Part shown: positions 1 through 50,832 of the stretch, piece after piece | How the letters are laid out: every line of letters starts with the position of its first letter | Position numbering within the stretch: the first letter of the stretch is position 1 | Assembly: GCA_934086395.1 (NCBI GenBank) | Contig: CAKOIE010000005.1 | Coordinates: forward strand, 1 to 50,832 | DNA length: 50,832 nucleotides | Direction: 5' to 3' | Source of the DNA: an uncultured Bacilli bacterium | GTDB lineage: Bacteria; Bacillota_I; Bacilli_A; RF39; UBA660 | Position numbers and translations under genes: made by a program | The notes under the pieces: model-generated | Database searches by the model: none | What the model saw: only the letters and a program-made list of their open reading frames with translations | Told to the model about the DNA's origin: nothing

Positions 1-12
1 GCATTTTAATTC

Positions 13-37
13 CCACTAGCATAGCTAGTGGTTTTTT
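13..37 (+). terminator. Rho-independent terminator of a + strand gene lying upstream of the window
   Basis: Perfect 8-bp stem CCACTAGC/GCTAGTGG with an ATA loop (13-31), followed by TTTTTT (32-37). Confidence 0.6.
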
Positions 38-80
38 GTTGCTTGCCCTTTGCAAGCAACTATCCCTTAGACTTAATTAA

Positions 81-102
81 AAGACTAGTTTTTTCTAGTC
101 TT
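81..102 (-). terminator. Probable terminator hairpin downstream of the 122..982 gene
   Basis: AAGACTAG-N6-CTAGTCTT perfect 8-bp inverted repeat about 20 nt past the stop codon. The U-run is short and partly inside the stem. Confidence 0.4.
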
Positions 103-121
103 ACTGATATGTTGTAATTTG

Positions 122-982
122 TTATTTATAATAATATAAATTTAATTGTTTTTGAATATCCTTTTCTAACTTTTCAATTGTACCATCATAATATACTTTA
201 TCCATATCATTTCTTACACTTCTTGGAAATATGTTTTTCATATCCTCATAATCATCTCTTGGTATTCTTGAATCAATAACTTTATATTCATCATTAGTAT
301 GTTCTACTACAAACATATAAGGAATAGAAGAACAACTATCTTGTTTTATCTCTTTATTATCCAAATAATATCTTTCTTCTAAAACCCATGCATAAACATT
401 ATAAAGTTTATGATTGTTTTTTTCTTTTATTAAATAAGTTCTAATACTAACGAATGATTTTTCGTTTTTATATTGCTTAGGTTTACTTTCTGATTTTTCT
501 AGCAAGTAATTTTCTACTCCACTTATAATTTCTTCTTCACGAAAATCAACCATAGGAATATATTTAAATCCCCATGTGCTAAATATCACAGGATCATTAT
601 TATTCATTCTTTTAACATCTACAAAAAACATTGATCCAATTATTAAAATTATTGTTATAATTGTTCTAACTGCTATTTTAAATATCTTGTCCTTATTTAT
701 AATTCTTCTATTTGTATAATCAATTGTTTTTAAAATATTTTCTTCAAATTTACTTTGATAATCTTTCTTTTCAATTTTCTCCCCGCTAATTAATTCATTT
801 ATTGTTATGTCTAATTCCTTACACAAGGGTATCATTAATGATAAATCAGGTATCCCTCTACCATTTTCCCATTTTGATATTGCTCTATCTGTAACACCAA
901 TTTTATCAGCTAATTCTTGTTGGGTCATATTTTTTTCTCTACGCAGTTCTAAAATAAATTTTCCAATCTTTTCTTGATTCAT
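122..982 (-). CDS. Membrane-anchored XRE-family HTH transcriptional regulator with a C-terminal extracytoplasmic domain of unknown function
   Basis: 286-aa ORF with ATG preceded by AAAGGAGAA. N-terminal Cro/C1-type HTH (MTQQELADKIGVTDRAISKWENG), one hydrophobic helix (IAVRTIITIILIIGSMFFV), then about 160 aa of unknown domain. Confidence 0.8.
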   Translation of the reverse strand: MNQEKIGKFILELRREKNMTQQELADKIGVTDRAISKWENGRGIPDLSLMIPLCKELDITINELISGEKIEKKDYQSKFEENILKTIDYTNRRIINKDKIFKIAVRTIITIILIIGSMFFVDVKRMNNNDPVIFSTWGFKYIPMVDFREEEIISGVENYLLEKSESKPKQYKNEKSFVSIRTYLIKEKNNHKLYNVYAWVLEERYYLDNKEIKQDSCSSIPYMFVVEHTNDEYKVIDSRIPRDDYEDMKNIFPRSVRNDMDKVYYDGTIEKLEKDIQKQLNLYYYK

Positions 983-1067
983 AATTTCTCCTTTATCAGT
1001 CTAATTATATTATAAATTTAACATGATTACACCAAACGAAGCGTAGAGTTAATTAATTTAAAATTTG

Positions 1068-1676
1068 TTATTTACTTATAACTTTTTTATGCCAAGTTTT
1101 TTTATTACAATTAGGGCATTTCATTCTTCTTGTTCTATTAATATGCATAGAAAACAAAACACTTTTATAAGTTGGAATATATTTATAATTACATTTTGAA
1201 CATTCATAATATCCAGCAATTTGTTCAATTCTAATTGTATAACTAATTCCAATAATAAAAGGAATAGTGCCAAATACGACTAGTATTATTCTTATCCAAT
1301 TCTCCATTTGAACAAATGATGCAATAATAATGCAAAGGAACATTATTATTGAAACTATTATTCCTATAAATATTTCTAATATAAGTAATTCCCTATCTCT
1401 TTGCTCCTTAATTTTTATCATTTCAAGTAGGTTTTCTTCTAACTTTTTTTCATTATCTTTCATGTCTATAACACAGCCACTAAATAAATCATTTATGGTA
1501 ATATTTAATATCTTACATAATTCTGGAATATTAGATACATCTGGAATACAGTTTCCATTTTCCCATTTTGATATTGCTCTATCTGTCACATTTAATTTTT
1601 CTGCTAAACCACTTTGCGTTAATCCTTTTTCTTTTCTTTTTTCTTGAATAAACTTGCCAATCTTAATTTGATCCAT
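1068..1676 (-). CDS. Membrane-anchored XRE-family HTH regulator with C-terminal zinc ribbon
   Basis: 202-aa ORF with ATG preceded by AAAGGAGAAAAA. Paralogous HTH (LTQSGLAEKLNVTDRAISKWENG), two hydrophobic helices, and a CxxC...CxxC tail (CSKCNYKY...CPNCNKK). Confidence 0.8.
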   Translation of the reverse strand: MDQIKIGKFIQEKRKEKGLTQSGLAEKLNVTDRAISKWENGNCIPDVSNIPELCKILNITINDLFSGCVIDMKDNEKKLEENLLEMIKIKEQRDRELLILEIFIGIIVSIIMFLCIIIASFVQMENWIRIILVVFGTIPFIIGISYTIRIEQIAGYYECSKCNYKYIPTYKSVLFSMHINRTRRMKCPNCNKKTWHKKVISK

Positions 1677-1877
1677 TTAGTTTTTCTCCTTTCAAATAAA
1701 TTATATATTACTTATCATAGATTAAACACGAACTCATAGTTGAGTTAAGCAAATTATTTTATAAATCTTTTAATTTTTCAAAATTTTCAGGAAAATGCAT
1801 TATAGATAATAATTGACTTCTATTAAGAGAACCAATTTCTTCATCATATTTAGTAATTAAATTAGATAAGTTATCTA

Positions 1878-2687
1878 TTAACTATTGAATTTTTCTTTAC
1901 TTGAAAAGAATTTAATAGATATTAGTATGGCAAATAAATCTTTTTTACCTTGAATTATATTATTATTTTTATCTTTCTTTAAATTAAATTCTTTATGATA
2001 TCTTGTTGTTTTAATACCCAACTTATCATCAATAAATGACATAAGTATATCATCATGACAACATATATTTCTAACTCTAACAAGTAGTCTTAACATATTA
2101 GCAACTTCACTACTATTAACATTTTCATTAGTTAGTTTCTTTTTCATATAATCTTTATCATTATTTTTAGATACATAGAACATATCACGAATCATACCAA
2201 ACGATAATATTTTCATATATACCCATAATGGAACAAATGAGTGATTATTTCTATAAAACATAACTGCTTTATTTTTAATTCCAAAATCATTTAATTGTTT
2301 ATCTAAATTAAATAATGTATCTGATAAATAATTATTAAAAATATCATAATTATTATTATTCAAAATATCTTCAATTTTAAAACCATATCTTGAACTATAA
2401 TTATTTGTATAAATAGTTTTTAATTTTTGTTCTATTTCAAATATTGGATCTAAAATAACTAATTTTAACATTTTATCAAAAATATATAATGAATATATGT
2501 CTTCAAATGATGTATTATTTTTATAAGTATCATCATTGTTTTTAAAAGCAAACTTATAACCCATAATAAAATAATAGTTATTTACTTCTAATATTTGTTT
2601 AACATCATTTTCATTTTTCAGATTAATGTTTTTAGATTTAATGTTAGTTATTAATTCATCGATAGTTAAAAATGTTTTGTCTGACAT
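1878..2687 (-). CDS. Abi_2 (AbiD/AbiF-like) abortive-infection protein, apparently truncated at the C-terminus by a 1-nt deletion
   Basis: Start re-set to ATG 2687 (MSDKTFLTIDELI), which has a GAGGTGA RBS; the track start at 2726 lies inside a terminator hairpin. The sequence has Abi_2 (PF07751) character (YYFIMGYKF..., RNICCHDD). The expected C-terminal about 40 codons continue in another frame to 1759. Confidence 0.75.
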   Translation of the reverse strand: MSDKTFLTIDELITNIKSKNINLKNENDVKQILEVNNYYFIMGYKFAFKNNDDTYKNNTSFEDIYSLYIFDKMLKLVILDPIFEIEQKLKTIYTNNYSSRYGFKIEDILNNNNYDIFNNYLSDTLFNLDKQLNDFGIKNKAVMFYRNNHSFVPLWVYMKILSFGMIRDMFYVSKNNDKDYMKKKLTNENVNSSEVANMLRLLVRVRNICCHDDILMSFIDDKLGIKTTRYHKEFNLKKDKNNNIIQGKKDLFAILISIKFFSSKEKFNS

Positions 2688-2714
2688 ATAATCATCACCT
2701 CGTGTTATTATATC

Positions 2715-2746
2715 AGAAAAAGGCACAAAAGAATAATCTTTTGTGC
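2715..2746 (-). terminator. Intrinsic terminator immediately upstream of the Abi gene
   Basis: On the minus strand, GCACAAAAG-attatt-CTTTTGTGC (perfect 9-bp stem) is followed by CTTTTTCTG. A TATAAT box and the Abi RBS follow. Confidence 0.65.
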
Positions 2747-2808
2747 GCTCACTAGCAGGAAATTACATTCCTACATTTTTAATATATGAAAAACTAATAT
2801 AAATATAC

Positions 2809-2842
2809 AAAAAAAGACTGGATGACATTAGTCACTTCCAGT
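2809..2842 (-). terminator. Intrinsic terminator
   Basis: On the minus strand, ACTGGAAGTGAC-taat-GTCATCCAGT (10 bp plus a 2-nt bulge) is followed by CTTTTTTTG. It lies downstream of an ORF relic ending at 2908. Confidence 0.6.
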
Positions 2843-3250
2843 GCTCACGATTAGATAATATCAAAAAATCCAAGTGTTTGTCAATCTTTTTGATTATTCT
2901 CGAAATATCAAGCATTTAGTTGATTATTTATATAATCTTCAAGTTGAATCTTCTTATTTAAACTACCAATATAAATATCAGTATAATAATTTAATGCTAG
3001 AAATATAGTATCTTTAACAATAATCATATGAGGCACTATAAATGGTAAATTAGTCTTATGATTTTTTCTAATACAGCCATTTATAATAGTCGATTCGATA
3101 TGACAAAACTCACATATAAACTCTAATGATTACATTCTATTTCTAGTTATTGCATAATAATCTTAATCACTACAACATAATCCTTTCTTTTAAAGGAATT
3201 TTTAACAAATAAAAAATCAACCCAATTATGAGTTGAAATTTATCGTAAAT

Positions 3251-3267
3251 GTTCGAAAATTTCGAAC
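3251..3267. promoter_or_regulatory. 17-bp perfect palindrome, candidate operator
   Basis: GTTCGAAA-A-TTTCGAAC, about 190 bp upstream of the MATE start. Confidence 0.3.
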
Positions 3268-3360
3268 AAATTCATCATTGGAGCGATTAAGTAACAGCTT
3301 ACGAACCATAACATTCTCTTTCTAAAAATATTATATATGAGATCCTATTAAATTTCAATG

Positions 3361-3411
3361 AGAGTATGGAGAATTTTGTTATTCACATAGAGTATGGAGA
3401 ATTTTGTTATT
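3361..3411 (+). repeat. Two tandem copies of a 23-bp direct repeat overlapping the MATE promoter region
   Basis: AGAGTATGGAGAATTTTGTTATT occurs at 3361-3383 and 3389-3411, separated by CACAT (28-bp period). TATAAT at 3418-3423 and ATG at 3458 follow. Confidence 0.7.
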
Positions 3412-3457
3412 TTATAGTATAATTTTATTGATTTAATACTTTTTTATGGAGTGAGTT

Positions 3458-4726
3458 ATGGAAGAAATAATAAATGTTAAGTCACAATTAAAAATATCAT
3501 TACCGATAGCTTTTGAAAGTTTAATAAATATATTAATGACACTAGTAGATACATTAGTAATTTCTATAGTTGGAATAAAAGAATTAGCAGCACTTGGTGC
3601 CATGGCTGTTATATTAAATATAATGCAAATGAGCATTCAAACAATTAATGTATCTAACAATACATTAGTTGCAAAGTCTTTGGGTGAAAAAAATCTTGAT
3701 AAATTAAAATTAGTTACTGGAAATTCACTTATTTTGACATTAATAATATCTATATTTACATTAATACTAATATTTTTAATACAACCAATATTTCCACCTT
3801 TATTTAATGTAGATACTATTGCAACTACATATCTAACTATAAGATTATTTGGTTTTATACAAAGCAGTGTAGTAACTGTATTATCAGGCCATCAAAGGAC
3901 TATAGGAAATCAAAAAAGTATTTTATATTTACGAATTTTTGCCGTTATTTTAAATTTAATATTAGATATCATTAGTGTGCATTATGGATACGGAATTATA
4001 GGTGTAGCAATGATAACTGTATTTATCGATACCATACTGGAAATATATTTATGTATATATTCTAGAAAAAATGTAAAAATTAGATTTGTAAATGAATACT
4101 TTAAAGATATATTAAAATTATTTAAATGGAATTTTATTGAAAGAGTAGCGTCAAGGATAGACAATTTTATATTCAACTTAATTGTAGCAAGAATGGGTAA
4201 TTTAGAATATTCTGTTCACGTTATTCTATTACAAATTGCAAATGTATATGAGTCATTTATACAAGGATATGGTGATGGTATTACTATAAGTATAGGAATT
4301 GCATCTGGAAAAAATGATAAAAATTACATGAGTAAAGTGAAAACTGTTGCAAAGAAATTAATTAATTATAGTTCCATAATATTACCTTTTATAATACTTA
4401 GAATTTCCATTGTAATTATGAATATTTCATTAAAAGAACCTGAACTTCAAAAAATATTTTTAACAGTATTACCACTATTTTTAATTGGTTGTTATATAAC
4501 AATGTCTGCTACATATTATTTTGCTATATTAAGAGGACTTAGAGATTTTAAATTCTTAGCTAAAAGAAATATAATTAGTTCCATTATTAAAATTGTTGTA
4601 GCGACTATATTGTCATTTACTCCACTTGGAATTGTTGGTGTATGGATAGGATATTTAGTATATGGAATAATGCAAAAAGTTTTATCTAAGATAAGATATG
4701 AAAATATAAGTATAGAAAGTGAGTAA
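3458..4726 (+). CDS. MATE-family efflux transporter
   Basis: 422-aa polytopic membrane ORF with a GGAGTGAG RBS. N-terminus is typical of MatE proteins (LKISLPIAFESLINILMTLVDTLVIS), with about 12 hydrophobic segments. Confidence 0.8.
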   Translation: MEEIINVKSQLKISLPIAFESLINILMTLVDTLVISIVGIKELAALGAMAVILNIMQMSIQTINVSNNTLVAKSLGEKNLDKLKLVTGNSLILTLIISIFTLILIFLIQPIFPPLFNVDTIATTYLTIRLFGFIQSSVVTVLSGHQRTIGNQKSILYLRIFAVILNLILDIISVHYGYGIIGVAMITVFIDTILEIYLCIYSRKNVKIRFVNEYFKDILKLFKWNFIERVASRIDNFIFNLIVARMGNLEYSVHVILLQIANVYESFIQGYGDGITISIGIASGKNDKNYMSKVKTVAKKLINYSSIILPFIILRISIVIMNISLKEPELQKIFLTVLPLFLIGCYITMSATYYFAILRGLRDFKFLAKRNIISSIIKIVVATILSFTPLGIVGVWIGYLVYGIMQKVLSKIRYENISIESE

Positions 4727-4730
4727 TTAA

Positions 4731-5252
4731 ATGAATAATATATTATCAAATATCAACATTATTGAGTACAATGGAAAATATAATAAATAAATAAATGATT
4801 TTGTTAATTTATCAATGCATATTTTTATTGGAAGGCCATTTAAACAAAGAGAGGACATAATTAATATACAAGATTATTACATTGAAAAAGGTGGCAATTT
4901 TTGGATTGCGTTTGATAAAGATAAGATAGTAGGAACAATTGCACTTGAAAATAGAAATACAATTGGAATATTAAAAAGATTTTATGTTGATAAAGACTAT
5001 CAAAGATTAGGATTTGGATCATTGCTATATAATGAATTTGAAATCTACGTAAAGTCTAAGACAAATATTAAAACTATTTATCTTGCTTGTGGAAAGTCTT
5101 TTAAAGATGTTCATAACTTTTATACGAAAAAAGGTTGGAAACAAATTAATAAATTAGATATAGATATGCACTTTGCAAATAATGATGATTTCTTCAAAAA
5201 AGATTATAAAGGGTATGAGAATTCCCATAGTAGAATTTATGTAGGAGTATAA
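4731..5252 (+). pseudogene. GNAT N-acetyltransferase interrupted by an in-frame TAA at codon 20 (longest intact ORF 4815..5252)
   Basis: ATG 4731 lies 4 nt after the MATE stop. It reads MNNILSNINIIEYNGKYNK, then TAA (4788-4790), then continues in the same frame into the 145-aa ORF with a GNAT core (IVGTIALENRN...RFYVDKDYQRLGFGSLL). Confidence 0.65.
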
Positions 5253-5308
5253 ATTCAGTGCTGGCTAGACATATATTTTATTCCCATATTAAAAAATCAA
5301 AAAAAGGA

Positions 5309-5380
5309 TTAAATTATTCTGATAATTTTTTCCACTTTTTGGTCGTCAGTAGATATTCTTACATAAATATCACATCTCAT
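5309..5380 (-). pseudogene. N-terminal stub of a serine recombinase (23 codons)
   Basis: AAGGAGAAAAACT-ATG, then MRCDIYVRISTDDQKVEKIIRII-stop. YxRxSTxxQ is the catalytic-serine N-terminus of resolvase/invertase-type recombinases. The rest of the gene is absent. Confidence 0.5.
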
Positions 5381-5420
5381 AGTTTTTCTCCTTGAAAGAA
5401 AGAAAACTTTTTGAGTTTTG

Positions 5421-5459
5421 TATAAAATAAAAACTTACGAACAATTAAGTCCGTAAGTT
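5421..5459 (-). terminator. Intrinsic terminator downstream of tRNA-Gly
   Basis: On the minus strand, AACTTACG-N12-CGTAAGTT (8-bp stem) is followed by TTTTATTTTAT. Confidence 0.55.
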
Positions 5460-5468
5460 AATTTCTAA

Positions 5469-5542
<74 letters not shown>

Positions 5543-5557
5543 GTCAAATACAAACTA

Positions 5558-5587
5558 ATTATATAATAAATTAGAATGTATTTGCAA
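5558..5587 (-). promoter_or_regulatory. Putative sigma-A promoter for tRNA-Gly
   Basis: On the minus strand, TTGCAA (5582-5587), an 18-nt spacer and TATAAT (5558-5563), ending about 15 nt upstream of the mature tRNA 5' end. Confidence 0.45.
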
Positions 5588-5597
5588 GTATTTTTTG

Positions 5598-7721
5598 CTA
5601 TTTTATTAAAGAAAGTTGAACTTTTCCTTTATTTTTGTCAATATCCGATATATAAACAGTTAAAATATCTCCTACACTAACAATATCTTTAGGATCTTTA
5701 ACAAAGTTTTTGCTCATTTTAGAAATGTGTAATAATCCATCATCATGTAAACCAATATCTACAAAGGCTCCAAATGAAGCAACATTTCTAACTGTTCCTT
5801 TTAATTCCATCCCTATAGATAAATCATCAATAGTTAATACGTCACTTCTTAAAATTGTTTCTGGTGCTTCACTTCTAGGATCTAATCCGGGATTTTTTAA
5901 TTCTTTAATTATATCAGTTACTGTATAAATATCTGAATTTAATTCTTTTGTTAATCTTTCTATATCAATATTTTCTAGTTTATGTTTAAACTCTTCTGTT
6001 TTAATATCTTTAATATCTGAATTTAATAACTTTAATAATTTACTTGTTAATTCATAACTTTCAGGGTGAATTCCTGTGTTATCTAGTGGATTTACACTAT
6101 TATTAATTCTTAAGAAACCAACACATTGTTCATAAACTTTATCTGTTGTTAATTTTTTAATTTCTTCTCTTGATGTAAATTCTTTTTTTTCTTTAAATTT
6201 TTGAATTTTATTAATTACAGTAGTAGTTAAACCTGATACATATTTTAAAATAAAGTTTGAAGCAGTATTAATGTTTACTCCTACCTCGTTTACAACTTTT
6301 GATACTGTATTATCTAAGCTTTCGGTTAGTTTTTTAGAGTTTACATCATGTTGATATTCTCCTACACCAATGCTTTTTGGATCTATTTTTACAAGTTCTG
6401 AAAGTGGGTCAATAACTCTTCTTCCAATACTTACTGCACTTCTTTCTTGAACTTCATAATCAGGAAATTCTCTTTGGGCTTCTTTACTGGCAGAGTAAAC
6501 GCTTGCTCCTGCTTCACTAACTATTGTATAATAAACGTCTTTTAAATCCTTAATAGTGTTTGCTACAAATTCTTCACTTTCTCGTGATGCTGTACCATTA
6601 CCAATAGCGATTAAATTAATGTTATAAGTTTTAATTAAGTTAAGTAATTTAATTCTTGATGCTTCTTTTTCATTTTTTGGTTCATGAGGATAAATTACAT
6701 CTTTATGTAAAACGTTGCCTTTTTCATCAAGACACGCTAGTTTACAACCAGTTCTAAATGCTGGGTCAAATCCGAGAACACGATATCCTTTAACGGGTCT
6801 AGTCATAAGAAGATTTTCTAAATTATCTTTAAATACCTCGATGGCATTATCTTCTGACTTTTCAGTTAATTCACTTCTTACATCTCTTTCGATTGATGGA
6901 TATATTAATCTTTTTAGGGCATCTTTTATGGCGTCATTAACATAATCTACAACAAATGATTCTTTATTTTTAATAATTTTATTAAATAAAGAGTTAAAAA
7001 TATAATCATTATCATAATCTAATTTAACTGTTATAACATTTTCTTTCTCGGCTCTATTTATAGCTAAAACACGATATGGTTTAATGTATTTAACTTTTTC
7101 AGTAAAGTCATAGTATATTTCATATGTCTTTTTTTCATCCACAGCGTTTTTCTTTATTTTAGATACAATTGATGCATTATTCCAAATATAATTTCTGACG
7201 AATTTACGATAATAAGCATTATCACTAATCCATTCACTTATAATATATTTAGCGTTTTCTAGGGCAACATCTTTTTCAACATTAGGAACGATACCACATA
7301 ATGATTCTAAACTCCCTTTAGTAGGGAATGCCATAATTGCTTTAGCAAGTGGTTCTAATCCCATTTTAATTGCTTCAGTAGCTTTTGTTTTCTTCTTTTC
7401 TTTATATGGCAAGTATATATCTTCTACTTCAACTAATTTAGTACAGTTTAGGATATTCTTTTTGATTTCATCTGTAAGCATACCTTTTTCATCAATTAAT
7501 CTAATAACTGTTTCTTTTCTTTCCATTAAGTTATTATAATAACGATATTTTTCTTCTATTTTGGCTATTTGATTTTCATCTAATGCGCCGGTGGCTTCTT
7601 TACGATATCTGGCAATAAATGGTATTGTTGATCCTTCTTCTAAAAGAGTTAATACTGCCTTTATTTGATTTATTTTAATATTAAGTTCACTACTTAATTC
7701 TTCTATTACTATTTCATTCAT
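5598..7721 (-). CDS. tex: Tex-like transcription accessory protein (YqgF/RuvC-like, HhH and C-terminal S1 domains)
   Basis: 707 aa. N-terminus is typical of Tex (VLTLLEEGSTIPFIARYRKEATG), with a YqgF-like centre (VLGFDPAFRTGCKLA) and a C-terminal S1 domain (GMELKGTVRNVASFGAFVDIG...GLLHIS). Confidence 0.9.
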   Translation of the reverse strand: MNEIVIEELSSELNIKINQIKAVLTLLEEGSTIPFIARYRKEATGALDENQIAKIEEKYRYYNNLMERKETVIRLIDEKGMLTDEIKKNILNCTKLVEVEDIYLPYKEKKKTKATEAIKMGLEPLAKAIMAFPTKGSLESLCGIVPNVEKDVALENAKYIISEWISDNAYYRKFVRNYIWNNASIVSKIKKNAVDEKKTYEIYYDFTEKVKYIKPYRVLAINRAEKENVITVKLDYDNDYIFNSLFNKIIKNKESFVVDYVNDAIKDALKRLIYPSIERDVRSELTEKSEDNAIEVFKDNLENLLMTRPVKGYRVLGFDPAFRTGCKLACLDEKGNVLHKDVIYPHEPKNEKEASRIKLLNLIKTYNINLIAIGNGTASRESEEFVANTIKDLKDVYYTIVSEAGASVYSASKEAQREFPDYEVQERSAVSIGRRVIDPLSELVKIDPKSIGVGEYQHDVNSKKLTESLDNTVSKVVNEVGVNINTASNFILKYVSGLTTTVINKIQKFKEKKEFTSREEIKKLTTDKVYEQCVGFLRINNSVNPLDNTGIHPESYELTSKLLKLLNSDIKDIKTEEFKHKLENIDIERLTKELNSDIYTVTDIIKELKNPGLDPRSEAPETILRSDVLTIDDLSIGMELKGTVRNVASFGAFVDIGLHDDGLLHISKMSKNFVKDPKDIVSVGDILTVYISDIDKNKGKVQLSLIK

Positions 7722-7750
7722 AATTTACCTCACTTATTTTATTGTAACAT

Positions 7751-7774
7751 AAAAAAAGAGATTTTAGTCTCTTT
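7751..7774 (-). terminator. Intrinsic terminator after the 7775..9349 gene
   Basis: On the minus strand, AAAGAGA-ctaaaa-TCTCTTT is followed by TTTTAT, starting directly after the stop codon. Confidence 0.5.
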
Positions 7775-9349
7775 CTAATCAATTTTAGTAATATTTATGA
7801 TATCTTCTTCTTGAAGATAAGATACTTTTAATTTATCGCCATTATTTATAAATGGAAGGTTATCTGATAATTCAATGGATGCTTTATATTTTTGATTGTT
7901 TGAATCAAGTATGTAATAATATGTTGTTCCATTTATTACGCTAGATTTTATAGATTTAATTATTATTTCTTTTGATATATCTTCGCCATTTTGAGTTAGT
8001 TTAACATTTTTTAAATAGTTATTAGCTGCTTCATTTATACCTTTTGATGAATCGGTTACGATTACTTTTTGGTAATCTTTTACATCAACAAAGCCATACA
8101 TTTTTACTAATCCGGCAGCATCTTTTAAACTTACTAAATAGGTTGGATTACCTTTAAGATTAATTAATAATGGGAAGGTAGATTTATATTTCATTTGTTG
8201 AACTGCACCTTCTGCTGATGCCATGGCACTATATTCTTCGGCCCCGGGTACACTATAAAAGCAAGTTGCACCGGTTCTCATATTAGTTAAAATAAATCCT
8301 AGATTTGATTCATCATTTACGATAGAGGTTAATCCAGTATAAAGGTATATATCATCATTCATAGCTAGATAGTTATAGCCATCAGTTGTGTTTACGACAT
8401 TCTTTTGAGAAAAGATGCTATTTAAGAAACCATTTTGATATGTTCCCCAGTCATCAACTTGTTCTATTATTAAATTAGCATTAAAGGCGATATCAATCCA
8501 TGTTGGAATATTTCCGATAAGATATTCTTCACTATCACCTGTTATGGCATTTAAAATTATTACACCTTCAACTTTAGCACGCATATTTATAGCACTATAT
8601 TTAAGAACAGGCATTACCCAATATGGATTATCTTCATTATCAATTTCAAATGATATATTACCAAAATTTTTTGTTGGATATTTAAATCTTAATTTACGAT
8701 AAACATTATCATTAAATAAGCCTGATTCAACATATTTCATTCCTTTGTCTAGTCTAATTAGTTCTGATTTTCCAGTTGTACTATCAACAGTTATATACCC
8801 CTTTACTCCTTCTTTACGATTAGTTAACCATTTTATAGGAGATGCATATTCTAAAGGTGTTACTCTAATTATTTTATTGTTATAGTTTATTTGAGTATAG
8901 ATATCTGATACATCATATTGACTTACTAAATCACTCATTTGGCCCATAACACGGTCTCCTAGGGCTTTACTACTTGTTTTATCAAGTAATGGTAATTTTG
9001 AAAAATCTACTTCTTGAATATCAGTGTTAAATTCTTTAGTAGAATCAACTTCAATCCGATTTGCATATTTTGAAGCCATAAATAGTGGACTTTCTATAAA
9101 ATTCCATAGCATGATTAAAACTAATATAGCAGGCACAGCTAGAAGTAAATAGTTTAGTTTAATAATTCTTTTGTCAAATGTGATTACTTTTTTTAGGTTA
9201 AATATTAAACTTATTCCATAATAAAATAGGATTATAAATATTATAAATAAATACAAGCTAATATTATGGATATTTAAAGCAGGTAAAAATAAGTAATAAT
9301 AAATAAACGCAAAAAGTATAGTTAAAATAATACTTAATATTTTTTTCAT
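7775..9349 (-). CDS. Conserved-looking membrane protein of unknown function (three N-terminal TM helices and a large extracytoplasmic domain)
   Basis: 524-aa ORF with MKKILSIILTILFAFIYYYLF and two further hydrophobic helices, then about 420 aa of soluble domain. I recognise no motif. Confidence 0.6.
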   Translation of the reverse strand: MKKILSIILTILFAFIYYYLFLPALNIHNISLYLFIIFIILFYYGISLIFNLKKVITFDKRIIKLNYLLLAVPAILVLIMLWNFIESPLFMASKYANRIEVDSTKEFNTDIQEVDFSKLPLLDKTSSKALGDRVMGQMSDLVSQYDVSDIYTQINYNNKIIRVTPLEYASPIKWLTNRKEGVKGYITVDSTTGKSELIRLDKGMKYVESGLFNDNVYRKLRFKYPTKNFGNISFEIDNEDNPYWVMPVLKYSAINMRAKVEGVIILNAITGDSEEYLIGNIPTWIDIAFNANLIIEQVDDWGTYQNGFLNSIFSQKNVVNTTDGYNYLAMNDDIYLYTGLTSIVNDESNLGFILTNMRTGATCFYSVPGAEEYSAMASAEGAVQQMKYKSTFPLLINLKGNPTYLVSLKDAAGLVKMYGFVDVKDYQKVIVTDSSKGINEAANNYLKNVKLTQNGEDISKEIIIKSIKSSVINGTTYYYILDSNNQKYKASIELSDNLPFINNGDKLKVSYLQEEDIINITKID

Positions 9350-9414
9350 ATGTTCCTCCGAATTTATTATATCAAGAAAAAATAGAATGTGATAGAATAT
9401 TATTTGTGATTAAT

Positions 9415-10314
9415 ATGTATTATAATAATTTAAGTGATTTTTATAAGAATAAATTTGGATGTAAAGTTGTTAAACTTTCTTTTGATGGTGGATTTAGTTG
9501 TCCTAATAGGGTTAATGGCTCTGGTGGTTGTATTTTTTGTTCAGGTTCTTATGAGTTTGCAGGAGATAGAAATAAGTCTTTAGAAGAACAATATCAAGAA
9601 CAAAGAATAGTGATGGATAAAAAATGGCCTAATGCGAAGTATATAGCTTATTTTGGTTCTTTTACTAATACTTTTGATACACTTGATAATTTAAAGAAAA
9701 GATTTGAAAAGGTTTTAAGTTTTGATAATGTGATTGGTTTATCAATTGGAACTAGAAGTGATTCAATTAGTAGTGAATGTTTTGAGTATTTAAGTGAGCT
9801 TAACAAAAGAACATTTTTAACAATTGAACTAGGGTTACAGTCTTCTTTTAATCAAACTTTAAAGTATATTAATAGAGGTCATGATATAGAAAATTTTGAT
9901 AGATGTGTTAAAAAACTAAAGGAATTAAATATTAATGTGGTTGTACATATTATTGATGGTCTTCCTGGTGAAACTGAAGATATGATGCTAGATACAGTTA
10001 GACATTTAAATAAACTAGATATAAATGGAATAAAGATACATAATCTATTTGTTGTTAAAAATACATTGCTTGGTAAAATGTATGAGGATAGTCCTTTTAA
10101 ATTACTTGAAAAAGATGAATATATTGATTTACTTGTTAAACAAATAAGAATTTTAAAACCTAGTATTGTAGTTCATAGATTAACTGGTGATCCTAAAAAA
10201 GAGGACCTCATTGCTCCATTATGGGCTGTTAAAAAAATTGATGTTTTAAATGGGGTTGTTAAGAAACTTAAGAAAGATAAAGCTTATCAAGGAATTGATT
10301 ATAAAGAAAATTAA
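9415..10314 (+). CDS. TIGR01212-family radical SAM protein
   Basis: FGCKVVKLSFDGGFSCPNRVNGSGGCIFCS is the characteristic N-terminal Cys motif of this family. Start set to ATG 9415 (the track uses GTG 9406), so the start is uncertain. Confidence 0.8.
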   Translation: MYYNNLSDFYKNKFGCKVVKLSFDGGFSCPNRVNGSGGCIFCSGSYEFAGDRNKSLEEQYQEQRIVMDKKWPNAKYIAYFGSFTNTFDTLDNLKKRFEKVLSFDNVIGLSIGTRSDSISSECFEYLSELNKRTFLTIELGLQSSFNQTLKYINRGHDIENFDRCVKKLKELNINVVVHIIDGLPGETEDMMLDTVRHLNKLDINGIKIHNLFVVKNTLLGKMYEDSPFKLLEKDEYIDLLVKQIRILKPSIVVHRLTGDPKKEDLIAPLWAVKKIDVLNGVVKKLKKDKAYQGIDYKEN

Positions 10315-10336
10315 AAAAGTCGTTATGACTTTTTTT
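10313..10336. terminator. Bidirectional terminator between convergent genes
   Basis: AAAAAAGTC-gttat-GACTTTTTT(T), a perfect 9-bp stem flanked by A and T runs. It spans the stop codons of both convergent ORFs. Confidence 0.65.
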
Positions 10337-11003
10337 GAAATGTATAAATATTTATTTTATGTTCTATAATTTTACTTGATATTTTTGCAGATACAGTTTC
10401 TCCATATATTACATTAAAGCATTTAATGGCGATAGGTAAGGTTTTAAATTTAAAATATGTATTAAAAGTTTTTTCTAATTTAAATTCATTTTGTATAATC
10501 CAAGAATTATAAATTTTCGTTCTTGTATCTTTGTCTCTATCACGTAATTGTTCAAATTCGCTATTTTCAGCATTTTCGATTAAGACCATAATTCCATCTT
10601 TTTTCAATACTCTTTTTAATTCAAACAATGCTTTATTTCTTTCTTCTAATTTAGTTATTGTCCCTAATACCCAACATGAAATTATTAAATCGACTGAATT
10701 GTCTTCTAATGGAATATTTGTTAAATCAGATGATATAAATATTGAATTAGATTTTTTAGATTTTGATTTTGCTTTTATTAATTGGTCATTTGATAAATCA
10801 ATTCCAATATATTTTTGAGCATCTTTTTCTATTGTTTCTAAAAATTTTCCCGTACCACAACCAGCATCTAAAACAATTTTATCATTAATAAGTGATTTTA
10901 TATAATCCCTAACTTTATTTTCATAATCTTCTGCTTGACTAAATATTTCGTAATAATCATTATCTTCATAATAAGCCTTAGAATCTTTTAATAGGTTTTT
11001 CAT
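10323..11003 (-). CDS. Class I SAM-dependent methyltransferase (last gene of the six-gene operon)
   Basis: 226 aa with motif I VLDAGCGTGKF and post-I IGIDLS. ATG has an AAAGGAAA RBS and overlaps the ATP-grasp gene by 26 nt. Confidence 0.8.
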   Translation of the reverse strand: MKNLLKDSKAYYEDNDYYEIFSQAEDYENKVRDYIKSLINDKIVLDAGCGTGKFLETIEKDAQKYIGIDLSNDQLIKAKSKSKKSNSIFISSDLTNIPLEDNSVDLIISCWVLGTITKLEERNKALFELKRVLKKDGIMVLIENAENSEFEQLRDRDKDTRTKIYNSWIIQNEFKLEKTFNTYFKFKTLPIAIKCFNVIYGETVSAKISSKIIEHKINIYTFQKKS

Positions 11004-12018
11004 ACATAGTTTCCTTTTTCATATCTACTGTTTCAGGATATATCATATCTACAATATACTTAGCAATATTTCGTGATTGTCCAATGGCTGGTCGATAATG
11101 CATATGAATACCTGGAACCGTATTTATCTCGATTATTTTATATGAATAATCATTTTGCTGATCTGATATAGAATTTGTCATAAAATCAATTCCAACATAT
11201 GGTAATCCCGGAAAGGCTTTTAAAACTTTTAAACCTATTTCAATAACACTTGGATGAACTTTGTCTGTATAATCTTCGCAAATTCCTCCCATAGCAACAT
11301 TTGAATTTGGTCTTAAATAAATTTTTTTACCCATTTGAGGTACACTATTTAAACTTAGATTATTTTTTCTTAAATATGAAATTAATTCTTCATCCACTAA
11401 AATTTCACATAATGCGTTAGTTCTTGGATTCATTCTTTCATAATTTTCTTTATTAATTAAATATTCTATTGTATGAATTCCATCGCCAAAAATATGGGCT
11501 GGATCACGTAATAAGACTGCATAGTTACCATTTCTAGTTATAAATACTCTATACTCTTTGGCATTATAATATTCTTCTATTATTATTCTGGTTGATTCTC
11601 CACGATGATTGATTATGTTAATTATAGCATTTTCAACATCCTGTTCAGTGATTAAATTTGTATATACGTCAAAACCATGAGAACCAAAGACTGGTTTTAT
11701 TACGACTGGACAGTTTAATATTTTAAATGCTCTTTTTATATAATCAATATCTTTAGCTAAAAATGATTCTCCAATTGGAACTGATATTCCATGTTGAATT
11801 AAATTTTTTTTGGTAAAATATTTATCGCCAGCTAATATAGAAACATTATATGGCATAATTGAAGAATCTCTATCAATTATTAGTTCTTCATGACCTTGAA
11901 ATGACGTTTTTATTATTTCTCTTTTTTCATTTATTACTTCAACACTTATTCCTCTTTTTAGCATTTCATATATAAAAATCTTTTGATTTGAATGCAAATT
12001 TTTATATATGTTTTCCAT
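10978..12018 (-). CDS. ATP-grasp ligase of the GshF C-terminal / cyanophycin-synthetase N-terminal type
   Basis: 346 aa. The pattern resembles the ATP-grasp domains of GshF and CphA: CPVVIKPVFGSHGFDV, EYRVFITRNGNYAVLLRDPAHIFGDGIHTI, YLRPNSNVAMGG, IIEINTVPGIHMH. Confidence 0.75.
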   Translation of the reverse strand: MENIYKNLHSNQKIFIYEMLKRGISVEVINEKREIIKTSFQGHEELIIDRDSSIMPYNVSILAGDKYFTKKNLIQHGISVPIGESFLAKDIDYIKRAFKILNCPVVIKPVFGSHGFDVYTNLITEQDVENAIINIINHRGESTRIIIEEYYNAKEYRVFITRNGNYAVLLRDPAHIFGDGIHTIEYLINKENYERMNPRTNALCEILVDEELISYLRKNNLSLNSVPQMGKKIYLRPNSNVAMGGICEDYTDKVHPSVIEIGLKVLKAFPGLPYVGIDFMTNSISDQQNDYSYKIIEINTVPGIHMHYRPAIGQSRNIAKYIVDMIYPETVDMKKETMYEKPIKRF

Positions 12019-12538
12019 TACCTGTTGTTCCTTTTTTTAATTCACTAATTAAAATGTCTAATTCAGTATTTTCTTGTTTTAATCTTTCTGTTTCTTGTTC
12101 ATATTTTCTTGCTTCAGCCACTAATCTGCTTAGCTCTTCTATTTTTTGTTTTCTTTCTAATAAAATTTTGTTTATATTTTCATCTTTTGGATTGACACTT
12201 ACAACTGTTGTTTTTAACCTTTCTATTAGTTTGTCAATGTCATCAAGACTATTATATTTTCTTTCTTTAGGCAATGGAGTTCCATCACTTAATGATTGAG
12301 GATAAGACACCGAAATATTTTCTGATGTTATATTTTGTTTTTCATTAGTTCTTGATTCTGATGTTATAAAATTTGAATTTGTTAGAGATGTTCTACTTTC
12401 GCCACTTGAGTATGATGATTGTGGTGATGTTGTTCTACTTTCGCCACTTGAATATAAAGGTCGTGATAATGAGGTCCTACTTTCGCCATAAGAATCTCTA
12501 AAACCATAGTTACTTCTACTTTCAAAATTACTTTCCAT
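12002..12538 (-). CDS. Ser/Thr/Arg-rich repeat protein with C-terminal coiled coil (unknown function; candidate substrate or scaffold of the operon)
   Basis: 178 aa. ATG lies 1 nt after the upstream stop, with an AAGGAGAG RBS inside the upstream gene. There are five ESR(T/S) motifs, and the C-terminal half is heptad-like and charged (KILLERKQKIEELSRLVAEARKYEQETERLKQENTELDILISELKK). Confidence 0.7.
   Translation of the reverse strand: MESNFESRSNYGFRDSYGESRTSLSRPLYSSGESRTTSPQSSYSSGESRTSLTNSNFITSESRTNEKQNITSENISVSYPQSLSDGTPLPKERKYNSLDDIDKLIERLKTTVVSVNPKDENINKILLERKQKIEELSRLVAEARKYEQETERLKQENTELDILISELKKGTTGNGKHI
12347..12526 (-). repeat. Intragenic repeats encoding five ESR(T/S) motifs at a 13-14-residue period
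   Basis: ESR occurs at residues 6, 19, 33, 47 and 61. Three units are YG/SSGESRT. DNA-level copies are TTCTACTTTCGCCACTTGA (twice) and TCCTACTTTCGCCATAAGA. Confidence 0.8.
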
Positions 12539-12539
12539 T

Positions 12540-13355
12540 TTAAATACTCTCCTTTATAAATACGGCATCAAGTAAATTTGTTTTATTTATTAATGCGCTA
12601 CTTAATGTTTCTATTTTTATATTTCCAAAGATTTTTTTAACATTTTCTATATCATCTATCGCACTTCGTTTTGTATTTTTATTAACATCATAAACATAAG
12701 CAAAATAAATATAATGAACATTCTTTAAAAAATTATTAATTAATTTATTATAATTTTCCAAACAATTATTCTCAAACATTAGGTCAAGATAATCAGAAAT
12801 ATTTGATAAAAACATATAATCGTATTTATCTTCTAATTTTAAATTTTTTAGATTGGTTTCTAAATAAACAATGTTTACGTTATCCAATCTTGTTTTTATT
12901 ATATCATAATTATGTTGATTAAAATATAAATTATAGTCCTTTTTAGCTTTTGGATCAAAATAATTTGTATTAAATAGGTCTGAATATTTAAGTTTCAATC
13001 CATCATTTTTATTTTTGGCTAATTCTTTAATCCAAAACTTTTTACATTTTTCATCTATTTTTAATGAAGTTATTATTTCGTATGAAAATGTTTTAGGCGT
13101 GTCAAATAAGATAAAATCTAAAAAATCATTATATTTTAATTGTTTTATTGCTGCTATTTTTAGTTCCATATAATATTTTGAATATGGATTAATATCAAAA
13201 GTTGTTATTTCATTGCATCCTTTTAAGATTACATTTAAAATGTGATCAGCTGATCCCGTGACTGTGACAATCTTTTTATTAGTTAAATCAAGTTTGTTCA
13301 TATATCCAGCTATATTTTCGGTTGTAAATAAATATATACTTTTAAATTTTTCCAT
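12540..13355 (-). CDS. Short DUF3419/BtaA-like SAM-dependent (3-amino-3-carboxypropyl-transferase-like) protein
   Basis: 271 aa. VTVTGSADHILNVILKGCNEITTFDINPYSKYYMELKIAAIKQLKYNDFLDFI mirrors the conserved N-terminal block of BtaA/DUF3419 proteins (SAGCN...VDLNPAQ..LLELK.AA...L.Y.DF). It is shorter than canonical BtaA. Confidence 0.6.
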   Translation of the reverse strand: MEKFKSIYLFTTENIAGYMNKLDLTNKKIVTVTGSADHILNVILKGCNEITTFDINPYSKYYMELKIAAIKQLKYNDFLDFILFDTPKTFSYEIITSLKIDEKCKKFWIKELAKNKNDGLKLKYSDLFNTNYFDPKAKKDYNLYFNQHNYDIIKTRLDNVNIVYLETNLKNLKLEDKYDYMFLSNISDYLDLMFENNCLENYNKLINNFLKNVHYIYFAYVYDVNKNTKRSAIDDIENVKKIFGNIKIETLSSALINKTNLLDAVFIKESI

Positions 13356-14793
13356 AGCATATTCCCTTTGATTTATTTTTTAAAAATTTTTGGATATTAT
13401 TATCATTTAAGACTTCCTTTAATGAATTATTTCTTAATGAGATTGAAGATATACATTTTTTATTATTTTCATATACCCATGGACAAGGACTAATAAATCC
13501 TTTGTTATTTATATAAAGAAATTTATCTCCTGCTGGACATTTTTTTATATATACTGGCTGTTGTCCAAAATTATAATTTATGATTATTTTATCATTATAT
13601 TTTTCTTTTAGTGCATTTATTTGATTAATTAAATTTTCATTTGATTCAGTTTTAATCAAATCTTTACTTTGACCTTCAACTGGTTCCATTATGGAAAATA
13701 TTATTTCATTAGCTTGTAAATTAATTGATTCTTCTATTACATTTTTTAAGCTATTTTCATTTTTTGCATGAATAACAGTACCAATTCTAATTTTATTTTT
13801 TGAATTTTTTAAATATTTTAATCCTTTGATTGTTCTTTCATAAGTCGTTTTACCTCTTACTGATTCTTGTTCTTCTTTATTACCATCTAGGCTAACGTGT
13901 ATCATTTTTAAATTTATTTGATTTAGTTTGTTAACTATTTCGGGAGTTATTAAGGAAGCATTAGTTGATATATCTACTGTAAGATTTTTGCTAGCATACT
14001 TTAATATATCAATAATATCTGTGCGAATAAAAGGCTCTCCACCTGTTATTTTTAAATGTTTATATCCATTGTTTACTAATTCGTCAATAACATGCTTACA
14101 TTCTTCGGTAGTCAACTCTCCATATACTCTTTTTTTATCACATGAAAAAATACAGTAAGAACAACCATAGTTACAATTATGTGTTATTTCCCATATTGCT
14201 TTTCCTTCATTTTTTGGTAATGTAAATTTACATTCCATTTTATTTTCTATAAATTCGTTTATTTTATTTATTTCCATATTTTCCTCTACTATCATAAACT
14301 TTTTTGATTCATATTGTTTTATATTAGATATTCTTTGTAATTCAAATCGTTTTATTATTTCCTCCTGTGAAAGGTCACTTTCTTTTAATCTATCTAATCT
14401 AACTTTTTCAGGGGTATTTAGATATATGATTTTATCAAATTTTTCGATTAAATTATCATTTATTATTAAAGCCCAATCAATAATTATTGTTTTATTTTTC
14501 ATTTTATCTATATAAGAAAATAAGTAATCATATAATATCTTTTTATAGTTATTCATATTATTTTGATTATTATAAATATACTTGTTTAAAATTTTTGAGT
14601 CTATTTTCTGATAGTTCTTCAATTCATTTATGTTTTGTTTTAATTTATTTATATAATTATTATTGTTGTATAAATTTCTTCTAAATACATCGACGTCTAT
14701 ATACTCAAAATTAGGATTTAATTCAATTAATTTTTTAGATAATGTGGTTTTGCCAGAAGACATGCCTCCTGTAATTCCTATTAATCTATTCAT
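13342..14793 (-). CDS. Fusion of a dephospho-CoA-kinase-like P-loop domain and a radical SAM enzyme with a SPASM/twitch-like C-terminus
   Basis: Start re-set to ATG 14793 (MNRLIGITGGMSSGKTT), which overlaps the upstream stop as ATGAATAG. CoaE-like motifs IGITGGMSSGKTT and IDVDVFRR; rSAM CxxxCxxC (HNCNYGCSYCIF); Cys-containing tail CPAGDKFLYINNKGFISPCPW...KKC...GIC. Confidence 0.75.
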   Translation of the reverse strand: MNRLIGITGGMSSGKTTLSKKLIELNPNFEYIDVDVFRRNLYNNNNYINKLKQNINELKNYQKIDSKILNKYIYNNQNNMNNYKKILYDYLFSYIDKMKNKTIIIDWALIINDNLIEKFDKIIYLNTPEKVRLDRLKESDLSQEEIIKRFELQRISNIKQYESKKFMIVEENMEINKINEFIENKMECKFTLPKNEGKAIWEITHNCNYGCSYCIFSCDKKRVYGELTTEECKHVIDELVNNGYKHLKITGGEPFIRTDIIDILKYASKNLTVDISTNASLITPEIVNKLNQINLKMIHVSLDGNKEEQESVRGKTTYERTIKGLKYLKNSKNKIRIGTVIHAKNENSLKNVIEESINLQANEIIFSIMEPVEGQSKDLIKTESNENLINQINALKEKYNDKIIINYNFGQQPVYIKKCPAGDKFLYINNKGFISPCPWVYENNKKCISSISLRNNSLKEVLNDNNIQKFLKNKSKGICYGKI

Positions 14794-16126
14794 ACCAACA
14801 CATCCCATACTTGATAGGAATAAAGGCTGCAATTTTAGTATTTTTTTCTAAATTATTATATTTATTCCAATCAATGTCATCAAAAATTATACTATATCCT
14901 TTTTGTTTTAAATCTTCTATTAATAAATTTATTCCTTCTGTTAGTTCCTTATTGACGTTGTTAGGGTGATTAGAATGAATGTATTGACTTTTATTTACTA
15001 TATTTTTATTCTCTTCAAAAATAGGTGTGCCTACTCTATACGCTAAATAATGCAATCTTAATTCATGTGGCTCTATTTCGTTTATTAATTTTCTAGTTAA
15101 GTTTAAATCTTCTTTTGTTGTGTTAGGATAATCTAGAATAATACTATTTCTTACTCTGTATCCTATTGCTTTTACTTCTTTAATTATTCTTTTTATATTA
15201 TCTATATTCATATTTTTTTGCATATAATTTAAGATTTTTAAACTTCCTGATTCAATTCCAAAGTGAATCCATCTAAAACCAATGTCATACATTTCTTTAA
15301 ACATTTTTTCATCATAGCAAGATATACTACTAAGACAGCCAAATAAACATTTTATATTCCTGCTTTTTATTTCGTTACATATATCAAACATTCTTTTTTT
15401 ATCTACTGTCATATTATCATCTAAAAAAATTATTTTTTTAGTATTATAATTATTTATAAGGTATTCAATCTCATCAACAACCTGTTTATAATTTTTTGAT
15501 TGCCAATTCTTAAAAAATACCGGAGTTGTGCAAAATGTACATTTTCCTATGCAACCACGAGAAGTTATCATTGTTCTAGTATCCATATATTTACTGATGT
15601 CTAATAACTCTCTTTTAGGAATATCTAAATCTTTAAAATAATTTGTTGTTTTTTGATTAGAAGTTAATATTATTTTATTGTGATTTTTATAAGCTAAATT
15701 TGGTATTTTATATAAATCACCATTTGATATTATGCAATCTATTACTTCATTAATAATATTATCTGCTATGCCTTTAATTACGATATCAAACCCATTATTT
15801 AAAAATTTTTCGTAGTAGTATGAAGAAGTTTTTCCAATAATAATAAACTTAGTTTCTTTATTACAATTTTTTATTATTTCAAACATATTATTTATTGTTT
15901 CACTTGTGTGAAGTGGTAATTGATAGTCATAAACAAATATTACAATATTTTTATCTTTTAAATATTCATTAATGTTATTATCCATTCTATTTACATCCAT
16001 ATCGATAACATTTACTTTATGCTTTTTATTTATTATTGTTGCAATTTGAAGAACATCTAGTGGTTCAGCTAATATTGATTTATTTGTAAATGGTTTGTTT
16101 GGTGGATTAATGACTAAAATATTCAT
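14786..16126 (-). CDS. B12-binding-domain (class B) radical SAM protein
   Basis: 446 aa. N-terminal Rossmann-like B12-binding-type region (MNILVINPP...NIVIFVYDY...FIIIGK), then the rSAM cluster SRGCIGKCTFCT. AAGGAGAAAAAT-ATG RBS. Confidence 0.8.
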   Translation of the reverse strand: MNILVINPPNKPFTNKSILAEPLDVLQIATIINKKHKVNVIDMDVNRMDNNINEYLKDKNIVIFVYDYQLPLHTSETINNMFEIIKNCNKETKFIIIGKTSSYYYEKFLNNGFDIVIKGIADNIINEVIDCIISNGDLYKIPNLAYKNHNKIILTSNQKTTNYFKDLDIPKRELLDISKYMDTRTMITSRGCIGKCTFCTTPVFFKNWQSKNYKQVVDEIEYLINNYNTKKIIFLDDNMTVDKKRMFDICNEIKSRNIKCLFGCLSSISCYDEKMFKEMYDIGFRWIHFGIESGSLKILNYMQKNMNIDNIKRIIKEVKAIGYRVRNSIILDYPNTTKEDLNLTRKLINEIEPHELRLHYLAYRVGTPIFEENKNIVNKSQYIHSNHPNNVNKELTEGINLLIEDLKQKGYSIIFDDIDWNKYNNLEKNTKIAAFIPIKYGMCWYE

Positions 16127-16158
16127 ATTTTTCTCCTTAATTGTCTCGTTTTTAAAAT

Positions 16159-16187
16159 ATTTTATCTAAAATAAATAATTTTTGCAA
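16159..16187 (-). promoter_or_regulatory. Putative sigma-A promoter of the six-gene operon
   Basis: On the minus strand, TTGCAA (16182-16187), a 17-nt spacer and TAAAAT (16159-16164), about 33 nt upstream of ATG 16126. Confidence 0.5.
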
Positions 16188-16239
16188 TTGATATTGAAAC
16201 AATTTTATTTTTTAAATAATCATAAAATTAGACAATATT

Positions 16240-16275
16240 AAAAGAGTTAACTTAGGACCAAATGTTAACTCTTTT
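16240..16275 (-). terminator. Hairpin overlapping the M13 peptidase stop codon (weak terminator)
   Basis: AAAAGAGTTAAC-N12-GTTAACTCTTTT, a perfect 12-bp inverted repeat. The U-run is limited to the stem end. Confidence 0.4.
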
Positions 16276-18186
16276 TTCTGGTTCAATATACATTAAATCT
16301 TTTGAATCTATTTTATATGTTTCGTAAAACTTTTTGGTTGATGATAATACTCCGTTTACTCTTATTTCATTAGGTGAATGAGTATCAATTAAACTTTGTA
16401 ATACTTTAGTGCTTTTACTATAATTATTAGCCCAAACTTTAGCAAATGATTCGTAGGTTGTTTGATAATCTTTTTTATTTGCATTATTTTTTATTAAGAT
16501 ATTTGTAATGCATTCCATAGCGCCTAAATCAGCAATGTTTTCACCAATTGTACGAGTTCCATTATTAGAAACATTATGAATAATTTCGTAGTTGTTGTAG
16601 TACTCAATAACTTTATTTTGAATTTCTTGATATTTTTCTTGGCTTGATGCGGTGTACCAATTACTAAGAAAGCCATTTTCATCAAATTTTGAACCATTAT
16701 TATCAAATGCATGGGATATTTCATGAGCTATTATGAAACCAATACTTCCAAGATTTTCATATTTATTGTTAATATCTTTAATTACTTTAGTGCTTCCAGT
16801 TAATATATTAATTGAGTTTGATGTAACATCATAATAGGCATTAAATGTATAATCTGGTAGAGCATTAGTCGTAGTAGTTGTATCTAACATTTCGTATGAT
16901 GCAGATCTCACTACTTTGTTAAGATTAATAATATTTTTTACTAATGAAATATTACTATCAAAATCATAGTATGAAGAAAAATCTTTAATATAGTTTGTAC
17001 CAATATTTATTTTAATATTGTTTAGTTTAGTTACAGCCTTACTTTTTGTTTCATTATCCATCCAAGATGTATTTATCATGTCTTCATATTCTTTAATTAT
17101 TTCATTTGTAAGATTAGAGATATAATTTTTAGTATCTTCAGTTAAGTATTTATTGTTGTAATTTTTGGAAATCTCATTAGGATATATTTGTTTAATTAAA
17201 TCATAAGCCGTTTCTTCTCTAGTATATTCTTTACCTAATAAATTTTTATTTAGTTTGGTAAATATTGTTTCATAATTTTCAGTTGTATATACAGCATAAG
17301 TTTGAAGTATTTTTATTGTTGCTATATTTTTCCATAAAGAAAGATTACTATTTGTTAAATATTTATTTAATTCTTGATATGATTTTTCATCAACTAAGCT
17401 TAGTTTATCTATTTTAGATAGGCCTAATTCATTAAAATATTTGTTAATATCTAAATTAGTATAAATTTTACTTAACGCTGATTTATCAATAATATTATAG
17501 TATTTTTCAGTATTTAATAAATCATCTTGTTTTAATGAATTATTAGCTAGATTTGTATAGAAGTCATCGATTTGATTAGTTATATCTAAGACTTCTCCAG
17601 CGGTATAACCATATTCTCTTAATAGTTTGTTATTATATAATTTAAAATTATTTTTTACAGTAGTTAATGTTTCGTTGCTATAATAATCTGATGAATAACC
17701 GTAATCCATTGGAATTGATGTTATATATAAAATGTTCTTTCCTGTTTTAAAATCTTTCATGATTGATTTAGACATTAATAATTCAATACCTAGTTCTTTT
17801 TCTAGTTTTATTGCTTCAGTAATAAAGTCGTTAATATTTGTTGTTTTATTAATTTTATCTATGTATGGCTCTAAATCTTTTAATCCATTCTTGTTACGAA
17901 CATCAATATTTAAATATTCATTATAAAATTCTTTAATATTTTTTTCTTCACTTGTAGTTGGATTATTTATTATTTCTTTTACTATGTTGTTAGAATCATT
18001 AGAAATTTCTTTGTTTATATCATCAATATATGACCAACCATCTTTTTTATCTTTAATTGCTTCTTTATTTATGTATTCGTAATAATTATCAATATAATTT
18101 TTATTTAAGTAAATAAATGCAGTTATTATAACAACAACAAATATTATTGCATATAGAATATATTTTTTAGTTTTATTTTTAGTCAC
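16252..18186 (-). CDS. pepO: M13-family (neprilysin/PepO-like) zinc metallopeptidase with N-terminal membrane anchor
   Basis: 644 aa with HEISHAF (HExxH), ENIADLGA and the distal NAYY block typical of M13. TM anchor YILYAIIFVVVIITAFIYL. The GTG start overlaps the upstream permease stop by 8 nt. Confidence 0.85.
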   Translation of the reverse strand: MTKNKTKKYILYAIIFVVVIITAFIYLNKNYIDNYYEYINKEAIKDKKDGWSYIDDINKEISNDSNNIVKEIINNPTTSEEKNIKEFYNEYLNIDVRNKNGLKDLEPYIDKINKTTNINDFITEAIKLEKELGIELLMSKSIMKDFKTGKNILYITSIPMDYGYSSDYYSNETLTTVKNNFKLYNNKLLREYGYTAGEVLDITNQIDDFYTNLANNSLKQDDLLNTEKYYNIIDKSALSKIYTNLDINKYFNELGLSKIDKLSLVDEKSYQELNKYLTNSNLSLWKNIATIKILQTYAVYTTENYETIFTKLNKNLLGKEYTREETAYDLIKQIYPNEISKNYNNKYLTEDTKNYISNLTNEIIKEYEDMINTSWMDNETKSKAVTKLNNIKINIGTNYIKDFSSYYDFDSNISLVKNIINLNKVVRSASYEMLDTTTTTNALPDYTFNAYYDVTSNSINILTGSTKVIKDINNKYENLGSIGFIIAHEISHAFDNNGSKFDENGFLSNWYTASSQEKYQEIQNKVIEYYNNYEIIHNVSNNGTRTIGENIADLGAMECITNILIKNNANKKDYQTTYESFAKVWANNYSKSTKVLQSLIDTHSPNEIRVNGVLSSTKKFYETYKIDSKDLMYIEPEKRVNIWS

Positions 18187-19324
18187 CGAACAACACCTTC
18201 TCTTGATTATATTTTTTTATTATTAGAAATACAGTTATGACAGATAATATGAGTGTACTTATGATCGTCATTAAAATATTTAAAGTATTAAAGTTATTTG
18301 AGAATATATCCATAAGAATTTGAACACAGTTGACAATTGGAATTGCATAGTAAATTAAACTATCAGTTGAAATACTTAAGATGTTTGTAAATAAAGGTAT
18401 CATTGATAGGTATTGTAATATAGCAAGCTTGATTCCGGCTTCTTTAGCCGTTTTAGTGTTAGCAACTAGAATGGTTGCAAGAGCAGAAATTACAAGTGAT
18501 GATGCTAAACTAACACATAATCCAATTAAGATACTTTTAGTTGATACGGAAATATTCAAATTGCTAAATGATACAAAATAATGACTTGAAATAACTAGGG
18601 TTAATAATACGGATAAGAATTCGATTATTGATGCGGCAGCACTGGCAATAAAGTTAGCTAAGTATTTTCCTAATATTAGTTCTTTTTGAGATATTGGAAA
18701 ACTTAGGATAGTTTCTAGAGTTCCACTTTCTTTTTCGGTAACGGTTGTTGATATGGCCATTGACTGGGATGTTGATATTATTCCAGCAAAAATAAGCATA
18801 AATAGGGTTGAATAAATTGTTACAAGAATAAAGTCGCTACCTTCTAATTCTTTAAATTCATAATTATATTTGGCGTTTATTTCTTCATAATCAATACCTT
18901 CTCCTGCAACGTATGTTATTAGTTCATTGTTTTTTAATGATTCAAAGTAACCTTTAATTAAACTTTGTAGTTTATAACCATCTTGACTATTATCAGTATA
19001 AAAATAATACTTTTTTTCTTCTTTGTTATAATCTATGTAAGCATTTATATCTTTATCTTTATAGGACTTTTCCATTTCACCCAGATTATCATATTTAACT
19101 GTTTCTAATTGATATTCGCTACTTACGATGTTTTCGATAATATTTGGTTCAAAGTCAATTCCTACTTTGTATGGTTCTAAAACTTGGTTTTGATCAAACA
19201 TGACTCCATAAACTATGACAAAGAACATTCCAATTAAAGGCATAGCAAGTAAAGTTATAAATGTTTTTTTATCTCTAACGATAGAACGAAGTTCTTTTTT
19301 GATTGTTATTATTATATTATTCAT
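18179..19324 (-). CDS. ABC-2-type transporter permease (NatB-like)
   Basis: 381 aa. N-terminal TM, a large extracytoplasmic loop and five C-terminal TMs, which is the ABC-2 architecture. It overlaps the upstream ATPase gene by 8 nt. Confidence 0.75.
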   Translation of the reverse strand: MNNIIITIKKELRSIVRDKKTFITLLAMPLIGMFFVIVYGVMFDQNQVLEPYKVGIDFEPNIIENIVSSEYQLETVKYDNLGEMEKSYKDKDINAYIDYNKEEKKYYFYTDNSQDGYKLQSLIKGYFESLKNNELITYVAGEGIDYEEINAKYNYEFKELEGSDFILVTIYSTLFMLIFAGIISTSQSMAISTTVTEKESGTLETILSFPISQKELILGKYLANFIASAAASIIEFLSVLLTLVISSHYFVSFSNLNISVSTKSILIGLCVSLASSLVISALATILVANTKTAKEAGIKLAILQYLSMIPLFTNILSISTDSLIYYAIPIVNCVQILMDIFSNNFNTLNILMTIISTLILSVITVFLIIKKYNQEKVLFGD

Positions 19325-20069
19325 TATCTTCTCCTATTAATTTTAAAAACGCATCTCTAATGTTGGTTGTATTAGTATTTTTTAAAATTTCTTCACTTTT
19401 TCCGTAGGCAATAACTTTACCTTTATTAATAAGTAATAGTTTATCACAGATGTTTTCTGCTTCTTCCATATAATGAGTTGAATATAATATGCATTTGCCT
19501 TTAGTTTTTTCTTCGTTAATAAAATCTAAAATTGTTTTACTAGAAATAACGTCTAGCCCACTTGTTGCTTCATCTAAGATATAATATTTTGGATTATGAA
19601 CTAGGCAACGAGCAATACATGTTCTTTGGTACTGACCAGTAGATAAACTTTCAATTCTTTGATAAGCAAATGATTCCATATTAAATCTTTTAATAATATC
19701 ATTTATGATTTTTCCTAATTTATCCTTGGGAACTCCATAATATTCACCACACATTTTTAGTAATTCATAGGGTGATATATCCTTATATAATTTAGTATTT
19801 CCTGACATGAAAGCGATATTTTTCTTAATTGTTTCATTATTTTTTTGGTAGTTCATGTTGTCAATTAAAATCTCACCGCTATCTGGTTTCATAATTCCTG
19901 ATATCATTCTAAGTAATGTTGTTTTACCTGCTCCATTAGGTCCTAGAATCCCTAAAACTTCACCTTCCATTGCAGTAAATGAGATATTATTATCAGCAAG
20001 AAATGTTTCTATTTTATTTAGGTTGTTTTTTTTCTGAAAACTTTTTGTTACGTTTTTTATTTCAATCAT
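19317..20069 (-). CDS. ABC transporter ATP-binding protein (NatA-like)
   Basis: 250 aa with Walker A GPNGAGKTT, signature LSTGQYQR and Walker B YYILDEATSGLD. AAAAGGAG RBS. Confidence 0.9.
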   Translation of the reverse strand: MIEIKNVTKSFQKKNNLNKIETFLADNNISFTAMEGEVLGILGPNGAGKTTLLRMISGIMKPDSGEILIDNMNYQKNNETIKKNIAFMSGNTKLYKDISPYELLKMCGEYYGVPKDKLGKIINDIIKRFNMESFAYQRIESLSTGQYQRTCIARCLVHNPKYYILDEATSGLDVISSKTILDFINEEKTKGKCILYSTHYMEEAENICDKLLLINKGKVIAYGKSEEILKNTNTTNIRDAFLKLIGEDNE

Positions 20070-20466
20070 GTTAACTCCTTTTTACTATATACAAGTATAT
20101 CATTTCATAGACAAAATAAAAAGAATTATTGAAGTAAAAAATCTTTGTTCTACAACTAATAATTCTATGTTTTATTACTTTTATTCTTTACACTCTAAGA
20201 TACTATATCAAAATACAAATAGACTTCAAACTCTTTCAATTTTTCTTAATTTAAGTTCAGTAAAATTTGTGGATAAATATAATCATTAATTTCCTATCTA
20301 GTTCTATCAACTGAAAATTCTTTAACGAAAGCAAGAATTAATTCTTTTAATTTATATTTATAACATTTCTCCATTTTTTCTATTTTATTTGGTTTTAATT
20401 GATATACATATTTTTTATGATACTATCAACGTCTCGTATAAATTATTAAGTGTTTTATATTAAATA

Positions 20467-21801
20467 TCACTTCTTTTCTCGTAAATATCTTTTTAATAAA
20501 AATGTCATAAAATATGGAAATGTATAAAATTTTCCATTAAATTCAATATTTTTATTACATAATTTGATACCATATTTTATATCTTCATATTTTTCATTAT
20601 CAATTAATTTGTTTAATGATACAGTTGAATTATCATTTGCTTTTACTTCTACCGGAATAAGAGAATTTTTATCTCTTATAAAGAAATCCATCTCTATTGT
20701 ACCTTTTTCATTTTTATAAAAATATAGATTATATCCTTCTTTTACCAACATATCAGATACAATATTTTCATAAATTGCACCTTTATATGTATTAAAATTT
20801 TTATTTTCTCTTAAATCATTTTGTGCTTCAGCATCTAATGATCCAATTAATAACCCTGTATCAGCAAAATAAACTCTATAATTATCAGAATTATAATTAC
20901 CGCCCAACGGTAATGAAATATTTTCCATACAATAGGAAATATTAATTATACCGGAATTTTTAAGCCAATCTATTGTCCCAACATATTCTCAATTTCTAGA
21001 TCCGCTACTAATTTTAGATATTTAGAATTTTTTATTTTCATTACCTAGAAATGTTGGTATTTTTCTATAAACACTTAATATTTTTTCTTGGCCTAAGCCA
21101 CCAGCATATTAAGTAATATCTTCTTCGTAATCTAGAAGAATTTGTTTTTGCATGTCTAATAATCCACTATAATTATTTTGAGTTACAAATTTTGCGACAA
21201 TTGCAGGCATTCCACCTATAACCATATATTCTTTAAAATTTTCAAACATAACATCATATTGAATTTTTGATAAGGGAACTAAATCTTTCATACATTTATA
21301 TAAATCTTCTATTTGACTTTTTATATCCTTTAGCCCATAAAAATTCTTCAAAATCTAATGAATACATATTATAATCTGTTTTATATCCAACACTGTATGA
21401 GTCTATTTCTTTATAATTAATACCCATCATTGATCCTGAGCATATAACATCATACCTTCCATCTATTTTAAAAGGTTTAAGGGATGTTGCACAATTAAGT
21501 AATGCTTGTAACTCATCAAAAAATATTAATGTTTTATTAGGAACAAATCTAAATTTCGAATTTTTTAAAAAAATATTTTTAATTATTTGGTCAACTTCAA
21601 AACCATTCTCAAAAATATCAGAATATTCTTTTTGAACAGCAAAATTTATTTCAACAATGTTTTGATAATTATTTTTTGCAAAATACTCAATTGTTTCGGT
21701 TTTACCAATCTGTCTTGCTCCCCTTATTATTAATGAATAATGATTTTCATCATTTTTCCAATTAATTAAAAATCATCTATTTTTCTCTTTAATCTTACCA
21801 T
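20467..21801 (-). pseudogene. Decayed AAA_14/DUF4143-family ATPase gene (two frameshifts and three in-frame stops)
   Basis: GGAGG-N7-ATG at 21801. MVRLKRKIDDF runs to a frameshift in the homopolymer at 21768-21772. LINWKNDENHYSLIIRGARQIGKTE...FEEFLWAKGYKK runs to a frameshift in the homopolymer at 21318-21322. In-frame stops are TAA 21109-21111, TAA 21022-21024 and TGA 20989-20991. The C-terminal DUF4143-like part is ORF 20467..20928. Confidence 0.8.
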
Positions 21802-21824
21802 AAAATGACCTCCAAACTAATATC

Positions 21825-21952
21825 ATCACAAAATTCCTGCATTTTCAAATGGAATTTTCACATTTTTTCAACGTATTTTTGATGCAATATCACAAAATTC
21901 CAACAATATTTTAACAATTTTTCACATTTTTCCATTTTATATATATTTATTA
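21825..21952. repeat. Degenerate tandem duplication (about 64 bp) in the pseudogene upstream region
   Basis: ATCACAAAATTCC occurs at 21825 and 21889. AATTTTCACATTTT at 21853 and AATTTTTCACATTTT at 21916 are interleaved at the same spacing. Confidence 0.55.
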
Positions 21953-21956
21953 ACAT

Positions 21957-21987
21957 CAAAAAAGCAAGCAAAATTTAATTTGCTTAC
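21957..21987 (-). terminator. Intrinsic terminator of the fused ABC transporter gene
   Basis: On the minus strand, GTAAGCAAA-ttaaat-TTTGCTTGC (9 bp, one G-U pair) is followed by TTTTTTG, starting 9 nt after the stop. Confidence 0.7.
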
Positions 21988-21995
21988 TCTATATA

Positions 21996-24900
21996 CTACT
22001 CTGTTTTAAGTGCTTCAACAGGGTCTTTTTTACTTGCTATTCTTGATGGAATTAAACCGCCTATTAAAGTTAATACTACACTCAAACTAATTAATATTAA
22101 TGAACTAATTAATGGAAGTACCGCAGTTATATCCGGATTTCCTGTTAATTTATGAATTAATTGATTAATAAACACTAATAAAATGAGTGATATTCCAATA
22201 CCAATTATTCCTGATAGCAAACCTATAATAAAAGTTTCGGCATTAAATATCGATGAAATATTCTTTTTAGAAGCACCTATTGCTCTTAAAATACCAATTT
22301 CTTTAGTTCTTTCAAGTACACTAATATAAGTAATTATTCCAATCATAATACTTGATACAATTAAACTTATTGATACAAACGCAATCAATACATAACTAAC
22401 ACTATCAACAATCTTTTTAACAGATTTCATTAATATACCTGTAGTATCAGTATAATTAATTATCTTTTCTTCTTCGTTATTATTTTTAACTTCTTCATTA
22501 TAATTATCAATAAACTTTAATACATTTTCCTTACTATCAAAACTATTAAAATATAACGAAATCATGCTTGGATTTTCAATATTCTGATATCCTAAACTAC
22601 TTAAATTAGAGCTTGCACTTCCCATCTCATCGCTAGAAAATGCATTCATTAATCTACTTAATTCTTTTTCACTTAAATTAAACTTAAATGCCTTAGCAAT
22701 TTTATCTTGATCAACATTAAATGAAGAAGCAACATCCTTAAGTAAATTATTACTAAGTTCTCCAACCGTAGTTAAAATATTAACTTTCATTTTAGCTTCT
22801 ATCATACCATCAGCCATCTTGCTACCAGTTAGACTTACTGCACTAGATTTTAAAAATATATCCAAAGAACCATCAATTAAATCTTTATTAAATAACGCTT
22901 TAACTTCAGTCCCATCATTAAACGAACTATCATTTACCGAATAAGATCCAATATAACTATTTAAAAATGCAAGTAACAATCCTTTATAAGCATCTTTAAA
23001 TACACTAGATGGAACATAATAATTCTTTTCAAGTTCACTTAAACTATCACTTACACCGTCATTATTTATATATTCATTAACATAATCGCTAACTTTACTT
23101 AAACTAATAACTTTATAAACTTTATCATCTTTAGTAATACTTTCCCTCGGATTACTATCATAATCATTAATAAATCCATTCATAATATCATTTAAAACTT
23201 TATTAAAATCATTTAAAGCACCACTATTATCAGTACTAATACTTTCTTCAATTTTTTTAGTATAACCACTTGTCATATTTTTAAGTTTATTTTCATCTAA
23301 AGTAATTCCAAAAGCACTTTGAAGCATATCTTTATCTATACTAATCATATCTTCAAAATTAATATTCGTATTACTCTTTTTACTATCAAAAGCTTTATTA
23401 GTAAATACATCTATATTCTCATTTTCAAGTTGTTTTTTAACAATTTCACTTTCACTAGCAAGTTCAATAATATGTTTAGTTAAACTACTAGGATATGCAA
23501 CACCTGCCATTAAACTCATTGAAGAATTAGATGAATTAGGTGCAACTACCCCAACTATTTTTAATTCTTCCGCATTATCATATATCTTTTTAACATAATC
23601 ACTATCTTCACTTAAATCTTCATAAACTTTATATTTAGAATTATATTTATACATATCACTTGGATTAACTAACTTTAACTTAACATTCATTAAATCTTCA
23701 TAAGTAAATTCCATTGGATCATTTTTAATATTTACTTCTTTACCAGCCATAATATCTTTAATCATATTATTAAGTTCACTACTATCTCTTAATCCTAAAG
23801 AATAAACAAGTAAATCACTTATAGTGTTCTTACTTGATAAAACAATAACCATTTCATTATAATTTTTAGGCCAACTGCCTGCTAACACACTATAATCTTT
23901 TTCAAGTGAAGATATGTCATCAATCATTTGATTAAACACTGAAGAAAAAGAATACATAGAACTTGCACCAAAAGAAGAAAACATATCACTCGGATTTATT
24001 TTAGTAATCTTATGAGTAACATCCCTTGTATAAATTAAAGGTTCAACATTATAACTATACTTTATTGTAGAAATATCATTTTTAATTAAATCATAATTTT
24101 CATCTATATAACCTTTAAATGTCTTTAAATCATTACTTTTAACATTACCAAACATACTACTTATATATTGTTTTTCAATTACTTTATCTCCTTCATTATC
24201 ACTTTCATCACTAACCATTGTAAGTAACATATTAGTTAAATCACTATGCTCAGTTGTAATTGTTAAAGGATAACTAGCTAAAGTATCTTCTTGTAATTTA
24301 TCAATATAATTTTGAAATCCAGTCGATAATCCTAAAATAAGTGCAATACCAATAATTCCAATTGAACTAGCAAATGAGACAAGTAAAGTTCTTTTCTTTT
24401 TAATCATTAAATTATTAAAAGATAAACTTAGTGCAGTTATAAATGACATTGATGTTTTCTTAACATTATCTATCTTTTTACTAATTTTACTTTTCTCTTT
24501 ACATGGATTATTATCACTTATTATCTTTCCATCTTTAAGTTCAATTATTCTAGTTGAATATTTTTTAGCAAGTTCCGGATTATGTGTAACCATTATAACT
24601 AATTTATCTTTAGCAACTTCTTTTAATAACTCCATTATTTGTACACTTGTAACTGAATCCAAAGCACCAGTTGGCTCATCAGCAAGGAGTATATCTGGAT
24701 TATTTATTAAAGCTCTAGCAATGGCAACCCTCTGCATTTGTCCACCAGATAATTGATTAGGTCTTTTATTGATATGATCTTTTAATCCCACCTTATCAAG
24801 TGCCTCTATTGCTCTTTTTCTTCTTTCTGCTTTAGATATTCCTGCTAAAGTTAAAGCAAGTTCCACATTACTCAAAATAGTTTGATGACCAATTAAATTA

Positions 24901-25175
24901 TAACTTTGAAATATAAATCCAATTTTATGATTTCTATAAGTATCCCAATCTCTATCATTATAATTTTTAGTACTTATTCCATTAATAATTAAATCTCCAC
25001 TATCATATTTATCTAATCCACCAATAATATTTAAAAGTGTTGTTTTACCACTTCCTGAAGGACCCAATATTGATGCAAATTCATTATCTCTAAAATTAAC
25101 ACTTACATTATCAAGTGCTTTTTGAGTATAATTATCTACTTTATATTCTTTACAAATATTTTTAATTTCAAGCAT
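21996..25175 (-). CDS. Fused ABC transporter: MacB/LolD-like ATPase, large extracytoplasmic domain and C-terminal FtsX-type permease
   Basis: Start re-set to ATG 25175 (MLEIKNICKEY), which has a GGAGG RBS. Walker A GPSGSGKTT, signature LSGGQMQR, Walker B LLADEPTGALD. The C-terminal FtsX-like block is LERTKEIGILRAIGASKKNI plus three TMs. Confidence 0.85.
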   Translation of the reverse strand: MLEIKNICKEYKVDNYTQKALDNVSVNFRDNEFASILGPSGSGKTTLLNIIGGLDKYDSGDLIINGISTKNYNDRDWDTYRNHKIGFIFQSYNLIGHQTILSNVELALTLAGISKAERRKRAIEALDKVGLKDHINKRPNQLSGGQMQRVAIARALINNPDILLADEPTGALDSVTSVQIMELLKEVAKDKLVIMVTHNPELAKKYSTRIIELKDGKIISDNNPCKEKSKISKKIDNVKKTSMSFITALSLSFNNLMIKKKRTLLVSFASSIGIIGIALILGLSTGFQNYIDKLQEDTLASYPLTITTEHSDLTNMLLTMVSDESDNEGDKVIEKQYISSMFGNVKSNDLKTFKGYIDENYDLIKNDISTIKYSYNVEPLIYTRDVTHKITKINPSDMFSSFGASSMYSFSSVFNQMIDDISSLEKDYSVLAGSWPKNYNEMVIVLSSKNTISDLLVYSLGLRDSSELNNMIKDIMAGKEVNIKNDPMEFTYEDLMNVKLKLVNPSDMYKYNSKYKVYEDLSEDSDYVKKIYDNAEELKIVGVVAPNSSNSSMSLMAGVAYPSSLTKHIIELASESEIVKKQLENENIDVFTNKAFDSKKSNTNINFEDMISIDKDMLQSAFGITLDENKLKNMTSGYTKKIEESISTDNSGALNDFNKVLNDIMNGFINDYDSNPRESITKDDKVYKVISLSKVSDYVNEYINNDGVSDSLSELEKNYYVPSSVFKDAYKGLLLAFLNSYIGSYSVNDSSFNDGTEVKALFNKDLIDGSLDIFLKSSAVSLTGSKMADGMIEAKMKVNILTTVGELSNNLLKDVASSFNVDQDKIAKAFKFNLSEKELSRLMNAFSSDEMGSASSNLSSLGYQNIENPSMISLYFNSFDSKENVLKFIDNYNEEVKNNNEEEKIINYTDTTGILMKSVKKIVDSVSYVLIAFVSISLIVSSIMIGIITYISVLERTKEIGILRAIGASKKNISSIFNAETFIIGLLSGIIGIGISLILLVFINQLIHKLTGNPDITAVLPLISSLILISLSVVLTLIGGLIPSRIASKKDPVEALKTE

Positions 25176-25260
25176 AATTATATACCTCCTAGATAAATAA
25201 TATTTTATCACACAAGATAATTTTATTGAAGAATTTCAAAAATTATAACTATCAAAATTT

Positions 25261-25307
25261 AAAAAAAAATAAAAGGATAACCCCTCCGATTAACGGTGAA
25301 ACCATCC
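25261..25307 (-). terminator. Strong intrinsic terminator upstream of the ABC transporter gene (strand-specific)
   Basis: The minus-strand RNA GGAUGGUUUCACCG-UUAAU-CGGAGGGGUUAUCC forms 13 pairs including 5 G-U, which can only form on this strand. It is followed by UUUUAUUUUUUUUU. Confidence 0.7.
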
Positions 25308-25409
25308 ATTGAAAAATATTATTAAAATGACTACAATAATTCAAATAAAACAAACAAATTTTTTAATCAAAAAATGTAACTATACTGGTACTTCAGCACG
25401 GCCTCATTT
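25261..25409 (-). ncRNA. Putative leader RNA or small RNA of about 150 nt (unknown class) between an orphan promoter and the terminator
   Basis: Bounded by an extended -10 promoter and the terminator. It contains two locally GC-rich islands (GAGGCCGTGCTGAAGTACCAG and the terminator) in otherwise AT-rich spacer. Confidence 0.35.
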
Positions 25410-25415
25410 CAAGAA

Positions 25416-25424
25416 ATTATAGCA
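25416..25424 (-). promoter_or_regulatory. Extended -10 promoter element (TGCTATAAT)
   Basis: The minus strand reads TGCTATAAT. There is no good -35 box, and no ORF follows before the terminator. Confidence 0.45.
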
Positions 25425-25553
25425 ATTTAAAAATGTTAAAAAAAACTATAATTACAATATATTAAAAATTATTACAAAACTTTACACATTACTTAACAAA
25501 TAATTGTAAAAATTCCTAAAAATATATTATATTTATTATAGAAGAGGTAATTT

Positions 25554-26120
25554 ATGGAAATAACAAATAAAAATCCTAAAATAATAATGCTAGCTGGTAA
25601 AGCTCGTGCTGGTAAAGATACAACAGCTAGTTTTATTAAAGAATATGGAGAAAAAAATAATTTAAAAGTTATAAACTTACAATTTAGTTTTTATATTAAA
25701 TATTATGCTAAATTAATAAGTTCATGGGATGGCTCTGAAGAAACTAAACCTAGAACCCTATTACAACAACTAGGTACTGATATTATTAGAGACAAAATTG
25801 ATAATTATTATTTTATTAAAAGAATCGTTGATGATATTAAGGTGCTTAGCTATTTTGCAGATATTATAACTATAAGTGATGCAAGATTACCGGAAGAATT
25901 AGATACAATAAATAGTACATACTCAAATGTCATCAAAATAAATATAGTTAGACCAGAATTTGATAATAGTTTAAACCAAACCGAAAGTGTTCACAGAACT
26001 GAAACAGCTCTAGACAATTATAATAAATATAACTATGAAATTATTAATGAAGGTACATTAGAAGAATTAAAAACAAATATATTTGATCTATTAGATCATG
26101 ATTATGGAAAGAAGGAATAA
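25554..26120 (+). CDS. P-loop kinase resembling phage T5-type deoxynucleoside-monophosphate kinases
   Basis: 188 aa with IIMLAGKARAGKDTTA (Walker A), RTLLQQLGTDIIR, and ISDARLPEE...HRTE blocks as in dNMP-kinase-like proteins. Confidence 0.55.
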   Translation: MEITNKNPKIIMLAGKARAGKDTTASFIKEYGEKNNLKVINLQFSFYIKYYAKLISSWDGSEETKPRTLLQQLGTDIIRDKIDNYYFIKRIVDDIKVLSYFADIITISDARLPEELDTINSTYSNVIKINIVRPEFDNSLNQTESVHRTETALDNYNKYNYEIINEGTLEELKTNIFDLLDHDYGKKE

Positions 26121-26123
26121 AAA

Positions 26124-26993
26124 ATGAAAGATATTTATGTAATAACAGGAGGAGCATCAGGTATAGGTTTAGCAACTGCCAAAATGATGCCAAAAGAAAA
26201 TAGTTTAGTAATAATAAGTGGAAGAAATGAAGAAAAACTAATTAACGCTACTAAAGAAATAAAAGACTGTGGTATTAATGTAGAATATTATGTATGTGAT
26301 ACATCAAATCGTGAAAATGTTGAAAGACTAGCTCAATTTTCCAAAAGTAAAGGAAATGTAGTAGCAGTAGTTAACTCAGCAGGAATTTCAGGAACCGGTA
26401 ACACATCAGAAAAAATTCTAAAAATAAATGCTTTAGGAACAATTTATATTAATCAAGAGTTTTATAAAGTAATGAATGGAGGCTGTATTTGTGATGTTGC
26501 ATCATGTTCAGCATATCTAGTACCAAACATAATGATACCTAAAAAAAGTTATCATCTTGCACTTAATAATGAAGAATTATTTATTAAAAAAGTTGTCAAA
26601 AGATGTAATTTAGTTGGTAAAAACAATGCATCTCAAATGGCATATTGTCTATCTAAAAATTTTGTTATATGGTATGTTAAAAATTCAGCTTATAAATATG
26701 CTAAAGAAAAAAATATTCGTGTTGTTTCTGTATCTCCAGGTTTTGTTCACACTCCAATGACAGTAAAAGAAGCTAATGAACCAGGTACTCAGTTATGTTT
26801 ACATTATTCCGGATTTGACCGTGGTGCTAAGCCAGAGGAAATAGGTTACTTAATAAGTACAATCATCAATCCTCAAAATGGCTACTTAACTGGTACTGAT
26901 ATCTTAGTTGATGGGGGTACAACATCTGCTGGATTCGGCATGAAAGTAGTTAATAAACCAAATTCCAGACCAGAAATCAAAGAAAACTGGTAA
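26124..26993 (+). CDS. SDR-family oxidoreductase
   Basis: 289 aa with ITGGASGIGLATA (TGxxxGxG), NSAG, and a YxxxK-like YCLSK. Confidence 0.8.
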   Translation: MKDIYVITGGASGIGLATAKMMPKENSLVIISGRNEEKLINATKEIKDCGINVEYYVCDTSNRENVERLAQFSKSKGNVVAVVNSAGISGTGNTSEKILKINALGTIYINQEFYKVMNGGCICDVASCSAYLVPNIMIPKKSYHLALNNEELFIKKVVKRCNLVGKNNASQMAYCLSKNFVIWYVKNSAYKYAKEKNIRVVSVSPGFVHTPMTVKEANEPGTQLCLHYSGFDRGAKPEEIGYLISTIINPQNGYLTGTDILVDGGTTSAGFGMKVVNKPNSRPEIKENW

Positions 26994-27006
26994 AAAAATT
27001 GCTAAC

Positions 27007-27037
27007 AAAAATGATTAGTGCAAACTAACCATTTTTT
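27007..27037. terminator. Bidirectional terminator between convergent genes
   Basis: AAAAATGATTAG-tgcaaa-CTAACCATTTTT(T), a 12-bp stem with one mismatch, flanked by A and T runs. Confidence 0.55.
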
Positions 27038-28448
27038 ATTTGTCTCTATTTAAAATAGACATTTTATCTTCACTAACTAATAAATAATCTCCATAATCAG
27101 CGTCATATGCATCAACATATGATATATTATTTTCTCTATCATGTAATATTCTCAATTCAGAAGTAGTACTTAATAAATATTTTTTATAATTATTTTTAAT
27201 ACCATCAACAAAACTATTCTCATTTGATAAACTATTTTTATAAATAAAATTATATTTTAAGAACGGATTAGCACTATCAGTATAATCTACATAAGCAAGA
27301 ACATAATAATCTTTTTCTTCCATTATTATATAATCATATAACGATTCACATTCTATCTCTACACTATAATTAGTGTTTAAATTAGTAAATACTAGATTAT
27401 CTTTATCATTTTTACTTAATTTAAATGAATACTTTTCACTAGTACTATTTTCTGCATCTTCAAAATTTATAACATTTTCATAATTTATAAAATATTCATC
27501 ATAATTATCTTTAGTTATTGAATATTTCGTAATATTTATACTGTCAAATTTATAATCATCACCAAGTTTGTTTGTAAACAGTCCAGATACAATCGTAAAA
27601 ACCAAAAATAATATAATTCCCACAATTGCAAAAATAATAACAGAACTTTTTTTTGGCTCTTCATCAATATCTTTTATATAAGGTATTAAGTTTAATAATT
27701 CAGCAAAAAAAGATAAAATTGTAAATACTAAAGAAACAACTGACAAAGTAGTAAAAAGTTCGACTGTACTTTGAACAGGAGATATTTTGCTTAAATATAA
27801 TGAAAAGTCCCAAAATCCATGTAAGAAAATTACTGACCAAATATTTTTTGTCTTATAATATATTAAACCCAAAAATATTCCTGTTCCTGCCGCAGACAAC
27901 GCTTGAGAAATAGTTGTAGGAATATCTTGCCCAATTGTATAAATATTTCCTAAATGTATTAATCCAAATATAATACCAGAAATAATAATTGAATACCAAA
28001 CACCTTTTTTGCTATCGCCATATCTTTCTAAAAATTCATTTAAAAGCCATCCACGGCATAAAAATTCTTCAGCAACTCCTATAAGAAAACAGCCAATTAT
28101 TAGGTTCAATATAACAAAAGGATTAAATTTAAATGATGCCATTACACCAAACATTAGCACAAATATTACTGAGCCAATTATATAAAATAAACCATAAAAT
28201 AAACCTTTACTAAATTTTTCACGTGGTTGTGTAAAAACATAAGAATTTTTAAATAGTAACATTACAATTAATACTAATGCTGCTAAAACTGCTTCACTCA
28301 AAACCAAAGTTCCTTGTGGATAACTTGAAAATGCAGTAATTAATGTACCCGAACCATATCCCCAAATTCCTAATTCAGTAATACCCAAAAATACAATTAA
28401 CATAAATATTGTATAAAGTACCACATTAGGCTTTTTCTTTTTATTCAT
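27036..28448 (-). CDS. CPBP-family intramembrane glutamic endopeptidase (CAAX protease/Abi, PF02517) with a C-terminal extracytoplasmic extension of about 190 aa
   Basis: 470 aa with motifs GVAEEFLCRGW, FGLIHL and HGFWDF within a polytopic N-terminal half. Confidence 0.8.
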   Translation of the reverse strand: MNKKKKPNVVLYTIFMLIVFLGITELGIWGYGSGTLITAFSSYPQGTLVLSEAVLAALVLIVMLLFKNSYVFTQPREKFSKGLFYGLFYIIGSVIFVLMFGVMASFKFNPFVILNLIIGCFLIGVAEEFLCRGWLLNEFLERYGDSKKGVWYSIIISGIIFGLIHLGNIYTIGQDIPTTISQALSAAGTGIFLGLIYYKTKNIWSVIFLHGFWDFSLYLSKISPVQSTVELFTTLSVVSLVFTILSFFAELLNLIPYIKDIDEEPKKSSVIIFAIVGIILFLVFTIVSGLFTNKLGDDYKFDSINITKYSITKDNYDEYFINYENVINFEDAENSTSEKYSFKLSKNDKDNLVFTNLNTNYSVEIECESLYDYIIMEEKDYYVLAYVDYTDSANPFLKYNFIYKNSLSNENSFVDGIKNNYKKYLLSTTSELRILHDRENNISYVDAYDADYGDYLLVSEDKMSILNRDK

Positions 28449-28453
28449 TTTGA

Positions 28454-28840
28454 TTATTCTCCTTCACTATCCTTATATTGATCATCTCTTAAACTACTTG
28501 TTGGTATATTCTTAATTTCTACACCATTTAATTCACATGTAGTTGTCTCATTTTGAGTTCTTACACAATTATTTACAATTGAAATAGAATATGTTCCAAC
28601 TATTCCCAATAAACACATTAATATTAATATAAAATTAACTACAATACTAACTATAGAAATAATTTTTTCTTCTTTCTTAGTAACAAATCCCAATACAACA
28701 CCAGCGAGTGAAAAAATTAAAACAATAATTAAACCTATTAAAACTCCCTTTACAGAATCATCAAATATCAAAGAACAAAGAACATAAGACAAACATGGAA
28801 TAATTATAGACAAACTAGCTAAAATTTTTTTATTTTTCAC
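28454..28840 (-). CDS. Small membrane protein (three TM helices), unknown function
   Basis: 128 aa; hydrophobic helices followed by a short Cys-containing tail. It lies 5 nt upstream of the CPBP gene, with a GGAGG RBS. Confidence 0.55.
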   Translation of the reverse strand: MKNKKILASLSIIIPCLSYVLCSLIFDDSVKGVLIGLIIVLIFSLAGVVLGFVTKKEEKIISIVSIVVNFILILMCLLGIVGTYSISIVNNCVRTQNETTTCELNGVEIKNIPTSSLRDDQYKDSEGE

Positions 28841-29047
28841 AAAATTACCTCCTCTCTATTTTTTATCAAGATACATCATAATAATAGATTAATTTAACCA
28901 TAATAAAACTAACTACTCTCACTCTATCTTGCATCTTTACTATACACTTAATAATATATTAAGTCAATATTTTCTTTCGCTATACTAATAAAGACAATAA
29001 GTTTATCAAATTATAAAATAAAGTTGAATTTAGTCAGGTGATTACTA

Positions 29048-29323
29048 ATGAAATTAATTGATAATTTATCATTAAATCTTAAATATTATCGAAAAATTTA
29101 TAAACTATCTCAAGAAAAATTTGCTGAAATACTTGGTACAACTTTGTCCTATCTTAACCAAATAGAAAATAAAAAAGTTGATGTTAGATTATCTACAGTG
29201 GATAAATTTGCAAATAATATAAATAAATTTGATAATAAAATTAACATTAAATCAGAAGATTTAATTAAATACGATAAAAAACATATAACTAACTATACTA
29301 GAATAGATGAAAAAAAGAAATGA
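29048..29323 (+). CDS. Small XRE-family HTH protein
   Basis: 91 aa with LSQEKFAEILGTTLSYLNQIENKK. AGGTGA RBS. Confidence 0.7.
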   Translation: MKLIDNLSLNLKYYRKIYKLSQEKFAEILGTTLSYLNQIENKKVDVRLSTVDKFANNINKFDNKINIKSEDLIKYDKKHITNYTRIDEKKK

Positions 29324-29354
29324 GTTAATTATTCCAAATTATTCATTTCTTTTT
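29312..29354. terminator. Bidirectional hairpin between convergent genes
   Basis: AAAAAGAAATGA-N19-TCATTTCTTTTT, a perfect 12-bp inverted repeat whose arms overlap both stop codons. Confidence 0.45.
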
Positions 29355-30935
29355 ATTTTTCTTTTTACTTTTATTTTTAGAATTACTCTTCTTATTTTTT
29401 TTAACATTATTTTTGCTTGCCTTATATAAATCTAAATATAAACTAGTCTTATTAGCTAATATATTATTTTTTAAAGATTCAATCAAAATCTTTCTCTTAT
29501 CCACTTCACTTAACTTATCAAAAAATTTAGTTAATCCTTTGTATTTATAATTTAAATTATACCTAGTTAATAATTCATCTAAAGTTAATTCTTCAATCGA
29601 TTTCTTCTTCTTTAGTAACTTAACAATACTATTTTTATTTTTATATCCTAAATATATTAATCCTACTGGAATAATTAAATAAAGAATCACAAACATATTA
29701 ACTTTTTTAACACTTATATTAATAGTATAAACCGTATTAGATGTATCGAGAGCAGTAACAGTTATATAAATTACACTACCATTTTTTAAATTCTCATTTC
29801 CACTAATTACATATGAAGCCTTTTCATCATCAAGAACCGGACTAATATCTAAACTTTTATCATTTCTTTTAATTTCTAAATTATAATTTCTTACTTTTTT
29901 ACTAAACTTCAAATTGTAACCTTTTATATCAATAGATTTTAAATAACTATTATTTGAAAAAGATTCTATAGGCTTAATAATATTTAAAACATAAGTTTTT
30001 TCATTATTTTCCTTATCAGCAATTTTAATTAATACTATGTTATTACCTGGTTTAATATTAACCTTACCACCATTATATCCTTTAACAAATGAACAATCTT
30101 TATTCAAAATTTTAGGCGAAATATTTACATAATTTACTTTATTACCAACTTCGATATTATAGTCATTAACATCACTTTTAAAATCAAAAATAATCGTATT
30201 TCCTGCATCATTTTTAATAATTAAATCTTCTAGTGTTTTATCTATATTATTATCAACATATTTTTTATTAACAATATTTAAAATATATGCTCTACTAGCA
30301 CCACTTTCACTAGTAACAACTATTGGAACAACTACTCTTTCAAAATGTTTAGTTAAGGTTATCTTTCCAGTACCACTCACATTTGCAAAACTGTTATTAG
30401 CAACTGTCTCAATATTAATTTCACTTAAATCAGTTTCATAAGTATAATTAAATTTATTAATATCAAAATCTTCAATTTCTACATCATTAATTTTTATACT
30501 TTTTAAAAAATTATCATCACTAATAACTTTAACCTTCGTGCTAACTTCTTTTACATCTTTTAACTCCCCAGAATCATAAATACCATAGGAAATATTTGTA
30601 ACTTTTAAATTATATTCCCCAGACTTACTAGCTTTAAATAGTAAAATACCAAATTCTTGTAATCCATTTACTACATTTTGTGATATACTTTCATTATTTT
30701 TCACATTCCATAAATTAGAATAATTACTTCTTACATCAACTAAGGAAAGACCATCAAGTTCTGCTATATCATACTTAATATAATTATACTCATCATCAGA
30801 TTTAAAAGATAATCTACAAATAACTTGATCATTTACATTAATTTTATTTTTATCACAAGAAAGTAAAAAATTATTATCTGCAAACACAACATTTGGTAAT
30901 AATAAAAAAGTAAATAATAAAATAAATTTTTTCAT
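29343..30935 (-). CDS. Surface protein with signal peptide, cadherin-like beta-sandwich repeats, C-terminal TM anchor and lysine-rich tail
   Basis: 530 aa starting MKKFILLFTFLLLPNVVFA. Three units match the pattern L.SI.I....I.DF....FNY (FLKSIKINDVEIEDFDINKFNYTYE, LEDLIIKND...DVNDYNIEV, YLKSIDIKGYNLKFSKKVRNYNLEI). TM is FVILYLIIPVGLIYLGY and the tail ends KKNKKSNSKNKSKKKNKKK. Confidence 0.65.
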   Translation of the reverse strand: MKKFILLFTFLLLPNVVFADNNFLLSCDKNKINVNDQVICRLSFKSDDEYNYIKYDIAELDGLSLVDVRSNYSNLWNVKNNESISQNVVNGLQEFGILLFKASKSGEYNLKVTNISYGIYDSGELKDVKEVSTKVKVISDDNFLKSIKINDVEIEDFDINKFNYTYETDLSEINIETVANNSFANVSGTGKITLTKHFERVVVPIVVTSESGASRAYILNIVNKKYVDNNIDKTLEDLIIKNDAGNTIIFDFKSDVNDYNIEVGNKVNYVNISPKILNKDCSFVKGYNGGKVNIKPGNNIVLIKIADKENNEKTYVLNIIKPIESFSNNSYLKSIDIKGYNLKFSKKVRNYNLEIKRNDKSLDISPVLDDEKASYVISGNENLKNGSVIYITVTALDTSNTVYTINISVKKVNMFVILYLIIPVGLIYLGYKNKNSIVKLLKKKKSIEELTLDELLTRYNLNYKYKGLTKFFDKLSEVDKRKILIESLKNNILANKTSLYLDLYKASKNNVKKNKKSNSKNKSKKKNKKK

Positions 30936-30955
30936 TTCTACCCACCCATTAATAA

Positions 30956-31333
30956 TTATTTATAAGAAAACTCAAATCTAGTATCTTTATCATGACCAAC
31001 CAAAGTTAAATCACTATCACTAGATACATATACATCATATGACAAAGTTAAATTATCTATTAAATCTCTACCATTAATTTTATAAAAAAATGTTTTAGAA
31101 TTTAATTTAATATAATCTCTACTTATATCTTCTACTTTTAAATTTAATTGACACTTTTCATCATCAGTAGCAAACTTAATATCATCATTTATCATAACAC
31201 TATAAGATTCGCTATAATTGTTACATTTGATATGTAACTTATAAGTATCATCCACGGGCTTAATATAATTATATATTAAAAAAACTCCTAGAAAACATAA
31301 TAGAACTATAACAATTTTTATAACTTTTTTCAT
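30956..31333 (-). CDS. Small N-terminally anchored protein, unknown function
   Basis: 125 aa starting MKKVIKIVIVLLCFLGVFLIY. It lies 20 nt upstream of the cadherin-like gene. Confidence 0.5.
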   Translation of the reverse strand: MKKVIKIVIVLLCFLGVFLIYNYIKPVDDTYKLHIKCNNYSESYSVMINDDIKFATDDEKCQLNLKVEDISRDYIKLNSKTFFYKINGRDLIDNLTLSYDVYVSSDSDLTLVGHDKDTRFEFSYK

Positions 31334-31394
31334 ATTAATTAGTTCCCTTCTTCATCCCCTATAGTATATCATGTAACTTACCTTTAGTAAATTA

Positions 31395-31423
31395 GAAAAA
31401 GAACTCTAAAAATTTAAAGTTCT
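31395..31423 (-). terminator. Intrinsic terminator after the holin-like gene
   Basis: On the minus strand, AGAACT-N12-AGTTCT is followed by TTTTTCT. Confidence 0.45.
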
Positions 31424-31453
31424 CCCAAATAAATAATTTTAAATTTTAATAAT

Positions 31454-31714
31454 TTAACTTATTTCACCATCATTATTTCTTTTAATAGAATCATATAAAC
31501 CACCTGCTGACAAAGCTGAAATTAAACATATAACCAAAGCACTCCATATATTTGTATCTAACTTTAAAAAATATACTAATATCCCTGATAAAACTCCAAT
31601 AACAATATTTTGAAATGGAATATATTTACTATCTAATCCTAAATATTTACTAATATAACCAATAATTAAAGTCATAAGTGAAATAATACTAGGAATTGTT
31701 ATCTCCATTTGCAT
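31454..31714 (-). CDS. Phage-type holin-like membrane protein (Listeria phage A118 Hol118-like pattern)
   Basis: Start set to ATG 31714 (MQMEITIPS). SKYIPFQNIVIGVLSGILVYFL...IWSALVICLISALSAGGLYDSIKR parallels Hol118 (SKWLPTVSILIGAILGALATFL...IWAGALAGAGGTGLFEQ). Confidence 0.55.
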   Translation of the reverse strand: MQMEITIPSIISLMTLIIGYISKYLGLDSKYIPFQNIVIGVLSGILVYFLKLDTNIWSALVICLISALSAGGLYDSIKRNNDGEIS

Positions 31715-31916
31715 CACCACTTTTCCAGTTATGTTCCAAATACATAATTCTTTTTTCATGATTTTTAGTTGTAATAAGAACTTCTTCCATTGAATTAGTT
31801 AGTCCCACAATCGTTACATTTAATCTAGTTAAATTATTATTAAGTTTAATTATAGGTGTTATTATTGATATTAATGATACAATTAATCCAACAATAATAA
31901 TTATTGTACTATCCAC
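31689..31916 (-). CDS. Small N-terminally anchored coiled-coil protein overlapping the holin-like gene
   Basis: 75 aa. GTG start with a GGGTGATGG RBS. TM is IIIIVGLIVSLISIITPII, then LTRLNVTIVGLTNSMEEVLITTKNHEKRIMYLEHNW. The 26-nt overlap with the next gene resembles phage lysis-cassette organisation. Confidence 0.45.
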   Translation of the reverse strand: MDSTIIIIVGLIVSLISIITPIIKLNNNLTRLNVTIVGLTNSMEEVLITTKNHEKRIMYLEHNWKSGDANGDNNS

Positions 31917-32022
31917 ATTCCATCACCCATATTATTTTATGTTACATAACGACTTAACGAATTGGCATATATCACTTTTATTTTAAAAAAAATTATGTTA
32001 ATATTTATACTAGGTGAAAGCC

Positions 32023-33885
32023 ATGAGTAAAAAGAAAAACATTAAAAATCTATTTAAAAAATTAAAAAAAACAAATAAGATTTATCGTATATCTTTCTAT
32101 ATACTATTTATTTTATACTTAGTATCAATATTTTTATTTTCTTATAGTATAATTTTATTAGGAAATATTGAAACCTTATTTAGAACTATTTTAATAATAT
32201 TATTATATTTAAACTTAATTATATTTCTATTTATTGGACTAGTTTTATTAATCTTAAAAAAGCATGTGATTTTAACCATTTTATTAGTCATTACAACAAT
32301 CTTTACTGGTGTAAATTCATTTGGTTATTATTATATAAATAAAACCTATAAAATAGTAGATAATATAAGTAAAGACAAAATAATATATACAACAAATTTA
32401 ATTAGCTTAAATAAAGATATTGAAATAAAAACTATTGGTTTAATAAATAATGAAGAAGATATTGAAGGTTATATTTTACCTCAAGAATATATGGCTAATA
32501 AAGGTATGAAAGCCAAAATAACAGAATATGATTCTTATGAAAAATTACTTGATGCGCTATATAATAAAGAAGTTGATGCTATATTTATCGATGGAAATTA
32601 TGTTTTAAAATATAATAATATTGATAAATTTGCAAATATTGCTAATGAGACATTTATAATAGATAGTTATAGCAAACAAATGAAAAACCAAGATACAGTA
32701 GCATCAACAAATAAATCAGTTACTGAACCATTTACAGTTTTACTACTAGGTGTTGATTCTGAATATGATGGTTTATCCAATAATGCTGCTTTTAATGGTG
32801 ATTCTATAATGTTATTAACATTCAATCCTAAAACATTATCAGCAACTATTTTCTCTATTCCAAGAGACACATATGTACCAATTGCTTGTAATAATAACAA
32901 GAGCAATAAAATAAATTCAGCAGCTGCTTATGGAACTAAATGTATGATAGATACAATTCAAAATTTAATTGATATTAATATTGACTATTATGTAAAAATT
33001 AACTTTAAAGGTGTAGTTTCTTTAGTTGATGCCCTTGGAGGTATTCCTTTAGATATAGATAAACCTGATTTTAGAAAAAATGGCTATATAGATTGTGGTG
33101 ATAAAATTTGTGAACAAGACTCAAATCGTAGCTTTGGTAAAAATTTAGTATATATAACGCCAGGCCCTAATCAAACACTTAATGGAGAACAAGCCCTTGC
33201 TTACTCAAGAAACAGACATCAATTTGCATCATCTGATTTTAAAAGAATTGAACATCAACAAGCAGTTGTTACCGCAATTGCTAATAAAACTAAAACAATT
33301 AGATCAATTGATACATTCTATAAATTATTAAACGCAGTATCAAATAATATAGATACAAACATGGATACTAAAGAAATATTAAACTTTTATAATGTAGGGA
33401 AAAATATCTTACTTAATAGTAATTTTGATGATAATAATTTTATAAATATTCAAAAAACATATCTAAATGGTTATGATTTAACAGTTTACCAAAATGGTTA
33501 TGATATGTACACTTTCCAATATTATGAAGATAGTTTAAAAGAAATCATAAAAGCAATGAAAGAAAATCTAGAATTACAAGAAACTGAATTAATTAAAACA
33601 TTTTCATTCTCAGCAAATAAAGAATTTACAATTCCAGTTATAGGTAAGAATGTAACTTCAGGAACAAGAAATGAAACCTTACCAAACTTTATTGGCTCAT
33701 CTATAGAATACGTTAAAGGATGGGCAAGTTCTAGAAATATTACCATAACAGAAGAAGAATATACATCAAACAGTTGTGAAAATAACAAAATAACAAGTCA
33801 AGATATTCGAAGTGGAACTCTTACAAATAACATTAATACCTTAAAAGTTACAGTATGTAAAAATATTGCTGAAACAGAAGAATAG
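32023..33885 (+). CDS. LCP (LytR-CpsA-Psr) family protein with N-terminal TM region and C-terminal PASTA-like module
   Basis: Start set to ATG 32023 with an AGGTGA RBS. LCP core: FTVLLLGVDS...DSIMLLTFNPKTLSATIFSIPRDTYV...GEQALAYSRNRH. C-terminus: LPNFIGSSIEYVKGWASSRNITIT...ITSQDIRSGT...LKVTV. Confidence 0.8.
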   Translation: MSKKKNIKNLFKKLKKTNKIYRISFYILFILYLVSIFLFSYSIILLGNIETLFRTILIILLYLNLIIFLFIGLVLLILKKHVILTILLVITTIFTGVNSFGYYYINKTYKIVDNISKDKIIYTTNLISLNKDIEIKTIGLINNEEDIEGYILPQEYMANKGMKAKITEYDSYEKLLDALYNKEVDAIFIDGNYVLKYNNIDKFANIANETFIIDSYSKQMKNQDTVASTNKSVTEPFTVLLLGVDSEYDGLSNNAAFNGDSIMLLTFNPKTLSATIFSIPRDTYVPIACNNNKSNKINSAAAYGTKCMIDTIQNLIDINIDYYVKINFKGVVSLVDALGGIPLDIDKPDFRKNGYIDCGDKICEQDSNRSFGKNLVYITPGPNQTLNGEQALAYSRNRHQFASSDFKRIEHQQAVVTAIANKTKTIRSIDTFYKLLNAVSNNIDTNMDTKEILNFYNVGKNILLNSNFDDNNFINIQKTYLNGYDLTVYQNGYDMYTFQYYEDSLKEIIKAMKENLELQETELIKTFSFSANKEFTIPVIGKNVTSGTRNETLPNFIGSSIEYVKGWASSRNITITEEEYTSNSCENNKITSQDIRSGTLTNNINTLKVTVCKNIAETEE

Positions 33886-33886
33886 A

Positions 33887-33932
33887 AAAAAGATTATATC
33901 CTAATATTAATTATTAGAAATATAATCTTTTT
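33887..33932. terminator. Bidirectional terminator between convergent genes
   Basis: AAAAAGATTATAT-N20-ATATAATCTTTTT, a perfect 13-bp stem. The inner CTAATA/TATTAG pairing extends the hairpin. Confidence 0.7.
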
Positions 33933-33935
33933 ATT

Positions 33936-35162
33936 TTATATTGGAATACTTAATTTTTGTCCTATACTAAGTATATTACTAGTTAAATTATTTAAAGATT
34001 TAATCTCATTAACACTTACATTATAACGTTTAGCAATACTATAAAGATTATCTCCACTCTTAACTGTATAAATAGTTGTGTTAACATTTTCACCACTACT
34101 ATTACCTGGAATTACTAATTGTTCACCAATACTTAAACTATTATTACTCTTATTATTAATTTTCTTCAAATCATTTACACTAACATTAAATTTATTAGCT
34201 ATACTCCATAAAGTATCTCCCTGTTTTACAATGTAAACATTATTTGGAACATTAGAACCACTACTAACTATTAATTTCTGTCCAATGGATAAAATATTAC
34301 TAGTTAAGTTATTTAAAGATTTTAATTCATCAACCGTCATATTATTATTTCTAGCAATTGAATACAAACTATCTCCTTTTTTTACAATATAATATTTATT
34401 ATTATCACCACTAGAACTATTATCACTACTTCCACTACTATCTTTAACAATTAATGAATCACCTATAGTTAAATTGTTACTAGTTAAGTTATTTAATGAT
34501 TTTAGCGTATCAACTGTAAGTCCATAAGCTTTTGCAATACTCCACAAAGTATCTCCTTTTTTAACAATATAATAATCACTACCAGCAAGAGGAACATATT
34601 TATAACCAGCATACTCAGTTACCGCTTTTACAACCGCCTCAGCATATTTTTTATAATTATTTTTAAGTTTATTAGCATCACTCACATTATCTAAAAATCC
34701 ATATTCAACAATTAAAGCTTCCGTATTAGGCGTATTCCTTAACATATAATAATAATCTTTATTATAATCACTAGGTAATCTTCTTTGATAATATTTTCTA
34801 ATTAGTTGTCCTTGTTTTTCTAACTCATCTAATATTTTTTTAGAAAGTATATCTTTATTTCTTAATGCATAAATTACTTCAGCCCCTTCTGCCGTCCCAT
34901 TACCACCAGAATTAATATGATTAGAAACAACTATTACATCACTTCCATTACCATATTGATCAAGAACTCTTTGTGGTCTTTCCGAAGCCGGTAAATCAAC
35001 ATCCCTATTTCTCGTTAACTTAACTGGAACTCCAAGTCCTTTTAATCTATCATACATATATTTACTAATATCTAAAGTTAAATTTTTTTCAATAATCCCA
35101 TTCCCAATAGCCCCAGAATCACTTCCACCATGACCAGCATCAATTACCACCTTTTTAGCCAT
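33936..35162 (-). CDS. N-acetylmuramoyl-L-alanine amidase (Amidase_3) with four C-terminal LysM domains
   Basis: 408 aa with KVVIDAGHGGSDSGA and HINSGG (Amidase_3), then four units of Y.VK.GD.L.SIA....V....K.LNNL.SN.L.IGQ.L. Confidence 0.9.
   Translation of the reverse strand: MAKKVVIDAGHGGSDSGAIGNGIIEKNLTLDISKYMYDRLKGLGVPVKLTRNRDVDLPASERPQRVLDQYGNGSDVIVVSNHINSGGNGTAEGAEVIYALRNKDILSKKILDELEKQGQLIRKYYQRRLPSDYNKDYYYMLRNTPNTEALIVEYGFLDNVSDANKLKNNYKKYAEAVVKAVTEYAGYKYVPLAGSDYYIVKKGDTLWSIAKAYGLTVDTLKSLNNLTSNNLTIGDSLIVKDSSGSSDNSSSGDNNKYYIVKKGDSLYSIARNNNMTVDELKSLNNLTSNILSIGQKLIVSSGSNVPNNVYIVKQGDTLWSIANKFNVSVNDLKKINNKSNNSLSIGEQLVIPGNSSGENVNTTIYTVKSGDNLYSIAKRYNVSVNEIKSLNNLTSNILSIGQKLSIPI
33939..34574 (-). 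repeat. Four intragenic LysM-encoding repeat units
   Basis: The protein repeats are listed for the amidase CDS. The DNA also shares long near-identical stretches (for example ATATTACTAGTTAA[A/G]TTATTTAAAGATTT). Confidence 0.85.
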
Positions 35163-35358
35163 TTATCATCACACCCTATATTAATTTATGCATAATTAAC
35201 AAAAATGCCTATAAAAAAAACTAACCATTACGAATTACAAATTATATATAATTTCTAAACAAATTTTCTTCATAATCCACTTTATTATTTAATAAATAAT
35301 AAATGTTAAATTATCATTACTATGTACCATCTAATGATAGAGATATATTAATAATATA

Positions 35359-36030
35359 TTATATTTGAATAACTTTCCTTAATTCATTAGAACAATAAAT
35401 ATTTATATATTCTAATCTTTCTTTTTCACTTAAAATCTTACTACTCTTTTTAAACATGTCTTTTAATTTTGCATAATCCCCATTAATACTATCATGACTA
35501 GCAATAATCATATCCATCTTAGACACATTTGTAAGATCTAAATATATACCATTTATTTTAGCAAGCGATTCTATAAATACTCTTTGACTTCTACCATTGC
35601 CTTCACGAAAAGGGTGTAAAGCATTAATATCAGCAAATAATTCTACTAATTTATCTATTGTTGTTTCGTTATCATAATCTACAAAATATTTTTCCTTTTT
35701 TAGTTTATTAAATACATCACTACCAAATGATTCTATGTGTTCTATTAAACAAAATAAATCTTGTTTAGCAATATTACAATTTCTTATATTTCCAGCCCAA
35801 CTATAAACATCCTGGAATAAATACTTATGAATATTTTTTAAATATTTAAAATCAAAACTACCTTTTAATGGATTTTCATTTAATTCATAAATTCTTAAAG
35901 ATACAAGTTCTCTTTCAGCGTTAAATAAATCTTCATCACTTGTAATATTTAGTTTATTAATTAAAACATCTGTTCCCTTATAACAATAATTGGAAGTTCT
36001 TTCATAAAAATATTTATATTTATTATCCAT
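35359..36030 (-). CDS. Fic-domain protein (AMPylase-type toxin, VbhT/FicT-like)
   Basis: 223 aa with the canonical Fic motif HPFREGNGRSQR. Its ATG overlaps the upstream small ORF by 8 nt. Confidence 0.85.
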   Translation of the reverse strand: MDNKYKYFYERTSNYCYKGTDVLINKLNITSDEDLFNAERELVSLRIYELNENPLKGSFDFKYLKNIHKYLFQDVYSWAGNIRNCNIAKQDLFCLIEHIESFGSDVFNKLKKEKYFVDYDNETTIDKLVELFADINALHPFREGNGRSQRVFIESLAKINGIYLDLTNVSKMDMIIASHDSINGDYAKLKDMFKKSSKILSEKERLEYINIYCSNELRKVIQI

Positions 36031-36214
36031 AAATTCCTCTATACTTTTCTATAATTTTTCTACGTTCTATTTCTGTTGTAGATTTACCAATTATACAATT
36101 ATAAATTTTTTGTTTTAGTTCTTTAGTTAATGGCATGCCCTCTTGAGCCATAGCACCATCAACTTTTTTTATTTTTTCTTGTATTTCTTTTTCAGTTTGC
36201 TTTTTACTATTCAT
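36023..36214 (-). CDS. VbhA/FicA-like antitoxin
   Basis: 63 aa from ATG 36214 (the track GTG is at 36223). AMAQEG sits where VbhA carries its inhibitory (S/T)xxxE(G/N) motif. It is small and helical and lies directly upstream of the Fic gene. Confidence 0.6.
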   Translation of the reverse strand: MNSKKQTEKEIQEKIKKVDGAMAQEGMPLTKELKQKIYNCIIGKSTTEIERRKIIEKYRGIYG

Positions 36215-36814
36215 TAAAATCACTCACTTTCTCAAGTTTTTTGATATACATATTATACTACAATTTGATTAATATATCATTAGTTTTGGCATAATAAAAA
36301 TACTTTCGTTAAAAAGAATTTTGCTTTCTTTATTATTATTTATATAAATGTTTTTACAAATTCATTAATAAATTCTATAACATAACTTATTATTTCAATA
36401 CAAGGAATATTTAACCAATTAAATTAAAATTTTTTCTTTATCATAAATATTTATACTAGCCCTTTAAATAACATATTTATCTTACCAAAATTAAAATAAT
36501 TAAGACTAAAATAGAGCTAAATAATATGTTCATAATTAAATCTTCTAAATAATCTATCATTAATCATAAAATTTTTTTAGATATAATATCAATTAAAATA
36601 TAATAATAAATTGTACTATCTCGAAGAATAATTTGCATTAAAATATCTTTTTACAAATATATCTAAATAATATTGTTTATTAGAACAAATTCCAAACTCA
36701 AATTTATACAAATTACCATCTTTAACAACCTTTATGATTCATTCGTTAACCTAAACAATACTTTTCTTTTAATTCTCTATGAGTATATACAATTTTACAT
36801 ATCCTATAATTATT

Positions 36815-36854
36815 TTAAACTAAAACAGCACACAAGAGTATACTTGTATGTTGT
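36815..36854 (-). terminator. Intrinsic terminator of the jet operon
   Basis: On the minus strand, ACAACATACAAG-tatact-CTTGTGTGCTGT (12-bp stem, one mismatch, one G-U) is followed by TTTTAGTTT, starting 11 nt after the jetD stop. Confidence 0.65.
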
Positions 36855-36865
36855 TTTAATTTTAT

Positions 36866-38098
36866 CTATTTATCATCATGACTTATTATTATTTCATTAA
36901 TCATTATCTTAATATTTTCAAGTAAATTTTCCTCATAACCCGCTTTACTTTCTTTTAATAAGCAGTTTTTTACCTCTAAAAGTTCTATATCATTAACTAA
37001 TAATAGTTTATGCAATCTACTTTTACTTATACCTTTAACAGGATTACTTAAATAATAATTATCTTCATTATAACCTAAAAATTTAACTCGCTTACACTTT
37101 TCTTTTATTTTACTAGCAATAAGTAATCCCTCAGGATCAAAATCCCCATGATAATAAACCTCGCAATTATAATCAATTCCATCAATTAGATCCATCATCG
37201 CATTATTAGGCATCCCATTACAAACAATCATAGATATATTTAAATTATTATCTTTTAAATAATTAATTACCGAAGGATTTTCAAATATAAATATTTTATT
37301 TCCAATACCATTAATCTTACCTATATTACTTATATTTTCCAAATTAAAATTAATAACCCCATAATTATCATATAAAAAGTCAAATTTATCATTAATTAAT
37401 AACTTATAAGTATTTACATAATTACTTATCGAATCAGAATAAACATTTATTAACTTAAGTAATTCTTTTTTAAACTTAATCGTATTTTCATAATTACTTT
37501 TTAACATAATAGCTAAAATCATATAAAACAAATTATTATTTTGAAAATCTAAATAATGACTATCACCAGTTAAAGAAGAATAAACAGATAATAAAGTATA
37601 CTTATTAGGAACATTTTCTAAAAGCAAACCAATATCCATTAACTCTTTTGTTAAATCCACCTTACTTTTCTTATATCTTCCTCTTAAAACAGCACTTAAA
37701 TTCTTATTATTTTTATCTAATATAATTTCTTTTAACTTTAAAGAAACAGATAATTCTTCCAAATATTGATAAAATTCATCTATTTCATTTTGCTTTCTTT
37801 CCTTATTAGTTATCTCTTCAAAATTATTATCAACTAACCTAAAATATTTTATAAAATCAAATGTTTCTAATTTAGTTCCTCTAAGAGCCTTTCTAAATTT
37901 ATTAACATTTATTTTAACACTACTACCCTCAGTATAAATTTTAGAAAATATCGCTTGTAAACTTTTTACTTCATCCAAACTTATATTTTCAAGTTCAATA
38001 TTTCCACATACTCTACCATAAGTTAAATATTTAATTTTACACTTTTCAAAAAATCTATCTAAATTATAATTATTTAAAACATATTCTTCAGGACTCAT
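36866..38098 (-). CDS. jetD: Wadjet JetD-like protein (TIGR02679/DUF2399-like, Toprim-type C-terminus)
   Basis: 410 aa. The C-terminal acidic motif VYYHGDFDPEGLLIA is typical of JetD Toprim domains. It shares an ATGA overlap with jetC and is the last gene of a four-gene set. Confidence 0.7.
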   Translation of the reverse strand: MSPEEYVLNNYNLDRFFEKCKIKYLTYGRVCGNIELENISLDEVKSLQAIFSKIYTEGSSVKINVNKFRKALRGTKLETFDFIKYFRLVDNNFEEITNKERKQNEIDEFYQYLEELSVSLKLKEIILDKNNKNLSAVLRGRYKKSKVDLTKELMDIGLLLENVPNKYTLLSVYSSLTGDSHYLDFQNNNLFYMILAIMLKSNYENTIKFKKELLKLINVYSDSISNYVNTYKLLINDKFDFLYDNYGVINFNLENISNIGKINGIGNKIFIFENPSVINYLKDNNLNISMIVCNGMPNNAMMDLIDGIDYNCEVYYHGDFDPEGLLIASKIKEKCKRVKFLGYNEDNYYLSNPVKGISKSRLHKLLLVNDIELLEVKNCLLKESKAGYEENLLENIKIMINEIIISHDDK

Positions 38099-41000
38099 AC
38101 TACCTCATTTACAATATAGGTCTTTACTAAACCATTCCAACTATATCTATGAATACCTATACATTTAGATCCCCTAGGATGTATCAATTCACTTATATTA
38201 ATATTTTTTATATTACTATAAGTACACCACAAAGCCTGACTAGTTAATAAATAATCTAAATTAAAACTATTTAAAATTCCAAACATCTCTTCAATATTTT
38301 GTTCATCAACTCCTGCAAATGCTTCATCCATAGCAATTAATCTAGGCGCATTCTTTTTAGCACCATCTAATTTAGCATAAACACTTGCAAATAATGGAAC
38401 ATACATTGTCTTAGCTTTTTCTCCACCACTAAATACAGAGAAAATCTTATTAGTTAATTCCTTTTTAGAACCATCATCTTTTCTATAAAATAATTTAAAT
38501 TCAAACCAATTTCTATAATCTAAAATATCAAATATAATCTTAAAATATGACTCTGCCCCTTGATAACCAAATTCTTCAGCCTTATCAATTTTATTTCTAA
38601 AATGTTTAACTAATCTATCAATATCTTCATCATGAATAGTCCCACTATCTCTTTTAAATAATGTTACTAAATCTTTCGTATTCATCTCATCCATAGTTTC
38701 TGCATCTTTAGGATGCCATTCTAAATAAAATGATAACTTACTATCTTTACCATGTTCTTGCATAATTTTATTTGTTTTATTAACCCAATCTTCCGCAAGC
38801 ATAATTTTTTGTTTAATTTTTTCTCCAGTAGTTTTAACTAAAATATCATAAAATATCTTTTTATCCTGTTCATCTAAATAAGTTTTATCAACATCATACT
38901 TATCAGTTAATGATTCTAATAAACTATAGCAATCAATCATTTTTCCTTGATAAGAAAATGACACATTTCTTCTTTTTGCTAAATCTAACTCATTACTAAG
39001 TTGTTCATCACCTAAAATAGATTCATTTATTCCCCTAAAATTTTCCACACTTTCATTAAAAATATAAGTATCTCTTAAATTATAATCTATTAAATCATGC
39101 CTATAATTATTTATAGCCTGATTATATTTTAATTCCATATCATCTATATTAATATCTTCAACCATCTTATTTAATTTAATTACATCTTTAATTCCAAAAT
39201 CTTTGTCTATATTAATATCTAATTTCAAATATTTAATATAACCAAGATCTAATTCATCAATTAATACTTTTCTTGCTATTTCATATAACTCATTATGAAC
39301 TTTTACACTATCATTAACAAAACTAATATTTTCAAGTACACCCTCAATACCTTGTTCCAACTTACCAATTAACTGATATAATTTATTACTTTTACCATTA
39401 TACATATTAATTATTGTATCTAATTTACTTATTTCTTCTCTAATATTATTATTTTCTTCACTATAAAGTGCATCATCAATAGCGTTTTTCTTAACTATAG
39501 AATTATTTAAATCATTTTTTAATTTATTAATATTACTATCATAATCACTTATTATTTCTTCTAAAGAATTAAATCGTTCATTCTTTTCCCAAACTACTCT
39601 TTTAATATTATTAAAATTATTTACTTCCCTTTGTAAAGAATTTGTATCATTTTCTATATTTCTTAAAATATTTCTTGCATTTTCATAAGAAGGTAAAGTA
39701 AGCGGTATATCTCCATTATAATCACTTATCTTAATATTCAATTCATTTATTTCTTTTTGATAAATAGCAAGTTCATTCATTAATTTATTAGCCTCTTCAT
39801 TATAATTATCTAATTTTAGTTGATTTTTATAAATTTCTTCACTTATTTTATTTAACATATTATTACTAGGAAATTTTAAAATTTCTTCATCTACTTTATT
39901 AATCTTACTAATAACACTACTAACTAAACTATTCAAACTATCAATTTTCTTTTTATTAATTTCTATCTCTTCATTTAAACTATCTATTTTCTTCTTCCTT
40001 AAATTTTGTCTAGCAATTAAACCTATATATTTATTTTCATAATTATTAGATAATAAACCTTTATAAAAATCAAACTTATATCCATCTAAAGTTACATTTA
40101 TATTATCATCATTTGAAACACTTATTGATTCCAAAATAGATTCTACATAATCATTTGTTACAATATCATTATCAATAGGCATTAAATATTTAGCTAAATT
40201 ATATTTTTTCTTATTACTAGGAACTAAATAATTAATGTTAATATCTTTAATCTTATCAACAAATTTTACATCAATAATCTTAGCACCTAATATACCAGAA
40301 GAATAAAGTGCTTCTTCCAAAGCTTGTTTATCATTTTCAGATACATTATTTTTAAAATCAACAACCTGATAAAAATAAGTATAAGGAATATTTAACTCTT
40401 TTAATTTCACATTATTTTCCATAATAAAATTATCTTCAGGTAGTGTTATATCTTTTGCATTTAAAAGCTCATCTAATTCATTACATAAAACAGCTAAAGT
40501 ATTATTAATAACATCTATTTTAACCTTATAATCATTAATTTCTAATTGATACTGATTTTTAATAGAACTAGCACAATTTTCATAGCATATTTTAGCTTCT
40601 AAATATTTATCTTTATCATATAATTCTAACAAATTAATCATCTTAGCATAAGTATCATCATCAATAAGTAAAAATAAATTATTATCCTTTAATACCTTAA
40701 TTTTTCTAATTAAATTTTCTAACTCATTTTCTAAATCACCACTTAATTTTTTAATCATTACATTAAGTTCATCTTGTTTCTTAGTTAACTCCATATATTT
40801 TGAATTAGCAACATCTTGTTTATAAATAATATTATTTTTTTGTTTCAAAAGTTCTAAGCAACTATTAACACTATCTATTTTTTCACCTAATATTTTTTCT
40901 AAATAATTAACATTAATTTTTTCTAAATTTTCACTATTTAATGTATTAATAAATTGACTAAAACTAATTAAACCAGCACTCTCATTTAATTTCTTAATAT

Positions 41001-42159
41001 ACTTTTTTATAGCATCTTTATAACTTTTTTCTTCTTTACTTAAATTCTCAATTTCTTCCGAAATATTATTTTTTTGATTATATAAATTCTTAATTTTTTC
41101 CCTAATATCTTTTATTTGTCCATCTAAATCTTTAATAAGAACATCTAATTTATTACTTTCACTGGCTTTTTCTTCCAAATCTCCTAAATTAATAGTTTCT
41201 CTTTTCGCTTTAGCATAATTATACTCATGATCAAGTTTTTCATTATCCTCTCTTAATAAAGTAAGTTCACGATTCTTATTTTCTAATTCATTATTTAATT
41301 CTTTTAACTTTTTATTAACCTCATTTAAATTATCATATTTAGCAATCAAATTTTTAGTTTTTCTCTTTAATATACCTTTATTATAATTATTAAATGATTC
41401 AATAAATCCACTCAAATTTTTTATATCTTGCTTAGTTTTTTCTAATTTCTCCTTATATTCATTCATATTTTGAATACCTTCTGACAATGGCATAACCTCA
41501 TTATCATTAAGTGGTGGAAGTACTTCATTTAATGTATTCATTAATTTTGTTGGAGTATATTCTTTAGATAGCTTAGGACTTCTAATTTGCAGTAACAAGT
41601 TAATGAATTCATCAAAAGAATCTACATTATTAAATCCAAATAACAAATTATTTACCATTTCTTTATATTCTTTAGAAGTATTTACTATATAATTTTCAGG
41701 TCCAATTGCACTTTTTAATTCATATTTAGTTAAAGGAATCTTATGAATACCATCATTACATTTATATAAATGAAAACCATTAACATTAACCCTTTTACCA
41801 TCTTTTAAACAAAAACCAACAAAATCCGTATTACGACCTCTCTTAGAATGTAAAGACATTCCTATAGTAATATATTTATCTATTTCATCATCATAAAATT
41901 CCATATATAAATATCCCGTTGATTCATCTTTATCTTCACCTAAAATGTAATATTCAATATGTTTATCACTAGAGCCAAAAGTATCTAATCTTTTAGGTGA
42001 TTTATTTCCATCTAATATCAAAGGAATAAACGACTGCATCGTTACTGATTTACCTGAACCGTTTTGTCCACGTAATAACAACTTACCATCACCAAAATAG
42101 AATTCTTCATCATCATATAGCCAAAAATTTAAAAGACCCATTTTATTTACTTTATACAT
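38095..42159 (-). CDS. jetC: Wadjet JetC-like SMC-family ATPase (TIGR02680-like)
   Basis: Start re-set to ATG 42159 (MYKVNKMGLLNFWLY), which has a GGAGGTG RBS; 1354 aa. Walker A LRGQNGSGKSV, a heptad-rich coiled-coil middle of about 900 aa, SGGEKA and Walker B RLIAMDEAFAGVD. Confidence 0.8.
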   Translation of the reverse strand: MYKVNKMGLLNFWLYDDEEFYFGDGKLLLRGQNGSGKSVTMQSFIPLILDGNKSPKRLDTFGSSDKHIEYYILGEDKDESTGYLYMEFYDDEIDKYITIGMSLHSKRGRNTDFVGFCLKDGKRVNVNGFHLYKCNDGIHKIPLTKYELKSAIGPENYIVNTSKEYKEMVNNLLFGFNNVDSFDEFINLLLQIRSPKLSKEYTPTKLMNTLNEVLPPLNDNEVMPLSEGIQNMNEYKEKLEKTKQDIKNLSGFIESFNNYNKGILKRKTKNLIAKYDNLNEVNKKLKELNNELENKNRELTLLREDNEKLDHEYNYAKAKRETINLGDLEEKASESNKLDVLIKDLDGQIKDIREKIKNLYNQKNNISEEIENLSKEEKSYKDAIKKYIKKLNESAGLISFSQFINTLNSENLEKINVNYLEKILGEKIDSVNSCLELLKQKNNIIYKQDVANSKYMELTKKQDELNVMIKKLSGDLENELENLIRKIKVLKDNNLFLLIDDDTYAKMINLLELYDKDKYLEAKICYENCASSIKNQYQLEINDYKVKIDVINNTLAVLCNELDELLNAKDITLPEDNFIMENNVKLKELNIPYTYFYQVVDFKNNVSENDKQALEEALYSSGILGAKIIDVKFVDKIKDININYLVPSNKKKYNLAKYLMPIDNDIVTNDYVESILESISVSNDDNINVTLDGYKFDFYKGLLSNNYENKYIGLIARQNLRKKKIDSLNEEIEINKKKIDSLNSLVSSVISKINKVDEEILKFPSNNMLNKISEEIYKNQLKLDNYNEEANKLMNELAIYQKEINELNIKISDYNGDIPLTLPSYENARNILRNIENDTNSLQREVNNFNNIKRVVWEKNERFNSLEEIISDYDSNINKLKNDLNNSIVKKNAIDDALYSEENNNIREEISKLDTIINMYNGKSNKLYQLIGKLEQGIEGVLENISFVNDSVKVHNELYEIARKVLIDELDLGYIKYLKLDINIDKDFGIKDVIKLNKMVEDINIDDMELKYNQAINNYRHDLIDYNLRDTYIFNESVENFRGINESILGDEQLSNELDLAKRRNVSFSYQGKMIDCYSLLESLTDKYDVDKTYLDEQDKKIFYDILVKTTGEKIKQKIMLAEDWVNKTNKIMQEHGKDSKLSFYLEWHPKDAETMDEMNTKDLVTLFKRDSGTIHDEDIDRLVKHFRNKIDKAEEFGYQGAESYFKIIFDILDYRNWFEFKLFYRKDDGSKKELTNKIFSVFSGGEKAKTMYVPLFASVYAKLDGAKKNAPRLIAMDEAFAGVDEQNIEEMFGILNSFNLDYLLTSQALWCTYSNIKNINISELIHPRGSKCIGIHRYSWNGLVKTYIVNEVV

Positions 42160-43339
42160 CTTCTTCACCTCCAAATAAACTAATTTGTTTATTATCATCA
42201 CTTTCATTTTTATTAAGTAATCCTTGATATCTATAAATAAGAGGCATAATTAAATAACCACTTTCTTGTTTTTCTATAAATCCATAACTAATCATTTCAT
42301 TTTCTACTTCATTATAAAAACTATTATGAGATAAATTTAAATAATTCTTATTAAAATAATCTTTATTATCAATTCTAATTTCTCTAAGTAAATTATCAAA
42401 TATTTCCTTACTTATGTATGCATTCTCATTTAAATCAAGCATTACTTTATTCTCTTTAATTAATGTGTACAATCTATTATTTACCATCAAAATTATATCA
42501 GTAATTTTTCTATTATTAGGAAAACTATTTTTATTTATTTTATTTTCATATTCAAAAACTAGAGCCATATTTTTAGTAACCTCTAAATCATAATTAAAAT
42601 TATTTAATACTACTTTCATATGATTTCTAAGTTTTTTTAAATAATCAATCTCCCTTTCACTTATATCCTTAGAATAAACTACAGGAGCATATAAAATATT
42701 GCGATAAACTTTATAACGTCTAACATCCCCTCTAGTATCATCTTGATTTAACCATTCATCATTTATAAAATCTTGATAACTCTTATGACTAAAAATATCT
42801 TGATTAAAAACTCTCATAACATAATTAGAAACACCAGTAACCAAGTACAATGCATCTGAACTTTTATCTATAATAAATCCATTTTTATCTTCATCTCTAA
42901 CTTCAACAATATTGTTATCTCTTAAAAAATTAATAACTCTTGTAAGAGACTTTCTATCCTCCATTAAATTCCAATCTGGTATATTACTAAATCCAAGTGT
43001 TATAGCAGTATTTCTTAAATAATCAATTAAATTAGTTAATACAAAAACATCATTTTTTACTTTATCTTCTAGATATAACAAAACTAAGCAAAGAAGAACA
43101 TAATCTAATACCTTTTCAAATTCTCTTATTCCCAAATTACTTTTTGCAAAAGAAGGTATTTTCTCTAGTTTAATAAAATTTTCTTTTATAATTAAATTAC
43201 TTCCTAAATTTTTACTTACAAAATCTCTAATAAAAATTTGATTCTTTTTAATTTTATAATAATTTTCTCTATCATAATCCTTAACAACCATAAAATTATT
43301 TAATAAATATTTTAAATCTTCATTTACACTCTCATTCAT
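42152..43339 (-). CDS. jetB: Wadjet JetB-like protein (TIGR02678/DUF2398-like)
   Basis: 395 aa. The call rests on position, size and 8-nt overlaps with both neighbours; I verified no independent motif. Confidence 0.55.
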   Translation of the reverse strand: MNESVNEDLKYLLNNFMVVKDYDRENYYKIKKNQIFIRDFVSKNLGSNLIIKENFIKLEKIPSFAKSNLGIREFEKVLDYVLLCLVLLYLEDKVKNDVFVLTNLIDYLRNTAITLGFSNIPDWNLMEDRKSLTRVINFLRDNNIVEVRDEDKNGFIIDKSSDALYLVTGVSNYVMRVFNQDIFSHKSYQDFINDEWLNQDDTRGDVRRYKVYRNILYAPVVYSKDISEREIDYLKKLRNHMKVVLNNFNYDLEVTKNMALVFEYENKINKNSFPNNRKITDIILMVNNRLYTLIKENKVMLDLNENAYISKEIFDNLLREIRIDNKDYFNKNYLNLSHNSFYNEVENEMISYGFIEKQESGYLIMPLIYRYQGLLNKNESDDNKQISLFGGEEDV

Positions 43340-44816
43340 CTAAATCACCATCAAACCAAATTTCCATACTAGGAATAGACAGCATACCATCTTCACAATT
43401 TATAGTACAATATTTCCCATTATTATTAAAACCTATTTTATAATTAAGTCCAAACACAGGTTCCTTTTTAAAATCTTTAGCTAATCCATATCTACTAATT
43501 AAATCAAGTAAATATTCTCTTTCAATTTTATTTATTGTAGCATCAGTATCAAATTTAATATATTTCTTTTTTATAAAATCTTTTAATAATTCTTTCTTTT
43601 CTTTTTCTTTATCAAAATATTCCTTTAAGATTTTATTCTTTTCAAAAGTTTTATCCTCAATTATTATATTTTTCTTTTTATCTCTAACCTTATAATTATT
43701 TGGATCAATAGTTATATAATTTGGCTCAACATCATAAGAATTAACAATAAAATCAGTCGTATTTAAACTACTACCATTAAAATGCAACCCATTAGTAACT
43801 CCAAATATTTGACTAGATAACTTATTAGCATCATCAATTAAAACAAAAGAATCAAATAGTTTCGCAATAAATTTATATTCTTCTTTACGCTTAATCATAT
43901 TTCCATGAAGTTCTTGTAAAGAATTAGCACACTTTGTTATTTGAACAATAATTGCATTAGTAGTATCTAACATTTTATCTCCCTCAGTAATATCATTATT
44001 GTTAACAAACCACTTACACAAATTATTCCATCTATTTAAATTTAAATTTCTAAATTTATCATAATCATAATTATCATTAAAATTCATAGGTATAGCTTTT
44101 TGATATAATTCTAAAGCATCAATCAATTTCACATCAACTTTACTTATTTTTAATTTATTTATTAATTTTTTAATATCATCACAATAAAATAAATAACCTT
44201 GAATAAAATCTCTTAAATAACGAATCATCTTATCTTTATACTCTAAAAAACTAACACTTTGAAGTAATTCTTCTGTTTTAGATTCTTGAAATTTTTTTAA
44301 AAAGTCTTGATAATTTTGATTAATATCAATAAATTCATTCATTAACCTATCCCATAATTCATAAACACCTTGAACATCATCAAAATTTATTTTAACTAAA
44401 TCTTCTAAATAACCTTTTAAAACCTCAAATCTTTTTGGCGACAATGATGCCACTTTAACTTCTAGTTCCTCTAATCTAATTGTCATTCTTTCTATCTCAA
44501 TAGCATAATCAGTCATTTGGTATCTAAGTTTTCTATTTTTAAATTCAGCTAAACTTTGAATATTTTTATAATCTTGATAAGTAACCAAACTCATATTATC
44601 AACTAAAGTAGCTAAATCTCTTTCTAACTCTTCCATTGAATAATCAGGTATTAAATCTTTCATATAAGGATAAATATCTTCCTTATAAAGCCAATTTATC
44701 GCTTCTTCATACTTATGATAAAAAAACCTCATAATAGGTCTATATCTATATGTGTTATCAGTTGCTAAATATTTAGTTTCTGTTATACTTTTTTGTAATC
44801 CATTAATATCTTTCAT
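43332..44816 (-). CDS. jetA: Wadjet JetA-like protein (TIGR02677/DUF2397-like)
   Basis: 494 aa. The N-terminal YLATDNTYRYRPIMRFFY resembles the conserved YRAIM block that I recall for this family. It is the first gene of the set. Confidence 0.6.
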   Translation of the reverse strand: MKDINGLQKSITETKYLATDNTYRYRPIMRFFYHKYEEAINWLYKEDIYPYMKDLIPDYSMEELERDLATLVDNMSLVTYQDYKNIQSLAEFKNRKLRYQMTDYAIEIERMTIRLEELEVKVASLSPKRFEVLKGYLEDLVKINFDDVQGVYELWDRLMNEFIDINQNYQDFLKKFQESKTEELLQSVSFLEYKDKMIRYLRDFIQGYLFYCDDIKKLINKLKISKVDVKLIDALELYQKAIPMNFNDNYDYDKFRNLNLNRWNNLCKWFVNNNDITEGDKMLDTTNAIIVQITKCANSLQELHGNMIKRKEEYKFIAKLFDSFVLIDDANKLSSQIFGVTNGLHFNGSSLNTTDFIVNSYDVEPNYITIDPNNYKVRDKKKNIIIEDKTFEKNKILKEYFDKEKEKKELLKDFIKKKYIKFDTDATINKIEREYLLDLISRYGLAKDFKKEPVFGLNYKIGFNNNGKYCTINCEDGMLSIPSMEIWFDGDLDE

Positions 44817-44836
44817 AATAATTCCCTTATCGCCGT

Positions 44837-44907
44837 TATATTACCATATATTACCAATTATTTAAAGTATAAACCAAAGTTATTAAAATTATTTTATAAA
44901 CCAAAGT
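44837..44907 (-). promoter_or_regulatory. Repeat-rich putative promoter region of the jet operon
   Basis: Tandem TATATTACCA twice (44837-44856). On the minus strand this reads TGGTAATATA twice, and each copy is an extended -10-like TGnTAATAT. TATAAACCAAAGT occurs at 44868 and 44895. Confidence 0.4.
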
Positions 44908-45010
44908 AATTATAATTAATAACATTTTATTTAAATTAGCCAAAAATAAGCATTGAATACAAAATTATTATAAAAAAAAATGCAACTCATAAAGAATTGC
45001 AATTTTTTTA

Positions 45011-46054
45011 TCACCACTTAAAAATATTCTTAAAGAATCCAACCAAGCCTACTTTTTTATTAATATTGCCATCATCCTTAGAAAGTTCTTCATGTTTTAC
45101 TTTATTATCAAGTAAATAGTCAACTAATTTATCCAAAGCCTCATTAGAATCCAACCTCTCATTTAAATTAGGAATATTTCCTACAATCTTAAACTTAGTT
45201 TCATATTCTAAACTTTTTATTTCTTCATTTTTAATATTACTTCTATTTAAAACAACATTAGAATTCTTAAGCATCTCATAAGTTTCTTTATCACCCTTTA
45301 CAACTTTATTAATCTTTGTAGTTCCAGGTTCAATTAGATAAATAACCTTATTACATATTTCCTTAACATCAGACCCATTTAAATCAACTACATACACATC
45401 AATATCATTTAATGTTTTAACAATAGTTTCAAATTGAATTCTGGATTCACAAGAAATAATTCTATCATCTCTAAAAAACAAAGAATCATTATTTACCATT
45501 TCTATACCTTTAACTTTTTTACTCTTACCTATCTCTTTAACTAACATATACATTAAAGTAGTAGCACCTGAATGAGGAAAACCATTTTCAATACCTATAA
45601 TTAACTTATCAGTCTCAAACTTTTTATTTTTATCAATTCCCGAAACAATACTATCTATTTTAAGAAAATCATTTCCTTCCATATATTCTTTAACATCATC
45701 AATAGTATTATTTCTTTCTAAAAGTCTATTAACCGCACTATCAGTAGTAGCAAAATTATAATATCCTTTACTAATTAATTTACTTAAGAAATGCTTACTA
45801 TTAGCAACAAATCCATCATTAAGAAGTAAAATTACATCACTTGGACTTCTAAAAAATTCTAAAAATTTATATAAATAATTATCATCATAATAATTTCTAA
45901 TTGAAGTAATATCAACTATTGCCTTATCATAATTTATTAAAAATAATTCTCTATCTAAATCTTCCCTAGTAAAATCTCCAACTAATGTTTTTGATACATT
46001 AATTGTTAAGTTATTAATAATTCTACTATTTTCATTCTTAATAATTATATACAT
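45011..46054 (-). CDS. ParA/MinD/TadZ-like protein with degenerate Walker A, translationally coupled to essC
   Basis: 347 aa. The N-terminal region of about 130 aa is possibly receiver-like. The ParA-like core is LIIGIENGFPHSGATTLMYMLV...VYVVDLNG...VVLNRS...IVGNIP, with GFPHSGATT where KGGxGK(T/S)T is expected. ATG lies 8 nt after the essC stop. Confidence 0.5.
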   Translation of the reverse strand: MYIIIKNENSRIINNLTINVSKTLVGDFTREDLDRELFLINYDKAIVDITSIRNYYDDNYLYKFLEFFRSPSDVILLLNDGFVANSKHFLSKLISKGYYNFATTDSAVNRLLERNNTIDDVKEYMEGNDFLKIDSIVSGIDKNKKFETDKLIIGIENGFPHSGATTLMYMLVKEIGKSKKVKGIEMVNNDSLFFRDDRIISCESRIQFETIVKTLNDIDVYVVDLNGSDVKEICNKVIYLIEPGTTKINKVVKGDKETYEMLKNSNVVLNRSNIKNEEIKSLEYETKFKIVGNIPNLNERLDSNEALDKLVDYLLDNKVKHEELSKDDGNINKKVGLVGFFKNIFKW

Positions 46055-46062
46055 TAAAACAC

Positions 46063-49000
46063 CTACTTACTATTAATATCAAATTTTTCAACATATTTAA
46101 CATACTCTGCTTTACCTCTATTAACAACAAAACAGAAACTATTAGGAACCTCACCACGCATATAAGGTGTTCTTTGAACAACATTAATAGAAAATTGATC
46201 AGAAATTCCTGAACCAAGCCATATACCAAAATTCTTATTAGCATAACCTCTATACCAAGATTCCATTTCAATCTTTTTAATCTTATCTACAGAATCAACT
46301 AAAATGAAATTAACAATCCCTAAAGTACTAGCATTTTTAAATATTTCATCTAATAATTTCTTATTAGTAATACTAAGTTTACTTAAAAAAGCATCTATTC
46401 CAGTAATCATAAAATAAATTGGTTTTATATTTTTTAAAGCATTTTTATCAAAATCTGAAGTATTATAATTTTCAACTAATGTTTTTAAATATTCATTAAA
46501 TTTTTCTATAAAGGCATCAAAATCTCTATCAACATATTGATAATACTTTTTAATACCACTATTTAAATTATATTCATCTGCATTTAAAACTACTAGATTT
46601 CTATATTGTTTATAAATAATTTGATTAACAAAAGCATTTATAAAACTATCATATGTTGATAAATCTACTCCACTAATAACATTAATTAAATTTCTACCTA
46701 AATCATATTTTATATTAGCTAAATTATCCTTACTAATTCCTATAACTAATTCATCATCACGTTTTACATCTTTTATAATATTAGCTGTAGTAACCTCATC
46801 TGGTAAAACAGGTACAGCCTTAGCTTTATAAGTATTTTCTGCATTAAATGAAATAATTTTTTCTTTTATAAAATCACTCATATTCTCATCAGTTGCAACT
46901 GCTGTTTGAAATTCATATACATTATCAATCTTAATTAAACCTCTACCAAAATTCTTAGCTGGATAATTTTTTCTAACTCCATTAATAATATAGCTAAAAT
47001 CATCATCATTATTTTGATTAAGTGCATAAATAAGAGCAAAATTTTGTTTTAACTTATATTTAACCCCATTTGGAGTATTAACTGTTATTAGGAAATAAAT
47101 ACCATACTTATAACAATCACGAGTTATTGTGTTTAATACATCATCATACTTACTAAAAGTTTCAGAATAATTTTCAAAATTATTAATTATAACAACAATA
47201 TTTGGAACTTTAACATTACTATTTTGAATGAATTCTTTATAAGAACCACCATATTGAGAAAATAATCTCTTTCTTTCCGAAATAGTTCCATTAATCATTT
47301 TAAATAAATTTTCAACTTTATCAGTATCCGTTCCTTGTAATATATCTCCAACTATATTTGAATTTTTAAACATATTTAAGGCTCCAGATCCTAAGTCAAT
47401 AACATAAAAATTAACCTCATTTGATTTATAAAAATCCATAGCTGAATATATTAATGTTGAAATAAAGTTTTCTTTACCACTACCAGCAGCACCATATACA
47501 AGCGCATTACCATTTTTAGTAAGAGGTAAAGTAAGTAATCTTTGTTCCTGCATTGATGGAACATCATACTCACCAATAATTGGATTAAATACATAATCTT
47601 CTTTTTTAAATTTATATTTTTCTTTTAAATAATCAACTAAAATAATTGGTGGAATCTTAGCAAGCCATAATGGTTTACAAACTATATTTTGTTCCTCAGC
47701 TAAATCTGATAAATATTTAACCACATTTGCTAGCTCTTCCCCTAAAGATTTAGCAGTACTCTTAACAATCTTTTTAGTTTCAACCTTTTTAATTATATAT
47801 CCAATATTATTTAAGAAATCAACAGAAGTATCAATTTCCTTTTTTATTTCATCAGAAGGAACATAAGAGCCACCAGCATATGCTGCCTGTCCTAACGTAA
47901 ATACCTCATCATAACCAACTTGAAAATAAAATCTACCTGTTTGTTTTAATAAAGCAGCATCTGGTTTTTTTATAACTTCATTACTATCAGATTTATCCTG
48001 AACTCTTAAACAAACTCTAAATCTTGTATTACTCCAAATTTGAGGATCTACTACACCACTTGGTTTTTGAGTTGCTAAAATTAAATGAACTCCTAAAGAA
48101 CGCCCAATACGAGCGGTTGAAATAAGCTGATCCATAAACTCAGGTTGTTGATTTTTAAGTTCAGCAAACTCATCACAAATTATAAACAAATGCGAAACAG
48201 GTTCACTCAAAATACCTTCTCTATACATTTTTTGATATTTATATATATCAACCGTACTTTCACCACTTATTTCTCTTGCCTTATTGAACAAAGCTTGTCT
48301 TCTCTTTAATTCAGATTCAATAGATGCTAAACTTCTCTTAATCTCATTTGCATCTAAGTTAGTAATAGTACCAATTAAATGTGGTAATTTTACGCCATTA
48401 TTTTTATTTTCAAAAGCACCAGCAAGACCACCACCCTTATAGTCAATTAAAATAAATTGTACTTCATAAGGACTATAATTTAAAGCCATTGACAAGATAT
48501 ACGTAATAATAAACTCAGATTTACCTGAACCAGTCATACCAGCAATTAATCCATGTGGGCCATGATATTTTTCATGCAAATCAATAGTAATAAACTCCCC
48601 ATTTTTACCAATTCCAACCGGAGCAGATAAACTCATTACAGGATCATTTTTTATCCACCTTGCACCAGAATTTAAATGCTCAACCTTTCCAACCTCATAC
48701 ATTTCCAAAAAGCCAATTTTATTAGGAAGTTTTCCCTCAACATCATTTTTAATATCAATTGGAGTATTTGCTAAAACCTTAATACATTTTTCATAATCAA
48801 TAATAGTATTAAGTTCAACATTAAACCTAACAACACTATTTATATCTAAGTTATCCTTAACCTCTCCAATCTTATTATCATTAGTAATTAAACTTAAATC
48901 AATAAAAGAAGTACATTGATCCGGGAAATTAGTCATTTTCTTATCCATTATAAAAATACTAAAACCAACATATTTTTTATTATCTAAAATATCTTCAATT

Positions 49001-50694
49001 AAATCAATATCTCTAATTTTCTTAAAACTATCAGTAATAATCAAATAAACTTGATTAAACTCTGCTTTATCACTATTAATATCTTTTCTACTATCAAATA
49101 CTCGTTTTAAATAATAACATACCTCTTTATATTCTTCTGCAGATGCTGCAAAAAATCTAATACTTCTATCATCACTAAATAAATGAGGTGCATTCTTTAC
49201 AAAAGACCACTCACTTTCATGCTCTTCATCAGTTAAAATAATAATTTTTAAATCATCATAACTATGAAACGCTAATAATTGTATTAACATTCTTTTAACA
49301 TAATCATGTAAATAATTCATTCCAAAAACGCCGCTTATATAATGTTCTTTTAGTGAATAAGGAACTGGAACATTTTCTAAATTTTTAGGTTCCTGTCCAA
49401 GTCTTAGCACTAAACTTCTAAGATTATCCTCTTCCATTGTAAAATGTTCTTCAGGATAATTAATATTAATCTTCATTGGACAACTACCAATTCCTAAAGT
49501 TATAGATAAATAATCATCATCACTAATTCTTCTCTGCCACATTAAAGAACTTTTATTAATTATAACATCAGCAGATTGTTCACTTGAAAAATAATGCATT
49601 TTAAGCATAGAAGACTGTTCATTTTTAGCTTTACTAATTTCTTCTATTTTACTATCTATATATTTACTATATTTTTTTTGTCTCTTTTTTTCTTTAATTT
49701 TATTATCAATTTTTTGATAAAATTTAGTAAGTAATGGCCATATAAATATGCTAGCAAACATAGCTCCACAAACTATTAAAGATGGTGTTGCTTTTTCCAT
49801 TGTAGTAGTTCCATTAGTAACACCACTTAATGTATTATATCCCATCATTAATGATGACATAGACATAGTTATCATTGGACCAATTGTTAATAACAAAGGA
49901 CTTTCCTTTCCATCTTGCTTAGCTGGCGGATCATCAACTCTAATATTTAAAGTATCAAGTTTTGGAACAACTCTTGGTTTTTTATAAAAATAATCATTCT
50001 CATCGTATACATCATATAAATTATCACTATTATCTTCTGTATAATCACCAGCAATAGAATTAACAATTCCTAGTGGCATAGCACCTACACTAATATCATT
50101 ATTATCTACATTATTAACATATAAAACAATATTATTTAACCCAGCCGCACTAGAACTAACAATTATACGTAATCCATTAATAAAAATAATATCTCCTATC
50201 TTTACCTCTGAACTACTAAACACTCTTGAATTATTTAAATATACACCATAATTACTATTATTATTTATTAAAATTAATTTATCATTAATAGTTTTTAAAT
50301 AACAAGCAACATCATCTACATTTATAAATTTAATAAAATTATTATCAGATTTTCCAATACTAATTCCATTAGTTATATAGCTATTAATTTCATAACAATT
50401 ATACTTTTCAACAACAGGAGAACAATATATTATAAAAGTATCTTTATCTAATTCATTCTTAATTTGATAATAACTACCTATTTCTAAAAAAGCATACGGG
50501 TTCATAACATTATTTTCAACATAATATACATTATTATTACTAACTAATTTCCATTTATTATTTTCAGCTTCAACAAGAATTAAGTTTCTTTTATTACCAT
50601 TAATATCAAATGAATTAATCCAATATGATCCATTTGGTTCATCGGGTAAAATCACATTTTTAATATAGTTATTTTTTATAATATTTAACCGCAT
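46063..50694 (-). CDS. essC: Type VII secretion (T7SSb) FtsK/SpoIIIE-family ATPase EssC/YukB
   Basis: Start re-set to ATG 50694 (MRLNIIKNNYIKNVILPDEPNGSYWI), which has a GGAGGA RBS; 1543 aa. N-terminal FHA-like region, two TM helices, and P-loops GMTGSGKSE and GAAGSGKEN in successive FtsK-like domains. Confidence 0.9.
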   Translation of the reverse strand: MRLNIIKNNYIKNVILPDEPNGSYWINSFDINGNKRNLILVEAENNKWKLVSNNNVYYVENNVMNPYAFLEIGSYYQIKNELDKDTFIIYCSPVVEKYNCYEINSYITNGISIGKSDNNFIKFINVDDVACYLKTINDKLILINNNSNYGVYLNNSRVFSSSEVKIGDIIFINGLRIIVSSSAAGLNNIVLYVNNVDNNDISVGAMPLGIVNSIAGDYTEDNSDNLYDVYDENDYFYKKPRVVPKLDTLNIRVDDPPAKQDGKESPLLLTIGPMITMSMSSLMMGYNTLSGVTNGTTTMEKATPSLIVCGAMFASIFIWPLLTKFYQKIDNKIKEKKRQKKYSKYIDSKIEEISKAKNEQSSMLKMHYFSSEQSADVIINKSSLMWQRRISDDDYLSITLGIGSCPMKININYPEEHFTMEEDNLRSLVLRLGQEPKNLENVPVPYSLKEHYISGVFGMNYLHDYVKRMLIQLLAFHSYDDLKIIILTDEEHESEWSFVKNAPHLFSDDRSIRFFAASAEEYKEVCYYLKRVFDSRKDINSDKAEFNQVYLIITDSFKKIRDIDLIEDILDNKKYVGFSIFIMDKKMTNFPDQCTSFIDLSLITNDNKIGEVKDNLDINSVVRFNVELNTIIDYEKCIKVLANTPIDIKNDVEGKLPNKIGFLEMYEVGKVEHLNSGARWIKNDPVMSLSAPVGIGKNGEFITIDLHEKYHGPHGLIAGMTGSGKSEFIITYILSMALNYSPYEVQFILIDYKGGGLAGAFENKNNGVKLPHLIGTITNLDANEIKRSLASIESELKRRQALFNKAREISGESTVDIYKYQKMYREGILSEPVSHLFIICDEFAELKNQQPEFMDQLISTARIGRSLGVHLILATQKPSGVVDPQIWSNTRFRVCLRVQDKSDSNEVIKKPDAALLKQTGRFYFQVGYDEVFTLGQAAYAGGSYVPSDEIKKEIDTSVDFLNNIGYIIKKVETKKIVKSTAKSLGEELANVVKYLSDLAEEQNIVCKPLWLAKIPPIILVDYLKEKYKFKKEDYVFNPIIGEYDVPSMQEQRLLTLPLTKNGNALVYGAAGSGKENFISTLIYSAMDFYKSNEVNFYVIDLGSGALNMFKNSNIVGDILQGTDTDKVENLFKMINGTISERKRLFSQYGGSYKEFIQNSNVKVPNIVVIINNFENYSETFSKYDDVLNTITRDCYKYGIYFLITVNTPNGVKYKLKQNFALIYALNQNNDDDFSYIINGVRKNYPAKNFGRGLIKIDNVYEFQTAVATDENMSDFIKEKIISFNAENTYKAKAVPVLPDEVTTANIIKDVKRDDELVIGISKDNLANIKYDLGRNLINVISGVDLSTYDSFINAFVNQIIYKQYRNLVVLNADEYNLNSGIKKYYQYVDRDFDAFIEKFNEYLKTLVENYNTSDFDKNALKNIKPIYFMITGIDAFLSKLSITNKKLLDEIFKNASTLGIVNFILVDSVDKIKKIEMESWYRGYANKNFGIWLGSGISDQFSINVVQRTPYMRGEVPNSFCFVVNRGKAEYVKYVEKFDINSK

Positions 50695-50832
50695 AATGTA
50701 TCCTCCTATACTAATAAGATTATACAATAATTAACGATTTAAATAAAGAAAAATAGTCTATGTTAGACCATATTAGTTATTACTCCAATACTCCATATAT
50801 AAATATGGGGTATTTTTATAATCTCTGATAGT

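Follow-up and report, generated by a model that had tools for sequence, protein, structure and literature searches.

Organization of the locus

The window analyzed here is the whole 50,832-nt stretch of contig CAKOIE010000005.1 (assembly GCA_934086395.1) from an uncultured Bacilli bacterium. Six tightly packed, overlapping minus-strand ORFs, g1 to g6, lie between 10323 and 16126, and an ORF check of the window placed all six where an earlier inspection of the bare DNA (the sequence-only reading) had drawn them as an operon.

16159..16187, minus strand: candidate sigma-70-type promoter, TTGCAA-N17-TAAAAT (sequence and scan, 9 of 12 matches)
16132..16138, minus strand: Shine-Dalgarno sequence AAGGAGA, 5 nt ahead of the g1 ATG (sequence)
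14786..16126, minus strand: g1, class-B-like radical SAM enzyme, 446 aa, CX3CX2C motif CIGKCTFC (PF04055, 61.8 bits)
13342..14793, minus strand: g2, CoaE-like P-loop kinase (aa 1-170) and radical SAM domain (aa ~195-483) with a twitch-like tail (Pfam)
12540..13355, minus strand: g3, short DUF3419 (BtaA-like) SAM-dependent transferase, 271 aa (PF11899, 54.3 bits)
12002..12538, minus strand: g4, ESR-repeat coiled-coil protein, 178 aa, candidate substrate (family and ESR enrichment)
12350..12523, minus strand: disordered Ser-rich region of g4 with five ESR motifs (sequence)
12215..12259, minus strand: conserved g4 helix KYNSLDDIDKLIERL, aa 94-108, proposed docking element (family alignment)
10978..12018, minus strand: g5, stand-alone ATP-grasp carboxylate-amine ligase, 346 aa (TIGR02068, 231.7 bits; NF002688, 188.8 bits)
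10323..11003, minus strand: g6, class I SAM-dependent methyltransferase, 226 aa, motif VLDAGCGTGKF (PF08241, Methyltransf_11, 77 bits)
10313..10335, no strand assigned: AT-rich 9-bp hairpin, AAAAAAGTC-loop-GACTTTTTT, candidate bidirectional terminator (RNA fold)

The junctions between the ORFs are overlaps of 8, 14, 17, and 26 nt and a single 1-nt gap, exactly the lengths claimed from the sequence, given that g2 starts at the ATG at 14793, and this start is backed by homologue lengths of 476-491 aa. The candidate promoter is located in the sole sizeable intergenic gap, upstream of g1. Both it and the ribosome-binding site are present as first described, but promoter-like sites occur at chance density in this DNA of 24% GC (57 vs 56 expected), and the candidate is indistinguishable from that background. 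RNA folding, on the other hand, indicates that the proposed closing hairpin is real (-7.5 kcal/mol, z = -4.88), with 0 of 200 shuffles folding equally well, while a standard terminator scan misses it because of its AT-richness. The hairpin sits between g6 and a convergent YtqA-like radical SAM gene of the MnmL/YtqA (tRNA) type, a neighbor that is not conserved at other loci.

The encoded enzymes

The domain calls of the sequence-only reading were borne out by HMMs, except for the cobalamin-binding domain of g1. The radical SAM assignment of this protein stands, whereas PF02310 (B12-binding) gave no match in its N-terminal 191 aa even at E<=1, and for this reason we call it only class-B-like. 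The top profile match of g1 (TIGR04014, 119.9 bits, cut-off 360) and its closest solved structure (PDB 9ccb) are both QCMT, the methyl-coenzyme M reductase (MCR) glutamine C-methyltransferase, which thus methylates a residue within a protein, and ApyD scores 110.5 bits. AprD4 and ArsL homologues in the same similarity network as QCMT do not bind cobalamin (PMC12931638).

The g2 protein scores 47 bits against PF01121 (CoaE; cut-off 27), 92 bits against PF04055, and a borderline 22.3 bits against PF13186 (SPASM; cut-off 21.5), and its translation contains the motifs GITGGMSSGKTT, IDVDV, and CNYGCSYC. All 41 homologues keep CX3CX2C, four C-terminal Cys, the Walker A Gly and Lys, the lid Arg, and the two Asp of D-V-D, whose Val is at least 90% conserved. 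The tail forms a single-cluster CX12GX4C auxiliary-cluster module, which we regard as twitch-like because only four C-terminal Cys are conserved, whereas a full SPASM domain has 7. HMMs and motifs therefore agree with the proposed fusion of a CoaE-like kinase to a radical SAM enzyme, and narrow its "SPASM/twitch-like" tail to the twitch type. When the radical SAM half of the AF2 model (pLDDT 86) was compared by Foldseek, five of the six top distinct proteins act on peptides or proteins (PqqE, SkfB, SuiB, anSME, and CteB), the sixth being the nucleoside enzyme BlsE. Viperin, MoaA, and BlsE, with nucleotide or sugar substrates, score just slightly below the peptide enzymes, and the best NCBIfam match is the tetrapyrrole enzyme AhbD. 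Both radical SAM enzymes, g1 and g2, are closest to enzymes acting on peptides or proteins.

The call of a short BtaA/DUF3419-like protein for g3 is upheld by a PF11899 score above the cut-off of 28.2, although the match spans only profile positions 5-120 of 385, the N-terminal third. Its AF2 model (pLDDT 93) is a class I Rossmann methyltransferase fold carrying a helical insertion, and structure comparison returned no close solved relative. The g5 ligase belongs to the cyanophycin-synthetase G-domain / GshF C-terminal ATP-grasp type, in agreement with its profile matches to both families and with its PDB matches (7wac, 153 bits; 3ln7, 116 bits), and the class I methyltransferase call for g6 is confirmed by Methyltransf_11 and the VLDAGCGTGKF motif. 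A Pfam profile search detected no RRE/PqqD-type recognition domain in any cassette enzyme. Neither signal peptides nor transmembrane segments were predicted in any of the six proteins, and all of the enzymes are predicted to be soluble.

The ESR-repeat protein

The g4 gene carries its own strong Shine-Dalgarno sequence, AAGGAGAG, inside the 3' end of g3. The repeats and coiled coil that had been described for its 178-aa product are both seen, and an HMM search matched it to no known family. Its own family is small, with 96 representatives among 1.84 billion proteins, and S-[S/G]-E-S-R recurs up to 10 times in its members (100-236 aa), which also have in common a coiled coil and a single docking-like helix. 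In g4, the ESR motifs lie at aa 6-8, 19-21, 33-35, 47-49, and 61-63, and a 42-nt tandem repeat (12387-12488) falls within the Ser-rich region. Copy number differs among close strains; P0122, a close relative, has one repeat unit fewer. The amphipathic KYNSLDDIDKLIERL helix is the sole strongly conserved block of the family, with Y95, N96, L98, D99, D100, I101, D102, L104, I105, and E106 as invariant or near-invariant alignment columns, and ESR motifs are found on either side of it.

Enrichment of the motif is pronounced. Fourteen orthologues contain 67 ESR copies, where 4.1 would be expected and no more than 11 arose in any of 2000 shuffles; for 90 independent representatives the figures are 371 observed, 22.8 expected, and at most 36 across 500 shuffles. 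Of these 90 representatives, 85 have one or more ES[R/H], the motif being absent from five; 37 begin with exactly MSESR and 27 end in exactly [G/S]ESRW (e.g., GESRW). The motif is encoded by 13 distinct 9-mers, with AGY as well as TCN codons for Ser and AGR as well as CGN codons for Arg, which argues that selection on ESR acts at the protein level.

Conservation and distribution

Orthologous loci were collected by separate anchoring on g2, g3, and g4. Co-localization, on which the sequence-only reading had staked its idea beforehand, was found with all three anchors: the order g1-g2-g3-g4-g5-g6 is kept in every orthologous locus not interrupted by a contig end. Species-representative genomes hold 12 complete cassettes and two cut by contig ends (L007-L020), metagenomes hold nine further complete ones, and other g2- and g4-anchored searches added more. 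The hosts are uncultured Bacilli in samples of gut, rumen, or biogas origin, and g4 is present in every Bacilli-type cassette. The six genes are thus a conserved unit that travels together. From 185,579 species-representative genomes, 121 g3 relatives were obtained, and only 15 of the 80 loci kept contain the cassette: the 14 Bacilli-type loci and L073. The latter, a candidate-phyla-radiation contig using code 25 (TGA=Gly), has five of the modules and a weakly matching stand-alone kinase; its radical SAM domain is fused to DUF3419 while the kinase is a separate gene (a Rosetta-stone fusion), and homology of the ORF at the g4 position to g4 was not detectable (E=1.7).

Flanking genes vary between loci, and their comparison revealed no conserved protease or exporter. 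Fic, YobI-ATPase, DUF559, and DUF1016 genes adjoin several cassettes, and a Wadjet-like operon lies 20 kb from the cassette within the window.

The sequence-only reading recognized no counterpart of this gene set, and we found none: no protein reached the cut-off of an NCBIfam equivalog, PADLOC returned generic radical SAM and methyltransferase matches without a fitting system model, and the literature searched and the curated models yielded no description of the cassette. Together with co-localization and the HMM calls, this supports the proposal of one pathway with either the repeat protein or some small molecule or lipid as its target, and the balance between these two options shifts toward the repeat protein.

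Proposed pathway and alternatives

We assign a probability of about 0.5 to the reading that the genes form a self-contained cytoplasmic cassette which modifies its own g4 post-translationally at S-[S/G]-E-S-R sites, as a RiPP-like or protein-modification pathway. The g4 protein would dock on the enzymes via its conserved helix, and its disordered arms would display the ESR sites to them. The QCMT-like g1 may C-methylate a side chain, probably that of Glu or Arg, at an unactivated carbon, and hydrogen abstraction by the twitch-type half of g2 could lead to cross-linking, oxidation, or epimerization of a residue. Related enzymes offer examples of Ser oxidation (anSME, within S-x-P-x-R) and of cross-linking (SkfB and PqqE). 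The CoaE-like kinase would phosphorylate a hydroxyl, either that of the motif Ser or an adenosine-type 3'-OH. It is possible that g3 transfers a SAM-derived alkyl group to a motif nucleophile, by analogy with BtaA a 3-amino-3-carboxypropyl (ACP) group to a primary hydroxyl, that g6 then methylates the product in a BtaB-like manner, and that g5 forms an amide, either at the Glu gamma-carboxylate or at that of the transferred group. The outcome may be a heavily decorated protein, or several small modified peptides released by a protease encoded elsewhere. As a RiPP precursor, g4 is atypical in its length and coiled coil, and it could instead be a scaffold or regulator.

It is unlikely that the cassette makes a small molecule or lipid head group, with g3 transferring the ACP group to a hydroxyl (e.g., of diacylglycerol), g6 N-methylating and g5 amidating the product, the radical SAM enzymes and kinase tailoring it, and g4 as merely a scaffold, chaperone, or regulator. 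DUF3419 is described only as a betaine-lipid synthase domain in the literature searched, its pairing with a class I methyltransferase resembles BtaA/BtaB, and the g5 relatives GshF and CphA use small peptide-like carboxylates. One orthologue is auto-named SAM:diacylglycerol ACP transferase at JGI, g1 and g2 weakly match the lipid-modifying radical SAM enzymes HpnJ, HpnR, Tes, and GDGT-MAS, and 7 of 65 loci have a stand-alone g3 paralogue directly upstream of a gene for a diacylglycerol glycosyltransferase of the MGDG-synthase type. However, these paralogues occur near lipid genes without the other five cassette genes, g3 fits only part of the DUF3419 profile, and membrane segments are absent from all six proteins. 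Moreover, this model gives no account of why g4, which evolves fast, has kept its short repeat in all cassettes through selection at the protein level.

Still less probable is a nucleotide-directed conflict or defence system, in which the kinase would supply or phosphorylate a nucleotide, a viperin-like radical SAM enzyme would convert it to an antimetabolite, the other enzymes would tailor it, and g4 would be a sensor or regulator. The radical SAM half of g2 does match the PADLOC model "viperins associated with kinases" (76.8 bits) and has viperins among its structural neighbors, and the patchy distribution, the variable insertion sites, the adjoining Fic, YobI-ATPase, DUF559, and DUF1016 genes, and the Wadjet-like operon 20 kb away would fit. 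Against this, g2 scores 59.8 on the NCBIfam prokaryotic viperin model (cut-off 180) and has a conserved Cys-rich twitch tail; to our knowledge, viperins have no such auxiliary-cluster domain. Viral contigs yielded no orthologues, no PADLOC system model fits, and the ESR-repeat protein is left without a role.

Wybutosine- and diphthamide-like housekeeping modification of a tRNA, rRNA, or ribosomal or translation protein (radical SAM chemistry, ACP transfer, methylation, and then ATP-dependent amidation, with g4 as accessory factor) is very improbable because the cassette is too patchily distributed, its YtqA-type neighbor is not conserved, and Pfam and NCBIfam searches revealed no homology to Tyw or Dph enzymes, even though that neighbor in the window is of a tRNA-modifying radical SAM type, the g5 family includes RimK-like protein glutamylases, and the set of ACP-type transferase, methyltransferase, ATP-dependent ligase, and radical SAM enzyme parallels those two pathways in logic, not by homology. 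Modification of g4 remains our preferred reading, and the cassette most likely represents an undescribed system for its chemical modification.

Comparison with known systems

Prokaryotic viperin and kinase defence genes likewise join a P-loop nucleotide-type kinase with a radical SAM enzyme, but the cassette differs in its sub-threshold viperin score, its twitch Cys tail, and its five conserved partner genes. CphA and GshF enzymes convert a carboxylate into an activated acyl-phosphate and then add an amine. Over its whole length g5 aligns to the GshF ATP-grasp (residues 5-330 to 428-755), and it also aligns to CphA1 at ~216-483; it differs as a stand-alone protein of 346 aa that lacks the CphA N and M domains and the GshA domain and scores far under the equivalog cut-offs. 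Graspetides such as plesiocin are similar in that an ATP-grasp ligase comes with a precursor in which a short Ser/Glu-containing motif recurs several times. In the cassette, however, the ligase falls in the CphA/GshF clade (NCBIfam gave no microviridin-type match), five further enzymes are present, and S-E-S-R takes the place of T/S...D/E pairs.

Like BtaA/BtaB (DGTS), the cassette has a DUF3419 transferase and a class I methyltransferase in one operon, yet g3 falls ~130 residues under the profile length, is accompanied by two radical SAM enzymes, a kinase, an ATP-grasp ligase, and a repeat protein, and has no conserved lipid context. With QCMT, g1 would share radical SAM methylation of an unactivated carbon in a protein residue, the differences being a score below cut-off, the missing PF02310 match, and a bacterial host without MCR.

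The SPASM/twitch RiPP pathways (PqqE/PQQ, SkfB, SuiB/streptide, CteB, and MftC/mycofactocin) include the nearest structural and PDB-sequence neighbors of g2, although its NCBIfam scores for such maturases are far under cut-off (e.g., MftC, 104 vs 265). Unlike those pathways, the cassette has no RRE/PqqD and no conserved protease or exporter, its maturase begins with a CoaE-like kinase and conserves just four tail Cys, and its candidate precursor is 100-236 aa long with up to 10 short ESR sites flanking a proposed recognition helix and a coiled coil. What the cassette shares with them is the CX3CX2C motif and C-terminal auxiliary-cluster module of g2, and a candidate substrate gene inside the operon.

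Organization of the operon and its surroundings

The six minus-strand genes (g1 to g6) read from the DNA alone between 16126 and 10323 are present in this very AT-rich window (about 24% GC), and every motif quoted for them was found in the translations. The true start of g2 is the ATG at 14793 and not the upstream TTG, because g2 homologues measure 476–491 amino acids. With this start the tight coupling holds as described, with overlaps of 8, 14, 17, and 26 nt and a single 1-nt gap at the junctions. The hairpin proposed to close the operon (10313–10335) folds at −7.5 kcal/mol (z = −4.9). The promoter proposed before g1, TTGCAA-N17-TAAAAT (16187–16159), exists as a sequence, but hexamer pairs of promoter type are about as frequent in this DNA as chance predicts (57 versus 56 expected) and therefore only its position upstream of g1 argues for a promoter. 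Two Shine-Dalgarno sequences are seen in the DNA:

16138–16132, minus strand: AAGGAGA, preceding g1
inside the 3' end of g3, minus strand: AAGGAGAG, preceding g4

An Rfam search near the operon matched tRNA-Gly alone; riboswitches and further RNAs were not found. The six proteins lack transmembrane segments, and no signal peptide was seen at their N-termini.

A tRNA-modification radical SAM (rSAM) gene of the TIGR01212 (MnmL/YtqA) type (9406–10314, plus strand) runs convergent to g6, with the terminator hairpin common to both genes, an arrangement conserved in the same species only (locus L007). Directly upstream of the cassette and on the same strand (16252–20069, minus) lie genes for an ABC ATPase, an ABC-2 permease, and a membrane-anchored M13 (PepO-like) zinc peptidase, which could locally serve processing or export. 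The window encodes LytR-CpsA-Psr and a LysM amidase, and the host therefore has a cell wall. At 46063–50727 (minus strand), a 1554-aa protein carrying two stretches of FtsK/SpoIIIE ATPase type resembles the type VII secretion protein EssC or a DNA translocase. A complete Wadjet-like (JetABCD) anti-plasmid operon occupies 36866–44816 of the minus strand:

43332–44816, minus strand: DUF2397 protein
42152–43339, minus strand: DUF2398 protein
38095–42207, minus strand: SMC/SbcC-like protein of 1370 aa
36866–38098, minus strand: DUF3323/DUF2399 protein

Conservation and hosts of the cassette

The cassette was searched from three anchors, g2, g3, and g4, and each recovered the six genes together in other genomes in the same order. 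The family of g2, a kinase fused to an rSAM enzyme, comprises more than 120 clusters at 60–98% identity, one of them labelled "dephospho-CoA kinase [Mollicutes bacterium]", and three members with unrelated flanks all lie in the arrangement g1-g2-g3-g4-g5-g6. A metagenome scan added nine complete cassettes; in it, similarity to g2 drops straight from 59% identity to the generic rSAM level, and the family is therefore tight. Relatives of g3 number 121 in 185,579 species-representative genomes. When the open reading frames of 80 fetched g3 loci were scored with all six window proteins, the 14 loci with a g3 score of at least 250 bits (L007–L020) all carried the cassette in the same order (12 complete, 2 cut by contig ends), and the remaining loci held a stand-alone paralogue of about 310 aa (75–137 bits) without the other five genes. 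In every complete cassette g4 lies between g3 and g5, as do two divergent g4 proteins whose contexts otherwise differ.

Clustering the flanks of about 30 cassettes revealed nothing conserved save generic ABC ATPases, so that the unit consists of precisely these six genes. For the same reason, the M13 peptidase and ABC-2 transporter of the window were rejected as cassette parts. A link to queuosine or deazapurine, considered from a GTP cyclohydrolase I gene at one locus (L004) and Vut_1 at another (L006), was dropped as each occurs in one context only.

The hosts are uncultured Bacilli or "Mollicutes" known from metagenome-assembled genomes (MAGs) of human, mouse, rabbit, and ruminant guts and of biogas reactors; the species of the window matches a Hadza gut MAG (L007, 97% identity). 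No orthologues were found on viral contigs. Conflict- or mobile-type genes adjoin the cassette in three loci (L004:1-2255, L247:9241-14252, L249:8302-10666) and include a DUF1016/YhcG nuclease, Fic, a 1192-aa YobI-ATPase, and DUF4379/DUF559, which suggests that the cassette lies in variable genomic islands.

A rearranged cassette was found on a contig labelled Candidatus Peribacteria (L073:675-7051). Its genes contain 6–35 in-frame TGA codons each, which stand opposite glycine of the window proteins 34 times and opposite tryptophan never, indicating genetic code 25. Read with this code, g5 lies on one strand, and g1, a stand-alone CoaE-like kinase (203 aa; a weak match of 29 bits to g2), an rSAM::DUF3419 fusion (636 aa; PF04055 99 bits, PF11899 34 bits), and g6 lie on the other. 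The fusion provides Rosetta-stone evidence that the rSAM and DUF3419 enzymes act together. The many recoded codons show a long residence of the cassette in this lineage, and its presence there in rearranged form implies that gut Bacilli and a candidate-phyla-radiation lineage came to share it horizontally long ago. A 225-aa open reading frame upstream of g5 in this contig, with a coiled coil, a Ser-rich tail, and a "YSSESSH" stretch, was rejected as a g4 homologue (E = 1.7 with the g4-family profile) and is a positional analogue only.

The g4 protein and its repeated motif

The 178-aa g4 protein matched no Pfam or NCBIfam family. Its orthologues are about 35–45% identical, mostly within one block of consensus (K)YN(S/N)LDDID(K/S)LIE(R/K)LE and the coiled coil that follows it; the conserved helix of the window protein reads KYNSLDDIDKLIERL. 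The remainder is Ser-rich, disordered-looking, and carries a repeated S-[S/G]-E-S-R motif (ESR). In 14 non-redundant orthologues the tripeptide ESR occurs 67 times against 4.1 expected from composition-preserving shuffles (maximum 11 in 2000 shuffles). When 1.84 billion representative proteins were searched exhaustively with a profile, just 96 family members were returned, and the 90 that look full-length contain 371 copies of ESR against 22.8 expected (maximum 36 in 500 shuffles), an enrichment of about 16-fold. At least one ES[R/H] is present in 85 of these 90 proteins, which usually carry 4–6 and at most 10 copies of ESR, and [S/G]-E-S is followed by R in 316 cases, by H in 19, and by N in 17.

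The motifs occur mainly as doublets 5–6 residues apart (e.g., SESRxSGESR) and lie on the N-terminal side of the helix, the C-terminal side, or both. They reach the very ends of the protein, with MSESR as the N-terminus in 37 of the 90 members (MESR in about 13 more) and [G/S]ESRW as the C-terminus in 27. The motif is encoded by 13 distinct 9-mers using both Ser and both Arg codon families, and selection therefore acts on the peptide and not on the DNA. In the window, a 42-nt tandem repeat (12387–12488; 2.4 copies, 81% matches) codes for the SSGESRT units, and copy-number differences between close strains rest on this repeat. One relative (P0122), 87% identical to the window protein, has one unit fewer, and repeat number therefore changes quickly. 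No other ESR-rich open reading frame was found in the window. In some family members (L001:10268-10909, P0129, P0135, P0273, P0305), an extra conserved block of about 35 aa, "Y(E/A)DWLKTxPxxxxGGLSSxxEMHxAYxEW", separates the ESR repeats from the helix; L001 has two copies of this block.

Domain content of the enzymes

Pfam and NCBIfam bore out the domain calls of the sequence-only reading, with corrections for the cobalamin domain of g1 and the Cys tail of g2, and no NCBIfam equivalog reached its cut-off for any of the six proteins. The rSAM core of g1 is clear (PF04055, 61.8 bits; CIGKCTFC). The best profile for the protein is that of the methyl-coenzyme M reductase glutamine C-methyltransferase (QCMT; 119.9 bits, cut-off 360), with that of the RiPP enzyme ApyD next (NCBIfam), and its best solved relative is 9CCB (PDB), a QCMT that methylates a Gln residue of a protein. 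A B12-binding domain had been assigned to g1. Residues 1–191 gave no PF02310 match at E ≤ 1, and cobalamin use is therefore unconfirmed. Class-B models (BchE, HpnR; NCBIfam) align with g1 from residues 1–3 at scores far under their cut-offs, and homology to class B rSAM methyltransferases is likely. Enzymes that do not use cobalamin, among them AprD4 and ArsL homologues, fall in the same similarity network (2026 review, PMC12931638). In several biogas "Mollicutes bacterium" contigs (L001:6612-8005, L003, L010, L090), two open reading frames of 144 and 269 aa stand in place of g1; a near-identical contig (L002:6677-8008) has the gene intact (443 aa). The split reflects a frameshift or pseudogene in part of the strains, or else faulty assembly.

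Both halves of g2 were recognized, the CoaE-like kinase by PF01121 (47.2 bits, gathering score 27) and the rSAM core by Pfam (92 bits), and in the predicted structure (pLDDT 86) a flexible linker connects the two domains. In the kinase half, G9, G14, K15, D33, D35, R132, R135, R149, and Q153 are invariant in 41 sequences; both Asp of the D-V-D motif are invariant and its Val is at least 90% conserved. The invariance of the Walker A residues, the D-V-D Asp, and the CoaE-type lid Arg indicates that the kinase is under selection. Its fusion to an rSAM enzyme and its patchy, cassette-only occurrence argue against a housekeeping role in CoA synthesis. In the rSAM half, the CX3CX2C cysteines (C207, C211, C214) are invariant in the same number of sequences. 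The Cys tail had been called SPASM/twitch-like, and the twitch part of that description stood. The match to PF13186 is borderline (22.3 bits, cut-off 21.5), C419-X12-G-X4-C437, C447, and C479 are the sole conserved tail cysteines in 41 homologues, and the CX2CX5CX3C block of the full 7-Cys SPASM pattern (CX9-15GX4C ... CX2CX5CX3C ... C) is absent from these homologues. As four C-terminal Cys alone are kept without that block, the tail is twitch-like with a single auxiliary cluster.

The best structural neighbours of g2 are PqqE, SkfB, SuiB, anSME, and CteB, with BlsE, viperins, MoaA, and EpeE slightly lower; SkfB is also the best PDB match by sequence. PqqE, SkfB, SuiB, anSME, and CteB act on peptides or proteins, and anSME oxidises an S/C-x-P/A-x-R site. 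The Ser-to-Arg spacing of S-x-E-x-R equals that of the anSME site, which may be coincidence.

The assignment of g5 to the ATP-grasp ligases is sound: it matches the cyanophycin synthetase module (231.7 bits, equivalog cut-off 850) and the GshF module end to end (188.8 bits, cut-off 425). The multi-domain architectures CphA N+G+M and GshA+ATP-grasp are absent, and g5 is the ATP-grasp module alone. In its closest relatives, the cyanophycin synthetase G domain and the GshF ATP-grasp, a carboxylate is activated and an amine added. The g6 protein is, as read before, a class I methyltransferase of generic type.

The similarity of g3 (271 aa) to DUF3419 was verified (PF11899, 54.3 bits, gathering score 28.2) and covers profile positions 5–120 of 385 only, not the full length. 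The protein has no NCBIfam match and no PDB match by sequence. It is predicted to fold as a class I Rossmann SAM-dependent transferase (pLDDT 93) into which a helical segment of about 100 residues is inserted, and no close solved relative of the model was found (TM about 0.4 to Dam and NNMT). Transfer of a 3-amino-3-carboxypropyl (ACP) group to diacylglycerol, as by BtaA, is putative, as neither the transferred group nor the acceptor can be read from the fold model. The stand-alone short DUF3419 paralogues (about 310 aa; L021–L086) form a far more widespread second family, whose hosts are uncultured Bacilli, some Muribaculaceae, and one Myxococcaceae MAG.

A proposed RiPP-like pathway and its alternatives

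The most economical reading of the cassette is a RiPP-like protein-modification pathway that acts on g4 at its ESR sites, to which we assign a probability of about 0.5. We infer that g4 would be the substrate, with its conserved helix as the recognition element and the ESR sites as cores. By the behaviour of their families, g1 may C-methylate, the rSAM half of g2 may cross-link, oxidise, or epimerise, and its kinase half may phosphorylate; g3 may transfer an alkyl or ACP group, g6 may methylate, and g5 may form an amide. The set acting at ESR sites would comprise a kinase, a ligase, and four SAM enzymes, two of them radical and two polar. Two features by which RiPP pathways are recognized are found here: the position of g4 is that of a precursor gene beside tailoring enzymes, if it is indeed the substrate, and its helix and enriched motif supply a conserved recognition part with repeated core sites. 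At E ≤ 0.01, Pfam matched an RRE (PqqD-like) domain in none of the six proteins; such a domain is not obligatory for RiPPs. No dedicated protease or exporter is conserved, the M13 peptidase and ABC genes of the window and a C39-ABC gene at L001 being locus-specific. The lack of these elements and the unusual length of the "precursor" count against a RiPP-like pathway, as does the similarity profile of g2, which would leave nucleotide or tetrapyrrole substrates possible.

A pathway to a betaine-lipid-like compound or small molecule is the best-surviving alternative, although we consider it unlikely. It is supported by the pairing of DUF3419 with a methyltransferase. In addition, stand-alone g3 paralogues lie 46 bp upstream of an MGDG-synthase-type (diacylglycerol) glycosyltransferase gene in 7 loci (e.g., L024:2193-4211), which hints at a lipid role for that second family; the trend is weak, as it is for SufC-like genes (13 loci). 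A lipid or small-molecule product leaves g4 unexplained. Defence by a kinase and a viperin-like enzyme is less probable still. It is supported by a PADLOC match of g2 to pVip (76.8 bits), which covers the generic rSAM core only, and by the island-like contexts with Fic, YobI, DUF559, and DUF1016 genes, but g2 stays below the curated viperin cut-off (NF038283; 59.8 bits, cut-off 180). Housekeeping modification of RNA or protein is the most improbable alternative, given the patchy distribution of the cassette.

Within the RiPP-like reading, a bolder and rather doubtful proposal is that the Ser-Glu-Ser-Arg units yield a small modified peptide or peptide-derived molecule, and hence a natural product or cofactor of a new, ribosomally encoded class, shared by gut Bacilli and a TGA-recoded candidate-phyla-radiation lineage. 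Conversion of up to 10 SESR units per precursor, even at the exact N- and C-termini, would draw on two radical and two polar enzymes that consume SAM, together with an ATP-grasp ligase and a fused P-loop kinase, and would include the first DUF3419/BtaA-type alkyl (ACP) transfer onto a peptide.

If g4 is the substrate, the cassette would represent an uncharacterised RiPP-like class of protein modification in uncultured host-associated Bacilli, with an unusual precursor design in which many tiny S-E-S-R sites surround one docking helix, and it opens up new SAM chemistry, both radical and polar, at the side chains of Glu, Ser, and Arg. It could also give DUF3419 its first function beyond lipid synthesis, and a first role to the kinase-rSAM fusion family that databases now label "dephospho-CoA kinase".

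The expectation that the cassette has no known counterpart agrees with the curated models and the searchable literature, which lack the cassette, the kinase-rSAM fusion, and the ESR family; PADLOC likewise gave no system-level match. Literature searches combining DUF3419 with radical SAM, or RF39 with rSAM and RiPP, returned nothing, those for a CoaE-rSAM/SPASM fusion nothing relevant, and DUF3419 itself appears there in a betaine-lipid context only. No described precedent was found for a set composed of a kinase-rSAM fusion, a QCMT-like rSAM enzyme, a DUF3419 transferase, a CphA/GshF-type ligase, and a methyltransferase. As far as found in the literature searched, the precursor design and this combination of enzymes are without precedent, and they are built from enzyme superfamilies that are all known, in a known kind of system, the tailoring of a co-encoded precursor.

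Follow-up and report, generated by a model that had tools for sequence, protein, structure and literature searches.

The window analyzed here, a stretch of 50,832 nucleotides from an uncultured Bacilli bacterium, contains a gene for a 178-residue protein in which the tripeptide ESR recurs five times and which is encoded among genes for putative modifying enzymes. The question raised by this locus is whether the protein is acted upon by the enzymes encoded around it, as a preliminary description of the DNA had suggested, or has some other role. The reading that we favor, with a probability of roughly 0.6, is that the protein is a dedicated, ribosomally made multi-site substrate of a self-contained post-translational modification cassette, and we infer that the enzymes act on a short motif, [S/G]-E-S-R. 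The features of the gene and its product are as follows.

12002..12538, minus strand: gene of the ESR-motif protein, 178 aa, with a disordered N-terminal tail and a C-terminal helical domain (translation)
12350..12523, minus strand: motif-bearing tail, residues 6–63 (ESR positions, shuffles, family motif [S/G]-E-S-R, pLDDT ~40)
12515–12523, 12476–12484, 12434–12442, 12392–12400, and 12350–12358, minus strand: the five ESR motifs
12527–12538, minus strand: degenerate M-E-S-N, a sixth copy of the family motif, with E-S at residues 2–3
12387..12488, no strand: 42-nt tandem repeat, 2.4 copies, 81% matches (Tandem Repeats Finder)
12023..12259, minus strand: conserved helical domain, residues 94–172 (KYNSLDDIDKLIERL, a loop, and a long helix; invariant and near-invariant columns, AlphaFold2, heptad test)

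Translation of the ORF confirms the five motifs at residues 6, 19, 33, 47, and 61 (in the contexts FESRS, YGESRT, SGESRT, SGESRT, and TSESRT). Shuffling of the N-terminal tail with its composition kept gave a mean of 0.19 ESR, and five or more in 0 of 20,000 shuffles. In a six-frame translation of the window, at least two ESR or at least three [SG]ES were found in this ORF only. AlphaFold2 predicts residues 1–89 to be disordered (pLDDT ~40). The gene is translationally coupled with the enzyme genes on both sides: its ribosome-binding site, AGGAG, lies within the 3′ end of the upstream gene, a single base separates the stop codon of that gene from the ATG of the ESR gene, and the final 17 nt of the ESR gene overlap the start of the ATP-grasp gene. 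The placement described earlier, among modifying-enzyme genes and with the ribosome-binding site inside the upstream gene, was thereby borne out, the flanking genes encoding a DUF3419-like and an ATP-grasp protein. A word search retrieved 25 homologues of the ESR protein and a profile search 96. The protein belongs to no Pfam or NCBIfam family at cutoff, and comparison with Pfam, NCBIfam, and PADLOC returned only subthreshold coiled-coil noise (DUF7491, FliJ, PDC-M14B, ATG17, and similar models).

The cassette runs in the order B12-radical SAM enzyme, CoaE-like kinase fused to a radical SAM domain, DUF3419-like protein, ESR protein, ATP-grasp protein, and methyltransferase. Its enzyme genes are the following.

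14786..16126, minus strand: B12-binding radical SAM enzyme, first cassette gene (Pfam, NCBIfam; CxxxCxxC at residue 192)
13342..14832, minus strand: fusion of a CoaE-like P-loop kinase (GGMSSGKT, DVD), a radical SAM domain (C220x3Cx2C), and a partial SPASM/twitch-like C terminus
12540..13355, minus strand: DUF3419/BtaA-like enzyme, 271 aa, class I SAM-binding fold, directly upstream of the ESR gene
10978..12018, minus strand: ATP-grasp amide ligase, 346 aa, most similar to GshAB and to the G domain of cyanophycin synthetase, with its start inside the end of the ESR gene
10323..11003, minus strand: class I SAM methyltransferase (VLDAGCGTG), final cassette gene (Pfam, NCBIfam, motif)

Catalytic motifs are intact (P-loop, DVD, two CxxxCxxC, and methyltransferase motif I). 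The B12-radical SAM enzyme is 60 to 74% identical among canonical cassettes and 43% identical in a distant version (L057–L061), where the B12-binding domain was detected in one orthologue (L058). For the fusion protein, the true start is probably M14 (nt 14793). It has 339 homologues at E≤1e-10, and among the 120 listed, all but two truncated entries share its architecture; in L058, kinase and radical SAM enzyme are encoded by separate, adjacent genes. The radical SAM domain is clear (Radical_SAM, E=5.7e-26), the SPASM match passes its cutoff narrowly (22.3 bits versus 21.5), four Cys are present in the C-terminal part, and no equivalog cutoff is reached. The DUF3419-like protein, which has 385 homologues, matches PF11899 (E=1.6e-14, 54.3 bits versus a gathering threshold of 28.2) over profile positions 5–120 of 385 only. 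Its AlphaFold2 model is of high confidence (pLDDT 91.8); sequence searches returned no relative in the PDB, and Foldseek returned only remote class I methyltransferase folds (Dam and NNMT, TM ~0.4), which confirm SAM binding and nothing further. The methyltransferase is syntenic in all complete loci.

The place of the ESR gene in this cassette is fixed. All 12 loci found via the ESR protein or its neighbors have an ORF with ESR motifs flanked by the DUF3419-like and ATP-grasp genes, and the same position was found in 36 of 36 loci retrieved via the DUF3419-like protein alone, with two to nine motifs each. The distant cassette, the enzymes of which are 34 to 52% identical and the kinase of which is unfused, retains the motifs (MSESRGGESR...GESRSSGESR); hhalign aligns its ESR protein with the others in the motif region only, the helical part being unrelated.

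To assess the motif across the family, we took 81 proteins, one per cluster at 50% identity, and counted tail Glu residues against shuffled tails. Glu is followed by Ser in 483 of 657 cases (175 ± 10.5 in shuffles), ESR occurs 350 times (16.5 ± 4), and [SG]ESR 297 times (5.7 ± 2.4), the excess in each case being inflated by duplication within proteins and by shared ancestry. The residue between Glu and Arg in [SG]ExR is Ser in 293 of 296 instances, and that ahead of Ser in [SG]xSR is Glu in 293 of 300. Judged from these alignments and counts, the [S/G]-E-S-R motif appears to be under selection, with E and S positions that are practically invariant. Almost everything else about the tails varies. 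They are hypervariable while the cassette enzymes are 50 to 79% identical, the spacers between motifs are unconserved, with no defined core or cleavage site visible outside the motif, and Cys is rare and unconserved (61 of 6218 tail residues). Family members are 117 to 236 residues long and carry between 0 and 10 copies, and copy number differs even between near-identical strains. Relative to the helical domain, motifs lie only on the N-terminal side in 39 of 80 proteins, only on the C-terminal side in 11, on both sides in 28, and on neither in two.

The preliminary description had emphasized a strict period of 13 to 14 residues and a Thr or Ser after each ESR, and both turn out to be properties of the lineage rather than of the family. 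The repeat that it had seen at the DNA level is the 42-nt unit listed above, and the 14-residue period of the window is due to this recent tandem duplication; a homologue that is 87% identical (P0002) is short of exactly one 14-residue unit. Another homologue, 98% identical, has ESRP in place of ESR(T/S), and across some 80 family representatives, the position after ESR is variable and the commonest spacing between motifs is 5 to 6 residues. A comparison of homologous operons, which the same description had recommended, shows a similarly placed repeat ORF in every related cassette examined, with the 0 to 10 copies given above and without conserved spacing. Loss of the periodicity among homologues had been named as evidence against a substrate role; the spacing is indeed lost, whereas the motif itself is conserved. 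Periodicity was a badly chosen yardstick because the motif, not the spacing, is the conserved feature.

Within the C-terminal part, AlphaFold2 predicts helices at residues 98–113 and 120–172 (pLDDT 75–95), that is, a helix-loop-helix within residues 98–172, where a heptad-like coiled coil had been proposed earlier (residues ~95–170). The heptad itself is less certain: a and d positions are 60% hydrophobic, compared with 18% elsewhere, and 137 of 5000 shuffles equal or exceed this, which lends modest support to a coiled coil. A Foldseek search of the PDB with the model returned only generic helical hairpins (best E=0.64). No ES[RH] occurs inside the helical domain in 80 homologues. We propose that this module serves in docking or oligomerization. 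The idea had been raised in the preliminary description, and the comparison of homologues favors it to the extent that the helical part is a separate, conserved module that is kept free of motifs.

In the multi-site substrate reading, the [S/G]-E-S-R motifs in the disordered tails would be modification sites, each receiving one round of chemistry, and the helical domain of ~80 residues would be a handle that recruits the enzymes or oligomerizes the substrate. One round per motif would explain why motif number and position drift freely. Support for the neighboring enzymes acting on the protein is comparative in kind: synteny, the tightness of the motif, its variable copy number, and its persistence where the helical part has been replaced. 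Counting against this reading, no RiPP recognition element (PqqD-like) was matched in any cassette protein at E≤0.01 (Pfam), no protease or exporter is conserved, and the protein, at 117 to 236 residues, is longer than RiPP precursors usually are.

The individual reactions can be suggested with low confidence. The γ-carboxyl group of the Glu may be the target of the ATP-grasp enzyme, being the sole carboxylate in the motif, and would be converted to an acyl phosphate and then to an amide. A macrocyclase, as envisaged earlier, is not what the comparisons point to. The best NCBIfam and Pfam matches are cyanophycin synthetase, GshAB, and NAGGN synthetase, with weak matches to LysX (4.5e-13) and RimK; the match to TIGR02068 (E=1.4e-68) covers model residues 210–474, the G domain, only, and the match to CphA1 in the PDB (7wac, E=1e-43) covers residues 62–330. 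Both of these matches are strong and span the whole ATP-grasp core. Ligases of the CphA, GshAB, and RimK kinds form amides from carboxylates through an acyl phosphate, in some cases on the tails of proteins, and an analogy to the tubulin tyrosine ligase-like glutamylases can be drawn. CphA1 has a three-domain N-G-M architecture of ~870 residues, whereas the cassette enzyme is a stand-alone protein without N and M domains and reaches 231.7 bits, far below the equivalog cutoff of 850. A graspetide assignment is not supported: the 16 NCBIfam and five Pfam matches of the ATP-grasp protein include no graspetide or microviridin ligase model. Residues suited to a graspetide core do exist in [S/G]ESR, where Glu and Ser are adjacent, and the protein shows none of the known core or leader patterns of graspetides.

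The Ser hydroxyl, as the sole hydroxyl in the motif, may be the target of the kinase, of the BtaA-like enzyme, or of both. BtaA transfers the 3-amino-3-carboxypropyl group of SAM onto a primary alcohol, and in the betaine-lipid pair BtaA/BtaB, this DUF3419 transferase works with an N-methyltransferase. The cassette likewise encodes a DUF3419-family SAM enzyme together with a class I methyltransferase, and the motif Ser offers a hydroxyl; unlike BtaA, the cassette protein (271 residues) aligns with the DUF3419 model (385 positions) over the N-terminal third of that model only and has no lipid context, and the idea that it moves an aminocarboxypropyl group instead of a methyl group is speculative. 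Methyl groups on N or O and on C could come from the methyltransferase and the B12-radical SAM enzyme, and the second radical SAM enzyme might catalyze cross-linking or another oxidation. With its SPASM/twitch-type, Cys-containing C-terminal extension, the latter resembles maturases of the SkfB, PqqE, MftC, and AhbD type (AhbD, 7e-34, and MftC, 8e-30, in NCBIfam; in a sequence search of the PDB, SkfB matches best). It differs from them in staying below the equivalog cutoffs, in having only four Cys after the core, and in carrying a CoaE-like kinase in place of a PqqD-like recognition element. The substrate residues known for such enzymes are Cys in sactipeptides and ranthipeptides, E...Y in PQQ, and a C-terminal VY in mycofactocin; [S/G]ESR contains no Cys and no such Tyr/Val C terminus, and the precursor-like protein has 117 to 236 residues.

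Multi-core RiPP precursors, such as the graspetide precursors with repeated cores (plesiocin), cyanobactin PatE, and fungal UstA, are among the closest known parallels. As in these systems, the gene sits inside an enzyme cluster, a short motif recurs in variable copy number where the chain is unstructured, recruitment of the enzymes could fall to a separate conserved region, and the enzymes are far more conserved than the substrate; the repeat ORF is encoded with the enzymes in all 36 cassettes, and members of the family carry 0 to 10 motifs. Plant BURP-domain precursors also combine N-terminal core repeats with a folded C-terminal domain. The ESR cassette differs in its motif, its helical domain, and its set of enzymes, in having motifs on either side of the domain, in the size of the protein, and in its lack of a conserved protease, exporter, or cleavage site.

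These differences bear on a variant in which the protein is an exported multi-core RiPP precursor, with ESR units that are modified, excised by an M13 peptidase, and exported by an ABC transporter. The window itself suggests this variant, with a repeated core of variable copy number and, directly upstream and in the same orientation, the following block.

16252–18186, minus strand: M13 (PepO-like) metallopeptidase (Pfam, NCBIfam)
18179–19324, minus strand: ABC-2 permease (Pfam, NCBIfam)
19317–20069, minus strand: ABC ATPase (Pfam, NCBIfam)

The block (16252..20069) is separated from the cassette by a gap of 125 nt containing a promoter-like site, although the promoter and terminator scan as a whole gave 103 sites compared with 101.8 expected, which is chance level in AT-rich DNA. 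Peptidase and transporter accompany the cassette only in the window and in one further locus of the same species (L004) and are absent from most loci examined; ABC ATPase genes occur near 4 of 50 cassettes. Clustering of 383 flanking ORFs from 50 loci showed only lineage-local synteny (e.g., RecG) and no conserved protease, exporter, or regulator beside the cassette. The M13 and ABC genes are probably not core parts of the cassette, the spacers show no defined core or cleavage site, and the ATP-grasp enzyme is not of the graspetide type. We regard the cut-and-export version as distinctly improbable. Even less credible is an ordinary low-complexity coiled-coil protein that lies among the enzyme genes by chance and owes its repeats to replication slippage. 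Ser-, Glu-, and Arg-rich disordered tails are common, and the period in the window does stem from a recent duplication, but the conserved position in all 36 independently retrieved cassettes, the persistence of the motif across lineages despite unrelated spacers and even an unrelated helical part, and the translational coupling speak against chance; synteny and motif statistics already contradict this reading, which we consider very nearly negligible.

Two further alternatives, each unlikely and to about the same degree, retain the link between protein and enzymes. The protein could be a recycled carrier or scaffold, the Glu side chains or C terminus of which would tether a small molecule while it is built and then release it. 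LysW is an amino-group carrier that works with the ATP-grasp enzyme LysX, and pearlin pathways use scaffold peptides. The cassette ligase falls in the same clade of amide ligases as LysX and RimK and as the G domain of cyanophycin synthetase, by which a C-terminal carboxylate is extended. The ESR protein, like LysW, is small and acidic, with Glu carboxylates that an adjacent ATP-grasp enzyme could load before a kinase and further enzymes act. Kinase, ligase, and tailoring enzymes together look like a small-molecule pathway, the lack of a conserved protease or exporter fits, and of the 39 proteins that carry C-terminal motifs, 30 terminate in ...ESRW. However, about half of the family lacks a C-terminal motif and has other endings, such as ...GFHR or ...KHI, no releasing hydrolase is conserved in the cassette, and a simple tether leaves the invariant Ser and the frequent Arg beside the Glu unaccounted for. 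Moreover, carriers of the LysW type are small, contain a zinc finger, and have an EDWGE tail and one C-terminal site, whereas the ESR protein has neither zinc finger nor EDWGE and carries many internal sites, and its ligase is far nearer to CphA/GshAB than to LysX (1.4e-68 versus 4.5e-13). Alternatively, the protein could be an accessory (assembly scaffold, chaperone, or regulator) that gathers the five enzymes and uses ESR as a binding motif, the real substrate being a nucleotide or another metabolite. The CoaE-like kinase retains the P-loop and DxD of dephospho-CoA kinases, and the radical SAM domain matches the PADLOC model for viperins associated with kinases (pVip, E=4.5e-22); this weak viperin-like similarity and the kinase would also fit nucleotide rather than protein chemistry. 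Multivalent short motifs with a coiled coil are typical of scaffolds, and no recognition element was matched in the cassette proteins. Set against this, the peptide- and cofactor-modifying SPASM families match the radical SAM domain better, binding motifs seldom keep three adjacent residues almost unchanged between clusters at 50% identity while the folded domain is replaced, and 0 to 10 copies would be odd for a stoichiometric scaffold.

A more novel proposal, which we regard as tentative and somewhat short of an even chance, is that the cassette of these uncultured gut Bacilli and Clostridia defines a new class of ribosomal product, a protein or peptide modified at many sites. In this class, [S/G]ESR would be converted to a novel residue or ring at up to 10 sites per chain by six activities (two radical SAM enzymes, CoaE-like kinase, BtaA-like SAM alkyltransferase, cyanophycin-synthetase-like ligase, and methyltransferase), all directed by a helical docking domain that is exchangeable and can stand on either side of the sites. 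A recognition logic this small and portable, a four-residue site plus a helical handle, would be attractive for enzymology and peptide engineering, and the proposal offers a testable function for proteins annotated as "hypothetical," "DUF3419," or "dephospho-CoA kinase" in uncultured Bacilli. We found no description of the cassette in Pfam, NCBIfam, or PADLOC, nor of the cassette or the ESR motif in the full-text literature searched, and the combination of a CoaE-like kinase–radical SAM fusion with BtaA-like and CphA-like enzymes was not met in these libraries and texts.

A role in anti-phage defense was considered and rejected: the PADLOC matches are generic (pVip, mad2, PDC-M51A), and the cassette was not found in viral contigs. 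A prokaryotic viperin plus kinase system in particular does not fit, since the match to the NCBIfam viperin model reaches 59.8 bits where the cutoff is 180, the pVip match is weaker than those to SPASM families, and the kinase is CoaE-like. Defense genes near the cassettes (AbiD, Wadjet, Fic, YobI) differ between loci, which is compatible with the cassette residing in variable genome regions. The cassette appears to be widespread in human and animal gut metagenomes and would, if the motifs are modified, represent uncharted post-translational chemistry. Assemblies from Hadza, rabbit, and generic human-gut samples contain related loci, and the cluster of the kinase–radical SAM fusion (P0076) comprises 435 member sequences.

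The ORF at 12002..12538 (−) encodes a protein of 178 residues, in which the motif Glu-Ser-Arg (ESR) starts at residues 6, 19, 33, 47, and 61, in the contexts given in the preliminary description. None of 20,000 shuffles of the N-terminal tail matched these five copies (shuffle mean, 0.19 ESR), and a six-frame translation of the window contained no other ORF with at least two ESR or at least three [SG]ES motifs. The repeats are also visible at the DNA level, as described earlier: Tandem Repeats Finder located a 42-nt tandem unit at 12387..12488 (2.4 copies, 81% matches), which explains the 14-residue period of the protein. In an AlphaFold2 model built with a 20-sequence alignment, residues 1–89 are disordered (pLDDT ~40) and helices are predicted at residues 98–113 and 120–172 (pLDDT 75–95). 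A heptad test of the proposed coiled coil on the long helix was modestly positive: hydrophobic occupancy is 60% at a/d positions versus 18% elsewhere, a result equaled by 137 of 5000 shuffles. The AGGAG ribosome-binding site of the gene lies inside the 3′ end of the upstream gene, as noted before; a single base separates the upstream stop from the ATG, and the final 17 nt of the ORF are shared with the start of the downstream gene. The original observation on this ORF is confirmed.

Gene order in the neighborhood, given along the minus strand:
19317–20069, −, ABC ATPase
18179–19324, −, ABC-2 permease
16252–18186, −, M13 (PepO-like) metallopeptidase
16127–16251, gap of 125 nt
14786–16126, −, B12-type radical SAM enzyme
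13342–14832, −, CoaE-like P-loop kinase fused to a radical SAM/SPASM-like enzyme
12540–13355, −, DUF3419 (BtaA-like) protein, 271 residues
12002–12538, −, ESR protein
10978–12018, −, ATP-grasp ligase
10323–11003, −, class I methyltransferase

No cassette protein reached an NCBIfam equivalog cutoff. The ATP-grasp ligase had been suggested as a possible macrocyclase, a label that its matches do not favor: its best relatives are the G domain of cyanophycin synthetase (PDB 7wac, E = 1e-43; TIGR02068, E = 1.4e-68) and also GshAB, with no graspetide or microviridin model among them. The nearest matches of the B12-radical SAM enzyme are C-methyltransferases that modify residues in proteins (TIGR04014 and ApyD). 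The fusion protein's radical SAM domain best matches SPASM-type peptide/cofactor maturases (AhbD, TIGR04053, MftC, and StsB), and the solved structure nearest to it by sequence is SkfB; only four Cys (432, 450, 460, and 492) follow the radical SAM core of the fusion protein, fewer than in a full SPASM domain. Both radical SAM proteins contain CxxxCxxC, the kinase domain retains the GGMSSGKT P-loop, with DVD as the counterpart of DAD in dephospho-CoA kinases, and the methyltransferase has motif I. The DUF3419-like protein was modeled confidently (pLDDT 91.8), with a class I SAM-dependent fold that resembles solved structures only remotely. As listed, the fusion ORF begins at TTG; because its homologues have 483–484 residues and span 97% of the ORF, the true start is probably Met14 (nt 14793).

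Word-indexed searching returned 25 homologues of the ESR protein, all unnamed, and 96 came from a profile search against 1.84 billion representatives. All share a helical domain of ~80 residues, (K/R)YN(S/N)LDDIDxLIExLE ... N..L..R..KI..L..L...A ... LE..N.ELD..I, and tails rich in Ser, Glu, Arg, Gly, and Tyr. Placement relative to this domain was scored on ES[R/H] in 80 usable representatives: the motif, in 0–10 copies per protein, lies only N-terminally in 39, only C-terminally in 11, on both sides in 28, and is absent from two, and in none of the 80 does it occur inside the domain. Most family members start with M-(S)-E-S, and ESRW closes 30 of the 39 sequences that have motifs C-terminal to the domain. 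Both central residues are nearly invariant, x being Ser in 293/296 cases of [SG]ExR and Glu in 293/300 cases of [SG]xSR. The Glu is preceded by Ser (202), Gly (91), or the initiator Met (18), and the third position is Arg at 345 of ~480 ES sites, the rest being N, S, H, or A. Ser follows 483 of 657 tail Glu residues (175 ± 10.5 in shuffles), and [SG]ESR occurs 297 times in tails (5.7 ± 2.4 in shuffles); internal duplication and shared ancestry inflate these statistics, yet the excess is very large and persists across 50%-identity clusters.

The strict 13–14-residue period claimed initially did not extend to the family, where spacing peaks at 5–6 residues (126 intervals), shows a broad shoulder between 9 and 20, and is not conserved. 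The 13–14 spacing and the T/S after ESR are lineage-specific features of the window protein. A homologue 87% identical to it lacks exactly one 14-residue unit, another (98%) has ESRP, and the copy in locus L004 (95%) retains all five ESR motifs. Some members carry an extra conserved module directly after ESRG (...SYEDWLKTxPxxxxGGLSSxxEMHxAYxEW...), for which Pfam gives no match; it was found in L012 (7794–8441), P0009, P0013, P0015, P0267, P0276, P0282, P0288, P0289, L021, and L048, and in L012/P0327 it is duplicated along with its SGESRISSESRG motifs.

The six genes keep an identical order in all loci reached via the ESR protein or the fusion protein. A less biased test started from the DUF3419-like protein alone, which retrieved 73 metagenomic loci; in all 36 loci having both this gene and the ATP-grasp gene, the interval between them (293–649 nt) encodes 2–9 [S/G/M]ES[R/H] motifs. 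Homologous operons with a similarly placed ORF and a variable motif number, as envisaged earlier, do exist. In canonical cassettes, the enzymes are 46–80% identical to those of the window, and the ESR protein is alignable in its helical part only (33–56%). Most informative is a distant cassette variant (L057–L061), with enzymes 34–52% identical to the window's. In L058 (5790–7281), the CoaE-like kinase (185 residues) and the radical SAM enzyme (313 residues) are encoded by separate, adjacent, overlapping genes, and Pfam detected the B12-binding domain in the cassette's first enzyme, the B12-radical SAM protein. The ORF at the ESR-gene position has the N-terminus MSESRGGESRSYSSYTPSYSSYGESRSSGESR..., followed by a charged helical region; hhalign aligned 26 columns to the ESR-family profile, in the motif region only, leaving the helical region unaligned. 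Because this ORF aligns by its motif region only, the motif is the most deeply conserved feature of the ESR gene, with a helical module that looks exchangeable. Locus L063 (1–4927) is a different system, with four tandem DUF3419-like paralogues (28–36% identical to the window's) followed by a PNP_UDP_1 (MTA/SAH-nucleosidase-like) gene and neither an ESR protein nor an ATP-grasp gene; it could be of use in working out which reaction this SAM-enzyme family catalyzes.

We consider it probable, at roughly 0.6, that the ESR protein serves the flanking enzymes as a dedicated substrate, with a helical domain that would bring the enzymes in or oligomerize the substrate. This reading rests on the invariant position inside an enzyme operon with translational coupling, on a disordered region whose short linear motif is nearly invariant, and on motifs that vary freely in number and side beside a separate, exchangeable folded/helical module. 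Comparative genomics supports the multi-site substrate first suggested. The cassette chemistry is a guess from enzyme families: the Glu γ-carboxylate is the only carboxylate on offer to an acyl-phosphate-forming ligase, and no acceptor other than the Ser hydroxyl is obvious for a kinase or BtaA-like aminocarboxypropyl/methyl transfer. A coherent but unproven scheme would proceed from Ser O-alkylation to amide closure onto Glu, and then to methylations and a radical step.

The ESR protein might instead be a LysW- or pearlin-like carrier, or a scaffold for nucleotide chemistry that is not itself a substrate; both seem unlikely, and to a similar degree. Slightly less likely still is an exported multi-core RiPP, an extension of the multi-core-precursor logic of the preliminary description. 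Multi-core and long-leader RiPP precursors follow a similar logic, but the cassette differs from RiPP classes in that no RRE was found in its proteins, class-specific core residues are absent from the motif, the ATP-grasp is not of the graspetide type, and a protease or exporter is not conserved with it. A reading in which the adjacent peptidase and exporter belong to the system is not supported: among the loci examined, the M13 peptidase and ABC transporter are confined to the window and L004, a Hadza gut MAG ("uncultured Bacilli bacterium") of the same species (88–99% identity). ABC ATPases lie near the cassette in only 4 of 50 loci, and clustering of 383 flanking ORFs from these 50 loci gave no family common to different lineages. 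A promoter and terminator scan had no power to decide co-transcription in this AT-rich DNA. That the protein lies among these enzyme genes by mere coincidence is very improbable.

Among known systems, viperin and LysW/LysX were ruled out for the cassette with NCBIfam, and cyanophycin synthetase was matched in one domain only, far below cutoff. Neither Pfam-A nor NCBIfam contains the ESR family, and the literature searched yielded nothing on it. As a putative cluster-encoded ribosomal substrate with repeated sites, the protein would be of a known kind, and neither its motif nor the set of enzymes seems to be described in the libraries searched. The cassette offers a tangible lead, open to experiment, toward new post-translational chemistry in uncultured bacteria that are abundant in the gut. 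The records name as its hosts MAGs of uncultured Bacilli, Clostridia, Bacillota, and "Mollicutes" obtained from gut and digester material, and viral contigs gave no match.

Elsewhere in the window, a 524-residue ORF (7775–9349, −) without Pfam or PADLOC match is conserved in L004 only and is parted from the cassette by an oppositely oriented YtqA-like radical SAM gene (9406–10314). PADLOC and Pfam identified a complete type II Wadjet anti-plasmid system (36866–44816, −):
43332–44816, −, JetA2
42152–43339, −, JetB2
38095–42207, −, JetC2
36866–38098, −, JetD2

It is followed by a Fic-domain gene (PDC-S04, 35359–36030). The window also holds an AbiD/Abi_2 abortive-infection gene (1878–2726, −) and, just upstream of the ABC genes, a 153-residue C-terminal fragment of a DUF4143 ATPase (PDC-S01, 20467–20928, −). 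Variable defense-type genes adjoin other cassettes too (Abi_2 in L013; YobI-ATPase and Fic in L002). A fused ABC ATPase/FtsX permease (1071 residues, 21996–25211, −), a CPBP (Rce1-like) intramembrane protease (470 residues, 27036–28448, −), and an Amidase_3 protein with four LysM repeats (33936–35162, −) look like ordinary envelope functions. An FtsK/SpoIIIE-family protein of 1554 residues is encoded at 46063–50727 (−), and L001 (17292–17878) has one of 1536 residues ~8 kb from its cassette.
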